64,000 bases of DNA. It comes from Candidatus Lustribacter sp. (GTDB lineage Bacteria > Vulcanimicrobiota > Vulcanimicrobiia > Vulcanimicrobiales > Vulcanimicrobiaceae). Positions 1 through 64,000 of the stretch are shown piece by piece; position 1 is the first letter of the stretch, and each line of letters begins with the position of its first letter. The position numbers were made by a program, and so were the translations under genes. The stretch covers positions 832,001 through 896,000 of the forward strand of contig OZ255842.1 in assembly GCA_965277805.1 (NCBI GenBank), read 5' to 3'. Below the pieces are notes generated by a model, which made no database searches, was not told the origin of the DNA, and saw only the letters and a program-made list of their open reading frames with translations.

Positions 1-191
1 CCGCGTACGCCGCGCTCGAACGCGGTGAGACGAACCCGCTTTCCCGATTGCTTTCGGATGACGAACGGATCATTCGCTACATGGACCCGGCCGAAGTCCG
101 CTCGCAACTCGATCCCTCGACCCACGTGGGCGACGCACCCGCGCGCGCGCGCCGGCTCGCCCAGCGCGTTCGCGCCACGATAGGAAAGTAG
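1..191 (+). CDS. purB: Adenylosuccinate lyase, C-terminal end (partial)
   Basis: Frame from nt 3 reads AYAALERGETNPLSRLLSDDERIIRYMDPAEVRSQLDPSTHVGDAPARARRLAQRVRATIGK* (TAG 189-191); LDP.x.G tail typical of PurB; sits directly upstream of purC. Confidence 0.7.
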   Translation, partial: AYAALERGETNPLSRLLSDDERIIRYMDPAEVRSQLDPSTHVGDAPARARRLAQRVRATIGK

Positions 192-192
192 C

Positions 193-1380
193 ATGCAAAA
201 AGGGCGCGAGATCACGCGCGGCAAGACCAAGATCCTCTACGAAGCCGATGGTCAGCCCGATTTGGCCGTCATTCAGCAGATGGACGCGATCACGGCCGGC
301 GACGGCGCGCGGCGCAACGAGATCGAAGGCAAGGGACGCATTGCGGCCAAAACGACCGCGCGCGTATTCCGGCTCTTGAACCTGTGCGGCGTGCCTACCC
401 ACTACATCAGCGGCGGCGAAGACGACGACAACAACGAGATGCTCGTGCGCCGCGCGCAAATGATTCCGCTCGAAGTCGTGACGCGCGGCGTTGCGGCGGG
501 TTCGTTCGTCAAGCGCAAAGCCGGCGTCGCGCGGGGCGCGATCCTCGTGCCGCGGATCGTCGAGTTCTTCCTCAAGGACGACGCCAATCACGATCCGCTG
601 ATCGAGCCGGATGCGATCATCGGGCAGAACATCGCGACGCCGCAAGAGCTGGGCGTGATGAGCGAAATCGCTCGCATCGTGTACGAGATCCTCGCGCATG
701 CCTGGCGCCGCCACGACACGCTGCTGGTCGACATGAAGATCGAGTTCGGCCGCGTCGCCTCCGGCGAGCACAAGGGCCAGCTCGTGGTCGCCGACGTGAT
801 CGACAACGACGCCTGGCGCGTGTGGCCGCAGGGCCGCGAAGAGCTGATGCTCGACAAGCAGATGTACCGCAACCTGCCCAACGTCACCGACGCCGATCTG
901 GCGACGATCAAAGCCAACTACGAACAGGTGGCCGAGATCGTCGGCATGTTCCCGCTGATGCGGCCCGGCATGGTGGCGGTAATCGCCGACGGTCCCGAGT
1001 TCGTCGAGCGGGCCTCCGAGATCGCCCGCGCGTTGAGCGGCTTCGGCTTGCCCGCCGTGCGCCACGTCGCCTCGGCGGTGCGCACGCCGGGCTACGTGCT
1101 GCAACTCGTGACGCAGATCGACGCCACGTTCGCCCGCGCGCTGATCGTGACGGTCGGCTCGGGCGACGGTGCGCTGGCGAACATGATCGAGTATGCAACG
1201 GCCACGCCGGTCGTGCGTGCGCCCGCGACGGCCGACGTGAACCAGGTTGCGCTGCAGTGCGCGAAAGCGTTCTCGCTCGAGGATACGATCGTGTACGGCC
1301 GCGTGCTGCTCGTACAAGCGAACACGCGCTCCACGGTGCTGCAAGCCGACGCCACGTTGAACCAGCTCCCGACCGCGTGA
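193..1380 (+). CDS. purC: SAICAR synthetase fused to a degenerate PurE-like domain (PAICS-like architecture)
   Basis: GKTK, DAITAGDG, DMKIEFG and DVIDNDAWRVWP motifs; C-terminal ~140 aa PurE-like (VASAVRTP, TPVV). Confidence 0.9.
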   Translation: MQKGREITRGKTKILYEADGQPDLAVIQQMDAITAGDGARRNEIEGKGRIAAKTTARVFRLLNLCGVPTHYISGGEDDDNNEMLVRRAQMIPLEVVTRGVAAGSFVKRKAGVARGAILVPRIVEFFLKDDANHDPLIEPDAIIGQNIATPQELGVMSEIARIVYEILAHAWRRHDTLLVDMKIEFGRVASGEHKGQLVVADVIDNDAWRVWPQGREELMLDKQMYRNLPNVTDADLATIKANYEQVAEIVGMFPLMRPGMVAVIADGPEFVERASEIARALSGFGLPAVRHVASAVRTPGYVLQLVTQIDATFARALIVTVGSGDGALANMIEYATATPVVRAPATADVNQVALQCAKAFSLEDTIVYGRVLLVQANTRSTVLQADATLNQLPTA

Positions 1381-3683
1381 ACGAAACCCTCGACCGCGAT
1401 ACCGAACGCCTGATCGAGGAGCGCAAGCGCATCGGCGTCGCGCTTTCGCCGGACGAAGTGCGCGCGATCGTCGCGCACCTCGGCCGCATCCCGACCGATA
1501 CCGAGCTGTTCGCGTTCGACGCGCAGTGGAGCGAGCATTGCTCGTACAAGTCGAGCCGCCACTTTCTGCGCCGCTTGCCGACCGACGGGCCGACCGTGAT
1601 GCAAGGGCCGGCCGAAGACGCCGGTATCCTGCACTTGGGAACGTGGGAGGGCGAACGCTACGGCGTCGTCATCGCGCACGAGTCGCACAATCATCCCTCG
1701 CAAGTCGTGCCGTTCGAGGGCGCGGCGACCGGCGTCGGCGGGATCGTGCGCGACGTGCTGTGCATGGGCGCGGAGGTGATCGGCATCGCCGATCCGCTGC
1801 GGTTCGGCAGGCTCGAGGATCCGCACTGCCGGTACGTGGCGCAGAGCGTCGTCGACGGCATTGCGGCCTACGGCAACGCGATCGGCGTGCCGAACCTGGG
1901 CGGCGACGTCTACATCGACGAGTCGTTCGACGACAACGTGCTGGTCAACGTGGTCGCGCTCGGGCTCGTCAAAGAGCGCGAGATCATCCACTCGTTCGCG
2001 CCGCCGAACTCGATCGGCTACGACATCGTGCTCGTCGGCAAGGCCACCGACCGCAGCGGCTTCGGCGGCGCCTCGTTCTCCTCGCTGACGCTCGACGACG
2101 CCGATGCGGAAGCGAATAAAGGCGCGGTGCAAGTGCCCGATCCGTTCCTCAAGAACGTGATCATGCGCGCTTCGTATAAGGTGTTCGCCGAACTGCGCCG
2201 GCTCGGCATCGAGGCCGGCTACAAGGATCTCGGCGCGGGCGGATTCGCGGGCTGCAGCGCGGAGCTCTGTGCGGCCGGCGGGGTGGGCGCCGAAGTGGAA
2301 CTCGACCGCGTGCCGGTGTCGCAACGCGATCTGCCGCCCGCGGTCATCGCGATCGGCGAGACGCAAGAGCGCTTGTGCTGGATCGTGCCGCCGTCGTTCA
2401 CGCCGCTGCTGCTCGCCATTTATAACGAAGAGTTTTCGCTGCCGCGCATTTCGCGTTCGGCCGCGGCTGCCATCGTCGGCAAGGTGGTCGATGGATCGCG
2501 TTACGTCGCGCGCCACCGCGGCGAGGTCGTGATGGACGTCGATCTCGACTTCCTGACCGGCGGGGTCCGGTACAACCGGCCCTACACGATCGCGTTGCCG
2601 AATCCCGTGCCGCAAACGGCGCCGCTGCCGCGCTTCGGTGACGCGGGGACCGCGCTCGATGCGCTGCTCGCGCATCGCGACGTCGCCTCGCGGCGTTCGA
2701 TCTTCGAGCGTTACGACGGCGTCGTGCGCGGCACGACCGCGATCCCGCTCGGCGCCGCCGACGCGGGCGTGATCTCCCCGATTCCGGGTGCTCCGCTGGC
2801 CGTCGCGCTCGCGGTCGCCGGCAACCCCCGCTATGGGAAGATCGATCCGCAATTAGCGGCCGAACATGCGGTGCTCGAGGCCGTGCGCAACGTCGTTGCA
2901 GTCGGTGCGCGGCCGCTCGGGCTCACCGACTGTCTGAACTTCGGCGATCCGACCGATCCGGAACACCTCGGCGCGATGGTCGCCGCGATCGACGGCCTCG
3001 CGTATGCGGCGCGCCGCTTCGGCACGCCCTACGTCTCGGGTAACGTCAGCCTCTACAACCAGTCGAAGTCGGGCCGCACCGTCGCACCGTCGCCGATCGT
3101 TGCGTGCGTGGGCGGGATCGAGAACATCGCGCAGACCGCCAGCATGGCGTTCAAGCGGGCGGGTTCGGCGCTCTACTTCGTCGGCCGGCCGGAAGAACGC
3201 ACCGGCGGTTCCGTCTACGCGGATTTGCTCGGGATCGCGAACGCGATACTGCCCACGATCAGCTACGATCGCGTCGAGCGCGAGATCGCGCTGCTGCTGG
3301 CGGCGTACGCGGACGACCTCGTGCTGGCTGCCCACGACATTTCCGACGGCGGCGCGCTCACCGCGCTCGCCAAGATGGCGTTCGCGACCCAGAGCGGCGC
3401 GCGCATCGGCATGAAACTCAGCGAGTCCCCGCTGGACGGGCGCGCGGGCACCGCCGCCTTCACCGAAACGTGCGGCTTCATCGTCGAAGTCGGCGACGCG
3501 CCGAAGTTCGAAGCGCTCGCGCAAACACACGGTGCGGACGCGCTGCGCATCGGCGAAACGACGGCGGCCTATACGTTCGTGTTTGCGGGCGGCATCGAAC
3601 GCCCGCTCGACGTTCTTTACGAAACATGGTCGGCGCCGTTGCGCGACTTCTACGCACCGGCGTCCGTCGCAGGTGCGGCTTAG
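1377..3683 (+). CDS. purL: FGAM synthase subunit PurL (small type)
   Basis: GTG start overlapping the purC stop; WSEHCSYKS, HESHNHPS, GAATGVGG, DCLNFG, SGNVS and HDISDGG motifs. Confidence 0.95.
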   Translation: MNETLDRDTERLIEERKRIGVALSPDEVRAIVAHLGRIPTDTELFAFDAQWSEHCSYKSSRHFLRRLPTDGPTVMQGPAEDAGILHLGTWEGERYGVVIAHESHNHPSQVVPFEGAATGVGGIVRDVLCMGAEVIGIADPLRFGRLEDPHCRYVAQSVVDGIAAYGNAIGVPNLGGDVYIDESFDDNVLVNVVALGLVKEREIIHSFAPPNSIGYDIVLVGKATDRSGFGGASFSSLTLDDADAEANKGAVQVPDPFLKNVIMRASYKVFAELRRLGIEAGYKDLGAGGFAGCSAELCAAGGVGAEVELDRVPVSQRDLPPAVIAIGETQERLCWIVPPSFTPLLLAIYNEEFSLPRISRSAAAAIVGKVVDGSRYVARHRGEVVMDVDLDFLTGGVRYNRPYTIALPNPVPQTAPLPRFGDAGTALDALLAHRDVASRRSIFERYDGVVRGTTAIPLGAADAGVISPIPGAPLAVALAVAGNPRYGKIDPQLAAEHAVLEAVRNVVAVGARPLGLTDCLNFGDPTDPEHLGAMVAAIDGLAYAARRFGTPYVSGNVSLYNQSKSGRTVAPSPIVACVGGIENIAQTASMAFKRAGSALYFVGRPEERTGGSVYADLLGIANAILPTISYDRVEREIALLLAAYADDLVLAAHDISDGGALTALAKMAFATQSGARIGMKLSESPLDGRAGTAAFTETCGFIVEVGDAPKFEALAQTHGADALRIGETTAAYTFVFAGGIERPLDVLYETWSAPLRDFYAPASVAGAA

Positions 3684-4480
3684 TGTCGCGCGTCGCCGTC
3701 GTCGTCTTTCCCGGCACCAATAGCGAAGCCGAAACGCAGCGCGCGCTCGTCGCGGCCGGCACCGATGCGGAAATCGTGCACTGGAGCCGCGGTTCGGCCG
3801 CGCTGCGCGCGTTCGACGCGTACGTCTTGCCCGGCGGCTTCGCCTACGAAGACCGCGTGCGCGCCGGCGCCGTCGCCGCGCACGATGAAGTGATGGACGC
3901 GGTCGTCGAGGGCGCGCAGGCCGGCAAGTTCGTGATCGGGATCTGCAACGGCGCGCAAGTGCTGCTCGAAGCGGGGCTCGTGCCCGGCACGGGACCGCTG
4001 CGCCGCCCAACCGCCGCCTTCGCGCCGAATACGAGCGGCAAATTCATGTCGGTGCACGTCTTCGTCAAACTTGCGGTGTCGCACACGCGCGTTCCGCTGC
4101 TGGCGGGCCTGCCCGACGGAGCGGTGCTGCCGGCGTGGGCATCGCACGGTGAGGGGCGGTTGGCGGCGCCCGATGACGAACTGGATCGGATGGAACACAA
4201 CGGGCACGTCGCGTTCGTGTACTGCAACGCGCGCGGCGAGCGGGTTCCCGCGCCCAACGGCTCGGCGCGCGGCGTCGCCGGCCTCACGAACGTTGCGGGC
4301 AACGTGCTGGCGCTCATGCCGCATCCCGAGCGCGACGCCTGGACCTTCATGCATCGCGACAACGACCCGGAGAAACTGGCAGCGCGCGGCAACGTACAGG
4401 CGATGCTTGCGCCGTCGGGCGGCACGGCGTTTTTCCAAGCCTTCGCTGTGGGCCTGGCCGCGCGGCGGCTCATGCGATGA
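3683..4480 (+). CDS. purQ: FGAM synthase glutaminase subunit PurQ
   Basis: GTG start; VVFPGTN, LPGGF, GICNGAQ and MPHPER motifs (catalytic triad intact). Confidence 0.95.
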   Translation: MSRVAVVVFPGTNSEAETQRALVAAGTDAEIVHWSRGSAALRAFDAYVLPGGFAYEDRVRAGAVAAHDEVMDAVVEGAQAGKFVIGICNGAQVLLEAGLVPGTGPLRRPTAAFAPNTSGKFMSVHVFVKLAVSHTRVPLLAGLPDGAVLPAWASHGEGRLAAPDDELDRMEHNGHVAFVYCNARGERVPAPNGSARGVAGLTNVAGNVLALMPHPERDAWTFMHRDNDPEKLAARGNVQAMLAPSGGTAFFQAFAVGLAARRLMR

Positions 4481-4926
4481 GCGAGATCATCGAGCGCGCG
4501 TACGTCGTGACGCTGACGATTCCCGATAACGAGGCCTTCACCGCCCTCACGACGCTTGCCCGCATCGGCCTCGCCGTCGAGACGGCCGTCCGCTCCGACG
4601 TCTGGATCGCGAGCGTGGAAGCCGAGCACGCCCTGGCGCTCGACGGGACGATCACCACGATCGAGACCGTCTACAACCCAAACAAGCATCGCCTCGAGGT
4701 GCGCGAAGACGCCCGGCCGCGCTCCGGCGAGGTATGGATCACCGCTCATGACGAAACGCCTGCGATTACCATCGCGGGCCGAACCGTCGACGGTGTCCGG
4801 GGGATCGTGCGCCGCACGTCGTGGCGGCTGCTCGATCAAAACGGGGCCGACGTCCCGGCAGCCGTGCTCGATCGCGCGACCGAATCTTTCCTCTGCAATC
4901 CCGCGTTTCAAAAGGCAATACGATGA
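4477..4926 (+). CDS. purS: PurS-like protein, about double length (tandem domains)
   Basis: Overlaps the purQ stop; 149 aa with two NP motifs (VYNPNKH, LCNPAFQ) and a PDNEA motif resembling PurS DP. Confidence 0.55.
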   Translation: MSEIIERAYVVTLTIPDNEAFTALTTLARIGLAVETAVRSDVWIASVEAEHALALDGTITTIETVYNPNKHRLEVREDARPRSGEVWITAHDETPAITIAGRTVDGVRGIVRRTSWRLLDQNGADVPAAVLDRATESFLCNPAFQKAIR

Positions 4927-6002
4927 CGATGATGGTTCAGCCGTTCCTCCAGGGTGCTACGAGCGAACGGGACTCGTCGGAATTTTATACGATCGCCACG
5001 CTGGGCTCGCATTCGGCGCTGCAGATTCTCAAGGGCGCGCGCGATGAGGGCTTCAAGACGCTCGCTATCGCGAGTCCCGATACGGAGCGGTTGTACAAAT
5101 CGTTCGGCTTCATCGACGAAGTCATCACGATTCAGAAGTACTCCGAGTTCATGGACCTCGTGCCGGAACTCGAGAAGCGCAAGATCATCATCGTGCCGCA
5201 CGGATCGTTCGTGGCGTATCTCTCGCTCGACGATCACAAGAAGATGTCGATTCCCTACTTCGGGAACAAAGCCGTGCTCGATTGGGAAGCGAGCCGCGAA
5301 CTGCAGCGTCAGTGGCTGACGCGCGCCGGCCTCAAGGTACCGCGTCAGTTCCGCACCGGTGCCGAGATCGACCGGCCGGTCATCGTGAAGCTCTACGGCG
5401 CCCAGGGCGGCAAGGGCTACATGTTCTTGCGCAACTCGCAAGATTTCGATGAGCGCGCCGGCTTGCTCGCGCGGCAAGACTACATTTTGCAAGAGTACGT
5501 GATCGGCGTGCCGTTCTACATCCACTACTTCTACTCGCCGCTGACCGGGAAGCTCGAGATCATGTCGATGGACAGGCGCTACGAGACGAACGTCGATTCA
5601 CTCGGCCGCATTCCGTCGCGCGCGCAGGAAGGGATGGACATCGATCCGTCCTACGTCGTGGTCGGCAACTCGCCGCTCAGCCTGCGCGAATCGATGCTCG
5701 CCGAAGCCTACCGCATGGGCGAAGACGTCGTGCGCGTCAGCCAAGAGATCTGCGGTCCGAAGGGCCTCTTCGGCGCGTTCTGCATCGAGACGATCATCAC
5801 GCCCGACGCGCAGTTCTATATCATGGAAGTTTCTGCGCGCATCGTTGCGGGAACGAACCTGTTCATTGACGGGTCGCCGTACTCGTACCTGAACTACAGC
5901 GAGCCGATGTCGACCGGGCGCCGGATCGCCCGCGAGATCAAGAATGCGCTGCTCTCCAATTCACTTAATGCGGTCCTGGACGATTCCACGCAAGTTTCGT
6001 AA
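4923..6002 (+). CDS. purP: Formate-dependent FAICAR synthetase (archaeal-type ATP-grasp)
   Basis: IATLGSHSALQI, PHGSFVAY, YFGN, DRRYETN, EVSARIVAGTN and MSTGRRIAREIK motifs. Confidence 0.9.
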   Translation: MTMMVQPFLQGATSERDSSEFYTIATLGSHSALQILKGARDEGFKTLAIASPDTERLYKSFGFIDEVITIQKYSEFMDLVPELEKRKIIIVPHGSFVAYLSLDDHKKMSIPYFGNKAVLDWEASRELQRQWLTRAGLKVPRQFRTGAEIDRPVIVKLYGAQGGKGYMFLRNSQDFDERAGLLARQDYILQEYVIGVPFYIHYFYSPLTGKLEIMSMDRRYETNVDSLGRIPSRAQEGMDIDPSYVVVGNSPLSLRESMLAEAYRMGEDVVRVSQEICGPKGLFGAFCIETIITPDAQFYIMEVSARIVAGTNLFIDGSPYSYLNYSEPMSTGRRIAREIKNALLSNSLNAVLDDSTQVS

Positions 6003-7083
6003 CGTCGCTGCCGCCATCGCGCTGGCGGCTCTGGTTCCCATCGCGGCGCAAGCCACGTTGCAGACGGACCCCAACGCGCTCACCCGCACGATGAAGGCCG
6101 CCTTCGATCGGGGCGTTGCGAACGGCTGGCACTTTGCCGACGACGTGTATTATTTCTCGACCGTCCTCGACGCCGGCCGGGCCTACGACCTCGTCCGCCG
6201 CGACGACCCCGATAACCTCAAGCTGGAAGGCACCACGCTCGACATCGCCGCCAAGCTGCATTACGACCCGCTGATCAACCGGGACGCTGCCGAGTGGTAC
6301 GTCCGCGAGGCAGCCGCTGCGTACGCCGAAGATCCGGTGCGCGGTCCGGCGGCCAAAGCGCTGCTGCTCAAGCTCGAGCTCGACGATGCTAGTCCGGCGC
6401 GCCTCGCGCAGGACGGTGACGCCGATGCCACGCTCAACGCGACGGGCGCGCCGAATGACGTCGAGGCACTGCTCGAACAAGTGGACGCCGATTTGCGCGC
6501 CTACCTGATCACGAACGACACACATTACCGTTCGCTGGCGCTCTTGCGCGCGGCGCAGCCGGGGTTCCCGATCGGGCTCGTGCCCGACGACACCGGGAAG
6601 CCGCTATGGGCGGCAGCGGAAGCGGCGCGTAACGGCACGGCCGGCTACAGCGACGTCGACCATCAGGCGGCCGTTGCGATGTACTCGCACAAAGCCGCGG
6701 CGAAGGTGTTGCCGACGATCGGGCGCGTGCTCTCGCACAACGCCTACCTCGTGATTACGGCGCCGGCCGACGAGTACTTCGGCCAGACGAAACTCTCGCC
6801 GATCGGCGTCCGGAACGAGCTGGCCCGCATCGGCAAGTACCTCGACGCGGGCTGGGGCAACCGGATGACGAAGGACACGCTCTGGGTGATCGACTCGCTC
6901 GAGGACTGGCAGCACCAGTACCCGCGCGATTACGAGCTCCCGCGCCTCTTGCTGCAGACATATAAAACGCTGGGGCGCATGGACTCTCCCGAAGCCGAGA
7001 AAGCCGAAGCCGACGTGCGCCGAACCCTCACGGTCGACTACAACGGAACGACCGAAGCCCGCTCGATCTTGATGCCGGGATGA
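5968..7083 (+). CDS. Secreted, probably helical hypothetical protein inside the pur operon
   Basis: Signal-peptide-like RKFRNVAAAIALAALVPIAAQA; overlaps both flanking purP genes; start uncertain (5944 or 5968). Confidence 0.7.
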   Translation: MRSWTIPRKFRNVAAAIALAALVPIAAQATLQTDPNALTRTMKAAFDRGVANGWHFADDVYYFSTVLDAGRAYDLVRRDDPDNLKLEGTTLDIAAKLHYDPLINRDAAEWYVREAAAAYAEDPVRGPAAKALLLKLELDDASPARLAQDGDADATLNATGAPNDVEALLEQVDADLRAYLITNDTHYRSLALLRAAQPGFPIGLVPDDTGKPLWAAAEAARNGTAGYSDVDHQAAVAMYSHKAAAKVLPTIGRVLSHNAYLVITAPADEYFGQTKLSPIGVRNELARIGKYLDAGWGNRMTKDTLWVIDSLEDWQHQYPRDYELPRLLLQTYKTLGRMDSPEAEKAEADVRRTLTVDYNGTTEARSILMPG

Positions 7084-8222
7084 TTTCACCTGGTCCCGGG
7101 CTCGCCAAGACGCTCGCGATGTACGACGCGTCGAACCTGACGCTGTCGTCGATCGGCAGTCATTCCGCACTCGACGTTGCCTCGGGTGCGAAAGCTGCCG
7201 GCTTGCGGAACCTGATCATCACCGAGCGCGGCCGCGAGCGGACGTACACCGAGCACTACGCGGTGCAATCCGATCCTCCACGCGGCTGCGTCGATGCGAC
7301 GATCGTGCTCGAACGCTTCACCGATCTGCTCGATGCGAACGTGCAAGAGAACTTGATCGAGCAGAACGTGATCTTCGTTCCGAACCGTTCGTTTGAAGTG
7401 TACCTGCACCAGAAGTTCTCCTACGACGAGATCGAGCGCGGGATGCGCTGCCTGTTCTTCGGCAACCGGCGTCTGCTGCGCGCTGAAGAACGCGATGAGG
7501 AAAACAACCAGTACACGCTGATGCAGGCGGCGGGCATCGCCTTTCCCAAGCAGTTCGCGCGCGCCGCGGAGATCGACCGGCTCGTCATGGTCAAGGCGCC
7601 GCATGCGAAGATCTCGTTCGAACGCGCGTTCTTTCTCGCGCGCTCACCGGAAGAATTCGCCGCGAAGTCGGAGCACCTCATCGACGCCGGGATCGTGACG
7701 CGCGAGGGCGTGCGCGGCGCGGTCATCGAGGAATACGCGCTCGGACCGACGGTCAACCTGAATTTCTTCTACTCGCCGCTGCTCGACGAACTGGAACTCC
7801 TCGGCACCGACACGCGCCGCCAGACGAACCTCGACGGCTTGCGCGGTCTGCCGTTCTCGCAAGCGCAGCAACTCGCCGACGAGCCGGTGCGGATGGAAGA
7901 AGCGGGCCACATCGCAACGACCTTGACCGAGTCGATGCTGGAGAAGGCGTTCGAGATGGGCGAAAGGTTCGTGCGTGCGACGCAGTACGCCGATCCGCCG
8001 GGCATCATCGGGCCGTTTGCGCTGCAGTGCGTGATCGTTGCCGGACCGCCGAAGCGCTTCATCTGCTACGACGTGTCGATGCGGATCCCGGGATCGCCGG
8101 GCACGCGCTACACGCCGTACACCGCCTATCGCTGGGGGCGCGACGTTTCGGTCGGCGAGCGCATTGCGATGGAAGTCGTGATGGCGCGCGACCAGAATCG
8201 CCTCGGCGAGGTCTTGACCTGA
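7080..8222 (+). CDS. Second PurP-family ATP-grasp protein (DUF1246/DUF1297 type)
   Basis: IGSHSALDV, FVPNRSF, FFGNRRLLRAEER, FERAFF, DTRRQTN, IIGPFALQ and GERIAME motifs. Confidence 0.88.
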   Translation: MISPGPGLAKTLAMYDASNLTLSSIGSHSALDVASGAKAAGLRNLIITERGRERTYTEHYAVQSDPPRGCVDATIVLERFTDLLDANVQENLIEQNVIFVPNRSFEVYLHQKFSYDEIERGMRCLFFGNRRLLRAEERDEENNQYTLMQAAGIAFPKQFARAAEIDRLVMVKAPHAKISFERAFFLARSPEEFAAKSEHLIDAGIVTREGVRGAVIEEYALGPTVNLNFFYSPLLDELELLGTDTRRQTNLDGLRGLPFSQAQQLADEPVRMEEAGHIATTLTESMLEKAFEMGERFVRATQYADPPGIIGPFALQCVIVAGPPKRFICYDVSMRIPGSPGTRYTPYTAYRWGRDVSVGERIAMEVVMARDQNRLGEVLT

Positions 8223-8243
8223 CCCTCTAGCGAACGGGAGAGC

Positions 8244-9806
8244 ATGGCCGCCGTGACCTCGCGCACCGGAACCGTCGTCATCCTCGATTTCGGTTCGCAG
8301 GTGAGTCAGCTGATCGCGCGGCGCGCGCGCGAATCGAATGTCTATTCGGAGTTGCTGCCGTTCGATACGCCGTGGGCGGAGATCGCCAAGCGCGAACCGG
8401 CGGCGATCGTGCTCAGCGGCGGCCCGGAAAGCACGCTCGGGCCCGACGCGCCCGATTGCGCGCCGGAAGTGTTCACCAGCGGCCTGCCGTTGCTCGGCAT
8501 CTGCTACGGCATGCAGCTCGTTGCGAAGAAGCTCGGCGGAACGCTCGTTCCGCTGGCGCACAGCGAGTTCGGTGCGGCGATGCTCACGGTCGATGCGCCC
8601 GAGTGCCCGCTCTTTCTCGGCGTTCCGGCAACGTCGCGCGTGTGGATGTCGCACGGCGACACGGTCACCGCTCCCCCGCCCGGATTCCGCGTCTACGCGC
8701 ACACGGAACGCTCGGCGGTCGCCGCCATCGGCGATGAGGCGCGCCGTATTTACGGCGTGACGTTCCATCCCGAAGTCGTGCACACCGAAGCGGGCACGGC
8801 CATCCTGCAGAATTTTCTGCATCGCGTCGCGGCGATCGTGCCGGCATGGGAAATGGCGTCGTTCGTCGACGATGCGATCGAACGCATCCGCCGCGAAGTC
8901 GGCACGGCCAACGTCATTTGCGCGCTCTCCGGCGGCGTCGACTCGGCCGTTGCGGCTACGCTCGTCTCGCGCGCCATCGGCAAACAGCTCACCTGCATCT
9001 ACGTCGACACGGGCCTGATGCGCAAGGACGAATCGGCCGGCGTGCTCGCTGCGTTTCGCGACATCCTGCACCTCAACGTCATCGCGATCGACGCCGAGGA
9101 ACGCTTTCTCGGGCGTCTCGCCGGCATCACCGATCCCGAAGAGAAGCGCGTGCGGATCGGTCACGAGTTCATTGCGATCTTCGAAGAAGAGTCGAAGAAG
9201 ATCCCCGACGTGCAGTTCCTCGTCCAGGGCACGCTCTATCCCGACGTGATCGAATCGAAGACGCCGGGCTCGAAAGCCGGCCACAAGATCAAGTCGCACC
9301 ACAACGTCGGCGGTTTACCGGAACGGATGGCGTTGGGTTTGATCGAGCCGTTGCGCGAACTCTTCAAGGACGAAGTGCGCAAGGTCGGCTCGGTGCTCGG
9401 TTTGCCCGACGCGATCGTGCAGCGGCAGCCGTTCCCCGGGCCCGGCTTGGCCGTGCGCATCATCGGCGAAGTGAACCGCGAGTCGCTCGCGACCGTGCGC
9501 GCCGCCGACTGGATCGTGACGAGCGAAATCGATGCGGCCACCGATCTGCACCCGCGTCCGTGGCAATACTTCGCCGTGCTCACGCCCGTGCGCAGCGTCG
9601 GCGTGATGGGCGACGGCCGCACCTATGCGAACCTCGTCGGCGTCCGCGCGATCACCTCGGAAGACGGCATGACGGCCGACTGGGCCCGTCTCCCGCACGA
9701 TCTCCTCGCCCGCATCTCCACGCGCATCGTCAACGAGGTCCCCGGCGTCAACCGGGTCGCCTACGACATCACCTCCAAACCGCCCGCAACCGTCGAGTGG
9801 GAATGA
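8244..9806 (+). CDS. guaA: GMP synthase
   Basis: ILDFGSQ, GICYGMQ, FHPEV, SGGVDS, KSHHNVGG and KPPATVEWE motifs. Confidence 0.97.
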   Translation: MAAVTSRTGTVVILDFGSQVSQLIARRARESNVYSELLPFDTPWAEIAKREPAAIVLSGGPESTLGPDAPDCAPEVFTSGLPLLGICYGMQLVAKKLGGTLVPLAHSEFGAAMLTVDAPECPLFLGVPATSRVWMSHGDTVTAPPPGFRVYAHTERSAVAAIGDEARRIYGVTFHPEVVHTEAGTAILQNFLHRVAAIVPAWEMASFVDDAIERIRREVGTANVICALSGGVDSAVAATLVSRAIGKQLTCIYVDTGLMRKDESAGVLAAFRDILHLNVIAIDAEERFLGRLAGITDPEEKRVRIGHEFIAIFEEESKKIPDVQFLVQGTLYPDVIESKTPGSKAGHKIKSHHNVGGLPERMALGLIEPLRELFKDEVRKVGSVLGLPDAIVQRQPFPGPGLAVRIIGEVNRESLATVRAADWIVTSEIDAATDLHPRPWQYFAVLTPVRSVGVMGDGRTYANLVGVRAITSEDGMTADWARLPHDLLARISTRIVNEVPGVNRVAYDITSKPPATVEWE

Positions 9807-11074
9807 GAATTCTCGTGGTCGGTGGCGGCGCTCGTGAAGATGCGCTGTCGTGGAAGCTCGCGGAATCGCCGTCGTGTGAGGCGATCTTCCACGCCCCGGG
9901 CAACGCCGGCACCGCATCGCGCGGAACGAATTTCGCCGACGTTTCGGCTACCGACACGCGCGCGATCCTCGACCGCGCCAAAGCCAACGCCATCGACCTC
10001 ACCGTGGTCGGTCCCGAAACCGCGCTCGCGGCGGGCGTTGCCGATCGTCTGCGCGATGCGGGCCTGAACGTCTTCGGTCCCAACCGTTCCGGCGCACGGC
10101 TCGAGTCGAGCAAGGCGTTCGCCAAACGTTTCATGGAACGTCACGGCATTCCGACCGCGCGTTTCGCCGTCGTCCATTCGCTGGCGGCCGCGCTCAAAGC
10201 GCTCGATCAATTCCCGAACGGCGTGGTGGTGAAAGCCGATGGGCTCGCGGCCGGCAAAGGCGTCGTCGTGTGCGACGATACCGCCGCTGCTTCGAACGTG
10301 CTGCGCGAGTGGTATGAGAAGAATAACGTTCCCGGCGGCGGCACCGACATCGTACTCGAAGAGCGGATGAGCGGTCGCGAGATTTCCGTCTTCGCGATTT
10401 CCGACGGCCGCGCGATGATCCCGATCGCGGCGGCGTGCGATTACAAGCGCGCCGGCGATGACGATCGCGGTCCGAATACGGGCGGCATGGGAGCGTATTC
10501 GCCGCCCTCCGGTTTCCCCGCCAACGTGCTCGAGATCGTCCGCGAGCGCGTGATCGCGCCGGTGCTGCGCGGCTTGCTCGCGGAAGATGAAATCTACCGC
10601 GGCGTGCTCTACGTGGGCCTGATGTGGACCGATAGCGGTCCGCGGGTGGTCGAGTTCAACGCCCGCTTCGGCGATCCGGAAACGCAAGTGATGATGCCGC
10701 GCGTCGGCGGCGACTTCGCGCGCTATCTGGCCAGCGCCGCGGAAGGCGCGATCGAACTCGACGCCGCGCACTTCTCCGACGATGCGTGCGTGGGCGTCAC
10801 GCTCACGACCGACCGCTACCCCTACGAGAACACGAAGATCGCCGGCCTGCCGGCCACGTTGCGGCTGCCCGACCACGTGGCCGTTTTTTGGGGCACGTCG
10901 ACGCGTGAGGGCGACCGCATGTCCTCACCCGGCGGACGGGTCCTCACCGTCACCGCGACGGCGCCGACCGTGGCCGAGGCGCGGACGCGGGCCTACGATG
11001 CGATCGCCCAGCTCAAGCCGCAATTCCCGCCCAACACGCCGCTCGTCTACCGCTCCGACATCGCCCGCCTCTAG
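9803..11074 (+). CDS. purD: Phosphoribosylamine--glycine ligase
   Basis: MRILVVGGGARE, PGNAG, KADGLAAGKG, GPNTGGMGAY and EFNARFGDPE motifs. Confidence 0.97.
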   Translation: MRILVVGGGAREDALSWKLAESPSCEAIFHAPGNAGTASRGTNFADVSATDTRAILDRAKANAIDLTVVGPETALAAGVADRLRDAGLNVFGPNRSGARLESSKAFAKRFMERHGIPTARFAVVHSLAAALKALDQFPNGVVVKADGLAAGKGVVVCDDTAAASNVLREWYEKNNVPGGGTDIVLEERMSGREISVFAISDGRAMIPIAAACDYKRAGDDDRGPNTGGMGAYSPPSGFPANVLEIVRERVIAPVLRGLLAEDEIYRGVLYVGLMWTDSGPRVVEFNARFGDPETQVMMPRVGGDFARYLASAAEGAIELDAAHFSDDACVGVTLTTDRYPYENTKIAGLPATLRLPDHVAVFWGTSTREGDRMSSPGGRVLTVTATAPTVAEARTRAYDAIAQLKPQFPPNTPLVYRSDIARL

Positions 11075-11137
11075 CGACCAGAGCAACCGGGCCGCCCTCG
11101 AAACCTCCGGCGCGGCGCCGTGGTAGTGAGGAGCAGC

Positions 11138-11800
11138 ATGAACAACCCGCGCTACTCCGGCTACCAGGGCGGCTCCGCCGTCCAAAGCGCCCCGGCGCTC
11201 CTCGGCCAGGTCCTCGGGATCACCGGGGTCGGCTTCCTGATCACCGCGCTCGCCGCGTATCTCTTCGGCGGCGTCTCGCAAATCGTCGCGACCATCGCGT
11301 TCTTTGCGGGCTTCGCGATGATCTTCGTGATGCGCAGCGTACGCCGTAACCCGGCCGTTGCGCTCTTGTGGTTCTACGCGTTTACGTTCGTCGAGGGCAT
11401 CGGCATCGCGCCGCTGATCTCGCATTACACGGCCGTCGCCGGCGCCGAAGTCGTCGTCGATGCAGCCGCCACCACCGGCTTCGGCATGCTCGTGCTGGGC
11501 GGCGTCGCGTTCACGTTCTCGATCGATTGGCGGCGCTTCCAAGGTATCGCGTTCGGCGCGCTGCTCGTGCTCGTGCTCGCCGGCATCGCCTCAATCTTCT
11601 TTCACTTCATCAACCCCGGCGTGTATGCGTGGGCGACCCTGGGCATCTTCACGCTGCTCACGCTGGTCGACTTCAGTCGCATCCGCGCCGGCGGCGACGG
11701 CCTGACGCCCGTCGACCTTGCCGTGTCGATCTACCTCGACGGCCTGAACATCTTCATCGCACTGCTCGAACTCTTCGGGATGCGTAGCCGGGACGATTAG
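11138..11800 (+). CDS. Bax inhibitor-1/YccA family membrane protein
   Basis: About 7 hydrophobic segments; AVSIYLDGLNIFIALLELFG C-terminus; GAGGAG SD before ATG 11138. Confidence 0.88.
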   Translation: MNNPRYSGYQGGSAVQSAPALLGQVLGITGVGFLITALAAYLFGGVSQIVATIAFFAGFAMIFVMRSVRRNPAVALLWFYAFTFVEGIGIAPLISHYTAVAGAEVVVDAAATTGFGMLVLGGVAFTFSIDWRRFQGIAFGALLVLVLAGIASIFFHFINPGVYAWATLGIFTLLTLVDFSRIRAGGDGLTPVDLAVSIYLDGLNIFIALLELFGMRSRDD

Positions 11801-11824
11801 CCCCTAACCGGGAAGGGTCCAGGT

Positions 11825-13210
11825 ATGTGCGGGATCGCGGCCGTCTATGCGCCAGGGCTCGATGTTGCGCGGCTCGTGTACTTTGGCCTATACGCTTTGC
11901 AGCACCGCGGCCAAGAGAGCGCCGGCATCGCGGTCGGCGACGGCACGACGATGTCGAGCCATCGCGAGATGGGCTTGCTCACTGGTGTCTTCACCGAAGA
12001 GATTCTCGGCCGCCTCAACGGTTACGTTGCGATGGGGCACACGCGGTACTCGACGACCGGTTCGTCGGTCATCGTCAACGCACAGCCGTTCATGGAAAAT
12101 ACCGACATCGGCCCGTTCGCGTTCGGCCACAACGGCAATCTGACCAACGCCGACGAGATGCTGGCGGCGCTGCCGTCGACGGTCCGGCTCGATGCGACCT
12201 CCGATAGCGAAATTCTGGCGAAGACGATCGCGCTCGGCACCGGTGCGACGCTGGTCGAACGCATCAAGAGCGCGATGGCTCTCGCCGAGGGCGCGTATTC
12301 GGTCGTCATGACCACGCCCGATTCCATCATCGCGTTTCGCGATCCGTGGGGCGTGCGGCCACTGTGCATCGGCACCTACGGCGACGGCGGCTACATGATC
12401 GCATCAGAATCGTGCGCGATGGCCACGGTCGGCGCGCAGTACTTACGCGAGATCGAAGCCGGCGAAATCGTGGTCGTCGATCGCAACGGCATGCGCAGCG
12501 AACACATCGAGAAGGTCGAGCCGCCGGCGCTCTGCATGTTCGAGTACATCTACTTCGCGCGGCCCGATTCGGTGCTCTCCGGACGTTCGATCTACATGGC
12601 ACGCTACGAGATGGGACGTGCTCTCGCTCGCGAGCATCCGGTCGACGCCGACGTCGTCATGGCGGTGCCCGATTCGGCCATTCCGGGTGGCATCGGCTAC
12701 GCGGCCGAAAGCGGCTTGCCGTACGTCGAAGGGCTGATCAAGAACCGCTACATCGGGCGTACGTTCATCAGCCCGGATCAGAACGTGCGCAATCAAGGCG
12801 TGCAGCTGAAATTCAACCCGATCGTTGAGAACCTGCGCGGCCAGCGCGTCGTCGTGGTCGACGATTCGATCGTGCGCGGCACCACCACGCCGCGCATCGT
12901 CTCGCTGCTGCGCGATGCGGGCGCGCGCGAAGTGCACTTGCGCATCACCTCGCCGCCGATCGTGCATCCCTGTTATCTCGGCGTCGACATGGCGACCTAC
13001 AAAGAACTGATTGCGGCCAACCTGACGGTCGATCAGATCCGCGCGCGCGTCGGAGCCGATTCGCTCGGCTATCTCAGCGTGGATCGCCTGGTCGAGTCGA
13101 CCGGACGCGAACGGTCCGATTTCTGCCTCGGGTGTCTGACCGGAGCGTATCCAAGCGCGCCCGTCGTCGCAATGCCGGGCGCCGATCGCCAACCCGCGCT
13201 CAAGCTCTAG
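11825..13210 (+). CDS. purF: Amidophosphoribosyltransferase
   Basis: N-terminal MCG, LQHRGQE, GHTRYST, HNGN, VDDSIVRGTT motifs and Fe-S cysteines (FCLGC). Confidence 0.97.
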   Translation: MCGIAAVYAPGLDVARLVYFGLYALQHRGQESAGIAVGDGTTMSSHREMGLLTGVFTEEILGRLNGYVAMGHTRYSTTGSSVIVNAQPFMENTDIGPFAFGHNGNLTNADEMLAALPSTVRLDATSDSEILAKTIALGTGATLVERIKSAMALAEGAYSVVMTTPDSIIAFRDPWGVRPLCIGTYGDGGYMIASESCAMATVGAQYLREIEAGEIVVVDRNGMRSEHIEKVEPPALCMFEYIYFARPDSVLSGRSIYMARYEMGRALAREHPVDADVVMAVPDSAIPGGIGYAAESGLPYVEGLIKNRYIGRTFISPDQNVRNQGVQLKFNPIVENLRGQRVVVVDDSIVRGTTTPRIVSLLRDAGAREVHLRITSPPIVHPCYLGVDMATYKELIAANLTVDQIRARVGADSLGYLSVDRLVESTGRERSDFCLGCLTGAYPSAPVVAMPGADRQPALKL

Positions 13211-14662
13211 GTGCGCGTCGGCGCGACGCCGTTTTCCGATCCGCGTCAGCTCGCCGCGATCGACGACCTGCTTCGCCAAAAGCCCGACGAGCTCGCGTAT
13301 CGCTTCGGTCGCGCGTGCTGTCTCGAGGACCTGGGTCGCATCGATGAGGCGATGACGGCGTACGTCGACCTGCTCACGCGCGAGCCGACGCACTTCGGCG
13401 GGCTGACGAACCTCGGCTCGCTCTTGTTCGAACGCGGGTATATCGCGCAAGCCCGGCCGTATATCTCGGCGGCGGTGAAGCTGCACCCCGGCGACCCGGT
13501 GGCGCTGGTGAACTTCGCGCAGCTGCAGGCCGCGGGCGACGATGATTTCGACGCCGCGATCGCGACGTACACCTCGGTCCTGCAGGTGCGGCCGGAGTTT
13601 CTGCACGCGCATCTCGGACTCGCGGCGATCTACACGCAGACCGGACGGCCGGAACTCGCGCAAGCGCATCTCGATCGCGCGTACACCGAACCGAAGGCAT
13701 GGACCTTTCCCTATCGCGGCAGCGCGCCGCCGTTGCAGGTGCTGCTGCTCGTATCGGCGTTCGGCGGGGACATGGTCACGAATCTGTTTTTCGACGACGA
13801 GGTCGTGCAGAAGGGCGTGCTACTCGCAGATTCGGTGCGCGGCCCGCTCGAGTTCCCACCCTATCACGTGCTGTTCAACGCGATCGGTGATGCCGACCGC
13901 AGCCGTCCGAGCTTGGAACGCGCGGTGGCAATCGCCGCCGCATCGCCGGCCGCGGTGATCAATGAACCGGCGGCGGTGTTGCGCACGGGACGGGTCGAGA
14001 CGATGCAGCGCTTGCGCGGCTTGCCCGGGGTGCGCGCGCCGCGCACGGAGCGAATCGCCCGCGAAGCGCTCACGGCGGCCGCGTTGACGGAACGCGGCTT
14101 TACGTTTCCTCTGCTCCTGCGTTCGCCCGGACATCATGCCGGCGATCATTTCGCAGTCGCGCGGACGGCGGATCAACTATCGGGCGTGATGGAAGCGCTG
14201 CCGGGGCGCGATCTGCTCGCGATCGAGTACCTCGATGCGCGCGGAGCCGACGGCGACGTGCGCAAATATCGCGTCGTGGCCGTTGACGGGAAGCTATACC
14301 CGGTGCATCTGGCGATCGCGTCGCAGTGGAAGGTCCACTACTTCAGCGCGGAGATGACGGATCGAGCGGACCACCGGGCCGAAGAGGCTGCCTTTCTCGA
14401 GGACATGACGGCGGTCGCCGGCGAGCGCGGCATGCGCGCGCTCGAGGCGATCGTTGCGACGATGGGGCTGGATTATGCCGGCGTTGATTTCGGAATCGAT
14501 TCTGCGGGTACCATCCTCGTGTTCGAAGCGAATGCCACGATGGCGGTCTATCCGCCCGACGATGGTGAGCTGTGGGGCTATCGCCGCCGGGCCGTCGATC
14601 GCGTGATCGCCGCCGTGCGCACGATGCTCGTCGAACGTGCTAAAACCGCGGGGTATGCTTGA
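13211..14662 (+). CDS. TPR-repeat protein with C-terminal RimK-like ATP-grasp domain
   Basis: N-terminal TPR-like helices; FPLLLR, RKYRV and GLDYAGVDFGI...VFEAN motifs. Confidence 0.8.
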   Translation: MRVGATPFSDPRQLAAIDDLLRQKPDELAYRFGRACCLEDLGRIDEAMTAYVDLLTREPTHFGGLTNLGSLLFERGYIAQARPYISAAVKLHPGDPVALVNFAQLQAAGDDDFDAAIATYTSVLQVRPEFLHAHLGLAAIYTQTGRPELAQAHLDRAYTEPKAWTFPYRGSAPPLQVLLLVSAFGGDMVTNLFFDDEVVQKGVLLADSVRGPLEFPPYHVLFNAIGDADRSRPSLERAVAIAAASPAAVINEPAAVLRTGRVETMQRLRGLPGVRAPRTERIAREALTAAALTERGFTFPLLLRSPGHHAGDHFAVARTADQLSGVMEALPGRDLLAIEYLDARGADGDVRKYRVVAVDGKLYPVHLAIASQWKVHYFSAEMTDRADHRAEEAAFLEDMTAVAGERGMRALEAIVATMGLDYAGVDFGIDSAGTILVFEANATMAVYPPDDGELWGYRRRAVDRVIAAVRTMLVERAKTAGYA

Positions 14663-15408
14663 AAAAACTCATCGTGTTCGATCTCGACGGAACGCTGGCC
14701 GAAAGCAAATCGGCGATCGACTCCGAGATGTCCGGCCTGCTGGGCCGTCTGCTCGCCGTGGAGCGCGTGGCCGTCATCTCGGGCGGCGCCTTTCCGCAGT
14801 TCGAACAGCAGCTCGTCGGCAATCTGCCGAAGGACGGTGATCTCTCGAAGCTCTCGCTCTTGCCGACCTGCGGCACGCGCTTCTATTCCTACGAAGGCGG
14901 CGCGTGGAAGTTGCTCTATGCTGAAGACTTCAGCCCCGATCAAAAGAAGAAGATCCTCGCCGCACTGAACCAAGCCGTCGATCAATCCGGCTTCAAGGCG
15001 GAGAAAACGTGGGGTGAGGCGATCGAAGATCGCGATAGCCAGATCACCTACTCGGCTTTAGGTCAGCAAGCTCCGCTCGATGCGAAGAAGACCTGGGACC
15101 CCGATTTCTCCAAGCGCAAAAAAATCAAGAGCATCCTCGATCCGCTGCTTCCGGATTTCGCGGTCAACCTCGGCGGCTCGACGTCGATCGACATCACCAA
15201 GCCCGGCATCGACAAAGCCTATGGTATCCACAAACTCGAGAGCATCCTGAACATTCCGATCGCCCAAATGCTCTACATCGGCGACGCGCTCTTCCCAGGC
15301 GGCAACGACTACCCCGCTCGCTCCACCGGCGCCGACTGCATCCAAGTCCGCGACCCCAACGAAACAAAACGCGTCATCGAAGCCATCATCGCCTGCGAAT
15401 CCCCATAG
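14659..15408 (+). CDS. HAD-IIB hydrolase, eukaryote-type phosphomannomutase-like
   Basis: FDLDGTL, ISGG, GGSTSIDI..PGIDK and GDALFPGGND motifs. Confidence 0.85.
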   Translation: MKKLIVFDLDGTLAESKSAIDSEMSGLLGRLLAVERVAVISGGAFPQFEQQLVGNLPKDGDLSKLSLLPTCGTRFYSYEGGAWKLLYAEDFSPDQKKKILAALNQAVDQSGFKAEKTWGEAIEDRDSQITYSALGQQAPLDAKKTWDPDFSKRKKIKSILDPLLPDFAVNLGGSTSIDITKPGIDKAYGIHKLESILNIPIAQMLYIGDALFPGGNDYPARSTGADCIQVRDPNETKRVIEAIIACESP

Positions 15409-15432
15409 ACCGCCCCGCTGTCATTAAACCAC

Positions 15433-15616
15433 TGTCATCCGAGCAAAGCGCCGAAGGCGCGTCGTCGAGGAACGCGCCACGATCGTCGCTATCGAGCAGT
15501 GGAGTGGAAAAAAAAAGAAGAAGTAACCACTGCTCGCGCCTTCGCGCTCGCACTCTAAATACGAGAGATTTTCTCGGTTCCTCGACTACGCGCTACGCGC
15601 TTCGCTCGGAATGACA
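15433..15616. repeat. REP-like/MITE-like element with ~40-nt imperfect terminal inverted repeats
   Basis: 15433-15473 TGTCATCCGAGCAAAGCG...GTCGAGGAAC pairs with 15577-15616 GTTCCTCGAC...CGCTTCGCTCGGAATGACA; inner GAGCAGTGG/CCACTGCTC stem. Confidence 0.75.
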
Positions 15617-15624
15617 CAAAAAAA

Positions 15625-15876
15625 ATGATCGTTGCTTTGGGTTACCTCGCTGCCGTGCTTACGAGCGGCGCGGCTCTTCCGCAGGTTATTCATACGCTGC
15701 GTTCGCGTGATGTGCGTGGTATATCCGTACCATACTGGCTGACACTTTCAGCCGGTGTGGCGTTGTGGCTCATCTACGGACTCTACATTGGTTCCGGGCC
15801 GTTGATCGCGGCGAATGCCGTGTCGCTCGGCCTCGATCTTGCCGTGCTGTGGTTAACCTTTCGGTATCGCGTTTAA
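15625..15876 (+). CDS. SemiSWEET/PQ-loop family transporter
   Basis: 83 aa, 3 TM segments; LPQ motif, GIS, LWLIYG and PLIAAN. Confidence 0.85.
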   Translation: MIVALGYLAAVLTSGAALPQVIHTLRSRDVRGISVPYWLTLSAGVALWLIYGLYIGSGPLIAANAVSLGLDLAVLWLTFRYRV

Positions 15877-17621
15877 AACAGCGGGGCGACGACGACCGAG
15901 ATGACCGCGGGCAGGCCGAGTTCGTTGGCTCGGCGGGCACGGTTGAGGGCTGGGCTCACGTCGGCCGGGTCGGTGACGGTTTCGCCGTAGGCGCCGCAGG
16001 CTTCGGCTTCTTTGGCGAAATCGATGGCGGCGAAGGTGCCGCCCTCGTAGGCGACTTTTTTCGCGTACGAGTCCGGATACATCGTGGAGACTTGCAGCGT
16101 GCCGGTGCTGTAGGCGCCGTTCTGGAAGATCACGATGGTGAATGGCGCGCCGTAGGTTTTGGCGGCTAAGAGCGCGGCGTTGGCGGTGCTGAACATGTAG
16201 AAGCCGTCGCCGGTGACGGCGATGACGTGTTTGTCGGGGCGCGCGAGTTTCACGCCCAGTGCAGCGCCGGGCGTGTAGCCGCCGCTGCTGGCGGGGTTGG
16301 CGATGTAGGAACCGGGCTCGGAGCACTGTAGATAGCGCTCGACCTGGTTGTGCGGGAGCGTTTCGTCGAGCACGATCGAATCGGTGCCGGCAAATGCGCC
16401 GATTTCGTGCGAGACCCAGAGCGGATCGATCGGCGTCTTGGTGGAGCGGCTTTGCGCGTTGCGTTCGGCTTCGGCGCGCCGTTCGGCATTGGATGCTTCC
16501 AAGCGCGCGCGGCGGGTTTCGATGCGCGCGCGGTCGGCGGCGGTGATCGTTTCGCGTACGACCGACGTCAGTGCTTCGATCGCGTTGAGCGGGCCGGACG
16601 TGAGGCGCAGGTCGGCCGTGAATTCGAACGTCGGAATGCGCGCGCGGATCGGGTCCGCATCGATGACCGCAACGTAGGCCGACGGCGGCGGCGCGGCTGC
16701 ACCGGGTACCCACGGCACGTTCGCGTCGAGTGCGACGACGACGTCGGCGTCGGCCAGCGGCACGGCTCCGAGGTTCAGCGGATGGTTGAACGGGAAGCAC
16801 AGGTACGACCGGAACGCCGACGTTGCGACCGGCAACGCGAGCAATTCGCACAACGTCACCAACGCCGCGACGGTTCGCGTGTCGCGTCCCGAACTCGACA
16901 CGACCACGTATGGGCGTTCGGCCGCGAGCAAACGCTGCGCGATCTCGCGGATGCCGTCGGGATCCGCTGCAGCGGGCCGCGGAATGCCGAGTTGCGACGC
17001 CGACGGGAACGACGTTTCGCGTGCGGGCAGAAGCGCGATTTCGCGCGGCACGCTCATGTAGACCGGCCCGCGCGGATCGCTCTGCGCGATCTGAAGGCCG
17101 CGGCTCGCCATCAGTCCGGGATTATCCTGATATTCGAGGCGATGGTCCCACTTCACGTAGTTGCGCACGATGCCGTTCTGGTCGTACGACTGCTGCATCC
17201 ACAGATGACCGCCGCGATCGCGCGAGCCTTTCATCGACCCCGGATACGAGACCGGCGGCCCGCCGGCCATGATCATCACCGGCACGCCCGCGTGCGCCGC
17301 GGTGTGGATCGCGCCGCCGTAATGATACGTTCCGGTGTCGACGTGCACCGCGGTTGCGGCCGGCTTGCCGCTCGCCGCCGCATACCCCAACGCCGCGTTC
17401 AAGCTCGCATGCTCGTGCGTCATCGTGATCAGGCGCGGCGCGGGACGGCCGAGCGCGTTCGCCTTCGCGATCGCTTCCTGGTACCACACGATCTCGGCGC
17501 CCGAGGTGAAGAAGAGATGATCGACGCCGCCCGCCGTAAGCGCGGTGACGACGGCTTCGCCGACGTCGGCACCGGCCGGGACTTCGGTCCACTGGTGCGC
17601 GGTCTTCTCGAGCATGTCCAT
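15873..17621 (-). CDS. ThDP-dependent enzyme (acetolactate synthase/benzoylformate decarboxylase superfamily)
   Basis: THE catalytic Glu, GPVYMSVPRE and TGDG...FQN ThDP motif; start MDMLEK at 17621 with GGAG SD. Confidence 0.88.
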   Translation of the reverse strand: MDMLEKTAHQWTEVPAGADVGEAVVTALTAGGVDHLFFTSGAEIVWYQEAIAKANALGRPAPRLITMTHEHASLNAALGYAAASGKPAATAVHVDTGTYHYGGAIHTAAHAGVPVMIMAGGPPVSYPGSMKGSRDRGGHLWMQQSYDQNGIVRNYVKWDHRLEYQDNPGLMASRGLQIAQSDPRGPVYMSVPREIALLPARETSFPSASQLGIPRPAAADPDGIREIAQRLLAAERPYVVVSSSGRDTRTVAALVTLCELLALPVATSAFRSYLCFPFNHPLNLGAVPLADADVVVALDANVPWVPGAAAPPPSAYVAVIDADPIRARIPTFEFTADLRLTSGPLNAIEALTSVVRETITAADRARIETRRARLEASNAERRAEAERNAQSRSTKTPIDPLWVSHEIGAFAGTDSIVLDETLPHNQVERYLQCSEPGSYIANPASSGGYTPGAALGVKLARPDKHVIAVTGDGFYMFSTANAALLAAKTYGAPFTIVIFQNGAYSTGTLQVSTMYPDSYAKKVAYEGGTFAAIDFAKEAEACGAYGETVTDPADVSPALNRARRANELGLPAVISVVVAPLF

Positions 17622-17632
17622 GGCGTGGCTCC

Positions 17633-18784
17633 TTAGCGAACTTTGAGGCCCATCAGGCCGGCCAGCACGTTGCGCTGCATCTCCGAGGTGCCGGCGGCGA
17701 TCGTCGAACTCCGCGAGTCGCGGAAGTGGCGTTGCATATCGTACTCCATGCTGTAGCCATAGCCTCCGAAGATCTGCATCCCGGCGTTGGCGACCTTGAC
17801 GTAGACTTCCGAGGCGAACAGCTTGGCCATCGTGATCTCGCGCAGCGCGTCCTGGCCGTTGGAAACCATCCAAGCGGCACGCCACATGAGCGTGCGCGCC
17901 GCATCGATCTCGGTTTGGAGGTCGGCCAGGGTGTGGGCGATCGACTGGTTCGTTCCGATCGGCCGCCCGAATTGCACGCGTTCCTTCGCGTAGGCGAGCG
18001 CAAGGTCGAAGGCGGCGAGTGCGCCGCCGCAACTGCCCGCGGCAGAACACACGCGCTCGATCTGCAGGCCGGCGAGCACGCAGTCCCAGCCTTTGTTCTC
18101 CCCGCCCACGACGCGATCGGCCGGCACGCGCACGTCGTTGAAGAACACTTCGTAGGTGCCGGTGCAGCGCCGGCCGAGCATGTCGAGCTTGCGCAGCTGG
18201 ACGCCCGGCGTATCGTTGTCGATGAGCAGCAGCGACATTCCCTCGCGGTAGTTCTTGTCACGGTCGGTCTTGAGGTAGACGTTCATCACGGTGTTCTTCG
18301 CACCGGCGCCGGTCGCCCAGAGTTTCTGGCCGTTCACCACGTAGTGGTCGCCGTCGCGTACCGCGTACGTGCGCATCGCGCCGATGTCGGAACCTGCTTC
18401 AGGCTCCGAGATCGCGATCGCCATCCGTACTTCGCCGGCGAAGAGTTTGGGCAGCCAGTGCTGCTTTTGCTCCTCCGTGCCCTTGCGCATGATATTGAGC
18501 CCGGTGAAGACGCTACCGGCGTAGGACATGAAGAAGTCGGGGCTCTTGCGCGCGAGCTCTTCGGCGATGATCGTCAAGTCGATCACCGATCCGCCGAGGC
18601 CGTCGTACTCCTCGGGAAAGGGCATGCTGAGCAAGCCCGCTTCGACCCACTTCTCGTAGAGCTCGTAGGGATAGCCCTGTTCGCGATCGAGCCGCCGGAT
18701 GTACTCCGGCGGCGCGTGCGTGTCCATCAGTTGCCTGACGGTTTCGCGGAGCAGCTTTTGCTCGTCGGTAAAAGCGAAATCCAT
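17633..18784 (-). CDS. Acyl-CoA dehydrogenase
   Basis: MDFAFTDEQ, ISEPEAGSD, NGQK, RVQFGRPIG, QIFGGYGY and GTSEMQR motifs. Confidence 0.92.
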   Translation of the reverse strand: MDFAFTDEQKLLRETVRQLMDTHAPPEYIRRLDREQGYPYELYEKWVEAGLLSMPFPEEYDGLGGSVIDLTIIAEELARKSPDFFMSYAGSVFTGLNIMRKGTEEQKQHWLPKLFAGEVRMAIAISEPEAGSDIGAMRTYAVRDGDHYVVNGQKLWATGAGAKNTVMNVYLKTDRDKNYREGMSLLLIDNDTPGVQLRKLDMLGRRCTGTYEVFFNDVRVPADRVVGGENKGWDCVLAGLQIERVCSAAGSCGGALAAFDLALAYAKERVQFGRPIGTNQSIAHTLADLQTEIDAARTLMWRAAWMVSNGQDALREITMAKLFASEVYVKVANAGMQIFGGYGYSMEYDMQRHFRDSRSSTIAAGTSEMQRNVLAGLMGLKVR

Positions 18785-18800
18785 CAGGCCGCGGGCGCGG

Positions 18801-19829
18801 TCAGCGCTCTTCGCGCCAGAATCCGAGCAGTTCTTGCGGTCCGCGGTCGGAGTAGGAGAAGATCACGGCGTCTTCTGAGGCTTTGTGCGTGTACTTCATC
18901 CAGCTCGGCACCACGATGACGTCGTGCGGTTCCCAGTCGAACGTCGTATTGCCGACGGTCGTCGTCCCGGTGCCTTCGACCGGCACGAACACCGTGCTGT
19001 CGGTGGCGCGGTAGGGTTTCGTCTCGAAGCCTCTGGGCAGCAGCTGCATGAACGTGCTCATCGTCGGAATCGCGTCGCCGCCGGTCAGCGGGTTGATGTA
19101 GCGCATCTTGTAGCCGAACCACGGGCTCGGATCTTCGGCGCGCGTCATCGCGTCGAGCGCTTCACGCGTGCGATCGTACGGATAGCTGAAGATCGGCGAG
19201 GTCTTGGCCGTGTGCTTGTGATCGACCGGCACGAGGTTCGCGCCGTAGCGATGGATTGAATCGTACTCGGGCTTCGTCGGCTCGATCGGATCTTCGTTGA
19301 TCCAGCCTTCGCGGAAGCTCGCCTCGAACAACCGCACCATGTGCATGTCGAGACCGTCGAGCCAGACCATCGGTTCGTTCGTGTGATTGCCGTGATCGTG
19401 ATACGTCCACGACGGCGTGATGACGAAGTCGCCGGGCTTCATGAACGTGCGCTCGCCGTCGACCAGCGTGTATGCGCCGTTGCCTTCGATGATGAAGCGC
19501 AGCGCGGCTTGAATGTGCCGGTGCGGCGGCGCGACTTCGCCCGGCATGATCAGCTGGAAGCCGCCGAAAAGGCTGTTGGTGATCTTCGACTCGCCGGGCA
19601 AATTCGGGTTCTCGAACACGAGGACGCGGCGTTCCGCTTCCTTTGCCGTAATAACGCCGGCGGATTCGAGCAGCGTCGGGCGGATCTCACGATAACGCCA
19701 GCGATACGGCGCGATGACCGTTTTGGGCTCGGCGGTGACGAGGCCGCCGAGAACGTCCCACAGCGGGGCCAGATGCTGGTCGCGGATCCGGCGAACGTAC
19801 TCGGCACGTGAAGCGGGCGGTGCTATCAT
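18801..19829 (-). CDS. gtdA: Gentisate 1,2-dioxygenase
   Basis: APLW, AERRVLVFENP, PHRH, TPSWTYHDH, WLDGLD and YINPLTG motifs. Confidence 0.88.
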   Translation of the reverse strand: MIAPPASRAEYVRRIRDQHLAPLWDVLGGLVTAEPKTVIAPYRWRYREIRPTLLESAGVITAKEAERRVLVFENPNLPGESKITNSLFGGFQLIMPGEVAPPHRHIQAALRFIIEGNGAYTLVDGERTFMKPGDFVITPSWTYHDHGNHTNEPMVWLDGLDMHMVRLFEASFREGWINEDPIEPTKPEYDSIHRYGANLVPVDHKHTAKTSPIFSYPYDRTREALDAMTRAEDPSPWFGYKMRYINPLTGGDAIPTMSTFMQLLPRGFETKPYRATDSTVFVPVEGTGTTTVGNTTFDWEPHDVIVVPSWMKYTHKASEDAVIFSYSDRGPQELLGFWREER

Positions 19830-19839
19830 GGCGCGTAAT

Positions 19840-20994
19840 TCAACGAAGAGCGATGACAGTCTTGTCGGCAGTGCGTCCCTGGGCGTAGTACTGGCCGATC
19901 ATTTCGACGAGCGGTCGATCGCTGACCGTGTAGAGTACGGCGTCCTCGGTCAAGCTGGTATTGACGTGATGGTACCAGAGGCTATTGGGCACCACGAACA
20001 CGTCGTTGCGTCCCCACTCGAAACGCTGACCGTTGACCTCGGTATAGCCGCTTCCGCCGAGGACGCAGAACAGGGTGCTCGCCGTGTGCCGGAAAGACTG
20101 CGTGCTCTCGCCGCCCCGCAGCAGTTGCGCGCCGTATGCAAAAGCCGGAAACGGATGGGCGTGCGTGAGCGGGTTGACGAACTCGACGCCGCGGCCGCGG
20201 TGCGCATCGCCGGGATAGTCGCGCATCGCTGCGAGCGTGTGCAGAATGTCGACGCCGCGATACTGAAAGTACGGCGAGGTATTGATGCCCGAGCCGCGCT
20301 CGAAGGGTTCGAACGTCGGCGAGATGCCGCCCGCGCCGTAGAACGTGCGCGAGAAGCCGGCCGGGACATCCGGAACCTTGGCCGCCTCGGCGTAGTCTTC
20401 GCGAATCCAGATCAAGCCGAGGAAATCGAGCAGCGGCCAATCGAGCACGTCCATCCAGATGACCGGCTCTTTGTCGTCGTTGCCGTGACCGTGCCAGGTG
20501 CCGTTGGGCGTGAAGATGAGATCGCCGCGTTCGGCCGGGCAGCGCTCGCCCTCGACGAGCGAATAACCGCCCGACTCGGAGAGAATCGTGCGGCTCGCGT
20601 TGGGCGAGTGCTGATGGATCGGCGCGGTGTCGCCGGGCTTGTAGATCGAGATCGCAACGCGAATCGAGTTCGCGATGCGCAGCTCGCCGCCGAAACCGGG
20701 ATTGAGCAGTTGCAGTTGCTGGCGATCGGTTTGCTCGATCGAACACAGCTCGGCCACTTTGGTGAGGTAGTGCTCGATATCGCGCCACTTCCAGAGAAAC
20801 GGCACCGCGCGGCGGCCGGCCGGTAAGGCATTCGCCGCGATCTTCGGCGGCGCAACGGTATCGGTGACGTGCCACGGTTGTTGCAGCGGCGAGTTGGCGC
20901 GCGTGCGCATCCAAATATGGAGATGGGCCGCCTCTTCGTTGAGGCGCTCCATCTCGGCCATATTTTCTTTGACCGACGCCGATGTAACCGTCAT
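19840..20994 (-). CDS. Bicupin ring-cleavage dioxygenase, gentisate/1-hydroxy-2-naphthoate family paralogue
   Basis: HQH, TPNGTWHGH, WMDVLD, FVNP, FRHT and SDRP motifs. Confidence 0.8.
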   Translation of the reverse strand: MTVTSASVKENMAEMERLNEEAAHLHIWMRTRANSPLQQPWHVTDTVAPPKIAANALPAGRRAVPFLWKWRDIEHYLTKVAELCSIEQTDRQQLQLLNPGFGGELRIANSIRVAISIYKPGDTAPIHQHSPNASRTILSESGGYSLVEGERCPAERGDLIFTPNGTWHGHGNDDKEPVIWMDVLDWPLLDFLGLIWIREDYAEAAKVPDVPAGFSRTFYGAGGISPTFEPFERGSGINTSPYFQYRGVDILHTLAAMRDYPGDAHRGRGVEFVNPLTHAHPFPAFAYGAQLLRGGESTQSFRHTASTLFCVLGGSGYTEVNGQRFEWGRNDVFVVPNSLWYHHVNTSLTEDAVLYTVSDRPLVEMIGQYYAQGRTADKTVIALR

Positions 20995-21006
20995 GGCAGT
21001 CCCCTC

Positions 21007-22494
21007 TCAGTTCTTGGCGAGATCTTCGACTAGGGCGACGAAGGCGCGCACCGGCGTTCCGGTCGGGCCTTTGGCTTGGAAGGACGATTCGTTATCGAGG
21101 TACGCGGTACCGGCGATGTCGAGGTGAATCCACGGCACGTCGGCGACGAAGTTCTTGAGGAATGCGGCAGCCGTCTCCGCCCCGCCGGGCCGTCCGCCGG
21201 TGTTCTTGATGTCGGCGATATCGCTCTTGATCTGACGGTCCCAGTCATCGTAGAGGGGCAGGCGCCAGTAGCGTTCGCCGACGTCGCCGACGATCTTGAG
21301 AAACCGGTCGGCGAAGGCGTCGTCGTTCGACATCACGCCGCTCGCCGCGTGACCGAGGGCGACGACACACGCGCCGGTGAGGGTCGCGGCGTCGACGATC
21401 TTCGTTGCGCCCAATTCGCGCGCGTAGCATAGCGCGTCGGCGAGAATGAGACGGCCCTCGGCGTCGGTGTTGATCACCTCGATCGTCTTGCCGTTCATCG
21501 CGCGCAAGATATCGCCGGGCTTCATCGCCTTCGGTCCGAGGAGGTTCTCGCTCGACGGAACGACGCCGATGACGTTGAGTTTCGGTTTCAGCTTACCGAT
21601 CGCGTACATCGCCGCGATGACGCCCGCGCCGCCGCACATGTCGTACTTCATCTCGTGCATCGCCTCGGCCGGCTTGATCGAGATGCCGCCCGAATCGAAG
21701 GTGAGCCCCTTGCCGACGAGCGCGAGCACTTCTTTGCTCGAGGGATCGCCGCGGTAGGTCATCACCGAGAGCGTCGCCGGTTCGTCCGAGCCGAGCGAGA
21801 CGCCGAGCAGCGAGCCCATTTTCTTTTCTTTCATGCGGGCTTCGTCGAGCATGTCGAATTCGAGGCCGGCTTCGGCGGCGAGTTCTTTGGCGCGCGCCGC
21901 CATGTGCGTCGGCGTCATGTCGTTGCCGGGCGTGAGCGCCATCAGGCGCGCGAAGTTGACCGCTTCGCCGATCACCGTTCCACGGGCGACGCCCGCGTCG
22001 AGCGCGGCGCGATCGAACCCGCCTGCGAAGATCGCGACCGTTTGCGCCATCACCGGCTTGTCGGGTTCGGTGCGATACGTCGTACCGTCGAGCGTTGCCG
22101 TGATGGCGCCTTCGGTTAGGGCCGAGGCGGCGAGCAGCGTGTCAGCCTTCGCTTCGTCGGGCAGCACGAAGGCGAGCGCGGTGTAGTTGCGCTTCCCGAG
22201 CGTCCGCACCGCGGTGCCGCCAAATTTTGCCAGGCTCTGGGGCGTGAACTTCGCGCGGTCGCCGAGCCCGACCAGCGCGACGCGGCGGTAGGGCGCGTTT
22301 TTCGCGTGCACCACTGCCAGCTCGTTCGGCTTCCCTGCGATCTCGCCCGATTCCAGTACGTCCGCGAGCGCGCCGCCCAGTGCCGTATCGATCTCCGCGG
22401 CGATGCCGTCGAGACGTTTGTCGGCGAAGACGGGGATGACGAGCGCGCCGGTCGCGTACGACGCCGGAGCATCGGACGTGATGCGAACCTGCAT
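21007..22494 (-). CDS. pepA: Leucyl aminopeptidase (M17)
   Basis: VGKGLTFDSGG, MKYDM, NTDAEGRL, ATLTG and HLDIAG motifs. Confidence 0.95.
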   Translation of the reverse strand: MQVRITSDAPASYATGALVIPVFADKRLDGIAAEIDTALGGALADVLESGEIAGKPNELAVVHAKNAPYRRVALVGLGDRAKFTPQSLAKFGGTAVRTLGKRNYTALAFVLPDEAKADTLLAASALTEGAITATLDGTTYRTEPDKPVMAQTVAIFAGGFDRAALDAGVARGTVIGEAVNFARLMALTPGNDMTPTHMAARAKELAAEAGLEFDMLDEARMKEKKMGSLLGVSLGSDEPATLSVMTYRGDPSSKEVLALVGKGLTFDSGGISIKPAEAMHEMKYDMCGGAGVIAAMYAIGKLKPKLNVIGVVPSSENLLGPKAMKPGDILRAMNGKTIEVINTDAEGRLILADALCYARELGATKIVDAATLTGACVVALGHAASGVMSNDDAFADRFLKIVGDVGERYWRLPLYDDWDRQIKSDIADIKNTGGRPGGAETAAAFLKNFVADVPWIHLDIAGTAYLDNESSFQAKGPTGTPVRAFVALVEDLAKN

Positions 22495-22552
22495 GAGCTT
22501 CCTTTCGATGGTGGAACGGACGAATGCGTATGGTGAGGGGTACGCCCAGCAA

Positions 22553-23569
22553 ATGACCGACGCCTACGCCCGCGCGGGCGTCAACATCGACGCCGGAAAT
22601 GAGACCGTCGAACGCTATCGCGAAGTTACATCCGATTGGCGTCACCCCGATCAGCTTGGCGAGCTCGGGGGCTTTAGCGGCCTCTTTCGGCTCCCCGGCG
22701 ACGGCAAGCGGGCCTTGGTCGCCTCGGCCGACGGCGTCGGCACGAAGATCCTCATTGCGGCGCACATGGGCCGCTACGACGGCGTCGGGCGCGATCTGGT
22801 CAACCACTGCGTCAACGACATCCTGGTGGTCTCAGCCGAGCCGCTATTCTTCCTCGATTACCTTGCGGTGGGCAAGCTCGAGCCGGCGATGGCGTCCGAC
22901 GTCGTGCGCGGCGTGGCCGGGGCGTGCCGGGACAATGCCCTGGCGCTGCTGGGCGGCGAAACGGCCGAAATGCCGGGCCTCTACAAAGCCGGCGACTTCG
23001 ACTTGGCCGGCACGATCGTCGGGCTCGTCGACATCGCGGACATTCCCAATAAGGAACGGGTCGTCGAGGGCGACGCGATCATCGGCCTGCCGTCGGTCGG
23101 ACTGCACACGAACGGCTACACGCTGGCGCGCGCGCTGATCGCGCCCGAAGAGTATGCGCAGCCGTTCAACGGCACGACCTACGGCGATGCGCTGCTCGCA
23201 CCGCATCCGACATATGCCAAGGAAGTGCGCGCGATCCAAAAGGTTGCCGACGTGAAAGCGATGGCGCACATCACCGGCGGCGGTTTGATCGACAACGTGC
23301 CGCGCACGCTGCCGGCATCGTGCATGGCGGTGTTCGAGCAATCGCGCTGGACCGTACCGCCGATCATGGCCGAGCTCGTGCGCCGCGGCAACCTCGAACA
23401 CGAGGAACGCTACCGCACCTTGAACATGGGCGTCGGTTACACGCTGATCGTTCCGTTCATGGATGCGGCCAAAGCGATTGCGGCGGTTCCGTCGGCAACG
23501 GTGGTCGGTTTCGTATCGCCGCGGCAACCGGATGGACCGGCGGTGGCCGTGCACGCCGCGCGAACGTAG
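22553..23569 (+). CDS. purM: AIR synthetase
   Basis: YARAGVNI, DGVGTK, GGETAEMPG, GLHTNG, HITGGG and LNMGVG motifs. Confidence 0.96.
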   Translation: MTDAYARAGVNIDAGNETVERYREVTSDWRHPDQLGELGGFSGLFRLPGDGKRALVASADGVGTKILIAAHMGRYDGVGRDLVNHCVNDILVVSAEPLFFLDYLAVGKLEPAMASDVVRGVAGACRDNALALLGGETAEMPGLYKAGDFDLAGTIVGLVDIADIPNKERVVEGDAIIGLPSVGLHTNGYTLARALIAPEEYAQPFNGTTYGDALLAPHPTYAKEVRAIQKVADVKAMAHITGGGLIDNVPRTLPASCMAVFEQSRWTVPPIMAELVRRGNLEHEERYRTLNMGVGYTLIVPFMDAAKAIAAVPSATVVGFVSPRQPDGPAVAVHAART

Positions 23570-23571
23570 CG

Positions 23572-24690
23572 TTGCCGGTCAACCTCCTCGCGCCGCTCGG
23601 CGATCGCTATCGTCCGGAGGCGTTGCCCGCGGCGATCGAAACGGGCGAACACCTCGGCTATCAGTTGCGGCGCATCGACACGCCCGACGAGCGGTTGTGC
23701 GCGTGGATCGACTGGGAGTTTGCGCCGAGCTGGTGGTCGAGTGAAGTGCGTGACGGTTCGGTGTGGTACGCGCTCGCCGCGGACGGCACGATTGCCGGAT
23801 TCGCGGGCTTCGGTTCGTCCGACCGCTCGTACCACTGGTTGCAGCCGTATCGCAAACGTACCGACGTCGGAATCTTCGGGCCGTACGGCGTGGCGGCAGC
23901 GCACCGCAAGACCGGCCTCGGCGAGGTCTTGCTCGTGGCGGCGCTGTGCGACCTCGCCGCGCGCTATCGCTGGGCGCTCATTCCCGCGGTGAGCGGCGAG
24001 CGGCTCATCACATCGTACGAAGAGCGCGCCGACGCGCACGTTGCCGATTCGTACGACTTCGCGCTGCGCCCGGCTCGCACGGTGATTCTCGCATCGGGCG
24101 AGGGCTCGAATGCGCAAACGGTCATCGACGACGTGCAATCCGGCGACAGCGCGCTCGACATCGTGGCCGTCGTTTCCAACAACGAACGGGCGCATGTGCT
24201 CGAGCGCGCGCGCGAGGCCGGCATCAATGCGCAGGCGATCGTGTGGAACCGCGAGACGGAATCGCGCGCCGCGTACGACGAGCGGTTGACGGCAGCGATC
24301 GGGAATCACGCGCCGGAGTTAATCCTGCTGTTGGGCTGGATGCATCTGTTGCCGGCCGCGTTTCTCGAGCGCTTTCCCGAGACGATCAACATTCATCCGG
24401 CGTTCTTGCCGTACGACTGCGCCGCCGATACGGTCGTGATGCCGGACGGCGCGGAGATCCCCGCATTTCGCGGCGCGCGCGCGCCCGAAGCGACGATTGC
24501 CGCGGGCGTGCGCTGGGGCGGCGCGAGCGTGCACCGCGTCACGGCGGCGACCGACCGCGGCGAGATCATCGTGCGCACGCCGCTGCAGCTCGCACCGGAA
24601 ACGACCCTCGAGCAATTTCGCGCGCGAATTCATCCGATCGAACACGCTGCGGTGACGAAAGCGATCCGCCGCTGGTGTCTCACCTCCTAG
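23572..24690 (+). CDS. purN: GNAT acetyltransferase-like domain fused to GAR transformylase
   Basis: Probable TTG start; N-half GIFGPYGV...RKTGLG (acetyl-CoA motif A); C-half ASGEGSN, INIHP, SVHRV...DRGEII. Confidence 0.85.
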   Translation: MPVNLLAPLGDRYRPEALPAAIETGEHLGYQLRRIDTPDERLCAWIDWEFAPSWWSSEVRDGSVWYALAADGTIAGFAGFGSSDRSYHWLQPYRKRTDVGIFGPYGVAAAHRKTGLGEVLLVAALCDLAARYRWALIPAVSGERLITSYEERADAHVADSYDFALRPARTVILASGEGSNAQTVIDDVQSGDSALDIVAVVSNNERAHVLERAREAGINAQAIVWNRETESRAAYDERLTAAIGNHAPELILLLGWMHLLPAAFLERFPETINIHPAFLPYDCAADTVVMPDGAEIPAFRGARAPEATIAAGVRWGGASVHRVTAATDRGEIIVRTPLQLAPETTLEQFRARIHPIEHAAVTKAIRRWCLTS

Positions 24691-24845
24691 CGAGCGCTTG
24701 GGAGTTCTCCAAGACTTATTCCAGGAACTTTTTTTCCGCGTATGCCGGATAAACGCACGCTCTTCTTGGGAGACGCGTAAGGCTGTTTTTACGTTGCCTG
24801 ATTGGTGAATAAGCACACCAGCAGAACATCGGAGGAACACGCACA

Positions 24846-25271
24846 ATGAACAAACTTTCGGCCGCCATCATCGCGGCAGCGCTCACGGCAAGTCTCTCGA
24901 GCGTCGCACTCGCGCAAGACACGACGTCGATGGCACCGGGAGCGGCATACGGTACCGGCATCACGGACAATCCGTCGGCGAACCGCGACGGCGATCTCAA
25001 CGGTCCGGCAGCAGGCCTCGGCGGTGAGTTCTCGGCGGCGGAACCCAATATGGCGCCGGGCGCTGAAATGGGCTACGGCATCACCGACAATCCATCGGCG
25101 AACCACAATGCGGATGCAAACCTACCGGCAGCGGGTAACGGCGGCGACTTCGGTGCGACGGATTCCGGCAGCACCGCGGGCGAAATCACCGCGAACCCGT
25201 CAGCCAACAAAAACGCCGAAAACAACGCTCCGGCGACCGGTAACGGCGGCGACTTCGCGCCCAACCAATAG
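24846..25271 (+). CDS. Secreted Asn/Gly-rich repeat protein A (3 NPSAN repeats)
   Basis: GGAGG SD; signal peptide ending ALA-Q; NPSAN at aa 42, 82 and 117. Confidence 0.85.
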   Translation: MNKLSAAIIAAALTASLSSVALAQDTTSMAPGAAYGTGITDNPSANRDGDLNGPAAGLGGEFSAAEPNMAPGAEMGYGITDNPSANHNADANLPAAGNGGDFGATDSGSTAGEITANPSANKNAENNAPATGNGGDFAPNQ

Positions 25272-25313
25272 CCGCGAACCCAAAAAAAACCCGCGAACCC
25301 CAAAAAAGCGGAG

Positions 25314-25344
25314 ACACGGCGACGGATTTTATCCGCCGCCGTGT
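25314..25344. terminator. Strong intergenic hairpin (terminator or stability element)
   Basis: ACACGGCGACGGAT-ttt-ATCCGCCGCCGTGT inverted repeat between the two repeat genes. Confidence 0.55.
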
Positions 25345-25468
25345 ACGCTTTAGGGCATTTCACGCTCAACGCGACAATCGGTCGCTGTCCTTACGCCCCG
25401 TGCAAGATGGTTTTCAGCGCTCCGTTCCTGTGAATGACTTGAGTCACACTACCCCAGCAGGAGACATC

Positions 25469-26137
25469 ATGGGAAAAATTTCTACGGCAATCATCATGGC
25501 GGGGCTCGCCACGGCCGGTTTATCGCAAGCGGCCGTCGCGCAAAGCCTCGCGCGCACCGCGGCGCCGGTCATCGTGGCGACAACGACCACGTCATCGACG
25601 AACATGACTGCCGCGCAGAAGAAGAAACTGGCAGCGCAAAAGGCCGCAATGGCCAAGAAAAAAGCCATGATGGCCAAGTCGAAGACGGCCGGTAGCTCGA
25701 TGGGCATGACGCACAACCCATCAGCCAACGGCAACGGTGCGGCGAACGCTCCGGCAGTCGGCAACGGCGGCAACATGGGCACCAACAACACCGGTATGGC
25801 GCCTGGGGCCACGATGGGCGGCAATGGTAATCCGTCTGCGAACGGCGTCGGAACCAACAATGCTCCGGCAGCGGGCAACGGCGGCAATATGGGCACCGGC
25901 AACAGCAACAAGGCGCCGGGCCAAGGCACGTTCGTGACGGGAAATCCGTCCGCGAACGGCAACGGCGCGGCGAACGCTCCGGCAGTCGGCAACGGCGGCG
26001 ATATGGGCACCAGCAACAGCAGCAAGGCGCCGGGTCAGGGCACGACCGTCACCGGAAATCCGTCGGCGAACGGAAATGCGGGGACCAATGCTCCGGCCAC
26101 CGGCAACGGCGGCAACATGGGGACGGCCGGCAAGTAA
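25469..26137 (+). CDS. Secreted Asn/Gly-rich repeat protein B (4 NPSAN repeats, 38-aa period)
   Basis: AGGAG SD before ATG 25469; signal peptide; Lys-rich segment followed by four repeats. Confidence 0.85.
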   Translation: MGKISTAIIMAGLATAGLSQAAVAQSLARTAAPVIVATTTTSSTNMTAAQKKKLAAQKAAMAKKKAMMAKSKTAGSSMGMTHNPSANGNGAANAPAVGNGGNMGTNNTGMAPGATMGGNGNPSANGVGTNNAPAAGNGGNMGTGNSNKAPGQGTFVTGNPSANGNGAANAPAVGNGGDMGTSNSSKAPGQGTTVTGNPSANGNAGTNAPATGNGGNMGTAGK

Positions 26138-26149
26138 CGCCGGCGCGCG

Positions 26150-27151
26150 TCACGCGAACGGCAGGCTCGGGTCGGCCGTAAGCGTGAGCGGATCGCGAAG
26201 ATCGGCGTCGCCGCGGCGTTCTGCGGCGGCGGCGATCATCGCGGCATTATCGGTACAGAAACGGCGCTCCGGCACAAAGACCGGGAGATTGCGCTTCTCA
26301 CCGGTGCGGCGGAATGCCGTCGAGAGCGCGTTGTTCGCGGCCACGCCGCCGCTAAGCACGATCGCGCGATAGTTGCGCGCATCGAGCGCGCGTTCCACGC
26401 GATCGATAAGCACGTCGACGATCGCGGCTTGAAACGAGGCCGCGATATCCTTGGGTGCGACGACCGTCGCCGCGTCCGATGCGAGGAAGTAGCGCGCCGA
26501 AGTCTTGAGACCGGAGAACGAGAGGTCGAGCGCGCCCGCCTCGGGCCGGTAACGCGGGAAGGCCACGGCTTTTGAATTGCCGCCGCGTGCGAGCTCTTCG
26601 AGCGCCGGACCGCCGGGAAACGGCAGGCCCAACAAGCGCGCGGTTTTATCGAACGCCTCGCCGGCGGCATCGTCGCGCGTCTTCGCGATGACGCGCATCT
26701 CGCGCGCGCTCTCGACCGCCACGAGCTGTGTGTGACCGCCCGAAACGAGCAGCGCAAGAAATGGGTACGGCGGCGCGGCGCCGGTATCGAGAAACGCCGC
26801 GAAGATGTGCCCGTGCAGATGGTTCACGGCATAGAGCGGCTTGCCGGTCGCAAACGCGAGCGCTTTCGCCGTGGCGACGCCGACGACGAGGCTGCCGATC
26901 AAGCCCGGGCCGGCGGTAACGGCGATACCATCGATCGCACCGAGCGCAGTGCCGGCGCGCGCGAGCGCATCATCGATCGCGGCCGAGAGGAGGCTTGCGT
27001 GCCGGCGGCTCGCGATCTCCGGCACGATGCCGCCGTACTTGGCGTGGAACTCATCCTGATTCGTCGACACGTTCGCGAGCACGTCGCGCCCATCGCGGAC
27101 GACGGCCGTGGCGGTATCGTCGCACGACGTCTCGATCCCGAGCAGCAGCAC
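26150..27151 (-). CDS. tsaD: tRNA t6A threonylcarbamoyltransferase
   Basis: LGIETSCDDT, GGIVPEIASR, NHLHGH, VSGGHT, DDAAGEAFDK and CTDNAAM motifs. Confidence 0.96.
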   Translation of the reverse strand: MLLLGIETSCDDTATAVVRDGRDVLANVSTNQDEFHAKYGGIVPEIASRRHASLLSAAIDDALARAGTALGAIDGIAVTAGPGLIGSLVVGVATAKALAFATGKPLYAVNHLHGHIFAAFLDTGAAPPYPFLALLVSGGHTQLVAVESAREMRVIAKTRDDAAGEAFDKTARLLGLPFPGGPALEELARGGNSKAVAFPRYRPEAGALDLSFSGLKTSARYFLASDAATVVAPKDIAASFQAAIVDVLIDRVERALDARNYRAIVLSGGVAANNALSTAFRRTGEKRNLPVFVPERRFCTDNAAMIAAAAERRGDADLRDPLTLTADPSLPFA

Positions 27152-27154
27152 GCG

Positions 27155-27589
27155 TCACTCGTGTCCGGGCGAAAACCGGTCGAGCACGTCCCAGTCGGCG
27201 TCGAGTTCGATGTCGTAGTCGAAGGCGCGAAAGAGTACCGGTTGCGATGCGAATTCGGTGAGCACCATGTCCATCGGTTCGGGCTCGCGCACGTACCACC
27301 AGAACTCGCGCGCGCCGTGCCCGTTGAGCCGGGCGGCTTCGATCACGCCGCCCGCGTGCCGTAAGAGCGCCAGCAGCGCGCCGGTGAACTCTTCCACCGA
27401 CGCGTTTTCGGCCGGCGTCGGATAGCCGCGTTCGTCCACCGCGTCGCAGTGCACGGTCAGGTGGATGCACCACGGAAACTCGATGCTCTGTCTTTCGTTC
27501 GAGGAGAGGCGGCTCACGGCACCGACGAGCGGCATGCCGTCACGGTACCGCCCCTCGAACGGCCGCCAGTGCTCTTCGTCCATATTCAT
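27155..27589 (-). CDS. DUF695-like protein
   Basis: GYPT..E, GAREFWWY and D..W pattern; abuts thrS. Confidence 0.6.
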   Translation of the reverse strand: MNMDEEHWRPFEGRYRDGMPLVGAVSRLSSNERQSIEFPWCIHLTVHCDAVDERGYPTPAENASVEEFTGALLALLRHAGGVIEAARLNGHGAREFWWYVREPEPMDMVLTEFASQPVLFRAFDYDIELDADWDVLDRFSPGHE

Positions 27590-29290
27590 CTAGCGGCGCG
27601 CGTCGACGATCTCGCGCAGTTCGGCGGCAAACGCATCGATCGAGACCGTGCGCTTGGCCTCGGTACCGCGCTCGTTGACGTTGACCGTCCCATCGGCCGC
27701 TTCGGACTTGCCGACAACGAGGATGAAGGGGACTTTCTGCGTTTTCCAATGGCGGATCTTGTAGCCCAGTTTCTCGTTGGAAGAATCGACGTCCACGCGT
27801 AATCCGGCCGCGCGAAGTTTCCCCGCGGCTTCGTGCGCGTAGTCGAGCTGGTGCTCGCTGATCGGCGTGAGCACCGCTTGCACCGGCGCGAGCCAGGCCG
27901 GGAAGTTGCCCCCGAAATGCTCGATCAAGACGCCGAAGAAGCGCTCCATCGAGCCGGCCAGCGCGCGATGGATCATCACCGGGCGATGATCGGCGCCGTC
28001 GGATCCGCGATACTTCAGCTCGAAGCGTTCGGGCAAGATGAAGTCGACTTGCACGGTGCCCAGTTGCCAGGGGCGGCCGATCGCATCGTGCAGGTTGATA
28101 TCGAGTTTGGGCCCATAGAACGCGCCGCCGCCCTCGTCGACGGAGTAGGGCAGGTTGTGCGATTCGAGCGCGTTGCGAATCGCGGCTTCGGCGATATCGT
28201 CGGTCGGGCCGCGGTGTTCGCGCGTCGAGAGAAAATATTCGAAGTCATCGAAGTTGAACGCCTTCATCATGCGCAGCGCTTCATCGAGCGTCTGCTCGAA
28301 TTCGCCTTGCAGTTGTTCGGGCGTGCAGAAGAGATGCGCGTCGTCCTGCGTGAAGCCGCGCACGCGCGTGAGCCCGTGCAGCGTACCGCTGCGCTCGAAG
28401 CGATAGACCGTGCCGAACTCGGAGTAGCGGATCGGCAGATCCCGGTACGAGTGGGCCTGGCTCTTGTAGATGAGGATGTGCCCCGGGCAGTTCATCGGCT
28501 TGAGACGGAAGCGCTGGCCCTCGACTTCGATCGGGCCGAACATACCGTGCGCGAAATTCTCGAGATGGCCCGAGGTTTCATAGAGCTTCTCGTGCACGAT
28601 GTGCGGCGTGATCACCGGCTGATAACCGCGTTCCGCAAGGCCCTCGCGAATGAACGCCTCGACGATCCCGCGCACGAGCGTGCCCTTGGGATGCCAGAAG
28701 ACGAGCCCGCCGCCGGCTTCCTCTTCGACCGAATAGAGGTCGAGCTCGGGGCCGAGCTTGCGATGATCGCGCTTCGCCGCCTCCTCGAGGAACACGAGAT
28801 AGTCGTCGAGTTCTTTCTGTGTCGGAAAGGCCGTGCCGTAAATGCGCTGCAACATCGGGTTGTGCTCGTCGCCGCGCCAATAGGCACCGGCCACGCTCAT
28901 CAACTTGACCGCGCCGATTTCTCCGGTCGTCTTCGCATGGCCGCCGCGACAGAGATCGGTGAACTCGCCGATCGTGTAGAGCGTGATCGGTTCGCCTTCG
29001 GGAATATCGCGCGCGAGCTCGACCTTGAACGGATTATCGGCGTAGCGTTCGAGCGCTTCACTGCGTTCGACGCGCCGGCCGGTCATCTCGTAATCTTTTT
29101 TGACGATTTCGTGCATGCGCTTTTCGAGCTTTGTCAGGTCGTCGGCCGTGAACGGCTCGGTGCGCTGGAAATCGTAATAGAACCCGTTGTCGATCGCGGG
29201 TCCGATCGTGGGTTTTGCCTCCGGAAAGAGATCTTGCACTGCGTAGGCAAGAACGTGCGCCGCAGTATGGCGGAGTTCATCAAGGGTCAT
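27590..29290 (-). CDS. thrS: Threonyl-tRNA synthetase, short form without TGS domain
   Basis: RHTAAH, DLCRGGH, RDHRKLG, KPMNCPGH, RVRGFTQDD, GAFYGPK and HRAL.GS.ERF motifs. Confidence 0.97.
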   Translation of the reverse strand: MTLDELRHTAAHVLAYAVQDLFPEAKPTIGPAIDNGFYYDFQRTEPFTADDLTKLEKRMHEIVKKDYEMTGRRVERSEALERYADNPFKVELARDIPEGEPITLYTIGEFTDLCRGGHAKTTGEIGAVKLMSVAGAYWRGDEHNPMLQRIYGTAFPTQKELDDYLVFLEEAAKRDHRKLGPELDLYSVEEEAGGGLVFWHPKGTLVRGIVEAFIREGLAERGYQPVITPHIVHEKLYETSGHLENFAHGMFGPIEVEGQRFRLKPMNCPGHILIYKSQAHSYRDLPIRYSEFGTVYRFERSGTLHGLTRVRGFTQDDAHLFCTPEQLQGEFEQTLDEALRMMKAFNFDDFEYFLSTREHRGPTDDIAEAAIRNALESHNLPYSVDEGGGAFYGPKLDINLHDAIGRPWQLGTVQVDFILPERFELKYRGSDGADHRPVMIHRALAGSMERFFGVLIEHFGGNFPAWLAPVQAVLTPISEHQLDYAHEAAGKLRAAGLRVDVDSSNEKLGYKIRHWKTQKVPFILVVGKSEAADGTVNVNERGTEAKRTVSIDAFAAELREIVDARR

Positions 29291-29328
29291 TACCTCTGTC
29301 TTGGCGCCGCGCGCCCGGGAAGCCTCGA

Positions 29329-29763
29329 TTGAGCGCCGCGTACCCCCATCTGCTGCTCAACCACCTGCCGGTGGACGCAGCGCTCGCGGCGACCGTCTTG
29401 CTGGCCGTCGCGGCCTACCGCCGCACGCTCGAAGGCGCCGTCTATGGCTACGTCGCGCTGGTGCTGGTGGCCGTGCTTGCCATTCTGACGTTTGTCAGCG
29501 GCAACTTCGCCCCGCCCGCGCTGGCCCAAGTGCCGGGCATCTCGCGCGACCAAATCACGTTTCACCAGATCACCGGCCTCGCCGCGATGATCGTTTCGGT
29601 GCTGGTCGGCTTGCTGGCCAGCATCCCGCTCGTGCTCACGAACGTTGCGGCGAAGCGCGGCGTGGTGATCGCATACCTGATCCTCGCTCTCGCGCTGGAT
29701 GCGGTGTTCGTGTTTACCGCCGGCACCGGCGGCGCGATCCGGCACACGGAACTTTTGCACTGA
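29329..29763 (+). CDS. Membrane protein, DUF2231-like
   Basis: HLLLNHLP N-terminus, 4 TM segments, GG.IRH.E C-terminus; TTG start uncertain. Confidence 0.6.
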   Translation: MSAAYPHLLLNHLPVDAALAATVLLAVAAYRRTLEGAVYGYVALVLVAVLAILTFVSGNFAPPALAQVPGISRDQITFHQITGLAAMIVSVLVGLLASIPLVLTNVAAKRGVVIAYLILALALDAVFVFTAGTGGAIRHTELLH

Positions 29764-29770
29764 CCGTATC

Positions 29771-30805
29771 GTGAGCGCGCTGCAGCGAGGGTTCTGGTAC
29801 GCCTTTCTCGCTGCGATCGCGTTCGGCGCAACGACGCCGCTCATCGCGCTGCTCGGTGCCGGTGCCGGTTCGTGGACGACGGCCGGCTGGCTCTACCTCG
29901 GCAGCGCGCTGTTCGCCGCGACGGTGGAATGGAAGCCGGTTGCGCTCGCACGCGGATTCCGCCGTAACGCACCGCTGTTGATCGCGATCGCCGTCATCGG
30001 GGGCATGCTCGCGCCGGCGGCGTACGTGATCGGGCTGCGCGATGCCGGCCCGTTTTTTGCCGCGCTGACGTTGAACATGGAAGCGCCGTTCAGCGTCGCG
30101 ATCGCGATGCTGGTGTTTCGCGAATACGTGAGCCGCCGCGTGATCGTCGCGATGCTGGCGATCGTCGCCGGCGCGTCGATTCTGAGTGCGAGCGGCAGCG
30201 CGCGAGGCGGCTTGCACGCGGGCGTGCTGCTCGTCATTTTGGCAACTGCATTATGGGCGCTCGATAACGCGCTCTCTTCGCGCTTGCGCGGCCTCGATTC
30301 GCGCATCACCGTCTTCTGGAAGAGCGCGATCGGCGCGGCGCTGTCGCTCACGGCCGGGGCGCTGCAGCACGAAGCGATGGGAAGTGCCGGCACGGTGCTC
30401 GCTCTGCTCGTGATCGGGGCCGTGGGCTACGGCGCGAGCCTCGTGCTGTATCTGCGCGCGCAGCAAACCTTCGGCGTGGCCCGCACGGCGTCGGTCTTCG
30501 CAACGGCGCCCTTCATCGGCGCCGCCGGTGCGGTTGCGATCGGACGAACGCCGCTGAACCTCGCCGGGGTCGCAGCCTTCGCGGCGATGGCGTTCGGCGC
30601 GTTTCTGCACGCGACCGAACGGCACGCCCACCGTCACCATCATCACGCGCAAGCGCATACGCATCCGCACCGCCACGACGATGCGCATCACGACCACACG
30701 CACGACTCACCGGTGATCGGCGAACACGTCCATCCGCACGTGCACACTGAGATCGAGCATACCCACGATCACGGCCCCGACCCCGAACACTCGCACACGC
30801 ACTGA
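29771..30805 (+). CDS. EamA/DMT transporter with His-rich C-terminal tail
   Basis: About 10 TM segments; LNME, WALDN and APFIGA motifs; 24 His in the last ~60 aa. Confidence 0.88.
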   Translation: MSALQRGFWYAFLAAIAFGATTPLIALLGAGAGSWTTAGWLYLGSALFAATVEWKPVALARGFRRNAPLLIAIAVIGGMLAPAAYVIGLRDAGPFFAALTLNMEAPFSVAIAMLVFREYVSRRVIVAMLAIVAGASILSASGSARGGLHAGVLLVILATALWALDNALSSRLRGLDSRITVFWKSAIGAALSLTAGALQHEAMGSAGTVLALLVIGAVGYGASLVLYLRAQQTFGVARTASVFATAPFIGAAGAVAIGRTPLNLAGVAAFAAMAFGAFLHATERHAHRHHHHAQAHTHPHRHDDAHHDHTHDSPVIGEHVHPHVHTEIEHTHDHGPDPEHSHTH

Positions 30806-30822
30806 CGCGGGCCGGGCCGGGG

Positions 30823-32919
30823 CTAACGTGGTGCCTCAGCGCTCAGGTCGACGTCGTCGACACCCATGAACGTGAAGCTGCTCGTGGCCGCGGTGGAACT
30901 GTAGATGCCGAAGTAGAGCGTTACCGTTTGCCCGGCAAGCGAACTCAGGTCGTAGGGGCCCTTTCGTACGTAGCCTGACTGGTATCCGACGTCGCGATTC
31001 GATGCGTTTGCGTATGAATGCGGATTCGCTTGAGCGAGGTCGAGTTCGTAGAAGAGTTGCTTGAGCAGCGTGTGCGACGCGGGTGCAAGGATCGCGGCCT
31101 CTTGCGCGCTGCCTAAACCGAATGAGCCGGCCGTCGGGCCTGGTACCGGCGTAAGGAATTGCCCGGTGCCGGAGGTCGTGAACGACGTGCCGCCGCTACC
31201 CTCGTTCACAAAGAACGTCAGTGACGCGCCTGCCGGGACGACGACGTCTTGGCAGATACCGAAGCCGCCCTTCGTGCGCCCGGCCAGGCCGGGCGGCTGA
31301 GCGGCGTTCGTATTTCCGAGAAATGCCGCGCCCGAACCGCTATGCACCACGTCGTGGACGCCCGGAGCAATCACCGCCGCGTTGGCCGTCGTTACGAGCT
31401 GGACGAAGGTGCTCGGGCTAAGGCTGCGTCCGGTCGGCTGGAGCTCGCTTTGGTTCTGACAGATGTACCACCCCGCGGGCACGACCACGGGAGCGGGCGA
31501 GGGATTGGCCAGCGTGCCGGCGCTGTAGACCGGTGATGGAGCGCCGCCGTTTTCGAAGCCCCCGTTCACGACCGCATTCGCAAGGCGCGCATACTGCGGC
31601 AGCGGACTTCCAGTTGGTGCCGCGGTCGGGGGTGCGGTGGGCCGTACTGCCGGCGGCGCGGTCGGCGGTGCCGTCGGCCGTGCTGTCGGCGGCGCGGCCG
31701 GTGGGGCGGTCGGCGGCGATCCGTTTTGGGCGACGGCTGCCTTGCGCCAAACGGGCGTGTTCCCTAGCGTCGGATCCGATCCGTCGAATTGGAACGTCGC
31801 GATGTAATCGGCACTGACCGCCCGGCCGTCGCGCTTCGCGGGCGCATAGCCTGACGAAACGGCCGTTTCGAGTGCCGCGGCGGTCAGAGCGCGGTTGGAA
31901 ATCGAAACGATCGTTGCATTTTCCGGCATGCCGTTGGAATCGACGCTGACCCGTACGACGGCTTGTCCGCGTTTCCCGATCGCGAGCAGAGTCGAACCGC
32001 GGCGGACGAGCCGTGGCGCAACGTACGCCGCGGCGGGCGCGGCTGATGGCGGCGCGCGGCCGGCGATGGCGGCGATGACTGCCGCCTCCGCGGTCCGGAC
32101 TTCATCAGTCGCCATCGCCGGCCCGGCGGACGCGGTTTTGCTCGATCGTCCCGTCCCGGTGAAGTGTTGGGCGCCGATTTGCGCGTCGTAGCGAAATGAG
32201 AACGAGGCGCCTTTCGCGTCGGCGGCCATGAGCGTCGCAATCGTTGCGACGCCGTTCGGTGCAATGATCGCAGGATGATCGATGAAGCGCCGGCAGCCGT
32301 AAGCCACATTGCGGCAATTCACGATTGCGCCCCCGTCGATCGTCAGCGGCCGCGGATCGCGATTGCGAACGCGAAGAAACGCGAAGAGGCCCTCGTCTTC
32401 GATCCAATCGGCCGGCGCGGTCAACGCCGGCGTTGCCGTCGGTACCGGAGATGCCGGAGATGAAGGTTTGGGTGCGGGAGTGGCCTTGGCGACGACGGGC
32501 GCACTGCAGCAACTGCGCAGGATCGACGCGAGCGCGTCGCCCGCAGCCGGATCGGACTGCACTTGCGCGAGCGCGAACGTCTGATTTCCGTTCGTACAAG
32601 CAACGGAACGATGCGGCTTCATCACGACGAAGATGAATGTTCCGTCGCTGTTGTTGATCGTGTGGGCGTAAGCGATGTCGCCGACCGCTGCACGGCACGA
32701 AGACATCGGTACCGATCGGCCGTCAATTTGAGCTGAATGGGCGACCGTCAAGCGGTCTGAGGAAAGGTCGAGGGTTGATTCCTCGTTGATCGCGGCGCCG
32801 TTAGTGCCGTGAACGACGACATTCCAGCGCCACGCGTGAGCGCTCGCGGCCGCAGTGCAAAGTGCGAGGGAGGCGACGATGCCGCACCCGACTAGGCGCA
32901 AAGACCGCACGACGTTCAT
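30823..32919 (-). CDS. Secreted multidomain protein with TonB C-terminal-like domain, Pro/Thr/Ala linker and CBM-like domain
   Basis: Signal peptide; G.AVVRVSVDSNG...YAPAKRDG (TonB_C-like); VVNGGFE...VDDVDL (jelly-roll-like). Confidence 0.65.
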   Translation of the reverse strand: MNVVRSLRLVGCGIVASLALCTAAASAHAWRWNVVVHGTNGAAINEESTLDLSSDRLTVAHSAQIDGRSVPMSSCRAAVGDIAYAHTINNSDGTFIFVVMKPHRSVACTNGNQTFALAQVQSDPAAGDALASILRSCCSAPVVAKATPAPKPSSPASPVPTATPALTAPADWIEDEGLFAFLRVRNRDPRPLTIDGGAIVNCRNVAYGCRRFIDHPAIIAPNGVATIATLMAADAKGASFSFRYDAQIGAQHFTGTGRSSKTASAGPAMATDEVRTAEAAVIAAIAGRAPPSAAPAAAYVAPRLVRRGSTLLAIGKRGQAVVRVSVDSNGMPENATIVSISNRALTAAALETAVSSGYAPAKRDGRAVSADYIATFQFDGSDPTLGNTPVWRKAAVAQNGSPPTAPPAAPPTARPTAPPTAPPAVRPTAPPTAAPTGSPLPQYARLANAVVNGGFENGGAPSPVYSAGTLANPSPAPVVVPAGWYICQNQSELQPTGRSLSPSTFVQLVTTANAAVIAPGVHDVVHSGSGAAFLGNTNAAQPPGLAGRTKGGFGICQDVVVPAGASLTFFVNEGSGGTSFTTSGTGQFLTPVPGPTAGSFGLGSAQEAAILAPASHTLLKQLFYELDLAQANPHSYANASNRDVGYQSGYVRKGPYDLSSLAGQTVTLYFGIYSSTAATSSFTFMGVDDVDLSAEAPR
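31612..31716 (-). repeat. 12-nt tandem coding repeat (PPTA/RPTA)
   Basis: PPTAPPAAPPTARPTAPPTAPPAVRPTAPPTAAPT. Confidence 0.7.
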
Positions 32920-32984
32920 TGAAGCTAGAGGTAGGTATGCTGAGGAGCTTGCTTCCTTGCGACCAATGGGGAAGCCGAGCAGCG

Positions 32985-33248
32985 CTAAACGTACCGTTCG
33001 TGTTTGAAAGGGCTTTTCGGAACGGCTTTCGGTGGCGTGCCCTGGCGCATGATGCGCATGCAATTCGAGCACTTCGGCTGATGGGTTTCCGGTACCACGG
33101 CGGCCGTGGCGTCGATGTGCGCGCGGCACGCGGTCACGATGACGACCCGGCCGGAATACACGCGCACGCTATCCCCCGTGCGCTCACCCAAATCAAGGTG
33201 CGCGTTGCGCGAGGTCTTGGAAAGAACCCACCGCGGCAGCGGATCCAT
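32985..33248 (-). CDS. Small hypothetical protein, possible zinc-binding (H...C...CxxC)
   Basis: NAH, TAC and KCSNC; ATG start; lies downstream of tRNA-Val. Confidence 0.45.
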   Translation of the reverse strand: MDPLPRWVLSKTSRNAHLDLGERTGDSVRVYSGRVVIVTACRAHIDATAAVVPETHQPKCSNCMRIMRQGTPPKAVPKSPFKHERYV

Positions 33249-33309
33249 AGCTCACTTTACCACGAACCAAGCGGTCGTGAGCTCCCACAACGTGAAAGTT
33301 TTCTGAGAA

Positions 33310-33340
33310 AAAACCCTGACGTGTCATCGCATCAGGGTTT
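33310..33340 (-). terminator. Rho-independent terminator of tRNA-Val(GAC)
   Basis: AAACCCTGA...TCAGGGTTT stem with a T-run on the minus strand. Confidence 0.6.
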
Positions 33341-33347
33341 CTTGGAA

Positions 33348-33422
33348 TGGTGGGCACGAGAAGGATTGAACTTCTGACCCCCACAGTGTCAATGTGGTGC
33401 TCTCCCACTGAGCTACGCGCCC
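33348..33422 (-). tRNA. tRNA-Val(GAC)
   Basis: Reverse complement GGGCGCGTAGCTCAGTGGGAGAGCACCACATT-GAC-ACTGTGGGGGTCAGAAGTTCAATCCTTCTCGTGCCCACCA. Confidence 0.95.
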
Positions 33423-33591
33423 GAACCGGTATGGGACGTCGATTTGACGACTGGCGACTATTCGAAAGCCGTCGAGTCTCACCTTTCGGGGCCCGCCCCG
33501 ACGGATCGAAGGTTCGCCCCCCGCGGGCAAGCAAACCGCGAGGAGGCTCTATGCGAATCGGTGCTGCCCCGGCGGGGTCTGAGGCCTCCCC

Positions 33592-34533
33592 ATGACGCGG
33601 AAAGGCGCGGCGGCGCTCCTCGCCGGTGCGCTGTTCGCCGGAGTACGCTCGCCGATCGGGGCGCAGACGCCGGCCACATTGCGCATCGGGGTCTCGCCGA
33701 TCGAACCGTCGGCGGAGATTTACTATGCCAAGGACATGGGGTTTTTCGCGAAGGCCGGCCTCGACGTCGATACGCAGTCGATGCAAGGCAGCAGTCTCAT
33801 CGTGTCGGCCATCGTCGGCGGGACGCTCGATCTCGGCTTCGACACGCTGGATGTGCTCGCGACCCAGCACCTCAAGGGTATTCCGCTCGTCATCATCGCG
33901 CCGAGCCATGACTACCTCTCGCCGAACACCCTGCGCACGCAAGCGCTGATCGTTCCCGCGAGCTCGCCGATTTTGCAAGCGAAGGACCTGAACGGGAAGA
34001 CGATCGCGGTTTCCACGCTGCACAGCCTCGCCGATCTCGGCGCGCGCGTATGGGTCGATCAAAACGGCGGCGATTCATCCAGCGTGAAATTCACCGAGGT
34101 GCCGTTTCCGGCGATCTCGGCCGCACTCGACGCCGGCCGCGTCGATGCCGCATGGGTTGTCGAACCCTTCATCACGGCAGCCAAGAAAACGAACCGCGTC
34201 CTATTCTATGGATTCGACGGCATTTCCAAACACTTCATCGTGGGCGCATGGGTCGCAACGAAGCAATGGGCCACTGCTAACCCCGATCTCGTCAGTCGCT
34301 TTGCCGGCGTGATTCACGACACCGCGGTCTGGGCGAATAAGAACCCGCAACTGACCGCCGACATTCTCGCCAAATACGACAAGATCGAGCCGGCCGTCAT
34401 CGCCGCGATGGCGCGCAATCACTATGCCGAGCAGATCAGTCCCGCATTGATGCAGCCCCTGATCGACTCGGCCGCCAAATATAACGGGTTCAAATCGTTC
34501 CCGGCTCAGGAACTCTTGTTCCGACCCGCCTGA
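33592..34533 (+). CDS. ABC substrate-binding protein, SsuA/THI5-like
   Basis: N-terminal export signal; GFFAKAGLDV, KDLNGKTIAV and GRVDAAWVVEPF motifs. Confidence 0.85.
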   Translation: MTRKGAAALLAGALFAGVRSPIGAQTPATLRIGVSPIEPSAEIYYAKDMGFFAKAGLDVDTQSMQGSSLIVSAIVGGTLDLGFDTLDVLATQHLKGIPLVIIAPSHDYLSPNTLRTQALIVPASSPILQAKDLNGKTIAVSTLHSLADLGARVWVDQNGGDSSSVKFTEVPFPAISAALDAGRVDAAWVVEPFITAAKKTNRVLFYGFDGISKHFIVGAWVATKQWATANPDLVSRFAGVIHDTAVWANKNPQLTADILAKYDKIEPAVIAAMARNHYAEQISPALMQPLIDSAAKYNGFKSFPAQELLFRPA

Positions 34534-34539
34534 GACCAG

Positions 34540-34950
34540 TTACATTCCGGCCATCTTGGGGATGTTGCCGCACGCGTAGTAGGTCGGAATGTCGCTTGTC
34601 GAGTGGTGGATGTTGATCGCGAAGTCGCCGTTCTGCAGCGACATCAGGCTCACGCCCTTGAGCGTCGTCACCGACTTGCCGCGCTGAAGCGTCGTTAGCG
34701 GGTAAAACGGCGCCGGATTGAGCTTGGCACAGGTGCCCTTGTGAATATGGATCGGCTGGGGGTTGGAGGGGCCGCCCTTGGTGACGACGTTGACGACGGT
34801 GTTCGATCCGAGCTGGGACAATGTCGCCGTGGCCGTTTCGCCCGAGTGGTTCTGCGGCGAAAGGTGGACGACGACCGGTGCGGCCGCCGCAAACGCCGGC
34901 GTGGTGAGGATCAAGGCGGCCAGGACGGCCGCGCTGCGTAGCTGTTTCAT
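34540..34950 (-). CDS. Secreted small protein with Cu/Zn-SOD-like or CHRD-like motifs
   Basis: Signal peptide; QPIHIHKGTC, INIH and YYACGNI. Confidence 0.6.
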   Translation of the reverse strand: MKQLRSAAVLAALILTTPAFAAAAPVVVHLSPQNHSGETATATLSQLGSNTVVNVVTKGGPSNPQPIHIHKGTCAKLNPAPFYPLTTLQRGKSVTTLKGVSLMSLQNGDFAINIHHSTSDIPTYYACGNIPKMAGM

Positions 34951-34993
34951 AGAATGCGGTTACCCCCAAAGCAATTATGGGAATTAGGTACTG

Positions 34994-35881
34994 ATGAAAG
35001 CTGTCCTGATCGGCAACAGCGGAGCAAGGCAGACGACCGAGGCCTTCGCCAAGGCCCGGGCCATGCTTGCCGACCGGGGCATCGAGTTCGACGGCACCTA
35101 CCTGGTCAACGATCATCGCGACTTATGCCGCCGCGTCCGCCGCTCGGTGAAGAAGGGCGCGCGGCTCGTCATCGTCGGCGGCGGCGACGGGACGATGACC
35201 GCTGCGGCCGGCGCACTCGCGAAATCGCGGGCCGTACTCGGCGTGCTGCCGCTCGGCACCGGGAACAGTTTCGCGCTGAGCTTGGGCATCACCGATCTCG
35301 AGGTGGCGGTCGAAGCCATCGCGACCGGGCGCGAGGTGGCTGTCGACCTCGGCAGCGTCAACGGAACGTACTTCGCCAATTTCGCCACGATCGGTTTGTC
35401 GTCGACGATTGCCGAAGTCACACCCAACTGGCTGAAGAAAATCGCCGGCGCGGCCGCCTACGTGTTGGCGGGCGTGGCTCCGGGTTTACGCTCGCGCCCG
35501 TTCCTGTGCAAGGTCCGTGCGCAGAAACAAGAGATCGCATTCCACACCTTTCAGGTGATCGTCGCCAACGGGCGCTACTTCGGCCATACCGCGCTGACGC
35601 CCGAGGCATCGCTCGATAGCGGTCATCTGACGTTTTATTCGACCACCGACGCCACGATCGTCGATGCCGCCAAGACCTACGCCTCGATCTTGCTCGATCG
35701 CCAGGGTTTGCTGACCAATGCCCACATCATCGATGCGAAAAAGCTGCGCGTGCGCACGCGTCCGTCGCAGACGCTCGCGATCGACGGCGAGGTGCGCGGC
35801 CACACGCCGGCTCGCTTCAAAGTCGTACCCGGCGCGCTGCGCGTCATGGTGCCCCAGACGACCCCGCCGTCTGTGCCGTGA
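34994..35881 (+). CDS. YegS/DAG kinase family lipid kinase
   Basis: GGGDGT, LPLGTGNSFA, ANGRYFG and IDGE motifs. Confidence 0.92.
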   Translation: MKAVLIGNSGARQTTEAFAKARAMLADRGIEFDGTYLVNDHRDLCRRVRRSVKKGARLVIVGGGDGTMTAAAGALAKSRAVLGVLPLGTGNSFALSLGITDLEVAVEAIATGREVAVDLGSVNGTYFANFATIGLSSTIAEVTPNWLKKIAGAAAYVLAGVAPGLRSRPFLCKVRAQKQEIAFHTFQVIVANGRYFGHTALTPEASLDSGHLTFYSTTDATIVDAAKTYASILLDRQGLLTNAHIIDAKKLRVRTRPSQTLAIDGEVRGHTPARFKVVPGALRVMVPQTTPPSVP

Positions 35882-36495
35882 ACGACGACGTTCGTCTCAT
35901 CGCACTCGCCATGTGCTGCTTCGTCGCGAGCGCCGCGCTCGGCATCTCCACCGCGCATCGGGAGTTTAGCAAATTCGACGTCGAGACGTTCGCCTTCCGC
36001 GGACACGCAACGCCGCTCGCGATTTTCTTCACGCGCTGCGGTTATTGGCCGACGCTGACGGCGATCGGCTTGCTGCTGTGCGCCGCGGAATTTGTCTTGC
36101 GCGGTCAGCTTGCGTTCGGCATCGTCTTGAGCGCCACGCAGCTGCTCTCGCAGGGCGCGGCCAACGTGATGAAAGAGCTGCTGCAGCGTAAACGCCCCGA
36201 CGACTGGCTCTACCACCACGAGCTGGGCTATTCGTTTCCGAGCGGTCACGCGACCACGGCGGTGGTCTTTTTCGGCGGCCTCGTACTGCTCGCGTTGAGT
36301 TTGCCGCTCTCACAGGGGCTCCGGCTCGCGGTCGTCGCCCTGCCGGCAATCTTCGTCGTGGGGCTGCCGTGGTCGCGTTTAGCGCTATCCGCGCACTACG
36401 CGACCGACGTGCTGGGCGGTCTGCTCCTCGGCGGCGGCTGGCTCGCCTTGATGACGGCCTTCCTGCATCACGTGCCGGAAGCGCGCTTCTTGTAG
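35878..36495 (+). CDS. PAP2 family phosphatase
   Basis: K....RKRP, SFPSGHA and SRL....HYATDV motifs. Confidence 0.92.
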   Translation: MNDDVRLIALAMCCFVASAALGISTAHREFSKFDVETFAFRGHATPLAIFFTRCGYWPTLTAIGLLLCAAEFVLRGQLAFGIVLSATQLLSQGAANVMKELLQRKRPDDWLYHHELGYSFPSGHATTAVVFFGGLVLLALSLPLSQGLRLAVVALPAIFVVGLPWSRLALSAHYATDVLGGLLLGGGWLALMTAFLHHVPEARFL

Positions 36496-37427
36496 TAGTC
36501 TTCGGCGGCGCGGTGCAGCTTGAGGTTGCTGACGAGCCGGGGCATGAACCCGGAGAACGAGAAGCCGTGCGCGTTATCGAGAATGCTCTCGTTTTCGAAC
36601 GCCTTCAATACGGCGCTGACCAAGTCGTCCGGCACGTCGGCGCGGCCGTAGATATAGTGGTGGCGCCAGCCGACCGCGACCATGTCCGCATCGACGCCGT
36701 TGAACAGCCGCGCGGGCAGCGTGATGTTGGTCCCGCCCCACTCGGCGTTGATCTTGTCGAGGACGTCTTCGTCGAACGTGACGAAGCGCAGGTCACCGAT
36801 CGTCGTTAGATCGCGACCCCACTGCGAACAGCCGTTGATGTAGAGGAAGAAGCCGTTGGTCTCGCCGCTCTTAGCGAGATCTTTGGTGATGCTGATCATC
36901 TCGTCGCGGCCCGTTTCCGCGATCAGCTTCGCGCGCATCTCCGGCGTTTTCTGCAACGTCGGGCGCAGATCGGCACCGCCCCAGCTGACGATCTTCTCGC
37001 GCGTGAGTCCGTGCCCGGCCATGATGTATTCGATGTATTCGCCGACCAAGTTGGCGGGTGCCGGCAGCACCACTTTCCAGGGATACTTTTTCTCGGCGAT
37101 CTCGCGCAGCGACGTGATCCCACTGGCGCGATCGACGGCGGCGGCGAGCCAAACGGGCAGATTCAGCGCCGCGATCACGCGCAGGTCGGGAATCTGCTTG
37201 CCTTTGAACGCACTGTGTCCGCGCAACGCCCAGTCGACGAATTGCGGCATCGTGATACCGATGAGGTTCGTGCCCTCGGCAATCGAGAGCACGTTCTTGA
37301 AATCGCTCGGTTTCTCGTCGAGAACGATATCGTAGCCTAAGGGAGCAATCGCTTTTTTCAGCAGCATGCCGCCCTCGTACCAGAACGACCCGACACCGCT
37401 TGCTGCGAATTTAACGGCTTGACCCAC
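36468..37427 (-). CDS. TAXI-family TRAP solute-binding-like protein, no evident signal peptide
   Basis: GSFWY, SGITSLREI, DVPDDLV and LH..AEDYYK motifs; GTG start 37427 after AGGGGG. Confidence 0.65.
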   Translation of the reverse strand: MGQAVKFAASGVGSFWYEGGMLLKKAIAPLGYDIVLDEKPSDFKNVLSIAEGTNLIGITMPQFVDWALRGHSAFKGKQIPDLRVIAALNLPVWLAAAVDRASGITSLREIAEKKYPWKVVLPAPANLVGEYIEYIMAGHGLTREKIVSWGGADLRPTLQKTPEMRAKLIAETGRDEMISITKDLAKSGETNGFFLYINGCSQWGRDLTTIGDLRFVTFDEDVLDKINAEWGGTNITLPARLFNGVDADMVAVGWRHHYIYGRADVPDDLVSAVLKAFENESILDNAHGFSFSGFMPRLVSNLKLHRAAEDYYKKRASGT

Positions 37428-37547
37428 GCTTAATCCCCCTCTGAGCGACCGACGGAATTCTCGCACCCGAAAAAGTGACCTGCGACGTAATAGGACGGCA
37501 CATTTCCGGGTACATGTTCATCACACACCCGAAAGGGGGCAGATGCT

Positions 37548-37886
37548 GTGAAAACCGCACTGAATGCCGCGAAAGCGTGTTGCGCGCTCCTCGCAATGAG
37601 TGCCGCGTTCTCGGTAGCCGTCATCGCGGCACCGGATGATAAGACACCGTCGCTGACGCTCGTCAGCACCGATACGAGCGAAGCATTTCCGTTCGCTGCA
37701 ATTCAATTCAACAACAAGACGTATCACGTCACCGAGGGCGACATCCTCGACGGCGTCTACATCCGGCAGATCTTGCCCGGGCGCGTTGTTCTCTCAACCG
37801 ACCAGACGCTCGTGGCGGGCCAGCCGGTGCATCCGGACGTCTCGACCGCCGATCAGGGCGCGCACGACCGATCGCTAAACCTCTGA
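37548..37886 (+). CDS. Secreted hypothetical protein
   Basis: Signal-like N-terminus; YHVTEGDILDGVYIRQILPGRVVL beta-rich segment (PilP/GspC-like). Confidence 0.55.
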   Translation: MKTALNAAKACCALLAMSAAFSVAVIAAPDDKTPSLTLVSTDTSEAFPFAAIQFNNKTYHVTEGDILDGVYIRQILPGRVVLSTDQTLVAGQPVHPDVSTADQGAHDRSLNL

Positions 37887-37925
37887 CGAGGTAATCCAGC
37901 GAGCCCCCCGGCGGCGTACGGGGGT

Positions 37926-38264
37926 ATGAAACTGCGCATCGTCCCCTTCCTCGCCGCGGCAGTGCTCTCAGCGCTGCCGCTGGCCGCGCCGGCCGATACG
38001 CCGGCCCCGACGACCCTGGTCCATATCAAGAACTTCATGTTCGTCCCGGCCACGATCACCGTGGCGACCGGGACGGCGGTGACGTTCGTCAACGACGATC
38101 AAGAGCCGCACACCGTGACGGCTAACGACAAGTCGTTCGATTCCGAAGGTCTCGACACCAACCAAAAATTCACCCACACCTTTGCCAAGGCCGGCAAGTA
38201 CCTGTTCTTTTGTGAAGTGCACCCCTACATGCACGGCACGGTGATCGTGAAGGCGGCGCAATGA
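37926..38264 (+). CDS. Cupredoxin (amicyanin/plastocyanin-like)
   Basis: Signal peptide; PHTV and YLFFCEVHPYMHG type-1 copper ligands. Confidence 0.92.
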   Translation: MKLRIVPFLAAAVLSALPLAAPADTPAPTTLVHIKNFMFVPATITVATGTAVTFVNDDQEPHTVTANDKSFDSEGLDTNQKFTHTFAKAGKYLFFCEVHPYMHGTVIVKAAQ

Positions 38265-39142
38265 AGCGCGCGTCATTTCTCGAGCACGTCGGCTGGACCG
38301 GCAGCGGCATCGCGTTCGCGATGACGGCAACCGGAACGTTCGCCGCGGCCGCGCCCGGCAGCGACTTCACGTTCGTACAGATCAGCGACAGCCACATCGG
38401 CTTCTCGCTGCCGGCGAATCCCGACGTTCTCGCGACGTTGAACGAAACCGTCGACAAGATCAACGCGCTGCCGCAACAGCCCGCGTTCGTGATGCACACC
38501 GGCGACGTCACGCATCTCTCCAAAGCCGAACAATTCGACACCGCGAAAAGCGTGCTCGGACGGCTCAAGGCGCCGCTGTTCGTCATTCCGGGCGAACACG
38601 ATGCAATCGGCACCGAAGGCGCGGCGCGCTTCGCCGCCGCGTTCCCCAACGCCGCCGCACCCGACGGCTGGTGGTCGTTCGACCGCAACGGTGTCCACTT
38701 CGTAGCGCTCGTCAACGTCTTCAACTACGAAACGATGGGCGTTCTCGGATCGAAACAGCTCGACTGGCTGGCCAAAGATCTCGCCGCGCAGAAAGCCGAT
38801 ACCCCGATCGTGGTGTTCGGACACGTGCCGCTTTACGCGCTCTATCCGGCGTGGGGGTGGACGACCGAGGACGGCGCGAAGGCCATCGCGATGCTCAAGC
38901 GCTTCTCGGCCGTGACCGTGTTGAACGGCCACATTCACCAGATCATCACGCAGCGCGAAGGCAACATCTCGTTTGCGACCGCGGCGGCAACCGCGTATCC
39001 GCAACCGGCTCCCGGCACGGCGCCCGCTCCCGGACCGCTGACCGTACCGGCACCGGAACTCCTCAGCCACCTCGGCTATCGCAGCGTGTCGTTTACGGGC
39101 AAGCGCGCGGCGGTCAGCGATCGGTCGTTGCAAACCGGGTGA
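38261..39142 (+). CDS. Metallophosphoesterase (Icc/CpdA-like), Tat-like leader
   Basis: SDSH, TGD, PGEHD, GHVP and NGHIH motifs; MKRASFL leader. Confidence 0.9.
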   Translation: MKRASFLEHVGWTGSGIAFAMTATGTFAAAAPGSDFTFVQISDSHIGFSLPANPDVLATLNETVDKINALPQQPAFVMHTGDVTHLSKAEQFDTAKSVLGRLKAPLFVIPGEHDAIGTEGAARFAAAFPNAAAPDGWWSFDRNGVHFVALVNVFNYETMGVLGSKQLDWLAKDLAAQKADTPIVVFGHVPLYALYPAWGWTTEDGAKAIAMLKRFSAVTVLNGHIHQIITQREGNISFATAAATAYPQPAPGTAPAPGPLTVPAPELLSHLGYRSVSFTGKRAAVSDRSLQTG

Positions 39143-39666
39143 ACGACGACCGGGAACTCGACGCCGCATTTGCCGCGCATGCCGACGGGGCGCTTGAAGA
39201 AGCGTACCGCCGCTATGCGCCGGCGCTGCAAGCGGCAGCCCGGCACGTGCTCGGCACGACCGGCGAAGCGCGCGATTGCGTACACGACGCGCTCATTCGT
39301 GTGTGGTCGAAGGAGGGGATCTATCGTCCCGAACGGGGCACGCTGCGCTCATTCTTGGTGGTGTGCGTACGCAATGAGGCGATCTCGCGCAAGCGCAGCG
39401 CCGTCCGTCACGTCGCAACCGAACAGCGCGCGGCCGTCGCGACGCCCGCATTCGGTGTCGACGTCGCCGAACGCGTGGCGATTCGCGGTGCGCTCGCGGG
39501 TTTGCCGCGCGAGCAGCGCGACGTTCTCGAACTCGCCTATTGGGGCGACTGCACCCAAGCGGAAATCGCGTCCCGGCTCGGGATTCCGCTGGGAACGATC
39601 AAGAGCCGGGCCGCACTCGGGTTGCGGAAACTTGCCCGAACTCTCAACCAACGGGACTTCGCATGA
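39139..39666 (+). CDS. ECF RNA polymerase sigma factor (SigK-like)
   Basis: GTG start; DCVHDALIRVW, YRPERG and LPREQR...EIA.RLGIPLGTIKSR. Confidence 0.9.
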   Translation: MNDDRELDAAFAAHADGALEEAYRRYAPALQAAARHVLGTTGEARDCVHDALIRVWSKEGIYRPERGTLRSFLVVCVRNEAISRKRSAVRHVATEQRAAVATPAFGVDVAERVAIRGALAGLPREQRDVLELAYWGDCTQAEIASRLGIPLGTIKSRAALGLRKLARTLNQRDFA

Positions 39667-40334
39667 ACCACATCGATCACGAGGCCGAACTCTACGCCCT
39701 AGGCATGCTCGACGATGACGAGCGCGCGCGCATCGACGAGCATCTGCTCACCTGTGAGCCGTGCACGGTGCTGGTCGGTAATGCGGAAGCCGCGGTCGCG
39801 GCGCTGGTCGACACGACCCAGGAGCGCCGTCCGCAGCGTCGCCGCGCGTGGTGGCCGGTCGCGGTGGCCGCCGCATTCGCGCTCTCAACACTGGGATTGC
39901 TGGGACAGAACCTCGTGCTGCACGGCGCGCTGAGCAACGATGGCGCGCTACTTGCGACGCTGGTCAACAGCCACTTCGATCACACGCAGTTCCAAGGCCC
40001 GGGCGGTCAAGAGATTGGGGCGAAAGCGATCTACGAGCGGCACGGCAAGTGGTACGAGATCTTGGCTGACGGAACGCCCGCGTGGCATGTGGTGCTCGTT
40101 CGTCCCGACGGAACGCGCGATAAGGCGGCTGCGGAGTTCATCCAGCGCGGTGCCGCGTCGATTGCCTACCTCACTCCCGCAACTCCGGTGCGTTCGATCG
40201 ATCTCGAAGACGCGGCCGGCCATCTTGTGGGAACCGTAAAGCCGACGTTAGAGGCGGCCCCTCGACAAGCTCGGAGTGACAGGGGGACTACGCTGCTTTC
40301 TTGGCTCGGATCGACTTTTTCAATAGAGTGGTGA
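39663..40334 (+). CDS. Zinc-binding membrane anti-sigma factor
   Basis: YALG and HLLTCEPC (HxxxCxxC), then one TM helix; overlaps the sigma stop. Confidence 0.85.
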   Translation: MNHIDHEAELYALGMLDDDERARIDEHLLTCEPCTVLVGNAEAAVAALVDTTQERRPQRRRAWWPVAVAAAFALSTLGLLGQNLVLHGALSNDGALLATLVNSHFDHTQFQGPGGQEIGAKAIYERHGKWYEILADGTPAWHVVLVRPDGTRDKAAAEFIQRGAASIAYLTPATPVRSIDLEDAAGHLVGTVKPTLEAAPRQARSDRGTTLLSWLGSTFSIEW

Positions 40335-41349
40335 GGTGTTTGCGTTCGTCGCGGGTGCTGATGCGCGCGATGAAGGCGACGATCTTGGCTTCGCCGGTGA
40401 GGTGTTCGAGGGCGCGGTTGGCGAGAAACTCCTCGATCACGGCCGGCAGGATGTAGGCTTTGCGGCAGACGGCCGGCGTGTTGCCGAGGCGCTTCGCAAC
40501 GCACGCAATGGCCTCGACGACGGCGGCCTTCGCTTCTTTGTCGGTTTCAACGCGAACCTTGGCGAGCGCCAAGGCGCAGCTCATCGTCGCTTCCCACGTG
40601 CGGAAATCTTTGGCGGTGAAGTCGTCGTCGGCAATCGTGCGGATATAGTCGTTCACGTCGGAGGAATCGATCGAGACCGGATCGCCGGACTCGTCGAGGT
40701 AATTGAAGAGTTCGTGACCGGGAATGTCCTGACAGCTCCGCACGATCTTCGCTAACCGCTTGTCGCGCACGGTCACGCTGTGCTGGATGCCGCTTTTGCC
40801 GCGAAACTTGAAGTAGATCGCATCGCCGCGCACGTTGACGTGCTTGTCTTCCATCGTGGTGAGCCCGTAGGAGTCGTTCTCGCGCGCGTACTCTTCGTTG
40901 CCCACGCGAATCATCGTTGCCTCGAGCAGCGACACTACGGTCGCCAGCACTTTCTCGCGCGGCAGGCCGGGCTTCGCCAGATCGCGTTTCACCGCCGCGC
41001 GAATTTTCGGCAGCGCCTTCGCGAACGCGAGCATGCGGTCGAACTTGTTCTCATCGCGCACTTCGCGCCACCGCTTGTGATAGCGATATTGCTTGCGCCC
41101 GCGCGCGTCGCGGCCGGTCGCCTGCAGGTGCGCGTTGCGGATCGGCGCAATCCAGACGTCGGTGTAGGCCGGCGGAATCGCCAGCGACTTGATCCGGGAG
41201 ACCTCGACCTTGTCGGTCAGCGGCTTGCCGTCCGGGGACACGTAGCGGAAGCTCCGGCCCGCCTTCAGGCGGCGAATCCCCGGAACGTCGTCGGTCATGT
41301 AGCGCAGGCCCGCTTTGCGGGCCGAATCCAGGGGTTCGCTTGCCGTCAC
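40288..41349 (-). CDS. Bacterial DNA topoisomerase IB
   Basis: IPPAY, DARGRKQYRY, IRVGN, FRGKSG, KDFRTW and LGNTPAVCRKAYI motifs. Confidence 0.93.
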   Translation of the reverse strand: MTASEPLDSARKAGLRYMTDDVPGIRRLKAGRSFRYVSPDGKPLTDKVEVSRIKSLAIPPAYTDVWIAPIRNAHLQATGRDARGRKQYRYHKRWREVRDENKFDRMLAFAKALPKIRAAVKRDLAKPGLPREKVLATVVSLLEATMIRVGNEEYARENDSYGLTTMEDKHVNVRGDAIYFKFRGKSGIQHSVTVRDKRLAKIVRSCQDIPGHELFNYLDESGDPVSIDSSDVNDYIRTIADDDFTAKDFRTWEATMSCALALAKVRVETDKEAKAAVVEAIACVAKRLGNTPAVCRKAYILPAVIEEFLANRALEHLTGEAKIVAFIARISTRDERKHLTTLLKKSIRAKKAA

Positions 41350-41885
41350 ACGCCGCTGATACCCAAGTCCAGGGCCCGGTAGACCAGGGTATCGCCTTCG
41401 CGGTGCGCTTCGGGGGTCAGGACATGGCTCGAGCGGGTGTTCGGAGTGAGGTGGACGACCTCAAAGCCTCCGAGCAGTACCGCCGCGTCGGCGACCAGTC
41501 GCCGGTGGCATTTCCACCATAGGGTCTCGGCACAGAAGATCGCAACGGTACGCTCGCGTGCGAGGGCAAGCAAAGCGTTGAAGCCCATCCGGAAGTCGAG
41601 CGTGGCCATGTAGTCGGCGTAGCCGCGGAAGCCGGTGTTGCGCAAGCCCGTGTTGGGCGAATCCGGCAGCGGCGTGCGCCGGCCCCCAAGCTCGGGGATC
41701 GGGCGATAGTCGATCGCCGTTTCGCCGAGCCAGCCGCGCATGGCGTCCGCGCCGAACTGCGGATGCTTGCGCGAACCCGCGAAACGTCGCACGTCGGCCG
41801 CGACCACGATGCTCTCCGCACGGAGCGTGTTTCGAAAGACGTCGGCCTGCAGCGTGCCGTGGCCCATGGTATAGAGTCGGTTCAT
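41346..41885 (-). CDS. DUF488 family protein
   Basis: YTMGHG, DVRRF.GSR, LGGRR, FRGYADYM and CAE...WKCHR motifs. Confidence 0.88.
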   Translation of the reverse strand: MNRLYTMGHGTLQADVFRNTLRAESIVVAADVRRFAGSRKHPQFGADAMRGWLGETAIDYRPIPELGGRRTPLPDSPNTGLRNTGFRGYADYMATLDFRMGFNALLALARERTVAIFCAETLWWKCHRRLVADAAVLLGGFEVVHLTPNTRSSHVLTPEAHREGDTLVYRALDLGISGV

Positions 41886-41886
41886 A

Positions 41887-41916
41887 TAGACAGGCGTCTC
41901 CCCAAGTATGTATAAT
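41887..41916 (+). promoter_or_regulatory. Sigma70-type promoter of the tRNA-Val/Asp operon
   Basis: TAGACA-N18-TATAAT, ending 17 nt before the tRNA. Confidence 0.6.
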
Positions 41917-41933
41917 TCGACGGTTCGCCAAAC

Positions 41934-42008
41934 GGGCGCGTAGCTCAGTGGGAGAGCATCCGCTTCACACGCGGGGGGTCGTTGGTTCAATCCCAACCGT
42001 GCCCACCA
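41934..42008 (+). tRNA. tRNA-Val(CAC)
   Basis: GGGCGCGTAGCTCAGTGGGAGAGCATCCGCTT-CAC-ACGCGG...GTTCAATCCCAACCGTGCCCACCA. Confidence 0.95.
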
Positions 42009-42025
42009 TAAAATCTGGTCCGTTT

Positions 42026-42102
42026 GGCGCAGTAGCTCAGTTGGTTAGAGCGCCGCCCTGTCACGGCGGAGGTCGAGGGTTCGAGCCCCTTCTGCGTCGC
42101 CA
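42026..42102 (+). tRNA. tRNA-Asp(GTC)
   Basis: GGCGCAGTAGCTCAGTTGGTTAGAGCGCCGCCCT-GTC-ACGGCGGAGGTCGAGGGTTCGAGCCCCTTCTGCGTCGCCA. Confidence 0.95.
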
Positions 42103-42111
42103 GATTCAACA

Positions 42112-42137
42112 CGCCGGGCCTCATACGAGGCTCGGCG
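42112..42137 (+). terminator. Hairpin after tRNA-Asp
   Basis: CGCCGGGCCTC-atac-GAGGCTCGGCG with a weak U tail. Confidence 0.5.
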
Positions 42138-42163
42138 CGTTGCTTTGCGAAGGTCGTTAGTTC

Positions 42164-42910
42164 GTGGCTTCTATCTCAGTCGAACACCTCACCAAGCGTT
42201 ACCCGTCCGGCACGCTCGCTTTGAGCGACGTCAACCTTGACGTGGGCGAGGGCGAGTTCGTGGCGGTCGTCGGCCCCAGCGGCTGCGGCAAGAGCACGCT
42301 GATGCGGATCATGGCCGGCCTCGATGCGGCCACCGACGGCCGCGTCGAAACGATTGCCGCGGCTTCGGATTCGACGTCGAGCCTGCCGAGCGCCGTCGTC
42401 TTTCAAGAACAGTCGCTCTTCCCGTGGATGCGCGTGTCGCAGAACGTTGCCTTTGCCTTCGACAGCCTCGGGCTTCCCCAAAGCGAGGTCGACCGGCGGG
42501 TCGCGAAAGAGCTCGCGCTCGTCGGTCTCACCGATTTCGCGAACGCCTATCCGCACGAACTCTCGGGCGGCATGAAGCAGCGCGCCGCGGTCGCGCGCGC
42601 GTTCGCGGTGGATCCGCCGGTGCTCTATATGGACGAGCCGTTCGGCGCGCTCGACGAACAGACGCGCGTCGGATTAGCAAACGAGTTGATGAAGCTGTGG
42701 GAACGCATGCGCAAGACCGTCGTGTTCATCACGCACGGGATTGAAGAAGCGGTGACGCTGGCCGATCGCGTGATCGTGCTCTCCGCACATCCCGGCACGG
42801 TCAAGGCAGTGATTCCGATCGAGTTTCCGCGGCCGCGCGATGCGGTGATGCTGCGCGGCGATCCGAAGTTCGGCGAATACGTCGTGCGCATCTGGGAACT
42901 GCTTCGATGA
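42164..42910 (+). CDS. ABC transporter ATPase, SsuB/TauB family
   Basis: GPSGCGKST, LSGGMKQR, DEPFGALD and ITH motifs. Confidence 0.93.
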   Translation: MASISVEHLTKRYPSGTLALSDVNLDVGEGEFVAVVGPSGCGKSTLMRIMAGLDAATDGRVETIAAASDSTSSLPSAVVFQEQSLFPWMRVSQNVAFAFDSLGLPQSEVDRRVAKELALVGLTDFANAYPHELSGGMKQRAAVARAFAVDPPVLYMDEPFGALDEQTRVGLANELMKLWERMRKTVVFITHGIEEAVTLADRVIVLSAHPGTVKAVIPIEFPRPRDAVMLRGDPKFGEYVVRIWELLR

Positions 42911-43665
42911 CGCGCGGCGAACGCGCGGTCGCGATTGCCGCGCCGATCTCGATCGTGCTGCTCTGGCAGCTTGCGGTGTCGACGCGCTTTCTCAACCCCG
43001 GTCTCTTCCCGCCGCCCTCGGAGATCGCCGCCAATTTTATCGCCTACGCATCGAGCGGGGAGCTCGCCACCAACACGGCCTGGACGCTCGGGCGCCTGGT
43101 CATCGGATGTCTGATCGGCGGCATTCCCGGCACGCTCATCGGCCTCGCGATGGGGATGAATCGCTGGGTGCGGGCGTACTTCCAGCCGGTGGTCGCGCTC
43201 CTGTACCCGATCCCGAAGATCGCGATCCTACCCTTGCTGTACTTCATCTTCGGTACGGGGGAGCAAGCCAAGTGGGCGGCGGTGGCCGTCGGCGTGTTTT
43301 TCCTGATGGTGATCAACACCGAGGCCGGCGTGCGGCAGATCGACCCCATTTATCTGGACGTTGCTCGCGCCTACCGTATCCGGCCCGCCTCGTTCTACTT
43401 CCGGGTGCTTTTGCCGGGTGCGCTGCCGAACATATATGCCGGGATCAAGCTGAGCATCGGCATCGCGATCGTGCTCGCGGTGGCCTCGGAATTCCAGCTC
43501 ACCCGCGTGGGGTTGGGGTTTGCGATCTTCAACGCCCAGCAGCTTCTGGACGTCGACCGTCTCTACGCGGCGCTCGTCGCGGTGTCGCTGCTTGGTTGCA
43601 TCCTCACCTACGGGCTCGACCTCACCGAACGCTGGGCGATTCCGTGGCGGAGAGCTCGCAAGTAA
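42907..43665 (+). CDS. ABC transporter permease, SsuC/TauC family
   Basis: FPPPS, PIPKIA, LPGALP and GLG motifs; about 6 TM segments. Confidence 0.92.
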   Translation: MTRGERAVAIAAPISIVLLWQLAVSTRFLNPGLFPPPSEIAANFIAYASSGELATNTAWTLGRLVIGCLIGGIPGTLIGLAMGMNRWVRAYFQPVVALLYPIPKIAILPLLYFIFGTGEQAKWAAVAVGVFFLMVINTEAGVRQIDPIYLDVARAYRIRPASFYFRVLLPGALPNIYAGIKLSIGIAIVLAVASEFQLTRVGLGFAIFNAQQLLDVDRLYAALVAVSLLGCILTYGLDLTERWAIPWRRARK

Positions 43666-43796
43666 GCGTTTCCTTACAATAGCCGGCAAAACGTAACGCA
43701 GGCCTTACGTGGGTCAAGAAACGAACACTCGATTGACCATGGAGGGACGTAACCGTTAACGCGGTCTCACCGATCTCGATCGTTCGTGCGCTGTTC

Positions 43797-45821
43797 GTGT
43801 CTAATGACACCGTTCGGCGCGAGCGTTGGATCGCGCACGCCGGCCTCTCACTTTCGGTCAACGCCGCGACCGCGGATTCGACGCGCGAAGCGGTCGTGCA
43901 CTTATCCGAAGAGCCGGTGGACGTCATCATCGTCGGCCCCTCGCTCGACGACGGATCGCGCGAAGAGCTGCTGAACGAACTGCGTGCGCGTCATGCGAAC
44001 ATTCCGCTGATCGCCGTCGGCGGTCCGAACGAGCCGGCGCCGCTCGATGCGCTCGCCTACGGTGCGATCGAAGCGCTCGGCGACGATGAAACGCCGCGCC
44101 TCGCCGCGACGATGTTGCGCGCGATTCGCGATGCCGGTTTGGGCCGTGCGCTGCGCGCCGCGCACGACGAACTGCAAGGTGTGCTCTCGCTCAGCGACCT
44201 GCACTCATCGTTGCTGACGAACGCGCCGGCGCTGATCTGGTCGACCGACGAAACGCTCACGCTGCGCAGCGTCGAAGGCGCGGAAGCGGCTCGCACGTCC
44301 GTCGGCGTGCAGATCGGCGATTGGGACCGGCTGGCGAGCAGTGCCGACCGGGCGCGGCTCGTAGACGCGCACCGCGACGCACTGGGCGGCACAACGACCT
44401 CGATTCGCGTGAACTGGCTTGGCCGATTGCGGTATATCACCGTCTCGCCGGTGTATGAAGGCGACAGCGTAGCCGGGACGGCCGGTGCGGCGGTTGCGAT
44501 TGCCGCGAGCGACATCGATATTTCGGCCATCGGCAGCGATCACGATTCGGTGACCGATCTGCCCAATCGCGTGATCTTCGAACACCGCGTGAGCACCGTG
44601 CTGCGCGAGTGCGAAGTGACCGGCGAACGCGCGGCGGTGTTGTTCGTCGACGTCGATCGCTTCAAGACCGTCAACGACATCGGCGGTCACGCGGCCGGCG
44701 ATACGGTCTTGCGCGCGATCGCCCACCGGCTGCGGCGCACCATCGGCGAACAGGATGCGATCGCGCGCTTCAGCGCCGATGAGTTCGTGGTCTTGGCGGT
44801 CGGGCTCGACGATCCCAAGCGCGCCGAAGCACTGGGCGCCGCACTGCTCGGCACCTTCGCCTTGCCGTTCACGTACGGGGCGCATGAGTTCCACCTCACC
44901 GCGAGCATCGGGGTGAGCGTGGGTCCGGACGATGCCGATCAAGCCGAACGGCTGATCGCGAATGCCGAGTCGGCATCGTTCGACGCCAAACGCCTGGGCC
45001 GCAACAACGTCAGCCGCTTCGCTCCCGCGATGCTGGCGACGCCGTCGGAGCGCCATATGCTGCACCGCGAACTGCTGCATGCGATCGAGCGCGGACAACT
45101 CGAGCTGCTCTATCAGCCGATCTACGACATGATCACGGGCAAGATCGCCAGTGTCGAAGCGCTCGTGCGCTGGCGGCATCCGACGCTCGGCATGATCGTT
45201 CCCGACCGCTTCATTCCGCTGGCCGAAGAGTCGGGTCTCATCGCGAGCATCGGCGAGTGGGTGATCATGCGCGTGTGCGAACAGATCCGGCTGTGGGTGG
45301 ACGCCGGACTCGACGACGTGCACGTGAGCCTCAACGTATCGGCGCGCCAGCTCGATCGCCTGCAGTTGCACCGCTTCATCGGCGATGCGATCCGCGTCAA
45401 CGGCATCGATCCCTCGCGCCTCGAAATCGAAGTGACCGAAACGTCGATCTTACGCGACGTCTACGGTGCAACGCTGTTGCTGCGCGAATTGCGCAGCATG
45501 GGGCTCAGCGTCGCGATCGACGATTTCGGTTCCGGCTTTACGTCACTCGCGTTCTTACGCGATCTGCCGATCAACAACCTCAAGATCGATCGCTGCTTCG
45601 TACGCGACGTCGCCACCGGCAACTTCGACGGCGCCGTCGTGCGCGCGGTCGTGGGGCTCGCGCGCAGCCTGGGCGTACGAACGATCGCCGAGGGCGTGGA
45701 AGACCGTGCGCAAATGGAGATGTTGCGCGAACTGCGCTGCGATGCGGTGCAAGGCTACTTGTTCAGCCATCCGCTACCCGCGGATGAGTGCGCGACGCTC
45801 TTCCACCAGAAGATCGCCTAA
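43797..45821 (+). CDS. REC-like/PAS/GGDEF(degenerate)/EAL protein
   Basis: DLPNR, DVDRFK, SADEF, YQP...EALVRW, DDFGSG, KID, AEGVE and QGY motifs. Confidence 0.9.
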   Translation: MSNDTVRRERWIAHAGLSLSVNAATADSTREAVVHLSEEPVDVIIVGPSLDDGSREELLNELRARHANIPLIAVGGPNEPAPLDALAYGAIEALGDDETPRLAATMLRAIRDAGLGRALRAAHDELQGVLSLSDLHSSLLTNAPALIWSTDETLTLRSVEGAEAARTSVGVQIGDWDRLASSADRARLVDAHRDALGGTTTSIRVNWLGRLRYITVSPVYEGDSVAGTAGAAVAIAASDIDISAIGSDHDSVTDLPNRVIFEHRVSTVLRECEVTGERAAVLFVDVDRFKTVNDIGGHAAGDTVLRAIAHRLRRTIGEQDAIARFSADEFVVLAVGLDDPKRAEALGAALLGTFALPFTYGAHEFHLTASIGVSVGPDDADQAERLIANAESASFDAKRLGRNNVSRFAPAMLATPSERHMLHRELLHAIERGQLELLYQPIYDMITGKIASVEALVRWRHPTLGMIVPDRFIPLAEESGLIASIGEWVIMRVCEQIRLWVDAGLDDVHVSLNVSARQLDRLQLHRFIGDAIRVNGIDPSRLEIEVTETSILRDVYGATLLLRELRSMGLSVAIDDFGSGFTSLAFLRDLPINNLKIDRCFVRDVATGNFDGAVVRAVVGLARSLGVRTIAEGVEDRAQMEMLRELRCDAVQGYLFSHPLPADECATLFHQKIA

Positions 45822-46501
45822 GGCCGGGGCCCCCGCTCGTCGTCTCCGGACGGCCTGCCTTTGAGGAACGCCAGCGCCATATAGAGCAATACCGGTACCG
45901 CAACGGCGGCGACCGACGCACCGATTTTGCCGAGCGGCGAATTTCCGCTGCGCAGCAATTCGAGAATTGCCGTCACGTCGAAGGAGGAGAGCTGCTCCTT
46001 CGGCGGCGCTTGTGGCGGCGGCGCTGGCGGCGGCGTTGCAGCGCGCGGCGGCTCGATCCACGCGGGCTGAGGGACCGGAACGGGCGGCGGATCCGGATCG
46101 TCTTCGACCGGCTCGTACGGCTCGAGATCGTGATGGTCGAACAGCCCTTCGGCCGTGAGCGACGCCACGTCGAACGCAAACGGGAGGCCGTTCAAGTTGA
46201 CGATGCGTCCGCAGTCGACGCCGTGCGCCTTGAGGTCGTCGTCACGCAAGTACAAGCTCGCGGTGACGTTGTCGCCGGGCCGGTTGCCGGAACGCGTGCG
46301 GATCGTGACGATCGCCCACACGCCGTCGAACGCGGCGATCTCGACGACGTTGCCCGGCCGCATGAAGCTCAGGGAAGGGTACTCGCCGTTGACCGGCGTG
46401 TCCGAGAGGATGGTACCGCGGATGAAAAAGCACGAGGTCCCGACGCCGAAATAGCCGTCGATCGATTTCGCGTTCACCTTGGCGATGCTGCGGGGCATCA
46501 T
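45818..46501 (-). CDS. Hypothetical protein with Pro-rich linker and C-terminal TM segment
   Basis: ORF track; PPPVPVPQP linker and hydrophobic tail; start uncertain. Confidence 0.55.
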   Translation of the reverse strand: MMPRSIAKVNAKSIDGYFGVGTSCFFIRGTILSDTPVNGEYPSLSFMRPGNVVEIAAFDGVWAIVTIRTRSGNRPGDNVTASLYLRDDDLKAHGVDCGRIVNLNGLPFAFDVASLTAEGLFDHHDLEPYEPVEDDPDPPPVPVPQPAWIEPPRAATPPPAPPPQAPPKEQLSSFDVTAILELLRSGNSPLGKIGASVAAVAVPVLLYMALAFLKGRPSGDDERGPRP

Positions 46502-46592
46502 GCGTCGTCTCACCGTAGGTAGTCGTTCGGCCGACGGCCCAAGCAACCTTAGGCTAGCCACCTACCAGGAAATGGTGAGTTCGCGGCCCCTC

Positions 46593-46637
46593 GTCATCCC
46601 GGAAACCAGCTGTGTCATCCCGAGCTTGTCGAGGGAC
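46593..46637. repeat. REP-like remnant related to the 15.4-kb element
   Basis: GTCATCCCG occurs twice; TGTCATCCCGAGCTTGTCGAGGGAC resembles TGTCATCCGAGC...GTCGAGGAAC. Confidence 0.55.
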
Positions 46638-46648
46638 CGCCCCAATCG

Positions 46649-47458
46649 CTAATCCTTAGCGTAATCGTGATCGGGATGGTTTACCGCGCCGACGCGCCAG
46701 TAGCCGCGGGCGACGACCCGGTCTTTCTCGAGCCCGGAAGCCGCAAGGATCGTCGTGCGCAGCTGTCGCAGCGCCGTCGCCTCGCAGCCGACATACACGC
46801 GGCCGGCGCCGGCCGGCCAGGCGAAGCCCTCGAGCCCCTTGAGCAATGCTGTACCGGGCGTATCGCCGGGGCGGCGCACGAGCCACCGGATGTCGGTCTG
46901 GCTGGGGCCGGCCAGTGGACGGGCCTCGTCGGCGGCCACGACCTCGATCAGCACCGTCGTCTTGGTCGTGGCGGGCAGCGCCTCGAGGATCGTCTCGATC
47001 GCCGGCAGCGCGGCGTCATCACCCAGAATCACGTACCACGGCGCTTCGGTATCGACCGCATAGCCCTGCGCCGGGCCCATTTGCACGACTTGCTGCCCAA
47101 CTTTGGCCTGCTCGGCCCACGTCCCCGCCGGGCCGGGCCCGTGCAGCGCGAAATCGACGTCGAGCGTTTGGGCCTGGGCGTCGAAGCGGCGCGGCGTGTA
47201 GGTTCGCGTGTTGGGCGAGCGCGGATCGTCGGGGCCGGGCACCGGAACCGTATCGGCGCCGCTGCCGGGTTCGGGGAAGATCATCTTGATGTGCGCGGCC
47301 GGGCCCGTCCACGTGAACGACGCGAGGTCGCTGCCGCCGAAGGTGACGCGGCGCATCCGAGGGCTCAGTTGCTTCACCGCGACGACCGAGATCGCTCGCG
47401 GGACGCCGCGTTTGCGCGGCGGCCGGGTGCCTTCGGGTGCTTGCTGTTGTTGGGTCAT
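46649..47458 (-). CDS. Siderophore-interacting protein (ViuB/YqjH family)
   Basis: RTYTPRRFD, DFALHG.GPA, GDDAALPA and GYWR motifs. Confidence 0.92.
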   Translation of the reverse strand: MTQQQQAPEGTRPPRKRGVPRAISVVAVKQLSPRMRRVTFGGSDLASFTWTGPAAHIKMIFPEPGSGADTVPVPGPDDPRSPNTRTYTPRRFDAQAQTLDVDFALHGPGPAGTWAEQAKVGQQVVQMGPAQGYAVDTEAPWYVILGDDAALPAIETILEALPATTKTTVLIEVVAADEARPLAGPSQTDIRWLVRRPGDTPGTALLKGLEGFAWPAGAGRVYVGCEATALRQLRTTILAASGLEKDRVVARGYWRVGAVNHPDHDYAKD

Positions 47459-47468
47459 GCGAACTGAC

Positions 47469-48488
47469 TTAACTGGGGACGGCGATCTTTCCCGGCATGA
47501 TGTTCGCCGTGGCGCGCGCTTTGCGCTCGCCGTAAACGAACGGCACGTCGCGCGGCATCGAGGTGTGGAGATCCTCGGCGGCCACGTTGGTGGGATCGGG
47601 GTTGGTCATCAGCGTGTGGATGACCGCGTCGTAGCTCGGATACATGAAGAACGGGATCGAGTAACGCCGGTTGCCCGAGCGGTTGACGACGCGGTGCACG
47701 GTCGAGGAGAAGATACCGTCGGTCCACACTTTGAGCACTTCACCGACGTTGAGCACGAACGTATCGGCAACCGGCGGCACTTGCACCCAATTGAGGTCGC
47801 GGTTGCGAATCTCCAAGCCGCCGTTGTTGTCTTGCGCGAGGATCGTGAATGCGTTCGTGTCGGTGTGTGCGCACGCGCCGAGGTTCACGCCGGAGTCGTC
47901 GGGCTTCTGCGCGGGATAGTGCAGCAACCGCAGGCTATTCATGTCTTTGCGGAAGTATTGGCGCAGCGTGCCCGGCGCGAGTTCCAAGCCGATTTCGAAG
48001 AGGTCGAGCACGTTGTAGCCGAGGTTGTCGATCTTCGCGTAGTAGCGCATCATGCGCGCTTCGAGATCGGGCATCGCGCTCGGCCACGGAATCACGCCGT
48101 GCAGCGGTTTACCGGCGAGAATGCCGGGATGATCGGCCGGCAGCGGACGGCGAATCTGGAATGCTTCCTGCAGATTCGCCGTGATCGTTTCGTGCACGCC
48201 CTTGCTCATGCCGTGCAGATAGCCTTGGGCGTGATTGTTCTTCGTGATCGAGACTTCCATCTTCGCCTCGACCGGCAAGTTGTGAAAGTCTTCCGCGGTC
48301 TTGAAGATCGCGTCGATCTCCGCCCGCGGCACGCCGTGGTTTTTCAAGTACACGAACCCAACGCGCGCGCAGGCCTCGGCGAGCTCCGCCGCAACGGCCG
48401 CGCGGCTTGCTTCGGAGCCGTCCGTCAGCGGCGCGAGATCGACGATCGGCACTTCGTCGAACGAGAGTTTCAGCGCGGTCGGTAACAT
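47469..48488 (-). CDS. 2OG-Fe(II) oxygenase, isopenicillin N synthase family
   Basis: PIVDL, GFVYLKNHG, LRLLHYP, HTD, HRV and RYSIPFF motifs. Confidence 0.92.
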   Translation of the reverse strand: MLPTALKLSFDEVPIVDLAPLTDGSEASRAAVAAELAEACARVGFVYLKNHGVPRAEIDAIFKTAEDFHNLPVEAKMEVSITKNNHAQGYLHGMSKGVHETITANLQEAFQIRRPLPADHPGILAGKPLHGVIPWPSAMPDLEARMMRYYAKIDNLGYNVLDLFEIGLELAPGTLRQYFRKDMNSLRLLHYPAQKPDDSGVNLGACAHTDTNAFTILAQDNNGGLEIRNRDLNWVQVPPVADTFVLNVGEVLKVWTDGIFSSTVHRVVNRSGNRRYSIPFFMYPSYDAVIHTLMTNPDPTNVAAEDLHTSMPRDVPFVYGERKARATANIMPGKIAVPS

Positions 48489-48536
48489 GGTTCTCCCTCG
48501 GCAGGCGGACCGGTATTTTCCTGCAAGTGAAGCGGC

Positions 48537-48845
48537 GTGCCCGCTTATGTGATCGGTGAAGTCGAAATTACCAAGCCCGACGCGATGAAGGCCTATGGGC
48601 CGCTGATCGCGCGCGCGGTCGAGAAGTTCGGGGGGCGCTATCTCGCGCGCGGCGCCAAACCGCACGTGCTCGAAGGCGGCCCAGCCCACAACGTGTTGAT
48701 CATCGAGTTTGCCGACGCCGACACCGCGCGCCGCTGGTACGAGTCGCCCGAGTATGCCGCCGCCAAAGCAGTGCGCGCGGGCGCCTCGAACCTGCGCCTG
48801 ATCGTGGTGGAAGATTTTATCTCGAGTACCGCCGTCAAAGATTAG
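48537..48845 (+). CDS. DUF1330 family protein
   Basis: FGGRYLARG, IIEF and WYESPEY motifs. Confidence 0.88.
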   Translation: MPAYVIGEVEITKPDAMKAYGPLIARAVEKFGGRYLARGAKPHVLEGGPAHNVLIIEFADADTARRWYESPEYAAAKAVRAGASNLRLIVVEDFISSTAVKD

Positions 48846-49888
48846 CGCTTATATGGCCCGAGCTGCTTGACGGCGTCGGCGGCGAACGACGTGTCGACGG
48901 CGTCTTCGGCCGACATCGACGGCGTGTCGATCAAGCCTTGCGCTTTGAAGAAGTCGAGATCGCTGCGCATCGTGATCAGGTCGAGCCGGCCGTCGGGATT
49001 ATCGCCGCTCGGCGTCACGCGGTTGAGCACGCTGCGATCCTGATGCGTCGCGTCGGCGAAGATCGACATAATCACGTCGGCCTGTTTGCCGGCGATGCGG
49101 CCGTTCTGCAGATTGTTGTTGTAGACGCGCACGCCGCGCAGGTAGGCGCGCATGAAGCGCGCGCCGGCATCTTTGTTTTTCAAGAACGTGGCGCCGTAGA
49201 ACATCGCTACGATCTGCTGGTTGGGATAGTACGCGTCATCGCGCAGGATCTTCGTGCCGACGTGTTCTTTTTCGGCGATCGACGGACCGGGCTCGGGCAT
49301 GAGCGATGCGTCGAGCGAACCGTTGCCCATCGCGGCGATCTGATCGGCGACGGGCATGTAGAGCATCGTGACATCGTCCATCGTGAGCCCGCCCTTTTTG
49401 AGCAGCGCCGCGACGAGCGCGGAGGTCGAGATGCCCTTCGCCGTAATCGCGATGCGCTTGCCCTTGAGATCCTTGATGCTCTTGTAGCCGCCGCTCGCCA
49501 AGAGCGAGTTGCGCACCACCAGCGTCTGGAAGCCGTAGCCCGGCGGGTCGCTGCCGAGGTCGGCGACGATGCGCAGGTTGATGCCGCGCCCGACGGCGTT
49601 GTAGAGGCCGGCCGTGATCGCGCCGCCGCCGGCGTCGAGCTGGCCCGCGCCGAGCGGCGCGATCATCAACGCGGCCGAGGGGAGCGGCACGAATTGGACG
49701 TTCAGCCCCTCGGCCTTGAAATAGCCCAGTTTCTCGGCCAGGTAGAACGGGGTCATCGTGATCGAATCGGTGCCGACCCCGAGCCGCACCGTCAGCGGCG
49801 TCTGGGCCGCGGCCGGACCGGCCGCGCCGGCGGCCGCCAAGGGAAGCACGCCGAGCGTGGCCGCAAGCAAGTAGCGCCGTAAACCCAT
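48842..49888 (-). CDS. ABC substrate-binding protein, SsuA/THI5-like
   Basis: Signal peptide; GYFKAEGL, DLKGKRIA and PEP motifs. Confidence 0.85.
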   Translation of the reverse strand: MGLRRYLLAATLGVLPLAAAGAAGPAAAQTPLTVRLGVGTDSITMTPFYLAEKLGYFKAEGLNVQFVPLPSAALMIAPLGAGQLDAGGGAITAGLYNAVGRGINLRIVADLGSDPPGYGFQTLVVRNSLLASGGYKSIKDLKGKRIAITAKGISTSALVAALLKKGGLTMDDVTMLYMPVADQIAAMGNGSLDASLMPEPGPSIAEKEHVGTKILRDDAYYPNQQIVAMFYGATFLKNKDAGARFMRAYLRGVRVYNNNLQNGRIAGKQADVIMSIFADATHQDRSVLNRVTPSGDNPDGRLDLITMRSDLDFFKAQGLIDTPSMSAEDAVDTSFAADAVKQLGPYKR

Positions 49889-49993
49889 GCCGCACGGTTC
49901 GTCGTCCGGAGACCGGATTCAGCGGGGGGCGCGGCCACCGGGTGCTGAACTTATGGCCTGCAGGTTTTCCTCGTGCACGAAGGAGTGGCAGCC

Positions 49994-50590
49994 ATGATCG
50001 CACCCGATCTCAAAAGCGATGTCAAACTCACGGTCCTCAACCCGATGGGGTACCCGCCGGAGATCACGCGCAAATCGGGCGCCCCCCGGCTCGAGACCCT
50101 CGAGGGCAAGACCGTCTATCTGGTCGATTGCCGCTTCGATGATTCGATCGAGTTGCTCAAACAAGTGCAAGCGTGGTTTGCCGAACACATGGCGAACGTG
50201 ACGACGAAGATCATCTCGCTCTCCGCCTATTACGGTCATGACGATCCGACGACGTGGGAAGAAATCAAGAAGAACGGCGACGCGGCGATCGTCGGTGTCG
50301 GCCACTGCAGCACGTGCGCGCCCGCCGTTGCGACGCACGCGATCACGATCGATACGAAGTACGGCGTGCCGGCCGTCGCGATTCACACCGATAAGTTCGA
50401 CCGCGTCGTGAAGTCGGTGCGCAAGATGGGCGGCTTGCCCGAAGCGCCGACCGTATTCGTACCGCAGCCCGTCATGGGCAAGTCGGCCGCGGAGCTGCGC
50501 GCCTACGTCAACGGCAGCGACCCGATCACCGGACGTCCGGTGATGCTCGAGATCGTGGAAGCGCTGACCACGCAATTGAGCGCCGCGTAA
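49994..50590 (+). CDS. UGSC-family-like protein, Cys form (HCSTC)
   Basis: APRLETLEGKTV, GVGHCSTC and GVPAV; AAGGAG SD. Confidence 0.7.
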   Translation: MIAPDLKSDVKLTVLNPMGYPPEITRKSGAPRLETLEGKTVYLVDCRFDDSIELLKQVQAWFAEHMANVTTKIISLSAYYGHDDPTTWEEIKKNGDAAIVGVGHCSTCAPAVATHAITIDTKYGVPAVAIHTDKFDRVVKSVRKMGGLPEAPTVFVPQPVMGKSAAELRAYVNGSDPITGRPVMLEIVEALTTQLSAA

Positions 50591-51652
50591 GTGGTCGAAA
50601 CGAAGGACACGACCCCGCGTTTGGTCGAGCCCGCAACCGAAGACGAACTCCAGCAGCTTTTTCTCGATAACAACTGGACCGACAAACTGCCGATCGTTCT
50701 TCCCACCGAAGAGCGCGTCGCGGCGATGTTGGCGCACACGAGCCGCAAACCGCAAGAAGTCGTCGGCCGCATGCAGCCGACGGCCAACCGCGGCCTGTGG
50801 GAATACACGGTCGAGAAAGTCGCCGTCAACGCCGTGATGTCGGGCGCAAAGCCCGAGTACTTCCCGGTGATCCTCGCGCTCGCCGCATCGGAAGTCACCG
50901 CGCGCGGGAGCACGTCGAGCTCGGGCGCCGCGATGGTCGTCGTGAACGGCCCGATCCGCCACGAGATCAACATGAACTCGGGGATCGGCGCGCTCGGCCC
51001 GTATAACCACGCCAACGCCACGATCGGCCGTGCGTACGGCCTTCTTTCGCAGAACCTGCAAGGCGGCTCGGTGCCGGGCGAGACCTTCATGGGCTCGCAA
51101 GGCAACAACTACACCTACAACAACATCACGTTCGCCGAGAACGAAGAGCGCAGTCCGTGGGAACCGCTGCACGTGCAGAAGGGGTTCAAGCCCACCGACA
51201 GCGTGGTGAACGTGTTCTACGGGTGCCGCTCGACGACGTTTTGTCTGGGCTTGCGCGAAAAATACTGGCGCGAACACGTCAAGGACATGCTGGCCGGTAT
51301 CGAACCGAATACGCCGCCGTGCTTACTGCTCGACCCGATCACGGCGCAGCAGTTCATCGATCGCGGCGGGTTCGTGAAAAAGGCCGACTTGATTCGCTAC
51401 ATCACGGAAAGCGCGACGATGCCGGCGGGCCGCTACTGGGATCTGCAGCTCGTGCAGAACTACGTCTATCCGTGGGCGACGTTCGGCCGCGAACCCGAAG
51501 CGACGAAGCTCAAGGCCAAGGACGACGAGCTGATCCAGGTTTGGGAAGAAAAGAACATCAACGTCGTCGTGGTCGGCGGCGAGACCAACGGCTACTGGCG
51601 CATGATGGGCGCCACGTACCGCAAGTCCGTTTCGATCGACGACTGGCGCTGA
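50591..51652 (+). CDS. UGSC-associated conserved protein
   Basis: WTDKLPIVLPTEERV, TVEKVAVNAVMSG, VNGPI, ANATIGRA and AENEE.SPW. Confidence 0.7.
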   Translation: MVETKDTTPRLVEPATEDELQQLFLDNNWTDKLPIVLPTEERVAAMLAHTSRKPQEVVGRMQPTANRGLWEYTVEKVAVNAVMSGAKPEYFPVILALAASEVTARGSTSSSGAAMVVVNGPIRHEINMNSGIGALGPYNHANATIGRAYGLLSQNLQGGSVPGETFMGSQGNNYTYNNITFAENEERSPWEPLHVQKGFKPTDSVVNVFYGCRSTTFCLGLREKYWREHVKDMLAGIEPNTPPCLLLDPITAQQFIDRGGFVKKADLIRYITESATMPAGRYWDLQLVQNYVYPWATFGREPEATKLKAKDDELIQVWEEKNINVVVVGGETNGYWRMMGATYRKSVSIDDWR

Positions 51653-51678
51653 CGGCGAGGTCGATCGGCAGTCAAGCA

Positions 51679-53121
51679 TTAAGCCATCGCCTGTTCGGCT
51701 TCCAGTACGATGCGTTTCGCCATGTTGTTGAAGATGAATTCGTGGAACGCAACCACGGCATACCAGTAGGCGAAGCCTAACGCGCCGTGCGGATCGAAGA
51801 ACGCCGTTTGCCGCAAGCATGTCCCGCCGTCGTCACGCGGTAGGGCCTCGAACTGCAGCCATGCAAAACCCGGCAACCGCATCTCCGCCCGTAACCGCAA
51901 AAGTTCGTTCGGCTTGTATGCTTCGACGCGCCAGAAATCGACCGCGTCGCCGGCACGCAACGTCGTCGCCGAACGCCGGCCCCGCCGCGTACCGATCCCG
52001 CCCACCATCCGGTCGAGGGCGCCGCGCAAGTCCCACAGCCAGTCCGCGTAGAGCCAGCCTTTCGCTCCGCCGAGGCTTGTAAAAATGCGAAACACGTCGC
52101 TCGGCGAGGCTTTGCTCTCGCGCTCGCGGCGGTCGATCAGCATACCCTGTTCCGAGCCCGTGAAATTGGCAGGCAGCGTTTGAACGTCAAAAGCATCAAA
52201 CCACGTCGTCTCGGGCCCGAGCGTTGAATAGCGATCCAGCGCGCGTTCTACCGCAACGTCGAAACCCACCGGCACGATCTCCGGAAAGAGTTCGCGTGCG
52301 CTCGAGTCGTGGACGATGACTTCGTTGAACAGACCCTCGACGAGGGGGCGTGCAATGGCCGCCGGGATCGGCGTGATCAGGTGAATCCAAAGGCTCGAGA
52401 GGCGCGGGCTGAGCAGCGGTACGGGAACGATCGTCCGCGTCAGCCCGCGAATCTTTGCATAGCGCAGCATCAGGTCGCGATATGGCAATACGTCCGCACC
52501 TCCGATCTCGATGATTCGGCCGGCGCTCTCCGGCGTGTCGAGCGCGGCGACAAGGTAGCATAGCACGTCGCGAATGCCGATCGGCTGACAGCGGGTGGCG
52601 ACCCATTTTGGCGCGATCATCACCGGCAGCCGTTCCGTCAGGTCGCGCAGCATTTCAAATGAAATGCTTCCCGAACCAACGATGATCGCCGCACGAAATT
52701 CGGTGACGGGAACGCCGCTCGCGCGCAGTTCGTCACCGACCTCGTGCCGGCTCTTCAGGTGTTTGGAGAGCTTTGCGTTCTGATCTTGGCCGAGTCCGCC
52801 GAGAAAGATGATCCGCCCGACGCCGGCGGCCGCCGCGACCTTCCCGAAAAGGCGCGCCCCCTCACGGTCGCGTTGGGAGAAATCGCGGCGATCGTCGGAC
52901 ATCGAGTGCACGAGATAGTAGGTGACGTCGCAATCGCGTAGCGCTTCGCCGAGCGAAGCCTCATCGAAAAGATCGCCCTGCGCGACTTCCGCTCCCGGAA
53001 ACCGCCCGGCGATTCTGCCGGGATCGCGCGCAAAGCACCGTACGGTGTGGCCCGCGTCGAGTAACGCCGGAATGAGCCGGCCGCCGATGTAGCCCGTGGC
53101 TCCGGTAACGAGGATGCGCAT
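51679..53121 (-). CDS. YbjT-like NAD(P)-binding protein with DUF2867 domain
   Basis: GATGYIG, YYLVHSM, SRHEVG, DFWRVE and AEMRLPG.AWL motifs. Confidence 0.9.
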   Translation of the reverse strand: MRILVTGATGYIGGRLIPALLDAGHTVRCFARDPGRIAGRFPGAEVAQGDLFDEASLGEALRDCDVTYYLVHSMSDDRRDFSQRDREGARLFGKVAAAAGVGRIIFLGGLGQDQNAKLSKHLKSRHEVGDELRASGVPVTEFRAAIIVGSGSISFEMLRDLTERLPVMIAPKWVATRCQPIGIRDVLCYLVAALDTPESAGRIIEIGGADVLPYRDLMLRYAKIRGLTRTIVPVPLLSPRLSSLWIHLITPIPAAIARPLVEGLFNEVIVHDSSARELFPEIVPVGFDVAVERALDRYSTLGPETTWFDAFDVQTLPANFTGSEQGMLIDRRERESKASPSDVFRIFTSLGGAKGWLYADWLWDLRGALDRMVGGIGTRRGRRSATTLRAGDAVDFWRVEAYKPNELLRLRAEMRLPGFAWLQFEALPRDDGGTCLRQTAFFDPHGALGFAYWYAVVAFHEFIFNNMAKRIVLEAEQAMA

Positions 53122-53170
53122 GGGCTCCTCTTCCCCCCGGGGATGCCTTTGCTCGCTTGTAACGCCGGTA

Positions 53171-54118
53171 TCAATGCCAGTAGGGGGCGGAGTCGGTGAC
53201 GATCTGCTGCGTATCGAACGGCTGCTTTAGCGCGCCGTACTTCACCGCGGTGTCGATGCCCGGCTGAAGGAGCGCGCGCGTGAGCTGCTCGCCGTACGTG
53301 GCGCGCACCATCGTTTTGAAGAGCGCCGGGTCGATGCCGGCTACGGGCGCGAAGATTTTCGCCGTCTCGGCGTGATGCGTGTTGGCGTAGTGCGCCGTTT
53401 CGCGCATCGCAGCCACGAACCGACGCGTTGCGTCCGGATTCGCCGCCGCCCAAGATTTGGAAATCACGAAGACCGAGCTGATCCATGCGGGGGCAACGGC
53501 GGCGAACGCGTTTCCGAGCACCTCGACGTCGTCTTTGGCCGGGGTCAGGAGCGGCTCGCCGAGCATCGCAGCAGCGATGCGCCCCTGTTTGAGCGCGGCG
53601 ACCATGCTCGATTCGGGCAGTTCGACGAAGTGCGTGGAGTGCGAGTCGCCGCCGTTTTTGTCGATCCACGTCTCGGCGCCGAGCTGCAGCGTGCCGCCGA
53701 GGGTCGTCGTGCCGATGATCTTGCCGTTGAGATCGGCGGCCGTACGCAGTTGCGTGTTCCCGCGCACCTTCACGAGTTTGGTGTTCTCCCGGTCTTCCAT
53801 CGCCAGGTCGGCCGGCGCGACGACGATGATCGGGATGCCGTTTTCAATGGCCTGAACGGCCGAAGTGATGTTGGAGAAACCGGCTTCGAGCGAGCCGCCC
53901 GCAACGGCCGCAACGACGGCACCGCCGCCGTTGTACGACGTAACCGTTGCGTCGATGCCGTACTTCTTAAAGATACCGGCGCCTTGCGCGAACAGCGGCT
54001 CGGCGCTGCCGTCGGCAGAACCGAGCACGGCAATGCGCATCGGCGTCAGCGTGCTTTGCGCCAGCGCGCTCGCGGGCAGCAGCGCCGCGAGTACGGCAAT
54101 GACGATGCAGCGTATCAC
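53171..54118 (-). CDS. ABC substrate-binding protein, SsuA/THI5-like
   Basis: Signal peptide; ADLNGK, WIDKNGGD and GRI.AA..GEP; paralogue of 33592. Confidence 0.85.
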   Translation of the reverse strand: MIRCIVIAVLAALLPASALAQSTLTPMRIAVLGSADGSAEPLFAQGAGIFKKYGIDATVTSYNGGGAVVAAVAGGSLEAGFSNITSAVQAIENGIPIIVVAPADLAMEDRENTKLVKVRGNTQLRTAADLNGKIIGTTTLGGTLQLGAETWIDKNGGDSHSTHFVELPESSMVAALKQGRIAAAMLGEPLLTPAKDDVEVLGNAFAAVAPAWISSVFVISKSWAAANPDATRRFVAAMRETAHYANTHHAETAKIFAPVAGIDPALFKTMVRATYGEQLTRALLQPGIDTAVKYGALKQPFDTQQIVTDSAPYWH

Positions 54119-55317
54119 TTCAGCGGCTTACCACCCGGTTCGCTCGCGGCGACCCAGGTTTTCTTTGCCGCGTCCCAGCGGCAAACGACGATCGCATCGA
54201 GGCCGATGCCGCGCTGGCTGCCGTCGGTGAAATCGTAGTAGCCGTCGGAACCCGGGAAGTGCTTGAGGCTTTCGATGTAGTCGAGCACTTGTTTCGGGGT
54301 TGCGTTCGTGCCGACGTGTTTGAGCGCGTCGATGATCACGAGCGTCGGATCCCACGATTGGCTGTTGCCGACGTCCGGATCTATGCCTTGCGCGTTGAAG
54401 GCCTTGTAGAAGAGTTGTTGCGCGTCGCGCACGGGACCCTTCGGCGTGATGTCGCGCGAGATGAAGCCCGGCGCAACGAAGTAGATCTCTTTCGGCAGGA
54501 TCGCCGTGTACTGGTCCATCTGGGCGTGGATGACGTTGCCGAGACTCGACATCACCGGCAGATTGTCGAGGCCCGCATCTTTCAGCGCGCGTAGGACCGT
54601 AGCGGTTGATGTTCCGACGGTGGCGTCGAGGATCACGTCGGGATTGAACGATTTCATCTTCGCGACTTGTGCGGCCACGCTGATGTCGCTGGGTGCGAAA
54701 TGCTCGCGATCGAGCAGCTTCAGGCCCGGATATTTGCCGGAGTTGTACTCATCGACCCAGCGGGCTTCGGTGTCTTGTCCCGTCGCGTCGGTCGAAGAGA
54801 TGATCACCGCGTTCTTCCAGCCTTTGGCCTCGAGGAACGTCATCTGCGCCTTCGCCTGATCGTTGCTCGAGGATCCGCCGGAGAAGAGCAGGCTTCCGGC
54901 GGCGGGATGCAACGTCGGCGCGAAGCAGTACGTGACCGGACCGTTGGCTGCCACGACGAGCGGCTGCACCGCGAGACACGAGGCCAGATACGTCGGCCCC
55001 AAGAGGACGTTGGGTTTCTTCGCAATGATGCCGCTGGCGATTTGGGCCGCCGTCGCGGGGTTGGACGCGTCGTCTTGGATCACCATCTTGATCTGCTGAC
55101 CCTTGATGCCGCCCGACTTGTTCACGATCGACTCGATGGCGCGCACCGAGGCGGCTTCGGCTTGGCCGATAAACGCGAACGGACCGGTGAGCGAGACGAT
55201 GACGTTGATCTCAAACGGTTCGGCCGCGCGACTCGGCGCGGCGGCTTGGAGCGGAATGACGAGTGCGGCCACGGCCGCAGCCGCAACGAGGACGCGGCGA
55301 AGCGAACGAATGTTCAA
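54115..55317 (-). CDS. ABC substrate-binding protein, LivJ/branched-chain type
   Basis: Signal peptide; SLTGP.A..G, N..GGIKG and DDASNP motifs. Confidence 0.88.
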   Translation of the reverse strand: MNIRSLRRVLVAAAAVAALVIPLQAAAPSRAAEPFEINVIVSLTGPFAFIGQAEAASVRAIESIVNKSGGIKGQQIKMVIQDDASNPATAAQIASGIIAKKPNVLLGPTYLASCLAVQPLVVAANGPVTYCFAPTLHPAAGSLLFSGGSSSNDQAKAQMTFLEAKGWKNAVIISSTDATGQDTEARWVDEYNSGKYPGLKLLDREHFAPSDISVAAQVAKMKSFNPDVILDATVGTSTATVLRALKDAGLDNLPVMSSLGNVIHAQMDQYTAILPKEIYFVAPGFISRDITPKGPVRDAQQLFYKAFNAQGIDPDVGNSQSWDPTLVIIDALKHVGTNATPKQVLDYIESLKHFPGSDGYYDFTDGSQRGIGLDAIVVCRWDAAKKTWVAASEPGGKPLK

Positions 55318-55424
55318 GGCAAGACCCTCCGGGCATCGGGCCTTCGCGTTCGTCTGGAAGATTCCGGCGAAAATAAATCCCGCAACCGTAAGAATCTGCC
55401 ACGCTTGGACCGAAGGGCGGCCCT

Positions 55425-56003
55425 ATGAAAGCGTTTGCTATCCTCCTCGCCCTGCTGCTCGTGCCGATGGCGGCGCGCGCCGCGGATCATCCGGACATGT
55501 TCGTTTTGAGCTCACCGGATTTTGCTGACGACGGCTTTCTGAGCGCGGCGAACGCGGGTCGAGGAAAGAGCCCGCGTGGACCGTGGGCCTGCGGCGGGCA
55601 AGACGTCTCGCCGGCGCTGACGTGGTCGCACGCGCCGAAGGGCACGCAAACCTACGCCGTCATCATGGACGATCCGGATGCCGCGTCCGGCCGCGGCGGC
55701 ACGCATTGGATCGCCTACGACATTCCCGCTTCCGTGACCCATTTGCCGCGCAACGCCGGCAACGGCGACTCGAACCTCCTCGTCGGCGGCGACAATGGCG
55801 CGACGTACGCCTACCACGGCCCGTGCGCCGAACCGGACGCGAAAACGCATCACTTCCTATGGATGGTCTACGCGCTCGATCTACCGGTCGGCACGCTGCC
55901 GGCAAACCTCACCCAAGCGCAATTCATGGCGCGCATCAAAGGCCACAACCTCGCCGAGGCAAGCTTGATCTCGCGTTACATGCCCCGCTCGAAGAAGCAT
56001 TGA
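55425..56003 (+). CDS. YbhB/YbcL (PEBP) family protein
   Basis: SPALTW, DDPDA, HW, YHGPC and YALD motifs. Confidence 0.9.
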   Translation: MKAFAILLALLLVPMAARAADHPDMFVLSSPDFADDGFLSAANAGRGKSPRGPWACGGQDVSPALTWSHAPKGTQTYAVIMDDPDAASGRGGTHWIAYDIPASVTHLPRNAGNGDSNLLVGGDNGATYAYHGPCAEPDAKTHHFLWMVYALDLPVGTLPANLTQAQFMARIKGHNLAEASLISRYMPRSKKH

Positions 56004-56045
56004 TCCGGGCAGGAATCAAGCAAATGTAACGCTAGATGCAGACGC

Positions 56046-57152
56046 ATGCGGCGATTTGGAAATAATGCATTCGAGCTTGGGCTCTTTTCGTTCAACGTCC
56101 ACAACGGAATGGCGCATCTCGACGGTGAGGTGTGGGACAACACGTGGGAGCACAACGTGCAGGCCGCGCAGATGGCGGAAGAGGCCGGTCTCGAATTCTT
56201 GCTCCCGCTCTCCCGCTGGCAGGGTCAGCGCGGCTATCCGGCTGAGCCCGACGAACAAGGCGGCTCGTTCGAAACGATCACCTGGGCGTGCGGTCTGCTC
56301 GCCGAGACGAAGCGCATCGCGATCTTCGGTACGTTGTCGGTGGCCTACGTCAACCCGGTCTTCGGCGCGAAGCAATGCATCACGGCGCACCACATCGGCC
56401 GCGGCCGCTTCGGACTCAACATGGTGTCGGGTTCGCATCCGAAGGATGGGCCGATGTTCGGCGCGCCGGTCGGGCACCACGATAAGGACTACGATTACAC
56501 CGAAGAGTGGGTGACGATCGCGAAGCGCATCTGGACCGAGAACGCGCCGTTCGATTTCTCCGGTGAGTACTTCAATTTGAAGAACGTTCTGGTGAAGCCG
56601 AAGCCGTTCGGCGGCAACCGCCCGATGCTGATCAGCGCCGGCCACTCGCACCGCGGACGTGCGTTCGGCATGCAGCATGCCGACGCGCTCTTCACCGCGA
56701 TTACCGAGATGCGCAACGCGAAGGCTGAACTCAGTGCGGCGCGTGCAGCGAGCACCAGCGGCGAGTACGTGCCGATCTACGGCAGCAGCCATCTCTGCGC
56801 ACGTCCGACGCGCAAGGAAGCGGAAGAGTATTATCACCACGTCGTGTACGACCTCGGCGACTGGGCCGACATGGACACGCTGCTGCCGAACTGGCTGCGC
56901 GGCCGGACGATGGAAGTCGCCGACATCACGGCGCTCAAGGAGCGCATCATCAGCGGCGTCGGCACGTTTCTCGTGAAAGGCAGTTACGACGACGTCGTCG
57001 AGACGTATCGGCAGCTCCACGAAGCCGGCCTCGACGGCGTGGCCGTCGGGATGTTCGACTACATCGCGGACACCGAACGCCTGCGCGACGAGATCCTCCC
57101 GCGCATGGAGCGCATCGGCTTGCGCAAACCGGTCAAAGCCGGCGTGGCGTAA
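56046..57152 (+). CDS. LLM-class flavin-dependent monooxygenase (RutA/SfnG-like)
   Basis: AEEAGLEF..P.SRW, GRFGLN, G.YF, PKP and SAG.S.RG motifs. Confidence 0.88.
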   Translation: MRRFGNNAFELGLFSFNVHNGMAHLDGEVWDNTWEHNVQAAQMAEEAGLEFLLPLSRWQGQRGYPAEPDEQGGSFETITWACGLLAETKRIAIFGTLSVAYVNPVFGAKQCITAHHIGRGRFGLNMVSGSHPKDGPMFGAPVGHHDKDYDYTEEWVTIAKRIWTENAPFDFSGEYFNLKNVLVKPKPFGGNRPMLISAGHSHRGRAFGMQHADALFTAITEMRNAKAELSAARAASTSGEYVPIYGSSHLCARPTRKEAEEYYHHVVYDLGDWADMDTLLPNWLRGRTMEVADITALKERIISGVGTFLVKGSYDDVVETYRQLHEAGLDGVAVGMFDYIADTERLRDEILPRMERIGLRKPVKAGVA

Positions 57153-58118
57153 ATGCCGTTCATGAAGACGCTCGACCGCCGCACGTTCGTCGCCGGTGCC
57201 GCCTCGGTCGCGGTGCTGGGTGCGGCAAAGGCTTCGCGCGCCGCAACGTTGCCGCACGTGCGCATCGGCACGGTGCCGGTCGACAGCTACGGCCAGCCGT
57301 ATTACGGCGACGCCGCGGGCATTTTTACCGCGGCCGGCATCGACGTGGAAGTTGTATCGCTAGCGAACTCGGGCGCGATCGCCGCGGCGATGTCCGGCGG
57401 CTCGATCGACGTCGGGATCGGAAGTCCGAGCGGTATCGCGGGGGCGCGGCTGAACGGATTCCCGTTCACGTTCTTCGCGCCCGGACCGATCTTTGCGGTC
57501 GATGCTACGGCCACAACGCTACTGATGGTAGCAAAGGACAGTCCCTTGAAAGTGCCCGCCGATCTCGCGGGCAAGACGATCGCCGTCGATTTGCTCAAAA
57601 GCGTGCCGCAGATTGCGATGATGACGTGGCTGCAGAAGAACGGCGTCGACCCGAGCAGCGTGAAATGGCTCGAGTTGCCGTTTGCCACGATGGGCGCGGC
57701 CCTTGCTGCCGGCCGCATCGACGCCGCGACCATTGCGGAACCGGCGCTGGGTGCCTCGCGCGATGTCGCCCGCGTGTTTGCCAACTACAGCGGTGCGATC
57801 GCGCCGCGCTTTTTCATCGGCGCCTGGTTTACAACCGAAGCTTGGATGAAAGCGAATCTGGCTCTCGCGCACCAGCTCGCGCGCGCGGTCGTGCAAGTCT
57901 CCGTCTATTCGGCCTCACATCCGCAGGATACGGCTGTGGTGCTGGAGCGGATATCGAAGCTGCCGCACGACGTGATCGCGCGCATCGGGCGTTGCCCGTT
58001 CGGCACGAAACTCGAACCGGCGATGCTGGAAGCACCGATCGTTGCCGCGGCCAAAGCCGGCGTCGTTCCAAACGGAGCCGTCGGTCAGGGCCTCATCTAT
58101 CCGGGATTCGCCTCATAA
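57153..58118 (+). CDS. ABC substrate-binding protein, SsuA/THI5-like, Tat signal
   Basis: DRRTFV twin-arginine motif; DLAGKTIAV and GRIDAA..AEP. Confidence 0.85.
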   Translation: MPFMKTLDRRTFVAGAASVAVLGAAKASRAATLPHVRIGTVPVDSYGQPYYGDAAGIFTAAGIDVEVVSLANSGAIAAAMSGGSIDVGIGSPSGIAGARLNGFPFTFFAPGPIFAVDATATTLLMVAKDSPLKVPADLAGKTIAVDLLKSVPQIAMMTWLQKNGVDPSSVKWLELPFATMGAALAAGRIDAATIAEPALGASRDVARVFANYSGAIAPRFFIGAWFTTEAWMKANLALAHQLARAVVQVSVYSASHPQDTAVVLERISKLPHDVIARIGRCPFGTKLEPAMLEAPIVAAAKAGVVPNGAVGQGLIYPGFAS

Positions 58119-58160
58119 GCAAGCGGGCGAAGATGAGGGTTTGGTAAGTCTAAGCGGCAC

Positions 58161-59162
58161 TTGAGCAAATTCCGGGAAATTGGAACGATCGTGAAGACCG
58201 CAGCTTGGCCCAACCCGCGACTCATCGTAGCGCCCATCATTCTCGCGCTCGGCCTATCGCCGGCCGTGGCGCTAGCGCAGAACGTGCCCTCGTATGCGGT
58301 TCCGGTGACCGCGCAGCCGCCGGCACCGCCCGCCGATCAAGAAACGATCCGCGGCACGATCTCGTCGATCGATAACAACGGGGGCCTGCAGCTGAACGAC
58401 GATCGCGGCTTCATCGACAGCGTGCAGATCCAGCCGAACACGATCATCAATCCGGGCGGCGTGCAGCTCAAATCGGGAATGGTCGTCACCATCGGCGGCG
58501 CCGCGCAAGGCCAGGTCTTCGCCGCCAATCACATCGACGTCGCGATGAACGGTCCGTCAGGGCCGCCGCCGCAGAATAACAACGGACCGCAAGGTCTGCC
58601 GCGAAACTCGGGTGCTTACGGCCCGCCGCAGCAGCGCGGCGATGATGCCTACGTTCAGCCTCCGCCGATCCCGCTGAAGTCGGGGATGGAGCTGTCCGGT
58701 ATTCTCGCAACGCCGCTCGACTCGAAAACGGCTGTGGTCGGGCAACCGGTGAACCTCACGGATGTCGTCGCGGCGAACGGCTCGATTAACGGCGCGTCGC
58801 TGTTGGGTACCGTCGTCGACGTCCAGCATCCGGGCCCGGGGCGTAACGCCCAGATCATGCTGCACTTCGATACGCTGCAAATGCGTGACGGCTCGACTGC
58901 GCCGATCGACGGCATGGTCGTTTCCATGAAGATCAAGACGAAAAGTAACGCCGCGAAAGAAGTGGGCGGCGCGCTCGTCGGCATGATCGTCGGCAACGTA
59001 CTCGGCAAAACGCTGCTCGGCGTGAGCGGCGGCGGAGTCGTCGGCGCCTTCGGCGGCTATCTCGTTGCCAAAGACGATCGTACCGACATCACCATCCCCG
59101 CCAACACCGGCGTCACCGTCCGCCTCGTCCACGAACGCCGTCAGACAACGTCGGGTCAGTAA
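58161..59162 (+). CDS. Secreted hypothetical protein (DUF5666-like N-domain, TrbI-like/glycine-zipper C-domain)
   Basis: Signal peptide; LDS..A.VG, GGALVG...GGGVVGAFGG and TIPANT. Confidence 0.6.
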   Translation: MSKFREIGTIVKTAAWPNPRLIVAPIILALGLSPAVALAQNVPSYAVPVTAQPPAPPADQETIRGTISSIDNNGGLQLNDDRGFIDSVQIQPNTIINPGGVQLKSGMVVTIGGAAQGQVFAANHIDVAMNGPSGPPPQNNNGPQGLPRNSGAYGPPQQRGDDAYVQPPPIPLKSGMELSGILATPLDSKTAVVGQPVNLTDVVAANGSINGASLLGTVVDVQHPGPGRNAQIMLHFDTLQMRDGSTAPIDGMVVSMKIKTKSNAAKEVGGALVGMIVGNVLGKTLLGVSGGGVVGAFGGYLVAKDDRTDITIPANTGVTVRLVHERRQTTSGQ

Positions 59163-59233
59163 ATGGGCATCAGGGCTGACCGACGGCTCGGCCAGCCCCG
59201 ATATGCGTGAGGTACGAGTCGCGAAAAGATCGA

Positions 59234-59611
59234 TCAGTAGTCGACTTCGTAGAGGTAGGAACCAGCGATGGGCACGCAGTCCCGAATCTCCGGAGCGAAC
59301 CGTTGTTCGACGACGGTCTTCATCGCTGCTCGATCGAGCAACTTGGAACCGCTGGACTTTTCAATTGTCGCATTCTGCGGCGTGCCGGCCGCGCTGATCT
59401 CGAACCGCACGATCGCGGTTCCGTTTAGGGTGTAGTTCGGGGCGGGCGCGGGGGGTTCGGCGGGGTAGAAGGTCAAGGGCCGCGGGGGTGCGTTGCGGAT
59501 CGGACAGTATTCGTTTATGGGCAATGTCGTTTGCGCGGACGCCGCGACGCTGGATCCTCCAAGCATGAGGAGGAGGGTCGCCGCGGCAAGCGTGTTCTGT
59601 TGCTTCGTCAT
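59234..59611 (-). CDS. Small secreted TonB C-terminal domain protein
   Basis: Signal peptide; GTAIVRFEI, SSGSKLLDRAA and FAP motifs. Confidence 0.75.
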   Translation of the reverse strand: MTKQQNTLAAATLLLMLGGSSVAASAQTTLPINEYCPIRNAPPRPLTFYPAEPPAPAPNYTLNGTAIVRFEISAAGTPQNATIEKSSGSKLLDRAAMKTVVEQRFAPEIRDCVPIAGSYLYEVDY

Positions 59612-59793
59612 CGTTGTTTCTCCGTGCGACGGCGCAGTAGCGTGAAGACCGCCGTCACGACACTGGTAGCCGCAGCCGCGGCATTGCTCATTAGCTTGGG
59701 AAGACGTGGCTCCTCAAAGAGCGATGGGTACAATTCCTCGATTGGGAGAGTGCGAGTCGTCGTCACGGACTCGCGTTGCTCGCTGGTCGTCAT
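59608..59793 (-). CDS. Small hypothetical protein
   Basis: ATG at 59793; stop overlaps the start of the TonB_C gene (ATGA). Confidence 0.4.
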   Translation of the reverse strand: MTTSEQRESVTTTRTLPIEELYPSLFEEPRLPKLMSNAAAAATSVVTAVFTLLRRRTEKQR

Positions 59794-59968
59794 TGCGCGT
59801 TGCCTGAGGAAGCGCCCGACGTCCGAGGCGGTAGGATCGGTAGAGTAGTTCGCGTTGGAATGAGTACGGTTGATGGTCACTACTTGCTCCTTACATGCGA
59901 TGAGGTGCAAGAAGCGTAGGCGCCGTAGTGGCGAACGTTGATCCGGAAAACTACTCAATCGGAGCGGC

Positions 59969-62674
59969 GTGGACTACTCAGTTTTTTCGGCGACACTCGG
60001 CCGCGAGCGGGAACTGAAGCTGGCCCAAGAGGCGATTGCCGCCGCATGCCGCGGTGCCGGCTCCGTCCTCGTCGTTCGGGGCGCACCCGGGATGGGAAAG
60101 ACTCGCTTCCTTGAGGCTGCGCGAGCCAGCGCTGTGGCTCAGGGCGCGCGAAGCGTTACGGCGACCAACTTCTCGACGGTGAGGGGGCCCTTTGGTCCCT
60201 TTGTGGACGTAATGACTGCGCTCCGGGAGCTGGTGCCGTCGGTCATTCCTCCGCTCGAATCGGAGCGCGCCCTCTTCGAACGCGCGTTCGGCGTCGGAAG
60301 CGCGACGCAGGACGCCGCGATCGACCGGCGCCGGATATTCGTGTTGCTCGCGAACGCATTGATGCGCGCCGCGCAGCGCACTCCGCTCGTCGTCGCGATA
60401 GACGATGCGCAATGGGCGGACCCGGAGTCCATCGAATTTCTATCGTACTGGCTAACGCGGACCGATCTAGCCCGTACGCTGATCATCGTTGCCGCTCGCG
60501 ATGACGATGACGCTGAGGCAGTCGCGCATGCGCTTGACCGCTTCGAACGCGTACGCAGCGTCGACTTGTTGCCATTGCCGGCGCAGACGGCACGCGAACT
60601 CCTGGCGATGCGAACGCCGGCTGAGCGCACGTTGTCGGGGCGGGCGATCGACGAGATCTGCGAACTAGCAGACGGAAATCCGCTTTTGCTGGAACAGCTG
60701 GTTGCCACCGCGCTTGCCGCCGGCGGGCGCCCGGCAACGCCCCGAAACATCGAGCACAGCGTGCGTGGGCGGATGCGCAGCCTAGGCGGGAAGGCGGCAC
60801 GGACCATCGAGGTCGCGTCCGCGATCGGTCGCACATTTGCGTTGCACGACCTCACGGCGGTGGCCAGGATTGACGTCGACGATGCGTTGCGCGCGTTGCG
60901 CGACGCGCGGGAACTCGATCTCGTCGATGAGGTACCGGACCAGCCTGAGAAGTTCGTCTTTCGGCACGAGCTCGTTCGCCTGGCCGTCTACGAAAGAATG
61001 TTCGCCGCGGAACGCCGGGCGGTACATGCGTCCATCGCGCGGCTGCTCGAAGCGCAGGATGCTGCACCTGAACTATTGTCAGATCACTGGCGCCGATCCG
61101 GTGATGTGGAACGAGCGATCGGCTGCGCCGAACGCGCCGGCGATGCTGCCGCCGCGATCGGGGCATATGCATCGGCGCGCAACCGCTATCTCGACGTGAT
61201 CGACGCGACGACCGGGATCGCTCGTGCCCGAATCGCCGAGAAATTGGCGATGGCACTCGTCTGGCTCGGGGACACGGCACCGGCCCGCCAATATATGCGA
61301 TGGGCCATCGATCACTATGCCGCTGAGTCCGAAGACGCGAAGCGCTGGGAACTCGAATGCCGGTACGCCGAGATCGCCTACGGATGTGGCGATACTGACG
61401 AGGCCGTCGCGGCAGCGCAACGTGTCTTTCAGGCGGCTGCTGCGACGGACGAAAGTCGCTTCAGCGCGCGCGTCTCACTCGCGGTGTACGCGGCGTATTC
61501 GAACGACCTCGATGAAGCCGTCGCGCATATCAACGGCGCTATTCGCGAACTGGGTGCGCGACGGCGCATTGACGAAGTCCGTCTCGAGGAGACTCGGGCG
61601 ACCGTTGCCATGATGCGAGACGACCTCGAGGCATGGCGTCGACACGGGCAGGCAGCCCTTAGCTTGGCGGCCACCGATGTTCCCGCTACGCTCAGCAGCG
61701 TAGCAAACTTGAACTTCGCGCTGATGGCGCGCGAGCTAGGGCGCGGTGAACTTGCGCGGCCGGCTCTTGCGACCGCGATCCGGATGGCCGACGAGAACGG
61801 TCTCGTCTTTGTGGGCGCCTACGCGCGCTGCGAGGCGATCGACGTTCTCTATTCACTAGGCCGGCTTAGCGAAGCCCTGACGATGATTCGCGAAACGATC
61901 GTGCTGGGAGTTGAGGCACGCCCGGTTCGAATCGCGCTGACTGGTGCAGCGCTTCCCGTTCTGGCTGATCTGGACGCGATCGAGACGTACCCGACGATTG
62001 CCGATCGGACGCTTATCGATGCAGCGTTCGAGACCGGCGAACCCTCGCGCTACGCCTACCTTGCGGCGGCGTTCGTCTCCAGCGATTTTATTGCAGGTCG
62101 CGGTACGGAGGACCTTATCGATCGCGCTCTGGACGGCATCACCTCGACCCGCTACTTGGCTCCGTCACTGTTCACATTTGCACGTTATGGAACACTCGCA
62201 CAGATCAGCCGCGTACACGACCTCTTCGCCGCCGACCCGGCCAGAGGCGATCAGCGCATCTACCGTCTATTCGCCGACGCGTTGTACGCGCGCGCTGTCG
62301 GCGATCTCGACATTTTTCACGAAGCGGTTCGCCGGGCAACGCGGCTCGCTCACGATGCCGAACTGCGCCTCCTTGTAGCGTACGGGCTCGAGCTTGCGGG
62401 GAAGCGGCGCGATGCGCTGACAATGTATGCCCAATGCGGCGCGTTGGCGCAGCTTCGGCGCCTCAATCGACCCGACCATCTATCGAAGCGACAAGCTGAG
62501 ATCGCCGAGCTCCTTGGGCAAGGTTTGACGAATCGCGCAATCTCGGAGCGATTAGTGCTGAGCGAACGAACCGTCGAGAATCACGTAGCCGCAATCTTGG
62601 CAAAAACAGGCGCGCGAAACAGGGGAGAATTCATTAGCGCGCGGGCGGTCGGACGCGAATCGTTTCGAGCGTAA
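59969..62674 (+). CDS. LAL-type regulator (AAA ATPase, TPR-like region, LuxR HTH)
   Basis: GREREL, GAPGMGKT, IDDAQWAD, GNPL, FRHEL and LSKRQ.EIA...G.TN..I...L.LSERTVENHV. Confidence 0.9.
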   Translation: MDYSVFSATLGRERELKLAQEAIAAACRGAGSVLVVRGAPGMGKTRFLEAARASAVAQGARSVTATNFSTVRGPFGPFVDVMTALRELVPSVIPPLESERALFERAFGVGSATQDAAIDRRRIFVLLANALMRAAQRTPLVVAIDDAQWADPESIEFLSYWLTRTDLARTLIIVAARDDDDAEAVAHALDRFERVRSVDLLPLPAQTARELLAMRTPAERTLSGRAIDEICELADGNPLLLEQLVATALAAGGRPATPRNIEHSVRGRMRSLGGKAARTIEVASAIGRTFALHDLTAVARIDVDDALRALRDARELDLVDEVPDQPEKFVFRHELVRLAVYERMFAAERRAVHASIARLLEAQDAAPELLSDHWRRSGDVERAIGCAERAGDAAAAIGAYASARNRYLDVIDATTGIARARIAEKLAMALVWLGDTAPARQYMRWAIDHYAAESEDAKRWELECRYAEIAYGCGDTDEAVAAAQRVFQAAAATDESRFSARVSLAVYAAYSNDLDEAVAHINGAIRELGARRRIDEVRLEETRATVAMMRDDLEAWRRHGQAALSLAATDVPATLSSVANLNFALMARELGRGELARPALATAIRMADENGLVFVGAYARCEAIDVLYSLGRLSEALTMIRETIVLGVEARPVRIALTGAALPVLADLDAIETYPTIADRTLIDAAFETGEPSRYAYLAAAFVSSDFIAGRGTEDLIDRALDGITSTRYLAPSLFTFARYGTLAQISRVHDLFAADPARGDQRIYRLFADALYARAVGDLDIFHEAVRRATRLAHDAELRLLVAYGLELAGKRRDALTMYAQCGALAQLRRLNRPDHLSKRQAEIAELLGQGLTNRAISERLVLSERTVENHVAAILAKTGARNRGEFISARAVGRESFRA

Positions 62675-63152
62675 TCATTTGGCTCGTATCTATCGGGATA
62701 TGAACGAACTGTTCCGCGAGCCCGAGCGTCATCGAACACCTGAAGAGCACCAAGGTGACGGATGAATGGCCCCCTACGGCTGCGGTCGACACTACGGCAT
62801 TCCGGTCCGCCGCTGCGATGAAAGCATCGACATGCGCCGTTTCGGAGCTGGACGTTGTGTCGGACAACTGCAATGGTGCGTTCATGGAAGTAAATGTAGC
62901 GTCCTCGATTCGCAGTTTTTCCGCTCCGACGTGACCCAACGCCGCGATGCCCGGACAGGACGGTTGAAACACGCCTTTTGCGTCCGCGACGAGTCTCGGG
63001 TTATACGTTGCCGGCCCGCAGTGATCAGTGGCGCACTGCGTTCCGGTGAGCGGCAGCCCCGGAGTAGTCTGCGGCAGAAACTCTGCAGCGGCGACTCCGC
63101 CGCCAAACATGAGAACGCCAACGGCGGCCAACCGTAATAGCTCCTTCGCCAT
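62634..63152 (-). CDS. Secreted hypothetical protein
   Basis: MAKELLRLAAVGVLMFGGGVAAA signal; four Cys residues. Confidence 0.45.
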   Translation of the reverse strand: MAKELLRLAAVGVLMFGGGVAAAEFLPQTTPGLPLTGTQCATDHCGPATYNPRLVADAKGVFQPSCPGIAALGHVGAEKLRIEDATFTSMNAPLQLSDTTSSSETAHVDAFIAAADRNAVVSTAAVGGHSSVTLVLFRCSMTLGLAEQFVHIPIDTSQMITLETIRVRPPAR

Positions 63153-63227
63153 TACGTGAACTTCGTAGATTGCGCCTGTTTCCCTAGGTGGAGCGACCGT
63201 ACAAAAAAACGGCATCCCGCGCAAAAA

Positions 63228-63258
63228 AAACGCCCGATCCCTTGGGGGACGGGCGTTT
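63228..63258 (-). terminator. Rho-independent terminator of tRNA-Phe
   Basis: AAACGCCCG...CGGGCGTTT stem; the A-run on + gives a U tail on -. Confidence 0.65.
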
Positions 63259-63264
63259 ACGGAG

Positions 63265-63341
63265 TGGTGCCGAGACCCGGAATCGAACCGGGGACCCACG
63301 GTTTTTCAGACCGTTGCTCTACCGGACTGAGCTATCTCGGC
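63265..63341 (-). tRNA. tRNA-Phe(GAA)
   Basis: Reverse complement GCCGAGATAGCTCAGTCCGGTAGAGCAACGGTCT-GAA-AAACCGTGGGTCCCCGGTTCGATTCCGGGTCTCGGCACCA. Confidence 0.95.
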
Positions 63342-63706
63342 ACGACTTAGTGGCCTGAAGGCCGACGCGTTTTCTTCACCGGCCGGGTTCGCTGCCCTTC
63401 CCTGCGGCTACGTCCGGCACAAGTCAGTGCTTGGCCGGTTTGCCCTGCGGGCGTCCGGGGTTCACACACGTACGTTCCGGGCAGATAATATCGCTGTGGA
63501 AACTTCATTCGACGAAGAGACGGCGGCCGCGTTTAGCGGACCGAATCGCCGGCGTTCGCGCCGCCGGCGCGCGTCTACAACGGTAGAGGGCGATTCGCGC
63601 CGCGCCGACCGCCGCCGGCAGAAGCCCGGGATTGCTGGTTTGCTGCGCGATATGGGCTTGGACAGCCGCGGTCCGAACGGAGACTAGTCCCGCGAGCCGG
63701 GCGGCG

Positions 63707-64000
63707 TCAGTGTTTGGCCGGTTTGCCCTCGAGGGTCCAGGTGTGGAGACCGTTCCCCGGCGCGGTGGCCGTTAGCTTTCCATCGACGAGCGTGCCGTTG
63801 AAATAGTGGTTCTGGATCCGGTTGCCATTGCCGATGAGGAGCCAGATCTTCGTGCCGGTCATGCCGCCGGTGACCTGGACGATTTGCCCTTCGGTGTTCA
63901 TGAACGTGCCTGAGACGATGCCGTCGTCTGAAATCGAAAGCCGTAAGCGTCCGTCGTACTCGCCGGCCGACTCCGGATCGTACTGGCGCGTCGTCAAGTC
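63707..64000 (-). CDS. Hypothetical beta-rich protein (5' end outside window)
   Basis: Open to the window edge; host-like codon usage. Confidence 0.6.
   Translation of the reverse strand, partial: DLTTRQYDPESAGEYDGRLRLSISDDGIVSGTFMNTEGQIVQVTGGMTGTKIWLLIGNGNRIQNHYFNGTLVDGKLTATAPGNGLHTWTLEGKPAKH

Follow-up and report, generated by a model that had tools for sequence, protein, structure and literature searches.

PAICS is usually described as a eukaryotic or vertebrate bifunctional enzyme, and bacteria are usually described as having separate PurK, PurE and PurC proteins, at least in the accessible text of two reports (PMC10912719; PMC3261824). In the accessible text of the second of these, the term "PurCE" is applied to eukaryotes, its only occurrence in the literature that we searched, and the second domain of the PurE-PurE' protein of Methanobacteria is suggested to be possibly structural (PMC3261824). 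Our literature search, which covered open-access papers and preprints, found no paper on bacterial PurC-PurE fusions, on the pseudo-domain described below, or on purine synthesis in Eremiobacterota.

To these systems we compare a gene of Candidatus Lustribacter sp., located at the start of a 64,000-nucleotide stretch of DNA (hereafter the window, from whose first letter positions are counted). The ORF starts with ATG at position 193, ends with TGA at 1378-1380 and encodes a 395 amino acid product with two domains:

193..1380, + strand: purC-purE' fusion gene, an ORF of PAICS type for SAICAR synthetase plus a degenerate class II PurE domain
193..951, + strand: SAICAR synthetase (PurC) half, residues 1-253, PF01259, predicted to be active
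952..1377, + strand: pseudo-PurE domain, residues 254-395, a predicted PurE fold without the catalytic apparatus

The PurC half was readily recognized, with the Pfam SAICAR_synt family (PF01259) matching residues 7-228 (E = 3.8e-58; 197 bits, cut-off 20). The match of the C-terminal half to AIRC (PF00731) is borderline: hmmscan placed it at residues 261-347, where it covers profile positions 2-87 of 148 and scores 29.3 bits, just under the cut-off of 30, and in a six-frame search of the genome the same stretch of the ORF reached 31.2 bits (profile positions 2-88 of 148). The PurE profile TIGR01162 gave 34.5 against a cut-off of 149.6 and matched over the first half of the profile only. The NCBIfam equivalog for PurC, TIGR00081, gave 147.7 against a cut-off of 189.9, which intact homologues of family f3 and homologues of family f2 (see below) likewise fail to reach. 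Among solved structures, the best relative of the 395 amino acid protein is Bombyx PAICS (E = 2.4e-64; query 4-348 and 350-390), and human PAICS (E = 2.5e-57) also aligns over both halves; the best stand-alone PurC chain has an E value of 6e-33. With PAICS chains as the top solved relatives across both halves, the initial reading of the gene as a PurC::PurE fusion in PAICS order proved correct. Close database matches of the protein bear the names Candidatus Lustribacter, Elarobacter and Eremiobacteraeota, and the automated annotation of its relatives varies between PurC and bifunctional PAICS. LarB was considered as an identity for the C-terminal half and rejected, as the window protein had no NF033503 row at E <= 0.1; true LarB genes in its relatives score 277 bits (one f3 genome) and 263 bits (one f2 genome) with this profile.

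The two halves are unequally conserved. In an alignment of 30 fused homologues, animals included, 37 of the 40 invariant columns fall in the PurC half, among them G10, K11, T12, K13, E94, R98, S104, R108, D130, K182, E184, D201, R209 and R226. The window gene is also the only SAICAR_synt match in the 5.53-Mb genome, in which the other pathway genes that we looked for are present. The PurC half, with its catalytic-region residues kept and as the sole SAICAR synthetase of the genome, is predicted to be the working part of the protein.

In the PurE half, alignment to active homologues located four sites at which catalytic features have been replaced or lost:

982..999, + strand: IADGPE (residues 264-269), in place of the phosphate-binding loop MGSxxD
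1072..1083, + strand: SAVR (residues 294-297), in place of SAHK, with Val at the position of the catalytic His
1156..1170, + strand: GSGDG (residues 322-326), in place of AGRSN, the class II "70s loop"
1213..1236, + strand: VRAPATAD, the site of a loss of about 24 residues, seen as a gap in alignments with active homologues

The first two of these had been read from the window sequence in the original prediction, and they stand: IADGPE aligns under MGSPAD and MGSTSD, and SAVR under SAHK, of Bombyx and human PAICS. The deletion is an addition to that prediction. It removes about 24 residues of the CPP...SSL.P.G loop together with a strand, and the match to PAICS breaks at query 348 (chain 356) and restarts at query 350 (chain 381). 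We take the His of the SAH[RK] loop to be the catalytic residue of PurE; titles of PDB entries list the E. coli mutants H45Q and H45N. In 123 f1 sequences, a set that leans towards close relatives, this position is never His; it is occupied by T (49), A (40), I (8), E (8), V (7), S (4) and others, and the P-loop positions are variable inside the family. Every catalytic motif that could be checked (P-loop, His, AGRSN and CPP loop) is lost, in line with the prediction that the PurE half is catalytically dead. The alignments show a domain that would be unable to carry the conserved catalytic apparatus, and its assignment as a putative pseudo-enzyme is well supported.

It is hardly credible that the domain is still an enzyme that performs AIR carboxylation or N5-CAIR isomerisation through different residues. 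The retained fold is all that speaks for such activity, while the motifs common to the active class I and class II sequences examined are all gone, the His has given way to T, A, I, E, V or S, and the genome encodes a complete class I purE-purK pair elsewhere.

The fold itself was examined with an AF2 model of the window protein, obtained with a 30-sequence alignment (pLDDT 93.4, pTM 0.90). The model matches human PAICS (6yb8_A) with a TM score of 0.91 in Foldseek, and with Z = 46.1 and an rmsd of 2.3 over 388 of the 395 residues. When the C-terminal domain is compared separately, its best match is the Treponema denticola class II PurE (Z = 19.2, rmsd 1.9, 135 residues), and class I PurEs reach Z = 16.5 at most. 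A good AF2 fold is partly expected from homology, because active homologues were in the alignment. With this in mind, the C-terminal half is modeled as a PurE-fold domain packed as in PAICS.

Downstream of the fusion gene, further purine genes follow on the same strand:

1377..3683, + strand: purL, with a GTG start and Pfam AIRS, AIRS_C and FGAR-AT linker matches
3683..4480, + strand: purQ, the glutaminase subunit of FGAM synthase (GATase_5, E = 2.3e-44)
4477..4926, + strand: a 149 amino acid ORF without family match, between purQ and the PurP-like gene and overlapping each by 4 bases
4923..6002, + strand: a PurP-like gene for an archaeal-type, formate-dependent FAICAR synthetase (DUF1246 and DUF1297)

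At 1377-1380 (GTGA), purL begins with a GTG that shares bases with the TGA ending purC-purE', which suggests translational coupling. The 149 amino acid ORF, with no Pfam match at E <= 0.01 and no NCBIfam match at E <= 1, lies where we presume the usual operon order to put purS, and is about double the length of a PurS. The PurP-like gene ends the purC-purL-purQ cluster, and its product scores 382 bits on the NCBIfam family formate--phosphoribosylaminoimidazolecarboxamide ligase (cut-off 590). A normal PurH is encoded as well, at G000:C1:4248045-4249004.

Neither purE nor purK lies in the window, as had been noted: its sole AIRC match is the fusion ORF itself, and its one purK-like match (about 10073-10321) stays at 21.9 bits, far below the cut-off of 318. 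A search of the whole genome, which had been proposed as a check, located the pair 4.3 Mb from the fusion gene, with a class I purE (motifs GSQSD, SAHR and AHLPG) followed by purK at G000:C1:5112129-5113830 (5.11 Mb).

To place this arrangement among relatives, we tabulated motifs and purine genes in 41 genomes of the class to which the window organism belongs, and a staged series emerged. The most complete stage is found in family f3, whose proteins are 51-54% identical to the window protein. The fused AIRC domain scores 105-119 bits in 11 of 11 f3 genomes, all four motifs are intact in the 10 of 10 proteins tabulated (the motif table omits the unpublished genome G036), and purK was detected in none of the 11 genomes; apart from the fusion, AIRC matches only LarB, verified in one of them. 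In family f2, the His has been lost in all five proteins (replaced by Q, Q, S, Q and L) and the P-loop and 70s loop vary, with the long loop kept. All five of these congeneric genomes encode class I purE and purK, and their stand-alone PurE scores 217-225 bits on AIRC. Family f1, which includes the window organism, has a dead and shortened PurE half, which the AIRC profile finds in 16 of 25 genomes with 19.5-31.2 bits. Here purK is present in 23 of 24 genomes and a stand-alone purE in 22 of 24, the two genomes without the latter being 93% and 72% complete. The last stage is represented by the f1 genus g45 (G149 and G171; loci L113 and L112), in which purC stops just past the PurC domain and purL comes next; purK was found in G149 and not in G171. 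These tallies include two unpublished genomes (G015 in f1 and G036 in f3), and without both of them the motifs are intact in 10 of 10 f3 proteins, with purK in 0 of 10 f3 and 22 of 23 f1 genomes. None of the conclusions rests solely on these two genomes.

The branching order of a tree of PurC domains, in which f3 separates from f2 plus f1 (98/97) and g45 is sister to the remaining f1 rows, matches the staged series. The stages, from working to point-inactivated, shortened and finally deleted domain, track the occurrence of the class I PurE/PurK route. A wider sample of the phylum had the C-terminal domain in 69 of 71 f1, 1 of 1 f2 and 9 of 9 f3 genomes, and the 70 genomes of the other 18 families gave one weak match, to a stand-alone PurE. 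In the same sample purK was present in 68 of 71 f1, 1 of 1 f2 and 0 of 9 f3 genomes, with a patchy distribution elsewhere (14 of 70). In one congeneric genome, which is 79% complete, several overlapping fragments in differing frames make up the matches to stand-alone purE and purK (G002:C3:1241342-1242709), which could reflect frameshifts or assembly errors.

The presence of a class I PurE alongside the dead domain, in 5 of 5 f2 and 22 of 24 f1 genomes, is one of the points that would fit a docking platform, the second of the two roles put forward in the original prediction. Under this explanation the dead domain would co-assemble with class I PurE, and perhaps PurK, in a channelling complex in which CAIR is handed to PurC. 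The PurE fold and its C-terminal helices are kept, and in PurE octamers these helices touch neighbouring subunits. Substrate channelling has, moreover, been argued for human PAICS in the accessible text of one report (PMC8988938). However, we judge docking improbable. Descended from class II, the dead domain is distant from the class I PurE of the genome (stem branches of 1.02-1.65) and lacks a strand and a loop; the domain-less G149 still has purK, and the purE-purK pair lies 4.3 Mb away from the fusion gene.

We also evaluated how selection acts on the dead half. Across 11 orthologue pairs (Nei-Gojobori method), dN/dS was 0.07-0.29 for the dead half (residues 256-395) and 0.04-0.20 for the PurC half (residues 1-250); pairs with dS > 1 are saturated, and the six within-genus pairs with dS < 1 gave 0.07-0.21 for the dead half. 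The dead half is under purifying selection. Its rate of evolution is about double that of the PurC half, with a dN between genera of 0.26-0.36 versus 0.10-0.16, and its mean column entropy is 1.13 versus 0.56 bits. A set of 30 non-redundant f1 sequences shows conservation of strand 1, of the segments RTPG and DATFAR and of the two C-terminal helices, and variation among genera in the loops that once formed the active site. The C-terminal helix residues A353, A357, R370 and D386 are at least 90% conserved from animals to f1. Such constraint on the protein makes it plausible that the dead half has kept a role other than catalysis.

This constraint bears on the possibility that the domain is a decaying relic, functionless and on its way to deletion as in g45, which we consider unlikely. 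The stepwise series from intact to deleted is what a relic would leave behind, and both the faster evolution of the domain compared with PurC and its detection by Pfam AIRC in just 16 of 25 f1 genomes would agree with decay. Against this, dN/dS is far under 1 in all 11 pairs, the open frame and its length are maintained in 69 of 71 f1 genomes from many genera, the model is a confident one, and specific segments are more than 95% conserved.

Purifying selection would also be expected if the domain had become a new ligand-binding or regulatory module, with the old pocket or a new surface binding a nucleotide or pathway intermediate and acting allosterically on PurC. In the sampled f1 set, S294, R297, T298 and P299 of the old 40s loop, together with D266 and G267, are highly conserved, but that set is biased to close relatives. 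Comparison between genera shows free variation in the P-loop, at the His position and in the 70s loop, and the pocket-closing loop is deleted; we therefore hold this role to be very doubtful.

The claim that the domain is a pseudo-enzyme kept for another role is thus borne out in one part, as its motifs are lost and its dN/dS is low, and must be limited in another, as one f1 genus has deleted the domain, which is therefore not indispensable. Given that purC of G149 and G171 ends after the PurC domain, PurC can work without the module, and the loss of the domain in g45 implies that the dependence of PurC on it can be overcome.

Taking the motif losses, the staged series and the selection data together, we consider it reasonably probable that the gene encodes a SAICAR synthetase built as a bacterial PAICS, in which a dead class II PurE is kept as a structural or oligomerisation module. 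The ancestral state would have been PurC fused to a working class II PurE (AIR carboxylase). In f1, conversion of AIR to CAIR would be carried out by a separate class I PurE with PurK, and the fused PurE domain would then have been stripped of its substrate-binding and catalytic loops, leaving a compact folded module. This module may have been retained since the PurC half evolved inside a PAICS-type assembly, and it would serve the folding of PurC, domain packing or oligomerisation, chemistry being no longer its job. The entry of the solved human PAICS is titled octameric, and we take the PurE domains to be the core of that octamer; the proposed scaffold role is drawn by analogy from the octamers of PAICS and PurE. 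While the observation of a dead, conserved domain is confirmed, the reason for its retention is one that we infer.

A bolder variant would turn the dead module into a recruiting surface, on which a PAICS-like octameric core gathers class I PurE, and perhaps PurK, and receives unstable N5-CAIR or CAIR directly for PurC, as a mini-purinosome. We regard this as quite improbable; if true, the pseudo-enzyme would be the organising subunit of a metabolon, beyond a mere leftover.

The PurC half of the window protein carries DVIDNDAWRVWP...DKQMYRNL, which had been taken as a metazoan signature. This did not hold. DVIDND.WR.WP is present in 33 of 58 stand-alone PurCs (full-length representatives of 255-300 amino acids from the 150 best matches of a search of 1.84 billion proteins), and also in Chloroflexus, Roseiflexus and Ktedonobacter genomes. 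Prokaryotic genomes were also scanned, with 80 of 484 confirmed loci retained and taxa assigned by record title plus motif check; fusions of PurC and PurE that are intact were identified in Eremiobacterota/Vulcanimicrobiota, Armatimonadota, Patescibacteria and Melainabacteria. Stand-alone PurC of PAICS type occurs in Chloroflexus, Roseiflexus, Oscillochloris and Ktedonobacter. In Anaerolineae, purC and a class II purE are separate but adjacent genes (purB, purC, purE, purF in L041).

A maximum-likelihood tree of PurC domains (62 rows) recovered a PAICS-type subfamily (100/98) that contains the window protein and is made up of three clades. The first (100/98) joins animals and animal-like sequences with the Armatimonadota and Melainabacteria fusions, the second (96/94) holds Chloroflexota and Patescibacteria, and the third (100/99) consists of the Eremiobacterota fusions, including the window protein. 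Forcing an exclusive clade of Eremiobacterota and animal-like sequences costs 23.7 log-likelihood units (p-AU 0.007), the group having been chosen post hoc from the tree. The description of the PurC half as "animal-like" has to be withdrawn, as the fusions of Eremiobacterota group in a bacterial clade of their own and the AU test rejects the joint clade. The label is also misleading because intact fusions occur in several bacterial phyla; the protein is better labelled a member of a bacterial PAICS-type family. Acquisition of the gene from an animal was considered and rejected, given the separate Eremiobacterota clade and the AU result, with the reservation that naming the group post hoc weakens the test.

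In trees of PurE domains, whose backbone is unresolved and in which row L060 (branch length 5.3, probably a bad extraction) was disregarded, the PurE half falls in a class II-type clade (99/99) with the separate Anaerolineae PurEs, far from the class I PurE of the same genome.

Several other arrangements were observed in the course of these searches. The PurC domains of animal PAICS join the Armatimonadota and Melainabacteria fusions (100/98), apart from other bacteria, in a eukaryote sample made up of animals only; this grouping would fit an origin of the animal fusion in bacteria. In Anaerolineae, the motifs of the adjacent PAICS-type purC and class II purE are intact (L041:1453-2793 and loci L032-L048), and this gene pair is a possible precursor state of the fusion. 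Three proteins (P0134, P0139 and P0147) form a second, independent PurC-PurE fusion group with a degenerate and shortened PurE half, nested in the animal-like clade of the PurC tree (92/77 inside a 99/90 clade). Further proteins in Thermomicrobiales and Chloroflexota records (L074, L084, L097, L108, L110 and P0130) combine a PAICS-type PurC with a long C-terminal extension, for a total of 645-746 amino acids; one cluster member bears the name amidophosphoribosyltransferase, which suggests a PurC-PurF fusion. Finally, five metagenomic proteins of 416-441 amino acids (P0160, P0175, P0193, P0198 and P0266) have the reversed order, PurE then PurC, and their PurE lies outside the PAICS class II clade.

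Fusions of PAICS type are therefore widespread across several bacterial phyla, and one bacterial class holds a complete natural series from working fusion to deleted domain. This makes the locus a testable system for why pseudo-enzyme domains outlast redundant chemistry, and for how much of the PAICS architecture the PurC half alone needs. For annotation, f1 fusions should receive no AIR carboxylase credit in pathway reconstructions of the phylum.

Compared with known systems, the window protein shares with animal PAICS (PDB 2H31, 6YB8 and 4JA0) the domain order, an end-to-end alignment, the two-domain fold and its packing, and the PurC signature DVIDND.WR.WP...DKQ.YR. In contrast to animal PAICS, it has an AIR carboxylase half that is shorter by about 24 residues and lacks P-loop, His and AGRSN loop, its organism uses class I PurE plus PurK, and it belongs to a separate bacterial clade that is not nested among animals. 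Because the defining catalytic features fail, we regard it as derived by degeneration from the bacterial PurC-PurE(II) fusions and not as a PAICS. The intact fusions of this kind, from f3 (Candidatus Eremiobacter, Eremiobacteraceae), Armatimonadota, Patescibacteria and Melainabacteria, have the fusion in common with the window protein, and those of f3 belong to one clade with it (100/99); they differ in keeping MGSxxD, SAHK, AGRSNALS and the loop, and the f3 genomes are without purK (0 of 11). The purC and class II purE of Anaerolineae correspond to the window fusion in PurC subfamily, PurE type and gene order, but are two genes, with motifs intact in both. The nearest published parallel that we found in the open-access literature is PurE-PurE' of Methanobacteria, in which a diverged PurE-like domain is likewise fused to a purine enzyme. 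There, however, the partner is PurE and the fusion turns AIR into CAIR, whereas in the window protein the partner is PurC and PurE and PurK are separate.

What the first reader, a model, noticed from the sequence alone, without database searches (positions are those of the whole stretch)
4923..8222. Two archaeal-type PurP paralogues in a bacterial pur operon (formate-driven, folate-independent formylation)
Seen: two distinct PurP-family genes, one canonical (EVSARIVAGTN) and one divergent (PNRSF, DVSMRIPGSPG). No purH, purO or purT lies in the window. Established: PurP replaces the folate-dependent AICAR transformylase in archaea, many of which carry a second paralogue of unsettled function. 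Inference: this bacterium formylates AICAR with formate plus ATP. The second copy is either a partner subunit or a PurT-like GAR formylase backing up PurN. With the PAICS-like fusion, tandem PurS and GNAT::PurN, this is my strongest candidate for an undescribed mosaic purine pathway.
Basis: partly seen in the sequence, partly recalled or inferred. Interest (0 to 1): 0.8.

Follow-up and report, generated by a model that had tools for sequence, protein, structure and literature searches.

The report
Archaeal PurP gene pair in Eremiobacteria
A soil or peat bacterium of the class Eremiobacteria carries, inside its purine-synthesis operon, the two diverged PurP enzyme genes that travel as a pair in many archaea and whose joint job is still unsolved, although it also has the normal bacterial enzyme PurH.

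Summary
Window 4923-6002 and 7080-8222 encode two PurP-family ATP-grasp proteins that are 32% identical. A conserved unknown gene (about 5968-7083) lies between them.

They are not a local duplication. PurP1 is the archaeal cluster Ib (PurP II) type. PurP2 is the cluster II (PurP III) type, with His in place of Asn258 and a phosphate loop two residues longer.

The pair was found in 143 of 143 sampled genomes of the class and in 0 of 57 from the rest of the phylum. It forms one clade nested among archaeal pairs, so it was acquired once and then inherited vertically.

The genome has an intact bifunctional PurH elsewhere, plus PurN, PurU and folate synthesis. It has no PurT, PurO or Fhs.

My best reading is that the two proteins work together on AICAR with formate and ATP, in parallel to PurH. 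This is unproven.

Published surveys that I read found PurP only in Archaea. This scan has already noted the pair in CPR bacteria. I rate it a new member of a known kind, of moderate interest.

The parts
4923..6002 (+). PurP1: PurP cluster Ib / 'PurP II' type ATP-grasp protein, 359 aa. Its start overlaps the stop of the upstream 149-aa ORF by 4 nt.
   Evidence: Pfam DUF1246 + DUF1297. The best solved relative is P. furiosus PF1517 (2r84) at 340.7 bits, then MJ0136 (2r7k) at 298.7 bits. It has the cluster I markers His30, Ser95, Q161-G-G-K-G165, Asn249, Ser257 and Arg306. It falls in the cluster I half of the tree. dN/dS against the closest relative is 0.067.
5968..7083 (+). ORF-X: a conserved hypothetical protein with a signal-peptide-like N-terminus, lying between the two purP genes. 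The start is 5944 or 5968. It overlaps the purP1 end by 35-59 nt and the purP2 start by 4 nt.
   Evidence: GC3 is 0.84. It has no Pfam or NCBIfam match. Homologues at 36-96% identity lie upstream of purP2 in about 45 relatives' loci. The protein atlas gives only Vulcanimicrobiota hypothetical clusters, best score 0.88. The junction sequences were read.
7080..8222 (+). PurP2: PurP cluster II / 'PurP III' type ATP-grasp protein, 380 aa.
   Evidence: Pfam DUF1246 + DUF1297. The best solved relative is MJ0136 at 200.5 bits, then PF1517 at 142.3 bits. It has His277 where cluster I has Asn258, and the loop K177-ISFE-R182 is two residues longer than R161GGRG165. His28, Ser104, Ser285 and Arg335 are kept. 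The AF2 model has pLDDT 90.2 and matches 2r7k/2r7m at TM 0.87, rmsd 2.3 A. It falls in the cluster II half of the tree. dN/dS against the closest relative is 0.116.
193..1380 (+). Context: purC fused to a weak PurE-like C-terminal domain.
   Evidence: Pfam SAICAR_synt 3.8e-58. AIRC scores 29.3 bits, just under the cut-off of 30. NCBIfam purC scores 147.7 bits.
1400..4480 (+). Context: purL (about 1400-3683) and purQ (about 3680-4480). The start coordinates are approximate.
   Evidence: Pfam FGAR-AT_linker, AIRS and AIRS_C for purL; GATase_5 for purQ.
8244..11074 (+). Context: guaA (8244-9806) and purD (about 9803-11074), directly downstream of purP2.
   Evidence: Pfam GATase + GMP_synt_C for guaA; GARS_N/A/C for purD.
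11825..13210 (+). Context: purF.
   Evidence: Pfam GATase_6/7 + Pribosyltran.
22403..24690 (+). Context: purM (22403-23569) and a GNAT::PurN fusion (about 23566-24690).
   Evidence: Pfam AIRS and AIRS_C for purM. For the fusion, Formyl_trans_N scores 124.7 bits and Acetyltransf_1 scores 22.4 bits against a cut-off of 20.7.

Best explanation
The two genes are the bacterial copy of the ancient archaeal 'PurP II + PurP III' (cluster Ib + cluster II) gene pair. The ancestor of the class Eremiobacteria acquired the pair once, as an adjacent two-gene unit, from an archaeon. The nearest sampled pair is from a Micrarchaeota genome. The pair has been inherited vertically since then.

I infer that the two proteins work together, probably as a hetero-oligomer built like the solved PurP hexamers. 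The module would be formate- and ATP-dependent, act on AICAR, and give FAICAR, which the cyclohydrolase domain of PurH then closes to IMP. It would run in parallel to the folate-dependent AICARFT domain of PurH.

PurP1 carries the complete catalytic motif set of characterised PurP. PurP2 keeps the ATP-grasp core and the ribonucleotide-phosphate and formyl contacts. It has a remodelled phosphate loop and His in place of the Asn that contacts the AICAR carboxamide, so it looks like a specialised partner rather than a second copy of the same enzyme.

What is shown: family, cluster type, fold, distribution, single origin, pairing and purifying selection. What is inferred: substrate, formate use, physical association and the division of labour.
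For: Family and type:
- Pfam and NCBIfam matches and solved relatives.
- The diagnostic residues of Brown 2011 (passages read), mapped.
- The tree splits clusters I and II at 100*, with PurP1 in I and PurP2 in II (FastTree, 156 rows).

The pair behaves as one unit:
- Both copies are present in 41 of 41 relatives.
- The pair is in 143 of 143 sampled class genomes and 0 of 57 genomes of other families of the phylum.
- In 46 of 46 Eremiobacterota loci that hold both genes, the order is I then II on one strand.
- In 49 of 54 other loci, mostly archaeal, the two genes lie less than 150 nt apart.
- In 5 of 5 archaeal genomes where cluster II stood alone within 4 kb, a second copy lies elsewhere in the genome.
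- In the concatenated tree the 14 Eremiobacterota pairs form one clade (100*). It branches f3, then f2, then f1, as the taxonomy does.

Both genes are under purifying selection. dN/dS is 0.067 and 0.116 against the closest relative. Cluster II has 71 invariant columns across 41 sequences.

PurP2 keeps Lys172, Glu217-Glu218, Asp331, Arg335, His28 and Ser285.

Formate context: PurU is present (329.1 bits against a cut-off of 286). There is no PurT above cut-off (best 171.7 against 502, and that hit is the PurK next to PurE). There is no Fhs. The pair is therefore the only recognisable formate-using purine enzyme.

Literature: II and III always co-occur in archaea; neither P. furiosus protein was active alone; a heterohexamer was proposed (Cruz 2019, passages read).

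Complex prediction gave weak support only.
- The score was 0.34 (runs 0.35, 0.29, 0.34), and the best of 3 controls was 0.00.
- That mark was reached by 58 of 80 solved complexes and 2 of 110 mismatched pairs. At 0.60 or under it was reached by only 7 of those 80 and by both mismatches that passed.
- The runs agree in at least 85% of contacts, and the partner's pLDDT is at least 83.
- My own alignments were used, so the counts hold only roughly.
- Homologous homo-hexamers are solved (2r7k, 2r84), so the pass may reflect likeness only.
Against: - No activity, binding or expression data exist for any bacterial copy.
- An intact PurH is present in 41 of 41 relatives and in 10 of 10 other pair-bearing genomes that I checked. 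The pair is therefore not needed for the step I assign to it, and its retention beside PurH is unexplained.
- Folate synthesis markers are present, with two DHPS copies, so a folate-sparing need is not evident.
- Per Brown 2011 and Cruz 2019, cluster Ib PF1517 binds ATP and AICAR but showed no FAICAR synthetase activity. I could not read Zhang 2008 to see whether the two proteins were ever mixed.
- In this genus and most of its family the two genes are no longer adjacent. ORF-X, and in others cydAB as well, lies between them. That is unusual for an obligate complex.
- Both proteins score below NCBIfam's equivalog cut-offs.
- The complex score is weak and may come from memory of solved homo-oligomers.
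Confidence: 0.5

Rival explanations
1. PurP2 (cluster II) is the long-missing IMP cyclase. PurP1 would make FAICAR from AICAR, formate and ATP, and PurP2 would close the ring to IMP, with or without ATP. The pair would then be a self-contained, folate-independent AICAR-to-IMP module.
For: - PurP2 keeps the residues that hold the 5'-phosphate and the formyl group (His28, Ser104, Ser285, Arg335). It replaces the carboxamide-contacting Asn with an invariant His277, a possible general base. It has also lost the Gly-rich phosphate loop.
- In Cruz 2019 Table 1 (read), 37 of 61 archaeal OTUs with PurP II + III have no PurH, PurJ or PurO, while all 25 OTUs with PurP I have PurO.
- Brown 2011 raised the idea.
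- FAICAR did not cyclise without enzyme, and the crenarchaeal cyclohydrolase was still unidentified in 2019 (PMC6797443, passages read).
- A two-step module would explain why the two genes are transferred together.
Against: - A full PurH with its cyclohydrolase domain sits beside the pair in 41 of 41 relatives and in 10 of 10 other pair-bearing genomes. A cyclase is therefore redundant there.
- Brown 2011 called the phyletic pattern imperfect.
- On this reading cluster Ib alone should make FAICAR, which was not seen for PF1517 (second-hand).
- The conserved ATP-grasp nucleotide-site residues of PurP2 (Lys172, Glu217/218, Asp331) are not needed by a simple cyclohydrolase.
Confidence: 0.2
2. The pair does something other than the ninth purine step. 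It could use another acyl donor or another ribonucleotide acceptor, or handle AICAR (ZMP) from histidine synthesis or salvage. That would explain why it coexists with PurH everywhere I looked.
For: - It coexists with PurH in 41 of 41 and 10 of 10 genomes.
- The P. furiosus members showed no FAICAR synthetase activity. According to Cruz 2019, Zhang 2008 suggested another formyl source.
- K. cryptofilum keeps the pair without a purine pathway (Brown 2011).
- Both proteins score below the NCBIfam equivalog cut-offs.
Against: - The pair is embedded between purC-purL-purQ and guaA-purD-purF, with overlapping stop and start codons.
- PurP1 keeps every AICAR, formyl and ATP-loop residue named for MJ0136.
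- S. solfataricus extracts put formate into IMP from ZMP (Brown 2011).
Confidence: 0.12
3. PurP1 alone is the working FAICAR synthetase, and PurP2 is a non-catalytic or regulatory relic.
For: PurP1 has the full motif set. PurP2 lacks the Gly-rich loop and evolves faster: 62-88% identity against 72-96% within the class, and dN/dS of 0.116 against 0.067.
Against: - PurP2 is kept in 143 of 143 class genomes.
- It has 71 invariant columns across archaea and bacteria, including active-site positions.
- It always accompanies a cluster I copy (Cruz 2019).
- PF1517 alone was inactive (second-hand).
Confidence: 0.08
4. One reading: PurP2 is a PurT-like, formate-dependent GAR formylase that backs up PurN.
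For: The genome has no PurT but has PurU, which makes formate. Both enzymes are ATP-grasp formate ligases. The Archaeoglobi lack PurN and PurT but have the pair (Brown 2011).
Against: - PurP2 matches only PurP models in NCBIfam and no PurT model at E <= 0.001.
- It keeps the AICAR 5'-phosphate and formyl contacts.
- It is tied to a cluster Ib copy, not to the absence of PurN. GNAT::PurN is present here.
- Other archaea without PurN and PurT have no PurP (Methanomicrobiales) or, as I infer from the clustering described, only a single cluster Ia copy (M. kandleri) (Brown 2011).
Confidence: 0.05

Closest known systems
Archaeal PurP cluster Ib + cluster II pair (PurP II + PurP III), e.g. P. furiosus PF1517 (PDB 2r84-2r87) and PF0421; adjacent pairs in Sulfolobales, Pyrobaculum and K. 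cryptofilum (Brown 2011, PMC3261824; Cruz 2019, PMC6486802)
   Same: The same two paralogue types, by diagnostic residues and by tree. The same strict co-occurrence and frequent adjacency. The same location among purine genes. The function of the pair is equally unknown.
   Different: The host is a free-living bacterial class with large (2-5.5 Mb), high-GC genomes. In this genus the genes are separated by an inserted gene. The sequences are about 42-57% (PurP1) and 44-54% (PurP2) identical to the sampled non-Eremiobacterota copies, which are mostly archaeal but include two CPR bacterial loci.
Methanosarcinales arrangement: full-length PurH plus PurP II plus PurP III (10 archaeal OTUs in Cruz 2019, Table 1)
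   Same: The pair coexists with an intact bifunctional PurH and with PurN.
   Different: This is a bacterium, and I found no PurO here. Whether both routes are used is unknown in both cases.
M. jannaschii PurP (MJ0136, cluster Ia / PurP I; PDB 2r7k-2r7n), the only PurP with shown formate- and ATP-dependent FAICAR synthetase activity
   Same: The fold and domain architecture match. PurP1 shares His27, Ser94, the GG loop, Asn258, Ser266 and Arg314. The PurP2 model superposes at TM 0.87.
   Different: MJ0136 works alone and is accompanied by PurO. Here there are two diverged paralogues, neither of the Ia type, and no PurO.
PurP II + III pairs in CPR / Patescibacteria bacteria
   Same: A bacterial host, a purine-operon context and PurH often alongside. 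I confirmed the pair in three CPR-type genomes that have bL19 and lack eS4.
   Different: The acquisitions were independent. CPR pairs group with Woesearchaeota and Nanoarchaeota pairs (99*). One clade holding Eremiobacteria and CPR together is rejected (p-AU 2.6e-8). Eremiobacteria are free-living and not genome-reduced.
PurT (formate-dependent GAR transformylase)
   Same: An ATP-grasp ligase that uses formate through formyl phosphate. In E. coli it is fed by PurU (recalled).
   Different: A different family. PurP2 gives no PurT match. The best PurT-model hit in the genome is PurK.

Membership tests
PurP family (Pfam DUF1246 + DUF1297, ATP-grasp) | Both Pfam domains, in order, above the gathering scores | tested here: met
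   PurP1 scores 141.8 and 224.1 bits. PurP2 scores 117.3 and 187.4 bits. The cut-offs are 25 and 23.8.
PurP family (Pfam DUF1246 + DUF1297, ATP-grasp) | The PurP fold | tested here: met
   Tested for PurP2 only. The AF2 model has pLDDT 90.2. Its top PDB matches are 2r7m/2r7k/2r7l (TMq 0.87, rmsd 2.3 A), then 2r84 and 2pbz. The next folds are biotin carboxylases at about 1e-11. PurP1 was not folded; it is related by sequence to 2r84 (340.7 bits).
PurP family (all clusters, Brown 2011) | His27 and Arg314 (formyl contacts) conserved | tested here: met
   His30 and Arg306 in PurP1; His28 and Arg335 in PurP2. They are invariant in both 41-row alignments.
PurP cluster Ia/Ib (PurP I/II) | Asn at Mj position 258, and a five-residue (K/R)GG(K/R)G loop at 161-165 | tested here: met
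   PurP1 has Asn249 and Q161-G-G-K-G165. The first loop residue is Gln rather than Lys or Arg; the loop length and both Gly are kept.
PurP cluster II (PurP III) | His at Mj position 258 | tested here: met
   PurP2 has His277, invariant in 41 of 41 cluster II rows.
PurP cluster II (PurP III) | A loop two residues longer than the cluster I P-loop, without the glycines | tested here: met
   K177-I-S-F-E-R182 aligns to R161-G-(gap)(gap)-G-R-G. Glu181-Arg182 is invariant in the cluster.
PurP cluster II (PurP III) | Falls in the cluster II clade and co-occurs with exactly one cluster Ib copy | tested here: met
   The I/II split is supported at 100*. The genome has two DUF1297 genes, one of each type.
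Formate--phosphoribosylaminoimidazolecarboxamide ligase, EC 6.3.4.23 (NCBIfam equivalogs NF009778-NF009783) | A score above the curated equivalog cut-off | tested here: not met
   PurP1 scores 381.8 against 590. PurP2 scores 239.5 against 556. Public records nevertheless carry this name.
Formate--phosphoribosylaminoimidazolecarboxamide ligase, EC 6.3.4.23 | Formate- and ATP-dependent conversion of AICAR to FAICAR | not testable with these tools
   This needs an enzyme assay. It has been shown only for MJ0136 (Brown 2011 and Cruz 2019).
PurT (TIGR01142) | A match to the PurT model | tested here: not met
   The NCBIfam scan of PurP2 at E <= 0.001 returned PurP models only. The best PurT-model hit in the genome scores 171.7 against 502 and is PurK.

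The most novel reading that the evidence does not exclude
PurP2 (cluster II / PurP III) is the long-sought missing IMP cyclase of Crenarchaeota, Thaumarchaeota and Pyrococcus. In it an ATP-grasp scaffold has been re-tooled: His replaces the carboxamide-contacting Asn and the phosphate loop is remodelled, so that it closes FAICAR to IMP. The Ib + II pair would then be a portable, folate-independent two-step AICAR-to-IMP module. That would explain why it moves between domains as a unit.
Probability: 0.2. Interest if true: 0.8.

Novelty: new member of a known kind. Interest (0 to 1): 0.5.

Why it matters
PurP has been treated in print as an archaeal signature. The 2019 survey of 1,403 genomes found it in Archaea only. 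What the cluster Ib + II pair does has been open since 2008-2011.

This report shows that a whole class of free-living, mesophilic bacteria has kept the pair since a single transfer, next to an intact PurH. That has two consequences:
- It extends the range of the module beyond Archaea and genome-reduced CPR bacteria.
- It offers non-thermophilic proteins, in a lineage whose phylum has a cultivated representative (search listing only), with which binding, formate use and a possible cyclase role could be tested in E. coli mutants.

It also warns that the database name 'formate--phosphoribosylaminoimidazolecarboxamide ligase' on both genes goes beyond the evidence.

Tried and rejected
- One search failed because my purD coordinates were in the wrong frame. 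I repeated it with whole ORFs.
- The search for homologous proteins with PurP1 listed only close Eremiobacterota relatives (best 120 at 79-94% identity) and gave no outgroups.
- The listing of cluster members on the 10 nearest non-self cluster II representatives gave one NCBI accession and no organisms.
The 7-row alignment A2 worked. Only the best 80 of at least 569 loci were kept, ranked against a Micrarchaeota-like first sequence. The donor lineage is therefore not settled, and other bacterial carriers may be missed.
- Zhang et al. 2008 is not held. Everything I say about the PF1517 and PF0421 assays and hexamers is second-hand, from Brown 2011 and Cruz 2019.
- Supplements are closed. Brown's Additional Files and Cruz's Tables S1, S4 and S5, which list the taxa, were not seen.
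- Rfam found no riboswitch in the window, only 4 tRNAs.
- No RNA holder was listed for the stretch, so I did not lay reads.
- The AU test under the mixture model did not finish in two calls. I reran it with LG+G4 on 25 of the 41 pairs. The group was named after I had seen the tree.
- I looked for the cultivated Vulcanimicrobium among PurP1 loci. It is not among the 80 of 146 that were listed, so its status is unchecked.
- A local tandem duplication is rejected. The paralogues are 32% identical and each sits in a different ancient cluster.
- A binning artefact is rejected. The window lies in a single 5.53-Mb contig. Both genes have the GC3 of their neighbours. The pair lies on megabase contigs in relatives.
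- Folate auxotrophy as the reason for the pair is rejected on one marker: two DHPS copies are present.

Full report
**Observation**

The finding's coordinates hold three + strand genes, not two.
- PurP1 lies at 4923-6002 (359 aa).
- PurP2 lies at 7080-8222 (380 aa).
- ORF-X, an unannotatable gene, lies between them from 5944 or 5968 to 7083. Its GC3 is 0.84.

Both PurP proteins carry Pfam DUF1246 + DUF1297 far above the gathering scores. In NCBIfam they match only PurP models, at 381.8 and 239.5 bits. Those scores are below the curated equivalog cut-offs of 590 and 556.

The two proteins are 32% identical. They are the only two DUF1297 genes in the 5.53-Mb single-contig genome.

Stop and start codons overlap by 4 nt at the upstream-ORF/purP1 junction and at the ORF-X/purP2 junction. 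guaA starts 21 nt after the purP2 stop codon.

The surrounding + strand genes are purC::purE-like, purL, purQ, a 149-aa ORF, then [purP1, ORF-X, purP2], then guaA, purD, a Bax1-I membrane protein, purF, a TPR/RimK-like protein and a HAD hydrolase. purM and GNAT::purN lie 14 kb further on.

**Which PurPs they are**

Brown et al. 2011 (PMC3261824; passages read) divide archaeal PurP-like proteins into cluster Ia/Ib and cluster II.
- Cluster I has Asn at M. jannaschii position 258 and a (K/R)GG(K/R)G loop at 161-165.
- Cluster II has His at 258 and a loop two residues longer without the glycines.
- His27 and Arg314 are conserved in all.

Cruz et al. 2019 (PMC6486802; abstract, section 13 part 1 and passages) call these groups PurP I, II and III.

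I mapped the positions through the HMMER alignments to 2r7k.

| M. jannaschii position | PurP1 | PurP2 |
|---|---|---|
| His27 | His30 | His28 |
| Ser94 | Ser95 | Ser104 |
| R161GGRG165 loop | Q161GGKG165 | K177ISFER182 (two residues longer) |
| Asn258 | Asn249 | His277 |
| Ser266 | Ser257 | Ser285 |
| Arg314 | Arg306 | Arg335 |

The 61 full-length representatives from the profile-free search with PurP2 split into the same two motif classes. That search gave 477 hits at E <= 1e-3 among 1.84 billion representatives.

The best solved relative of PurP1 is the cluster Ib protein PF1517 (340.7 bits). For PurP2 the best is MJ0136, at only 200.5 bits.

An AlphaFold model of PurP2 (pLDDT 90.2, pTM 0.89) superposes on MJ0136 at TM 0.87 and rmsd 2.3 A. 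No cluster II structure appeared among the PDB matches.

A 156-row FastTree splits clusters I and II at 100*, with PurP1 and PurP2 on opposite sides. PurP1 is therefore cluster Ib / PurP II, and PurP2 is cluster II / PurP III.

**Rest of the pathway**

| Gene | Result |
|---|---|
| purH | Intact, 526 aa, MGS + AICARFT, at genome position 4.25 Mb |
| purE-purK | Canonical pair at 5.11 Mb |
| PurU | Present, 329.1 bits against a cut-off of 286 |
| DHPS | Two copies |
| PurO | No match |
| Fhs | No match |
| PurT | None above cut-off; best 171.7 against 502, and that hit is PurK |

The absences are for a genome estimated 95% complete, in one contig.

PurH can do both last steps. The finding of PurU without PurT or Fhs does leave the PurP pair as the only recognisable consumer of free formate in purine synthesis.

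**Distribution and origin**

Record titles of close relatives place the window in Eremiobacterota (Vulcanimicrobiota), genus-level Candidatus Lustribacter.

Both copies are present in 41 of 41 relatives, spanning three families and 27 genera.

In an even sample of the phylum (200 genomes besides the window's, at least 85% complete), the pair is in 124 of 124, 3 of 3 and 16 of 16 genomes of the three families of the window's class. It is in 0 of 57 genomes of the 16 other families.

These tallies include unpublished genomes: G015 and G036, and G036 and G182. Without them the counts are 39 of 39 and 141 of 141.

A pattern scan of GTDB species genomes with a cluster II alignment found at least 569 loci. 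The best 80, ranked against a Micrarchaeota-like query, carry almost only archaeal titles: Micrarchaeota, Methanosarcinales/ANME, Thermoplasmatota, Woesearchaeota and Nanoarchaeota.

Five of the 80 carry bacterial titles. I checked their genomes for bL19 and eS4.
- One, titled Desulfobacteria, has eS4 and no bL19, so it is an archaeon.
- Four have bL19 and no eS4: one Peregrinibacteria, one Patescibacteria, one 'bacterium' and one Spirochaetota. In the Spirochaetota record the pair sits on a 1.9-Mb contig, and its cluster I gene is split into two ORFs.

I built a concatenated I+II tree from 41 pairs that I chose out of the 100 loci holding both genes (IQ-TREE quick, LG+C20).
- The 14 Eremiobacterota pairs form one clade (100*). 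It branches f3, then f2, then f1.
- Its sister is a long-branched Micrarchaeota pair (support 94, not starred).
- The CPR pairs sit elsewhere, with Woesearchaeota and Nanoarchaeota (99*).

Forcing Eremiobacteria and CPR into one clade is rejected (lnL lower by 78.6, p-AU 2.6e-8). That test used LG+G4 on 25 of the 41 pairs, and I named the group after seeing the tree.

I conclude that there was one transfer of the pair into the class ancestor, that it was independent of the CPR transfers, and that the donor is unresolved.

**The pair as a unit**

Of 155 fetched loci with any PurP hit, 100 hold both types. The spacing of the two genes is as follows.

| Loci holding both genes | Arrangement | Count |
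|---|---|---|
| Eremiobacterota (46; all I then II on one strand) | Less than 150 nt apart | 6 |
| | About 1.08 kb apart (ORF-X) | 17 |
| | More than 1.5 kb apart | 23 |
| Other, mostly archaeal (54) | Less than 150 nt apart | 49 (36 II then I, 13 I then II) |
| | 150-1500 nt apart | 4 |
| | Farther apart | 1 |

In the one Eremiobacterota locus of the widest class that I opened (L032), ORF-X plus cydA and cydB fill the gap.

In 5 of 5 archaeal genomes where cluster II stood alone within 4 kb, a second, cluster-I-like match lies elsewhere in the genome.

Both genes are under purifying selection. NG86 dN/dS against the closest relative is 0.067 for PurP1 and 0.116 for PurP2. More distant pairs give 0.05-0.30, with dS near saturation.

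Cluster II is strikingly conserved, with 71 invariant columns in 41 rows from archaea and bacteria. The invariant columns include:
- Lys172, Glu217-Glu218 and Asp331, which I take, by general ATP-grasp analogy recalled from memory, to be the nucleotide and Mg site;
- the cluster-specific Glu181-Arg182, His277 and G338-S-P-G341.

In cluster I the last motif reads A-G-T-N.

**Mechanism**

What is shown is identity, fold, origin, pairing and selection. The chemistry is inferred.

The literature that I could read says the following.
- MJ0136 (Ia) is active alone and always comes with PurO.
- PF1517 (Ib) binds ATP and AICAR but, like PF0421 (II), gave no FAICAR synthetase activity.
- Ib and II always co-occur.
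- Cruz et al. speculated on a heterohexamer.
- Brown et al. floated a cyclohydrolase role for one paralogue.
- The crenarchaeal IMP cyclohydrolase was still unidentified in 2019, and FAICAR did not cyclise without enzyme.

My best reading (0.5) is a two-protein, formate- and ATP-dependent AICAR formylation module that feeds the cyclohydrolase domain of PurH.

The one complex prediction gave weak support only.
- The score was 0.34, and the best of 3 controls was 0.00.
- That mark was reached by 58 of 80 solved complexes and 2 of 110 mismatched pairs. At 0.60 or under it was reached by only 7 of the 80 and by both passing mismatches.
- The runs agree in at least 85% of contacts, and the partner's pLDDT is at least 83.
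- My own alignments were used.
- Homologous homo-hexamers are solved, so the pass may be memory of that likeness.

The main rival, and the most novel reading (0.2), is that PurP2 is the missing IMP cyclase.

Against both readings as necessities stands the coexistence with PurH. PurH accompanies the pair in 41 of 41 relatives. It also accompanies it in 10 of 10 other pair-bearing genomes that I checked, 4 bacterial and 6 archaeal. Why both routes are kept is unexplained.

**Novelty**

Cruz et al. 2019 state that PurP homologues were found only in Archaea among 1,403 genomes.

My full-text searches found no paper that describes PurP in Eremiobacterota or other bacteria.
- Searches found none.
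- In one search, none of the 25 listed papers out of 722 holds PurP together with a taxon term.
- In one search, whole-word PurP + Eremiobacterota gave 0 papers.

These searches cover only the held open-access library.

Public records already name the genes. This scan has repeatedly noted the same pair in CPR bacteria on other DNA (AI notes, which I partly re-checked).

I therefore rate the finding as a new member of a known kind. It is of moderate interest, chiefly as a mesophilic, free-living system in which an old open question becomes testable.

Noticed in passing
window 5944/5968-7083 (+): ORF-X is a conserved hypothetical protein with a signal-peptide-like N-terminus, wedged between purP1 and purP2 with overlapping junctions. 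It is conserved at that place across the family at about 36-96% identity. It has no Pfam or NCBIfam match. Its only atlas neighbours are Vulcanimicrobiota hypothetical clusters, with weak TPR leads.
   Followed up: partly
L032:2453-5975: In another Baltobacteraceae-type genome the gap between purP1 and purP2 holds the ORF-X homologue followed by cytochrome bd oxidase subunits I and II (cydAB), all on the same strand. In 23 of 46 Eremiobacterota loci the gap exceeds 1.5 kb. Only L032 was opened.
   Followed up: partly
It has no Pfam match at E <= 0.01. Pfam PurS matches nothing anywhere in the genome at E <= 0.1, although purL and purQ are split and would normally need PurS. The ORF is only a positional candidate for a divergent PurS.
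   Followed up: partly
window 193-1380 (+); genome C1:5112225-5113789: purC is fused to a weak, partial PurE-like domain. AIRC scores 29.3 bits against a cut-off of 30 and matches only profile positions 2-87. A canonical purE-purK pair lies 4.3 Mb away.
   Followed up: partly
window 23566-24690 (+): PurN carries an N-terminal GNAT-like domain.
   Followed up: partly
window 13211-14662 (+): A TPR-repeat protein with a C-terminal RimK-like ATP-grasp domain starts right at the purF stop and is followed by a HAD hydrolase. Its role in the operon is unknown.
   Followed up: no
genome C1:541879-542706: PurU (formyl-THF deformylase) is present, although neither PurT nor Fhs was found. The PurP pair is the only visible purine enzyme that could use its formate.
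   Followed up: partly
L129 (genome G215): The record is titled 'Desulfobacteria bacterium', but the genome has ribosomal protein eS4 and no bL19, so it is probably an archaeon. Several loci with 80-87% identical PurP1 carry non-Eremiobacterota titles (Acidiferrales, Limnocylindria, Armatimonadota, Rhodospirillales, Janthinobacterium). These are likely mislabelled bins; I did not check them.
   Followed up: partly
L160:2975-5125 (genome G219): A genome titled Spirochaetota, with bL19 and no eS4, carries a cluster II gene on a 1.9-Mb contig. The cluster I gene upstream is split into ORFs of 134 and 156 aa. This is either a frameshift, a pseudogene or an assembly error.
   Followed up: partly
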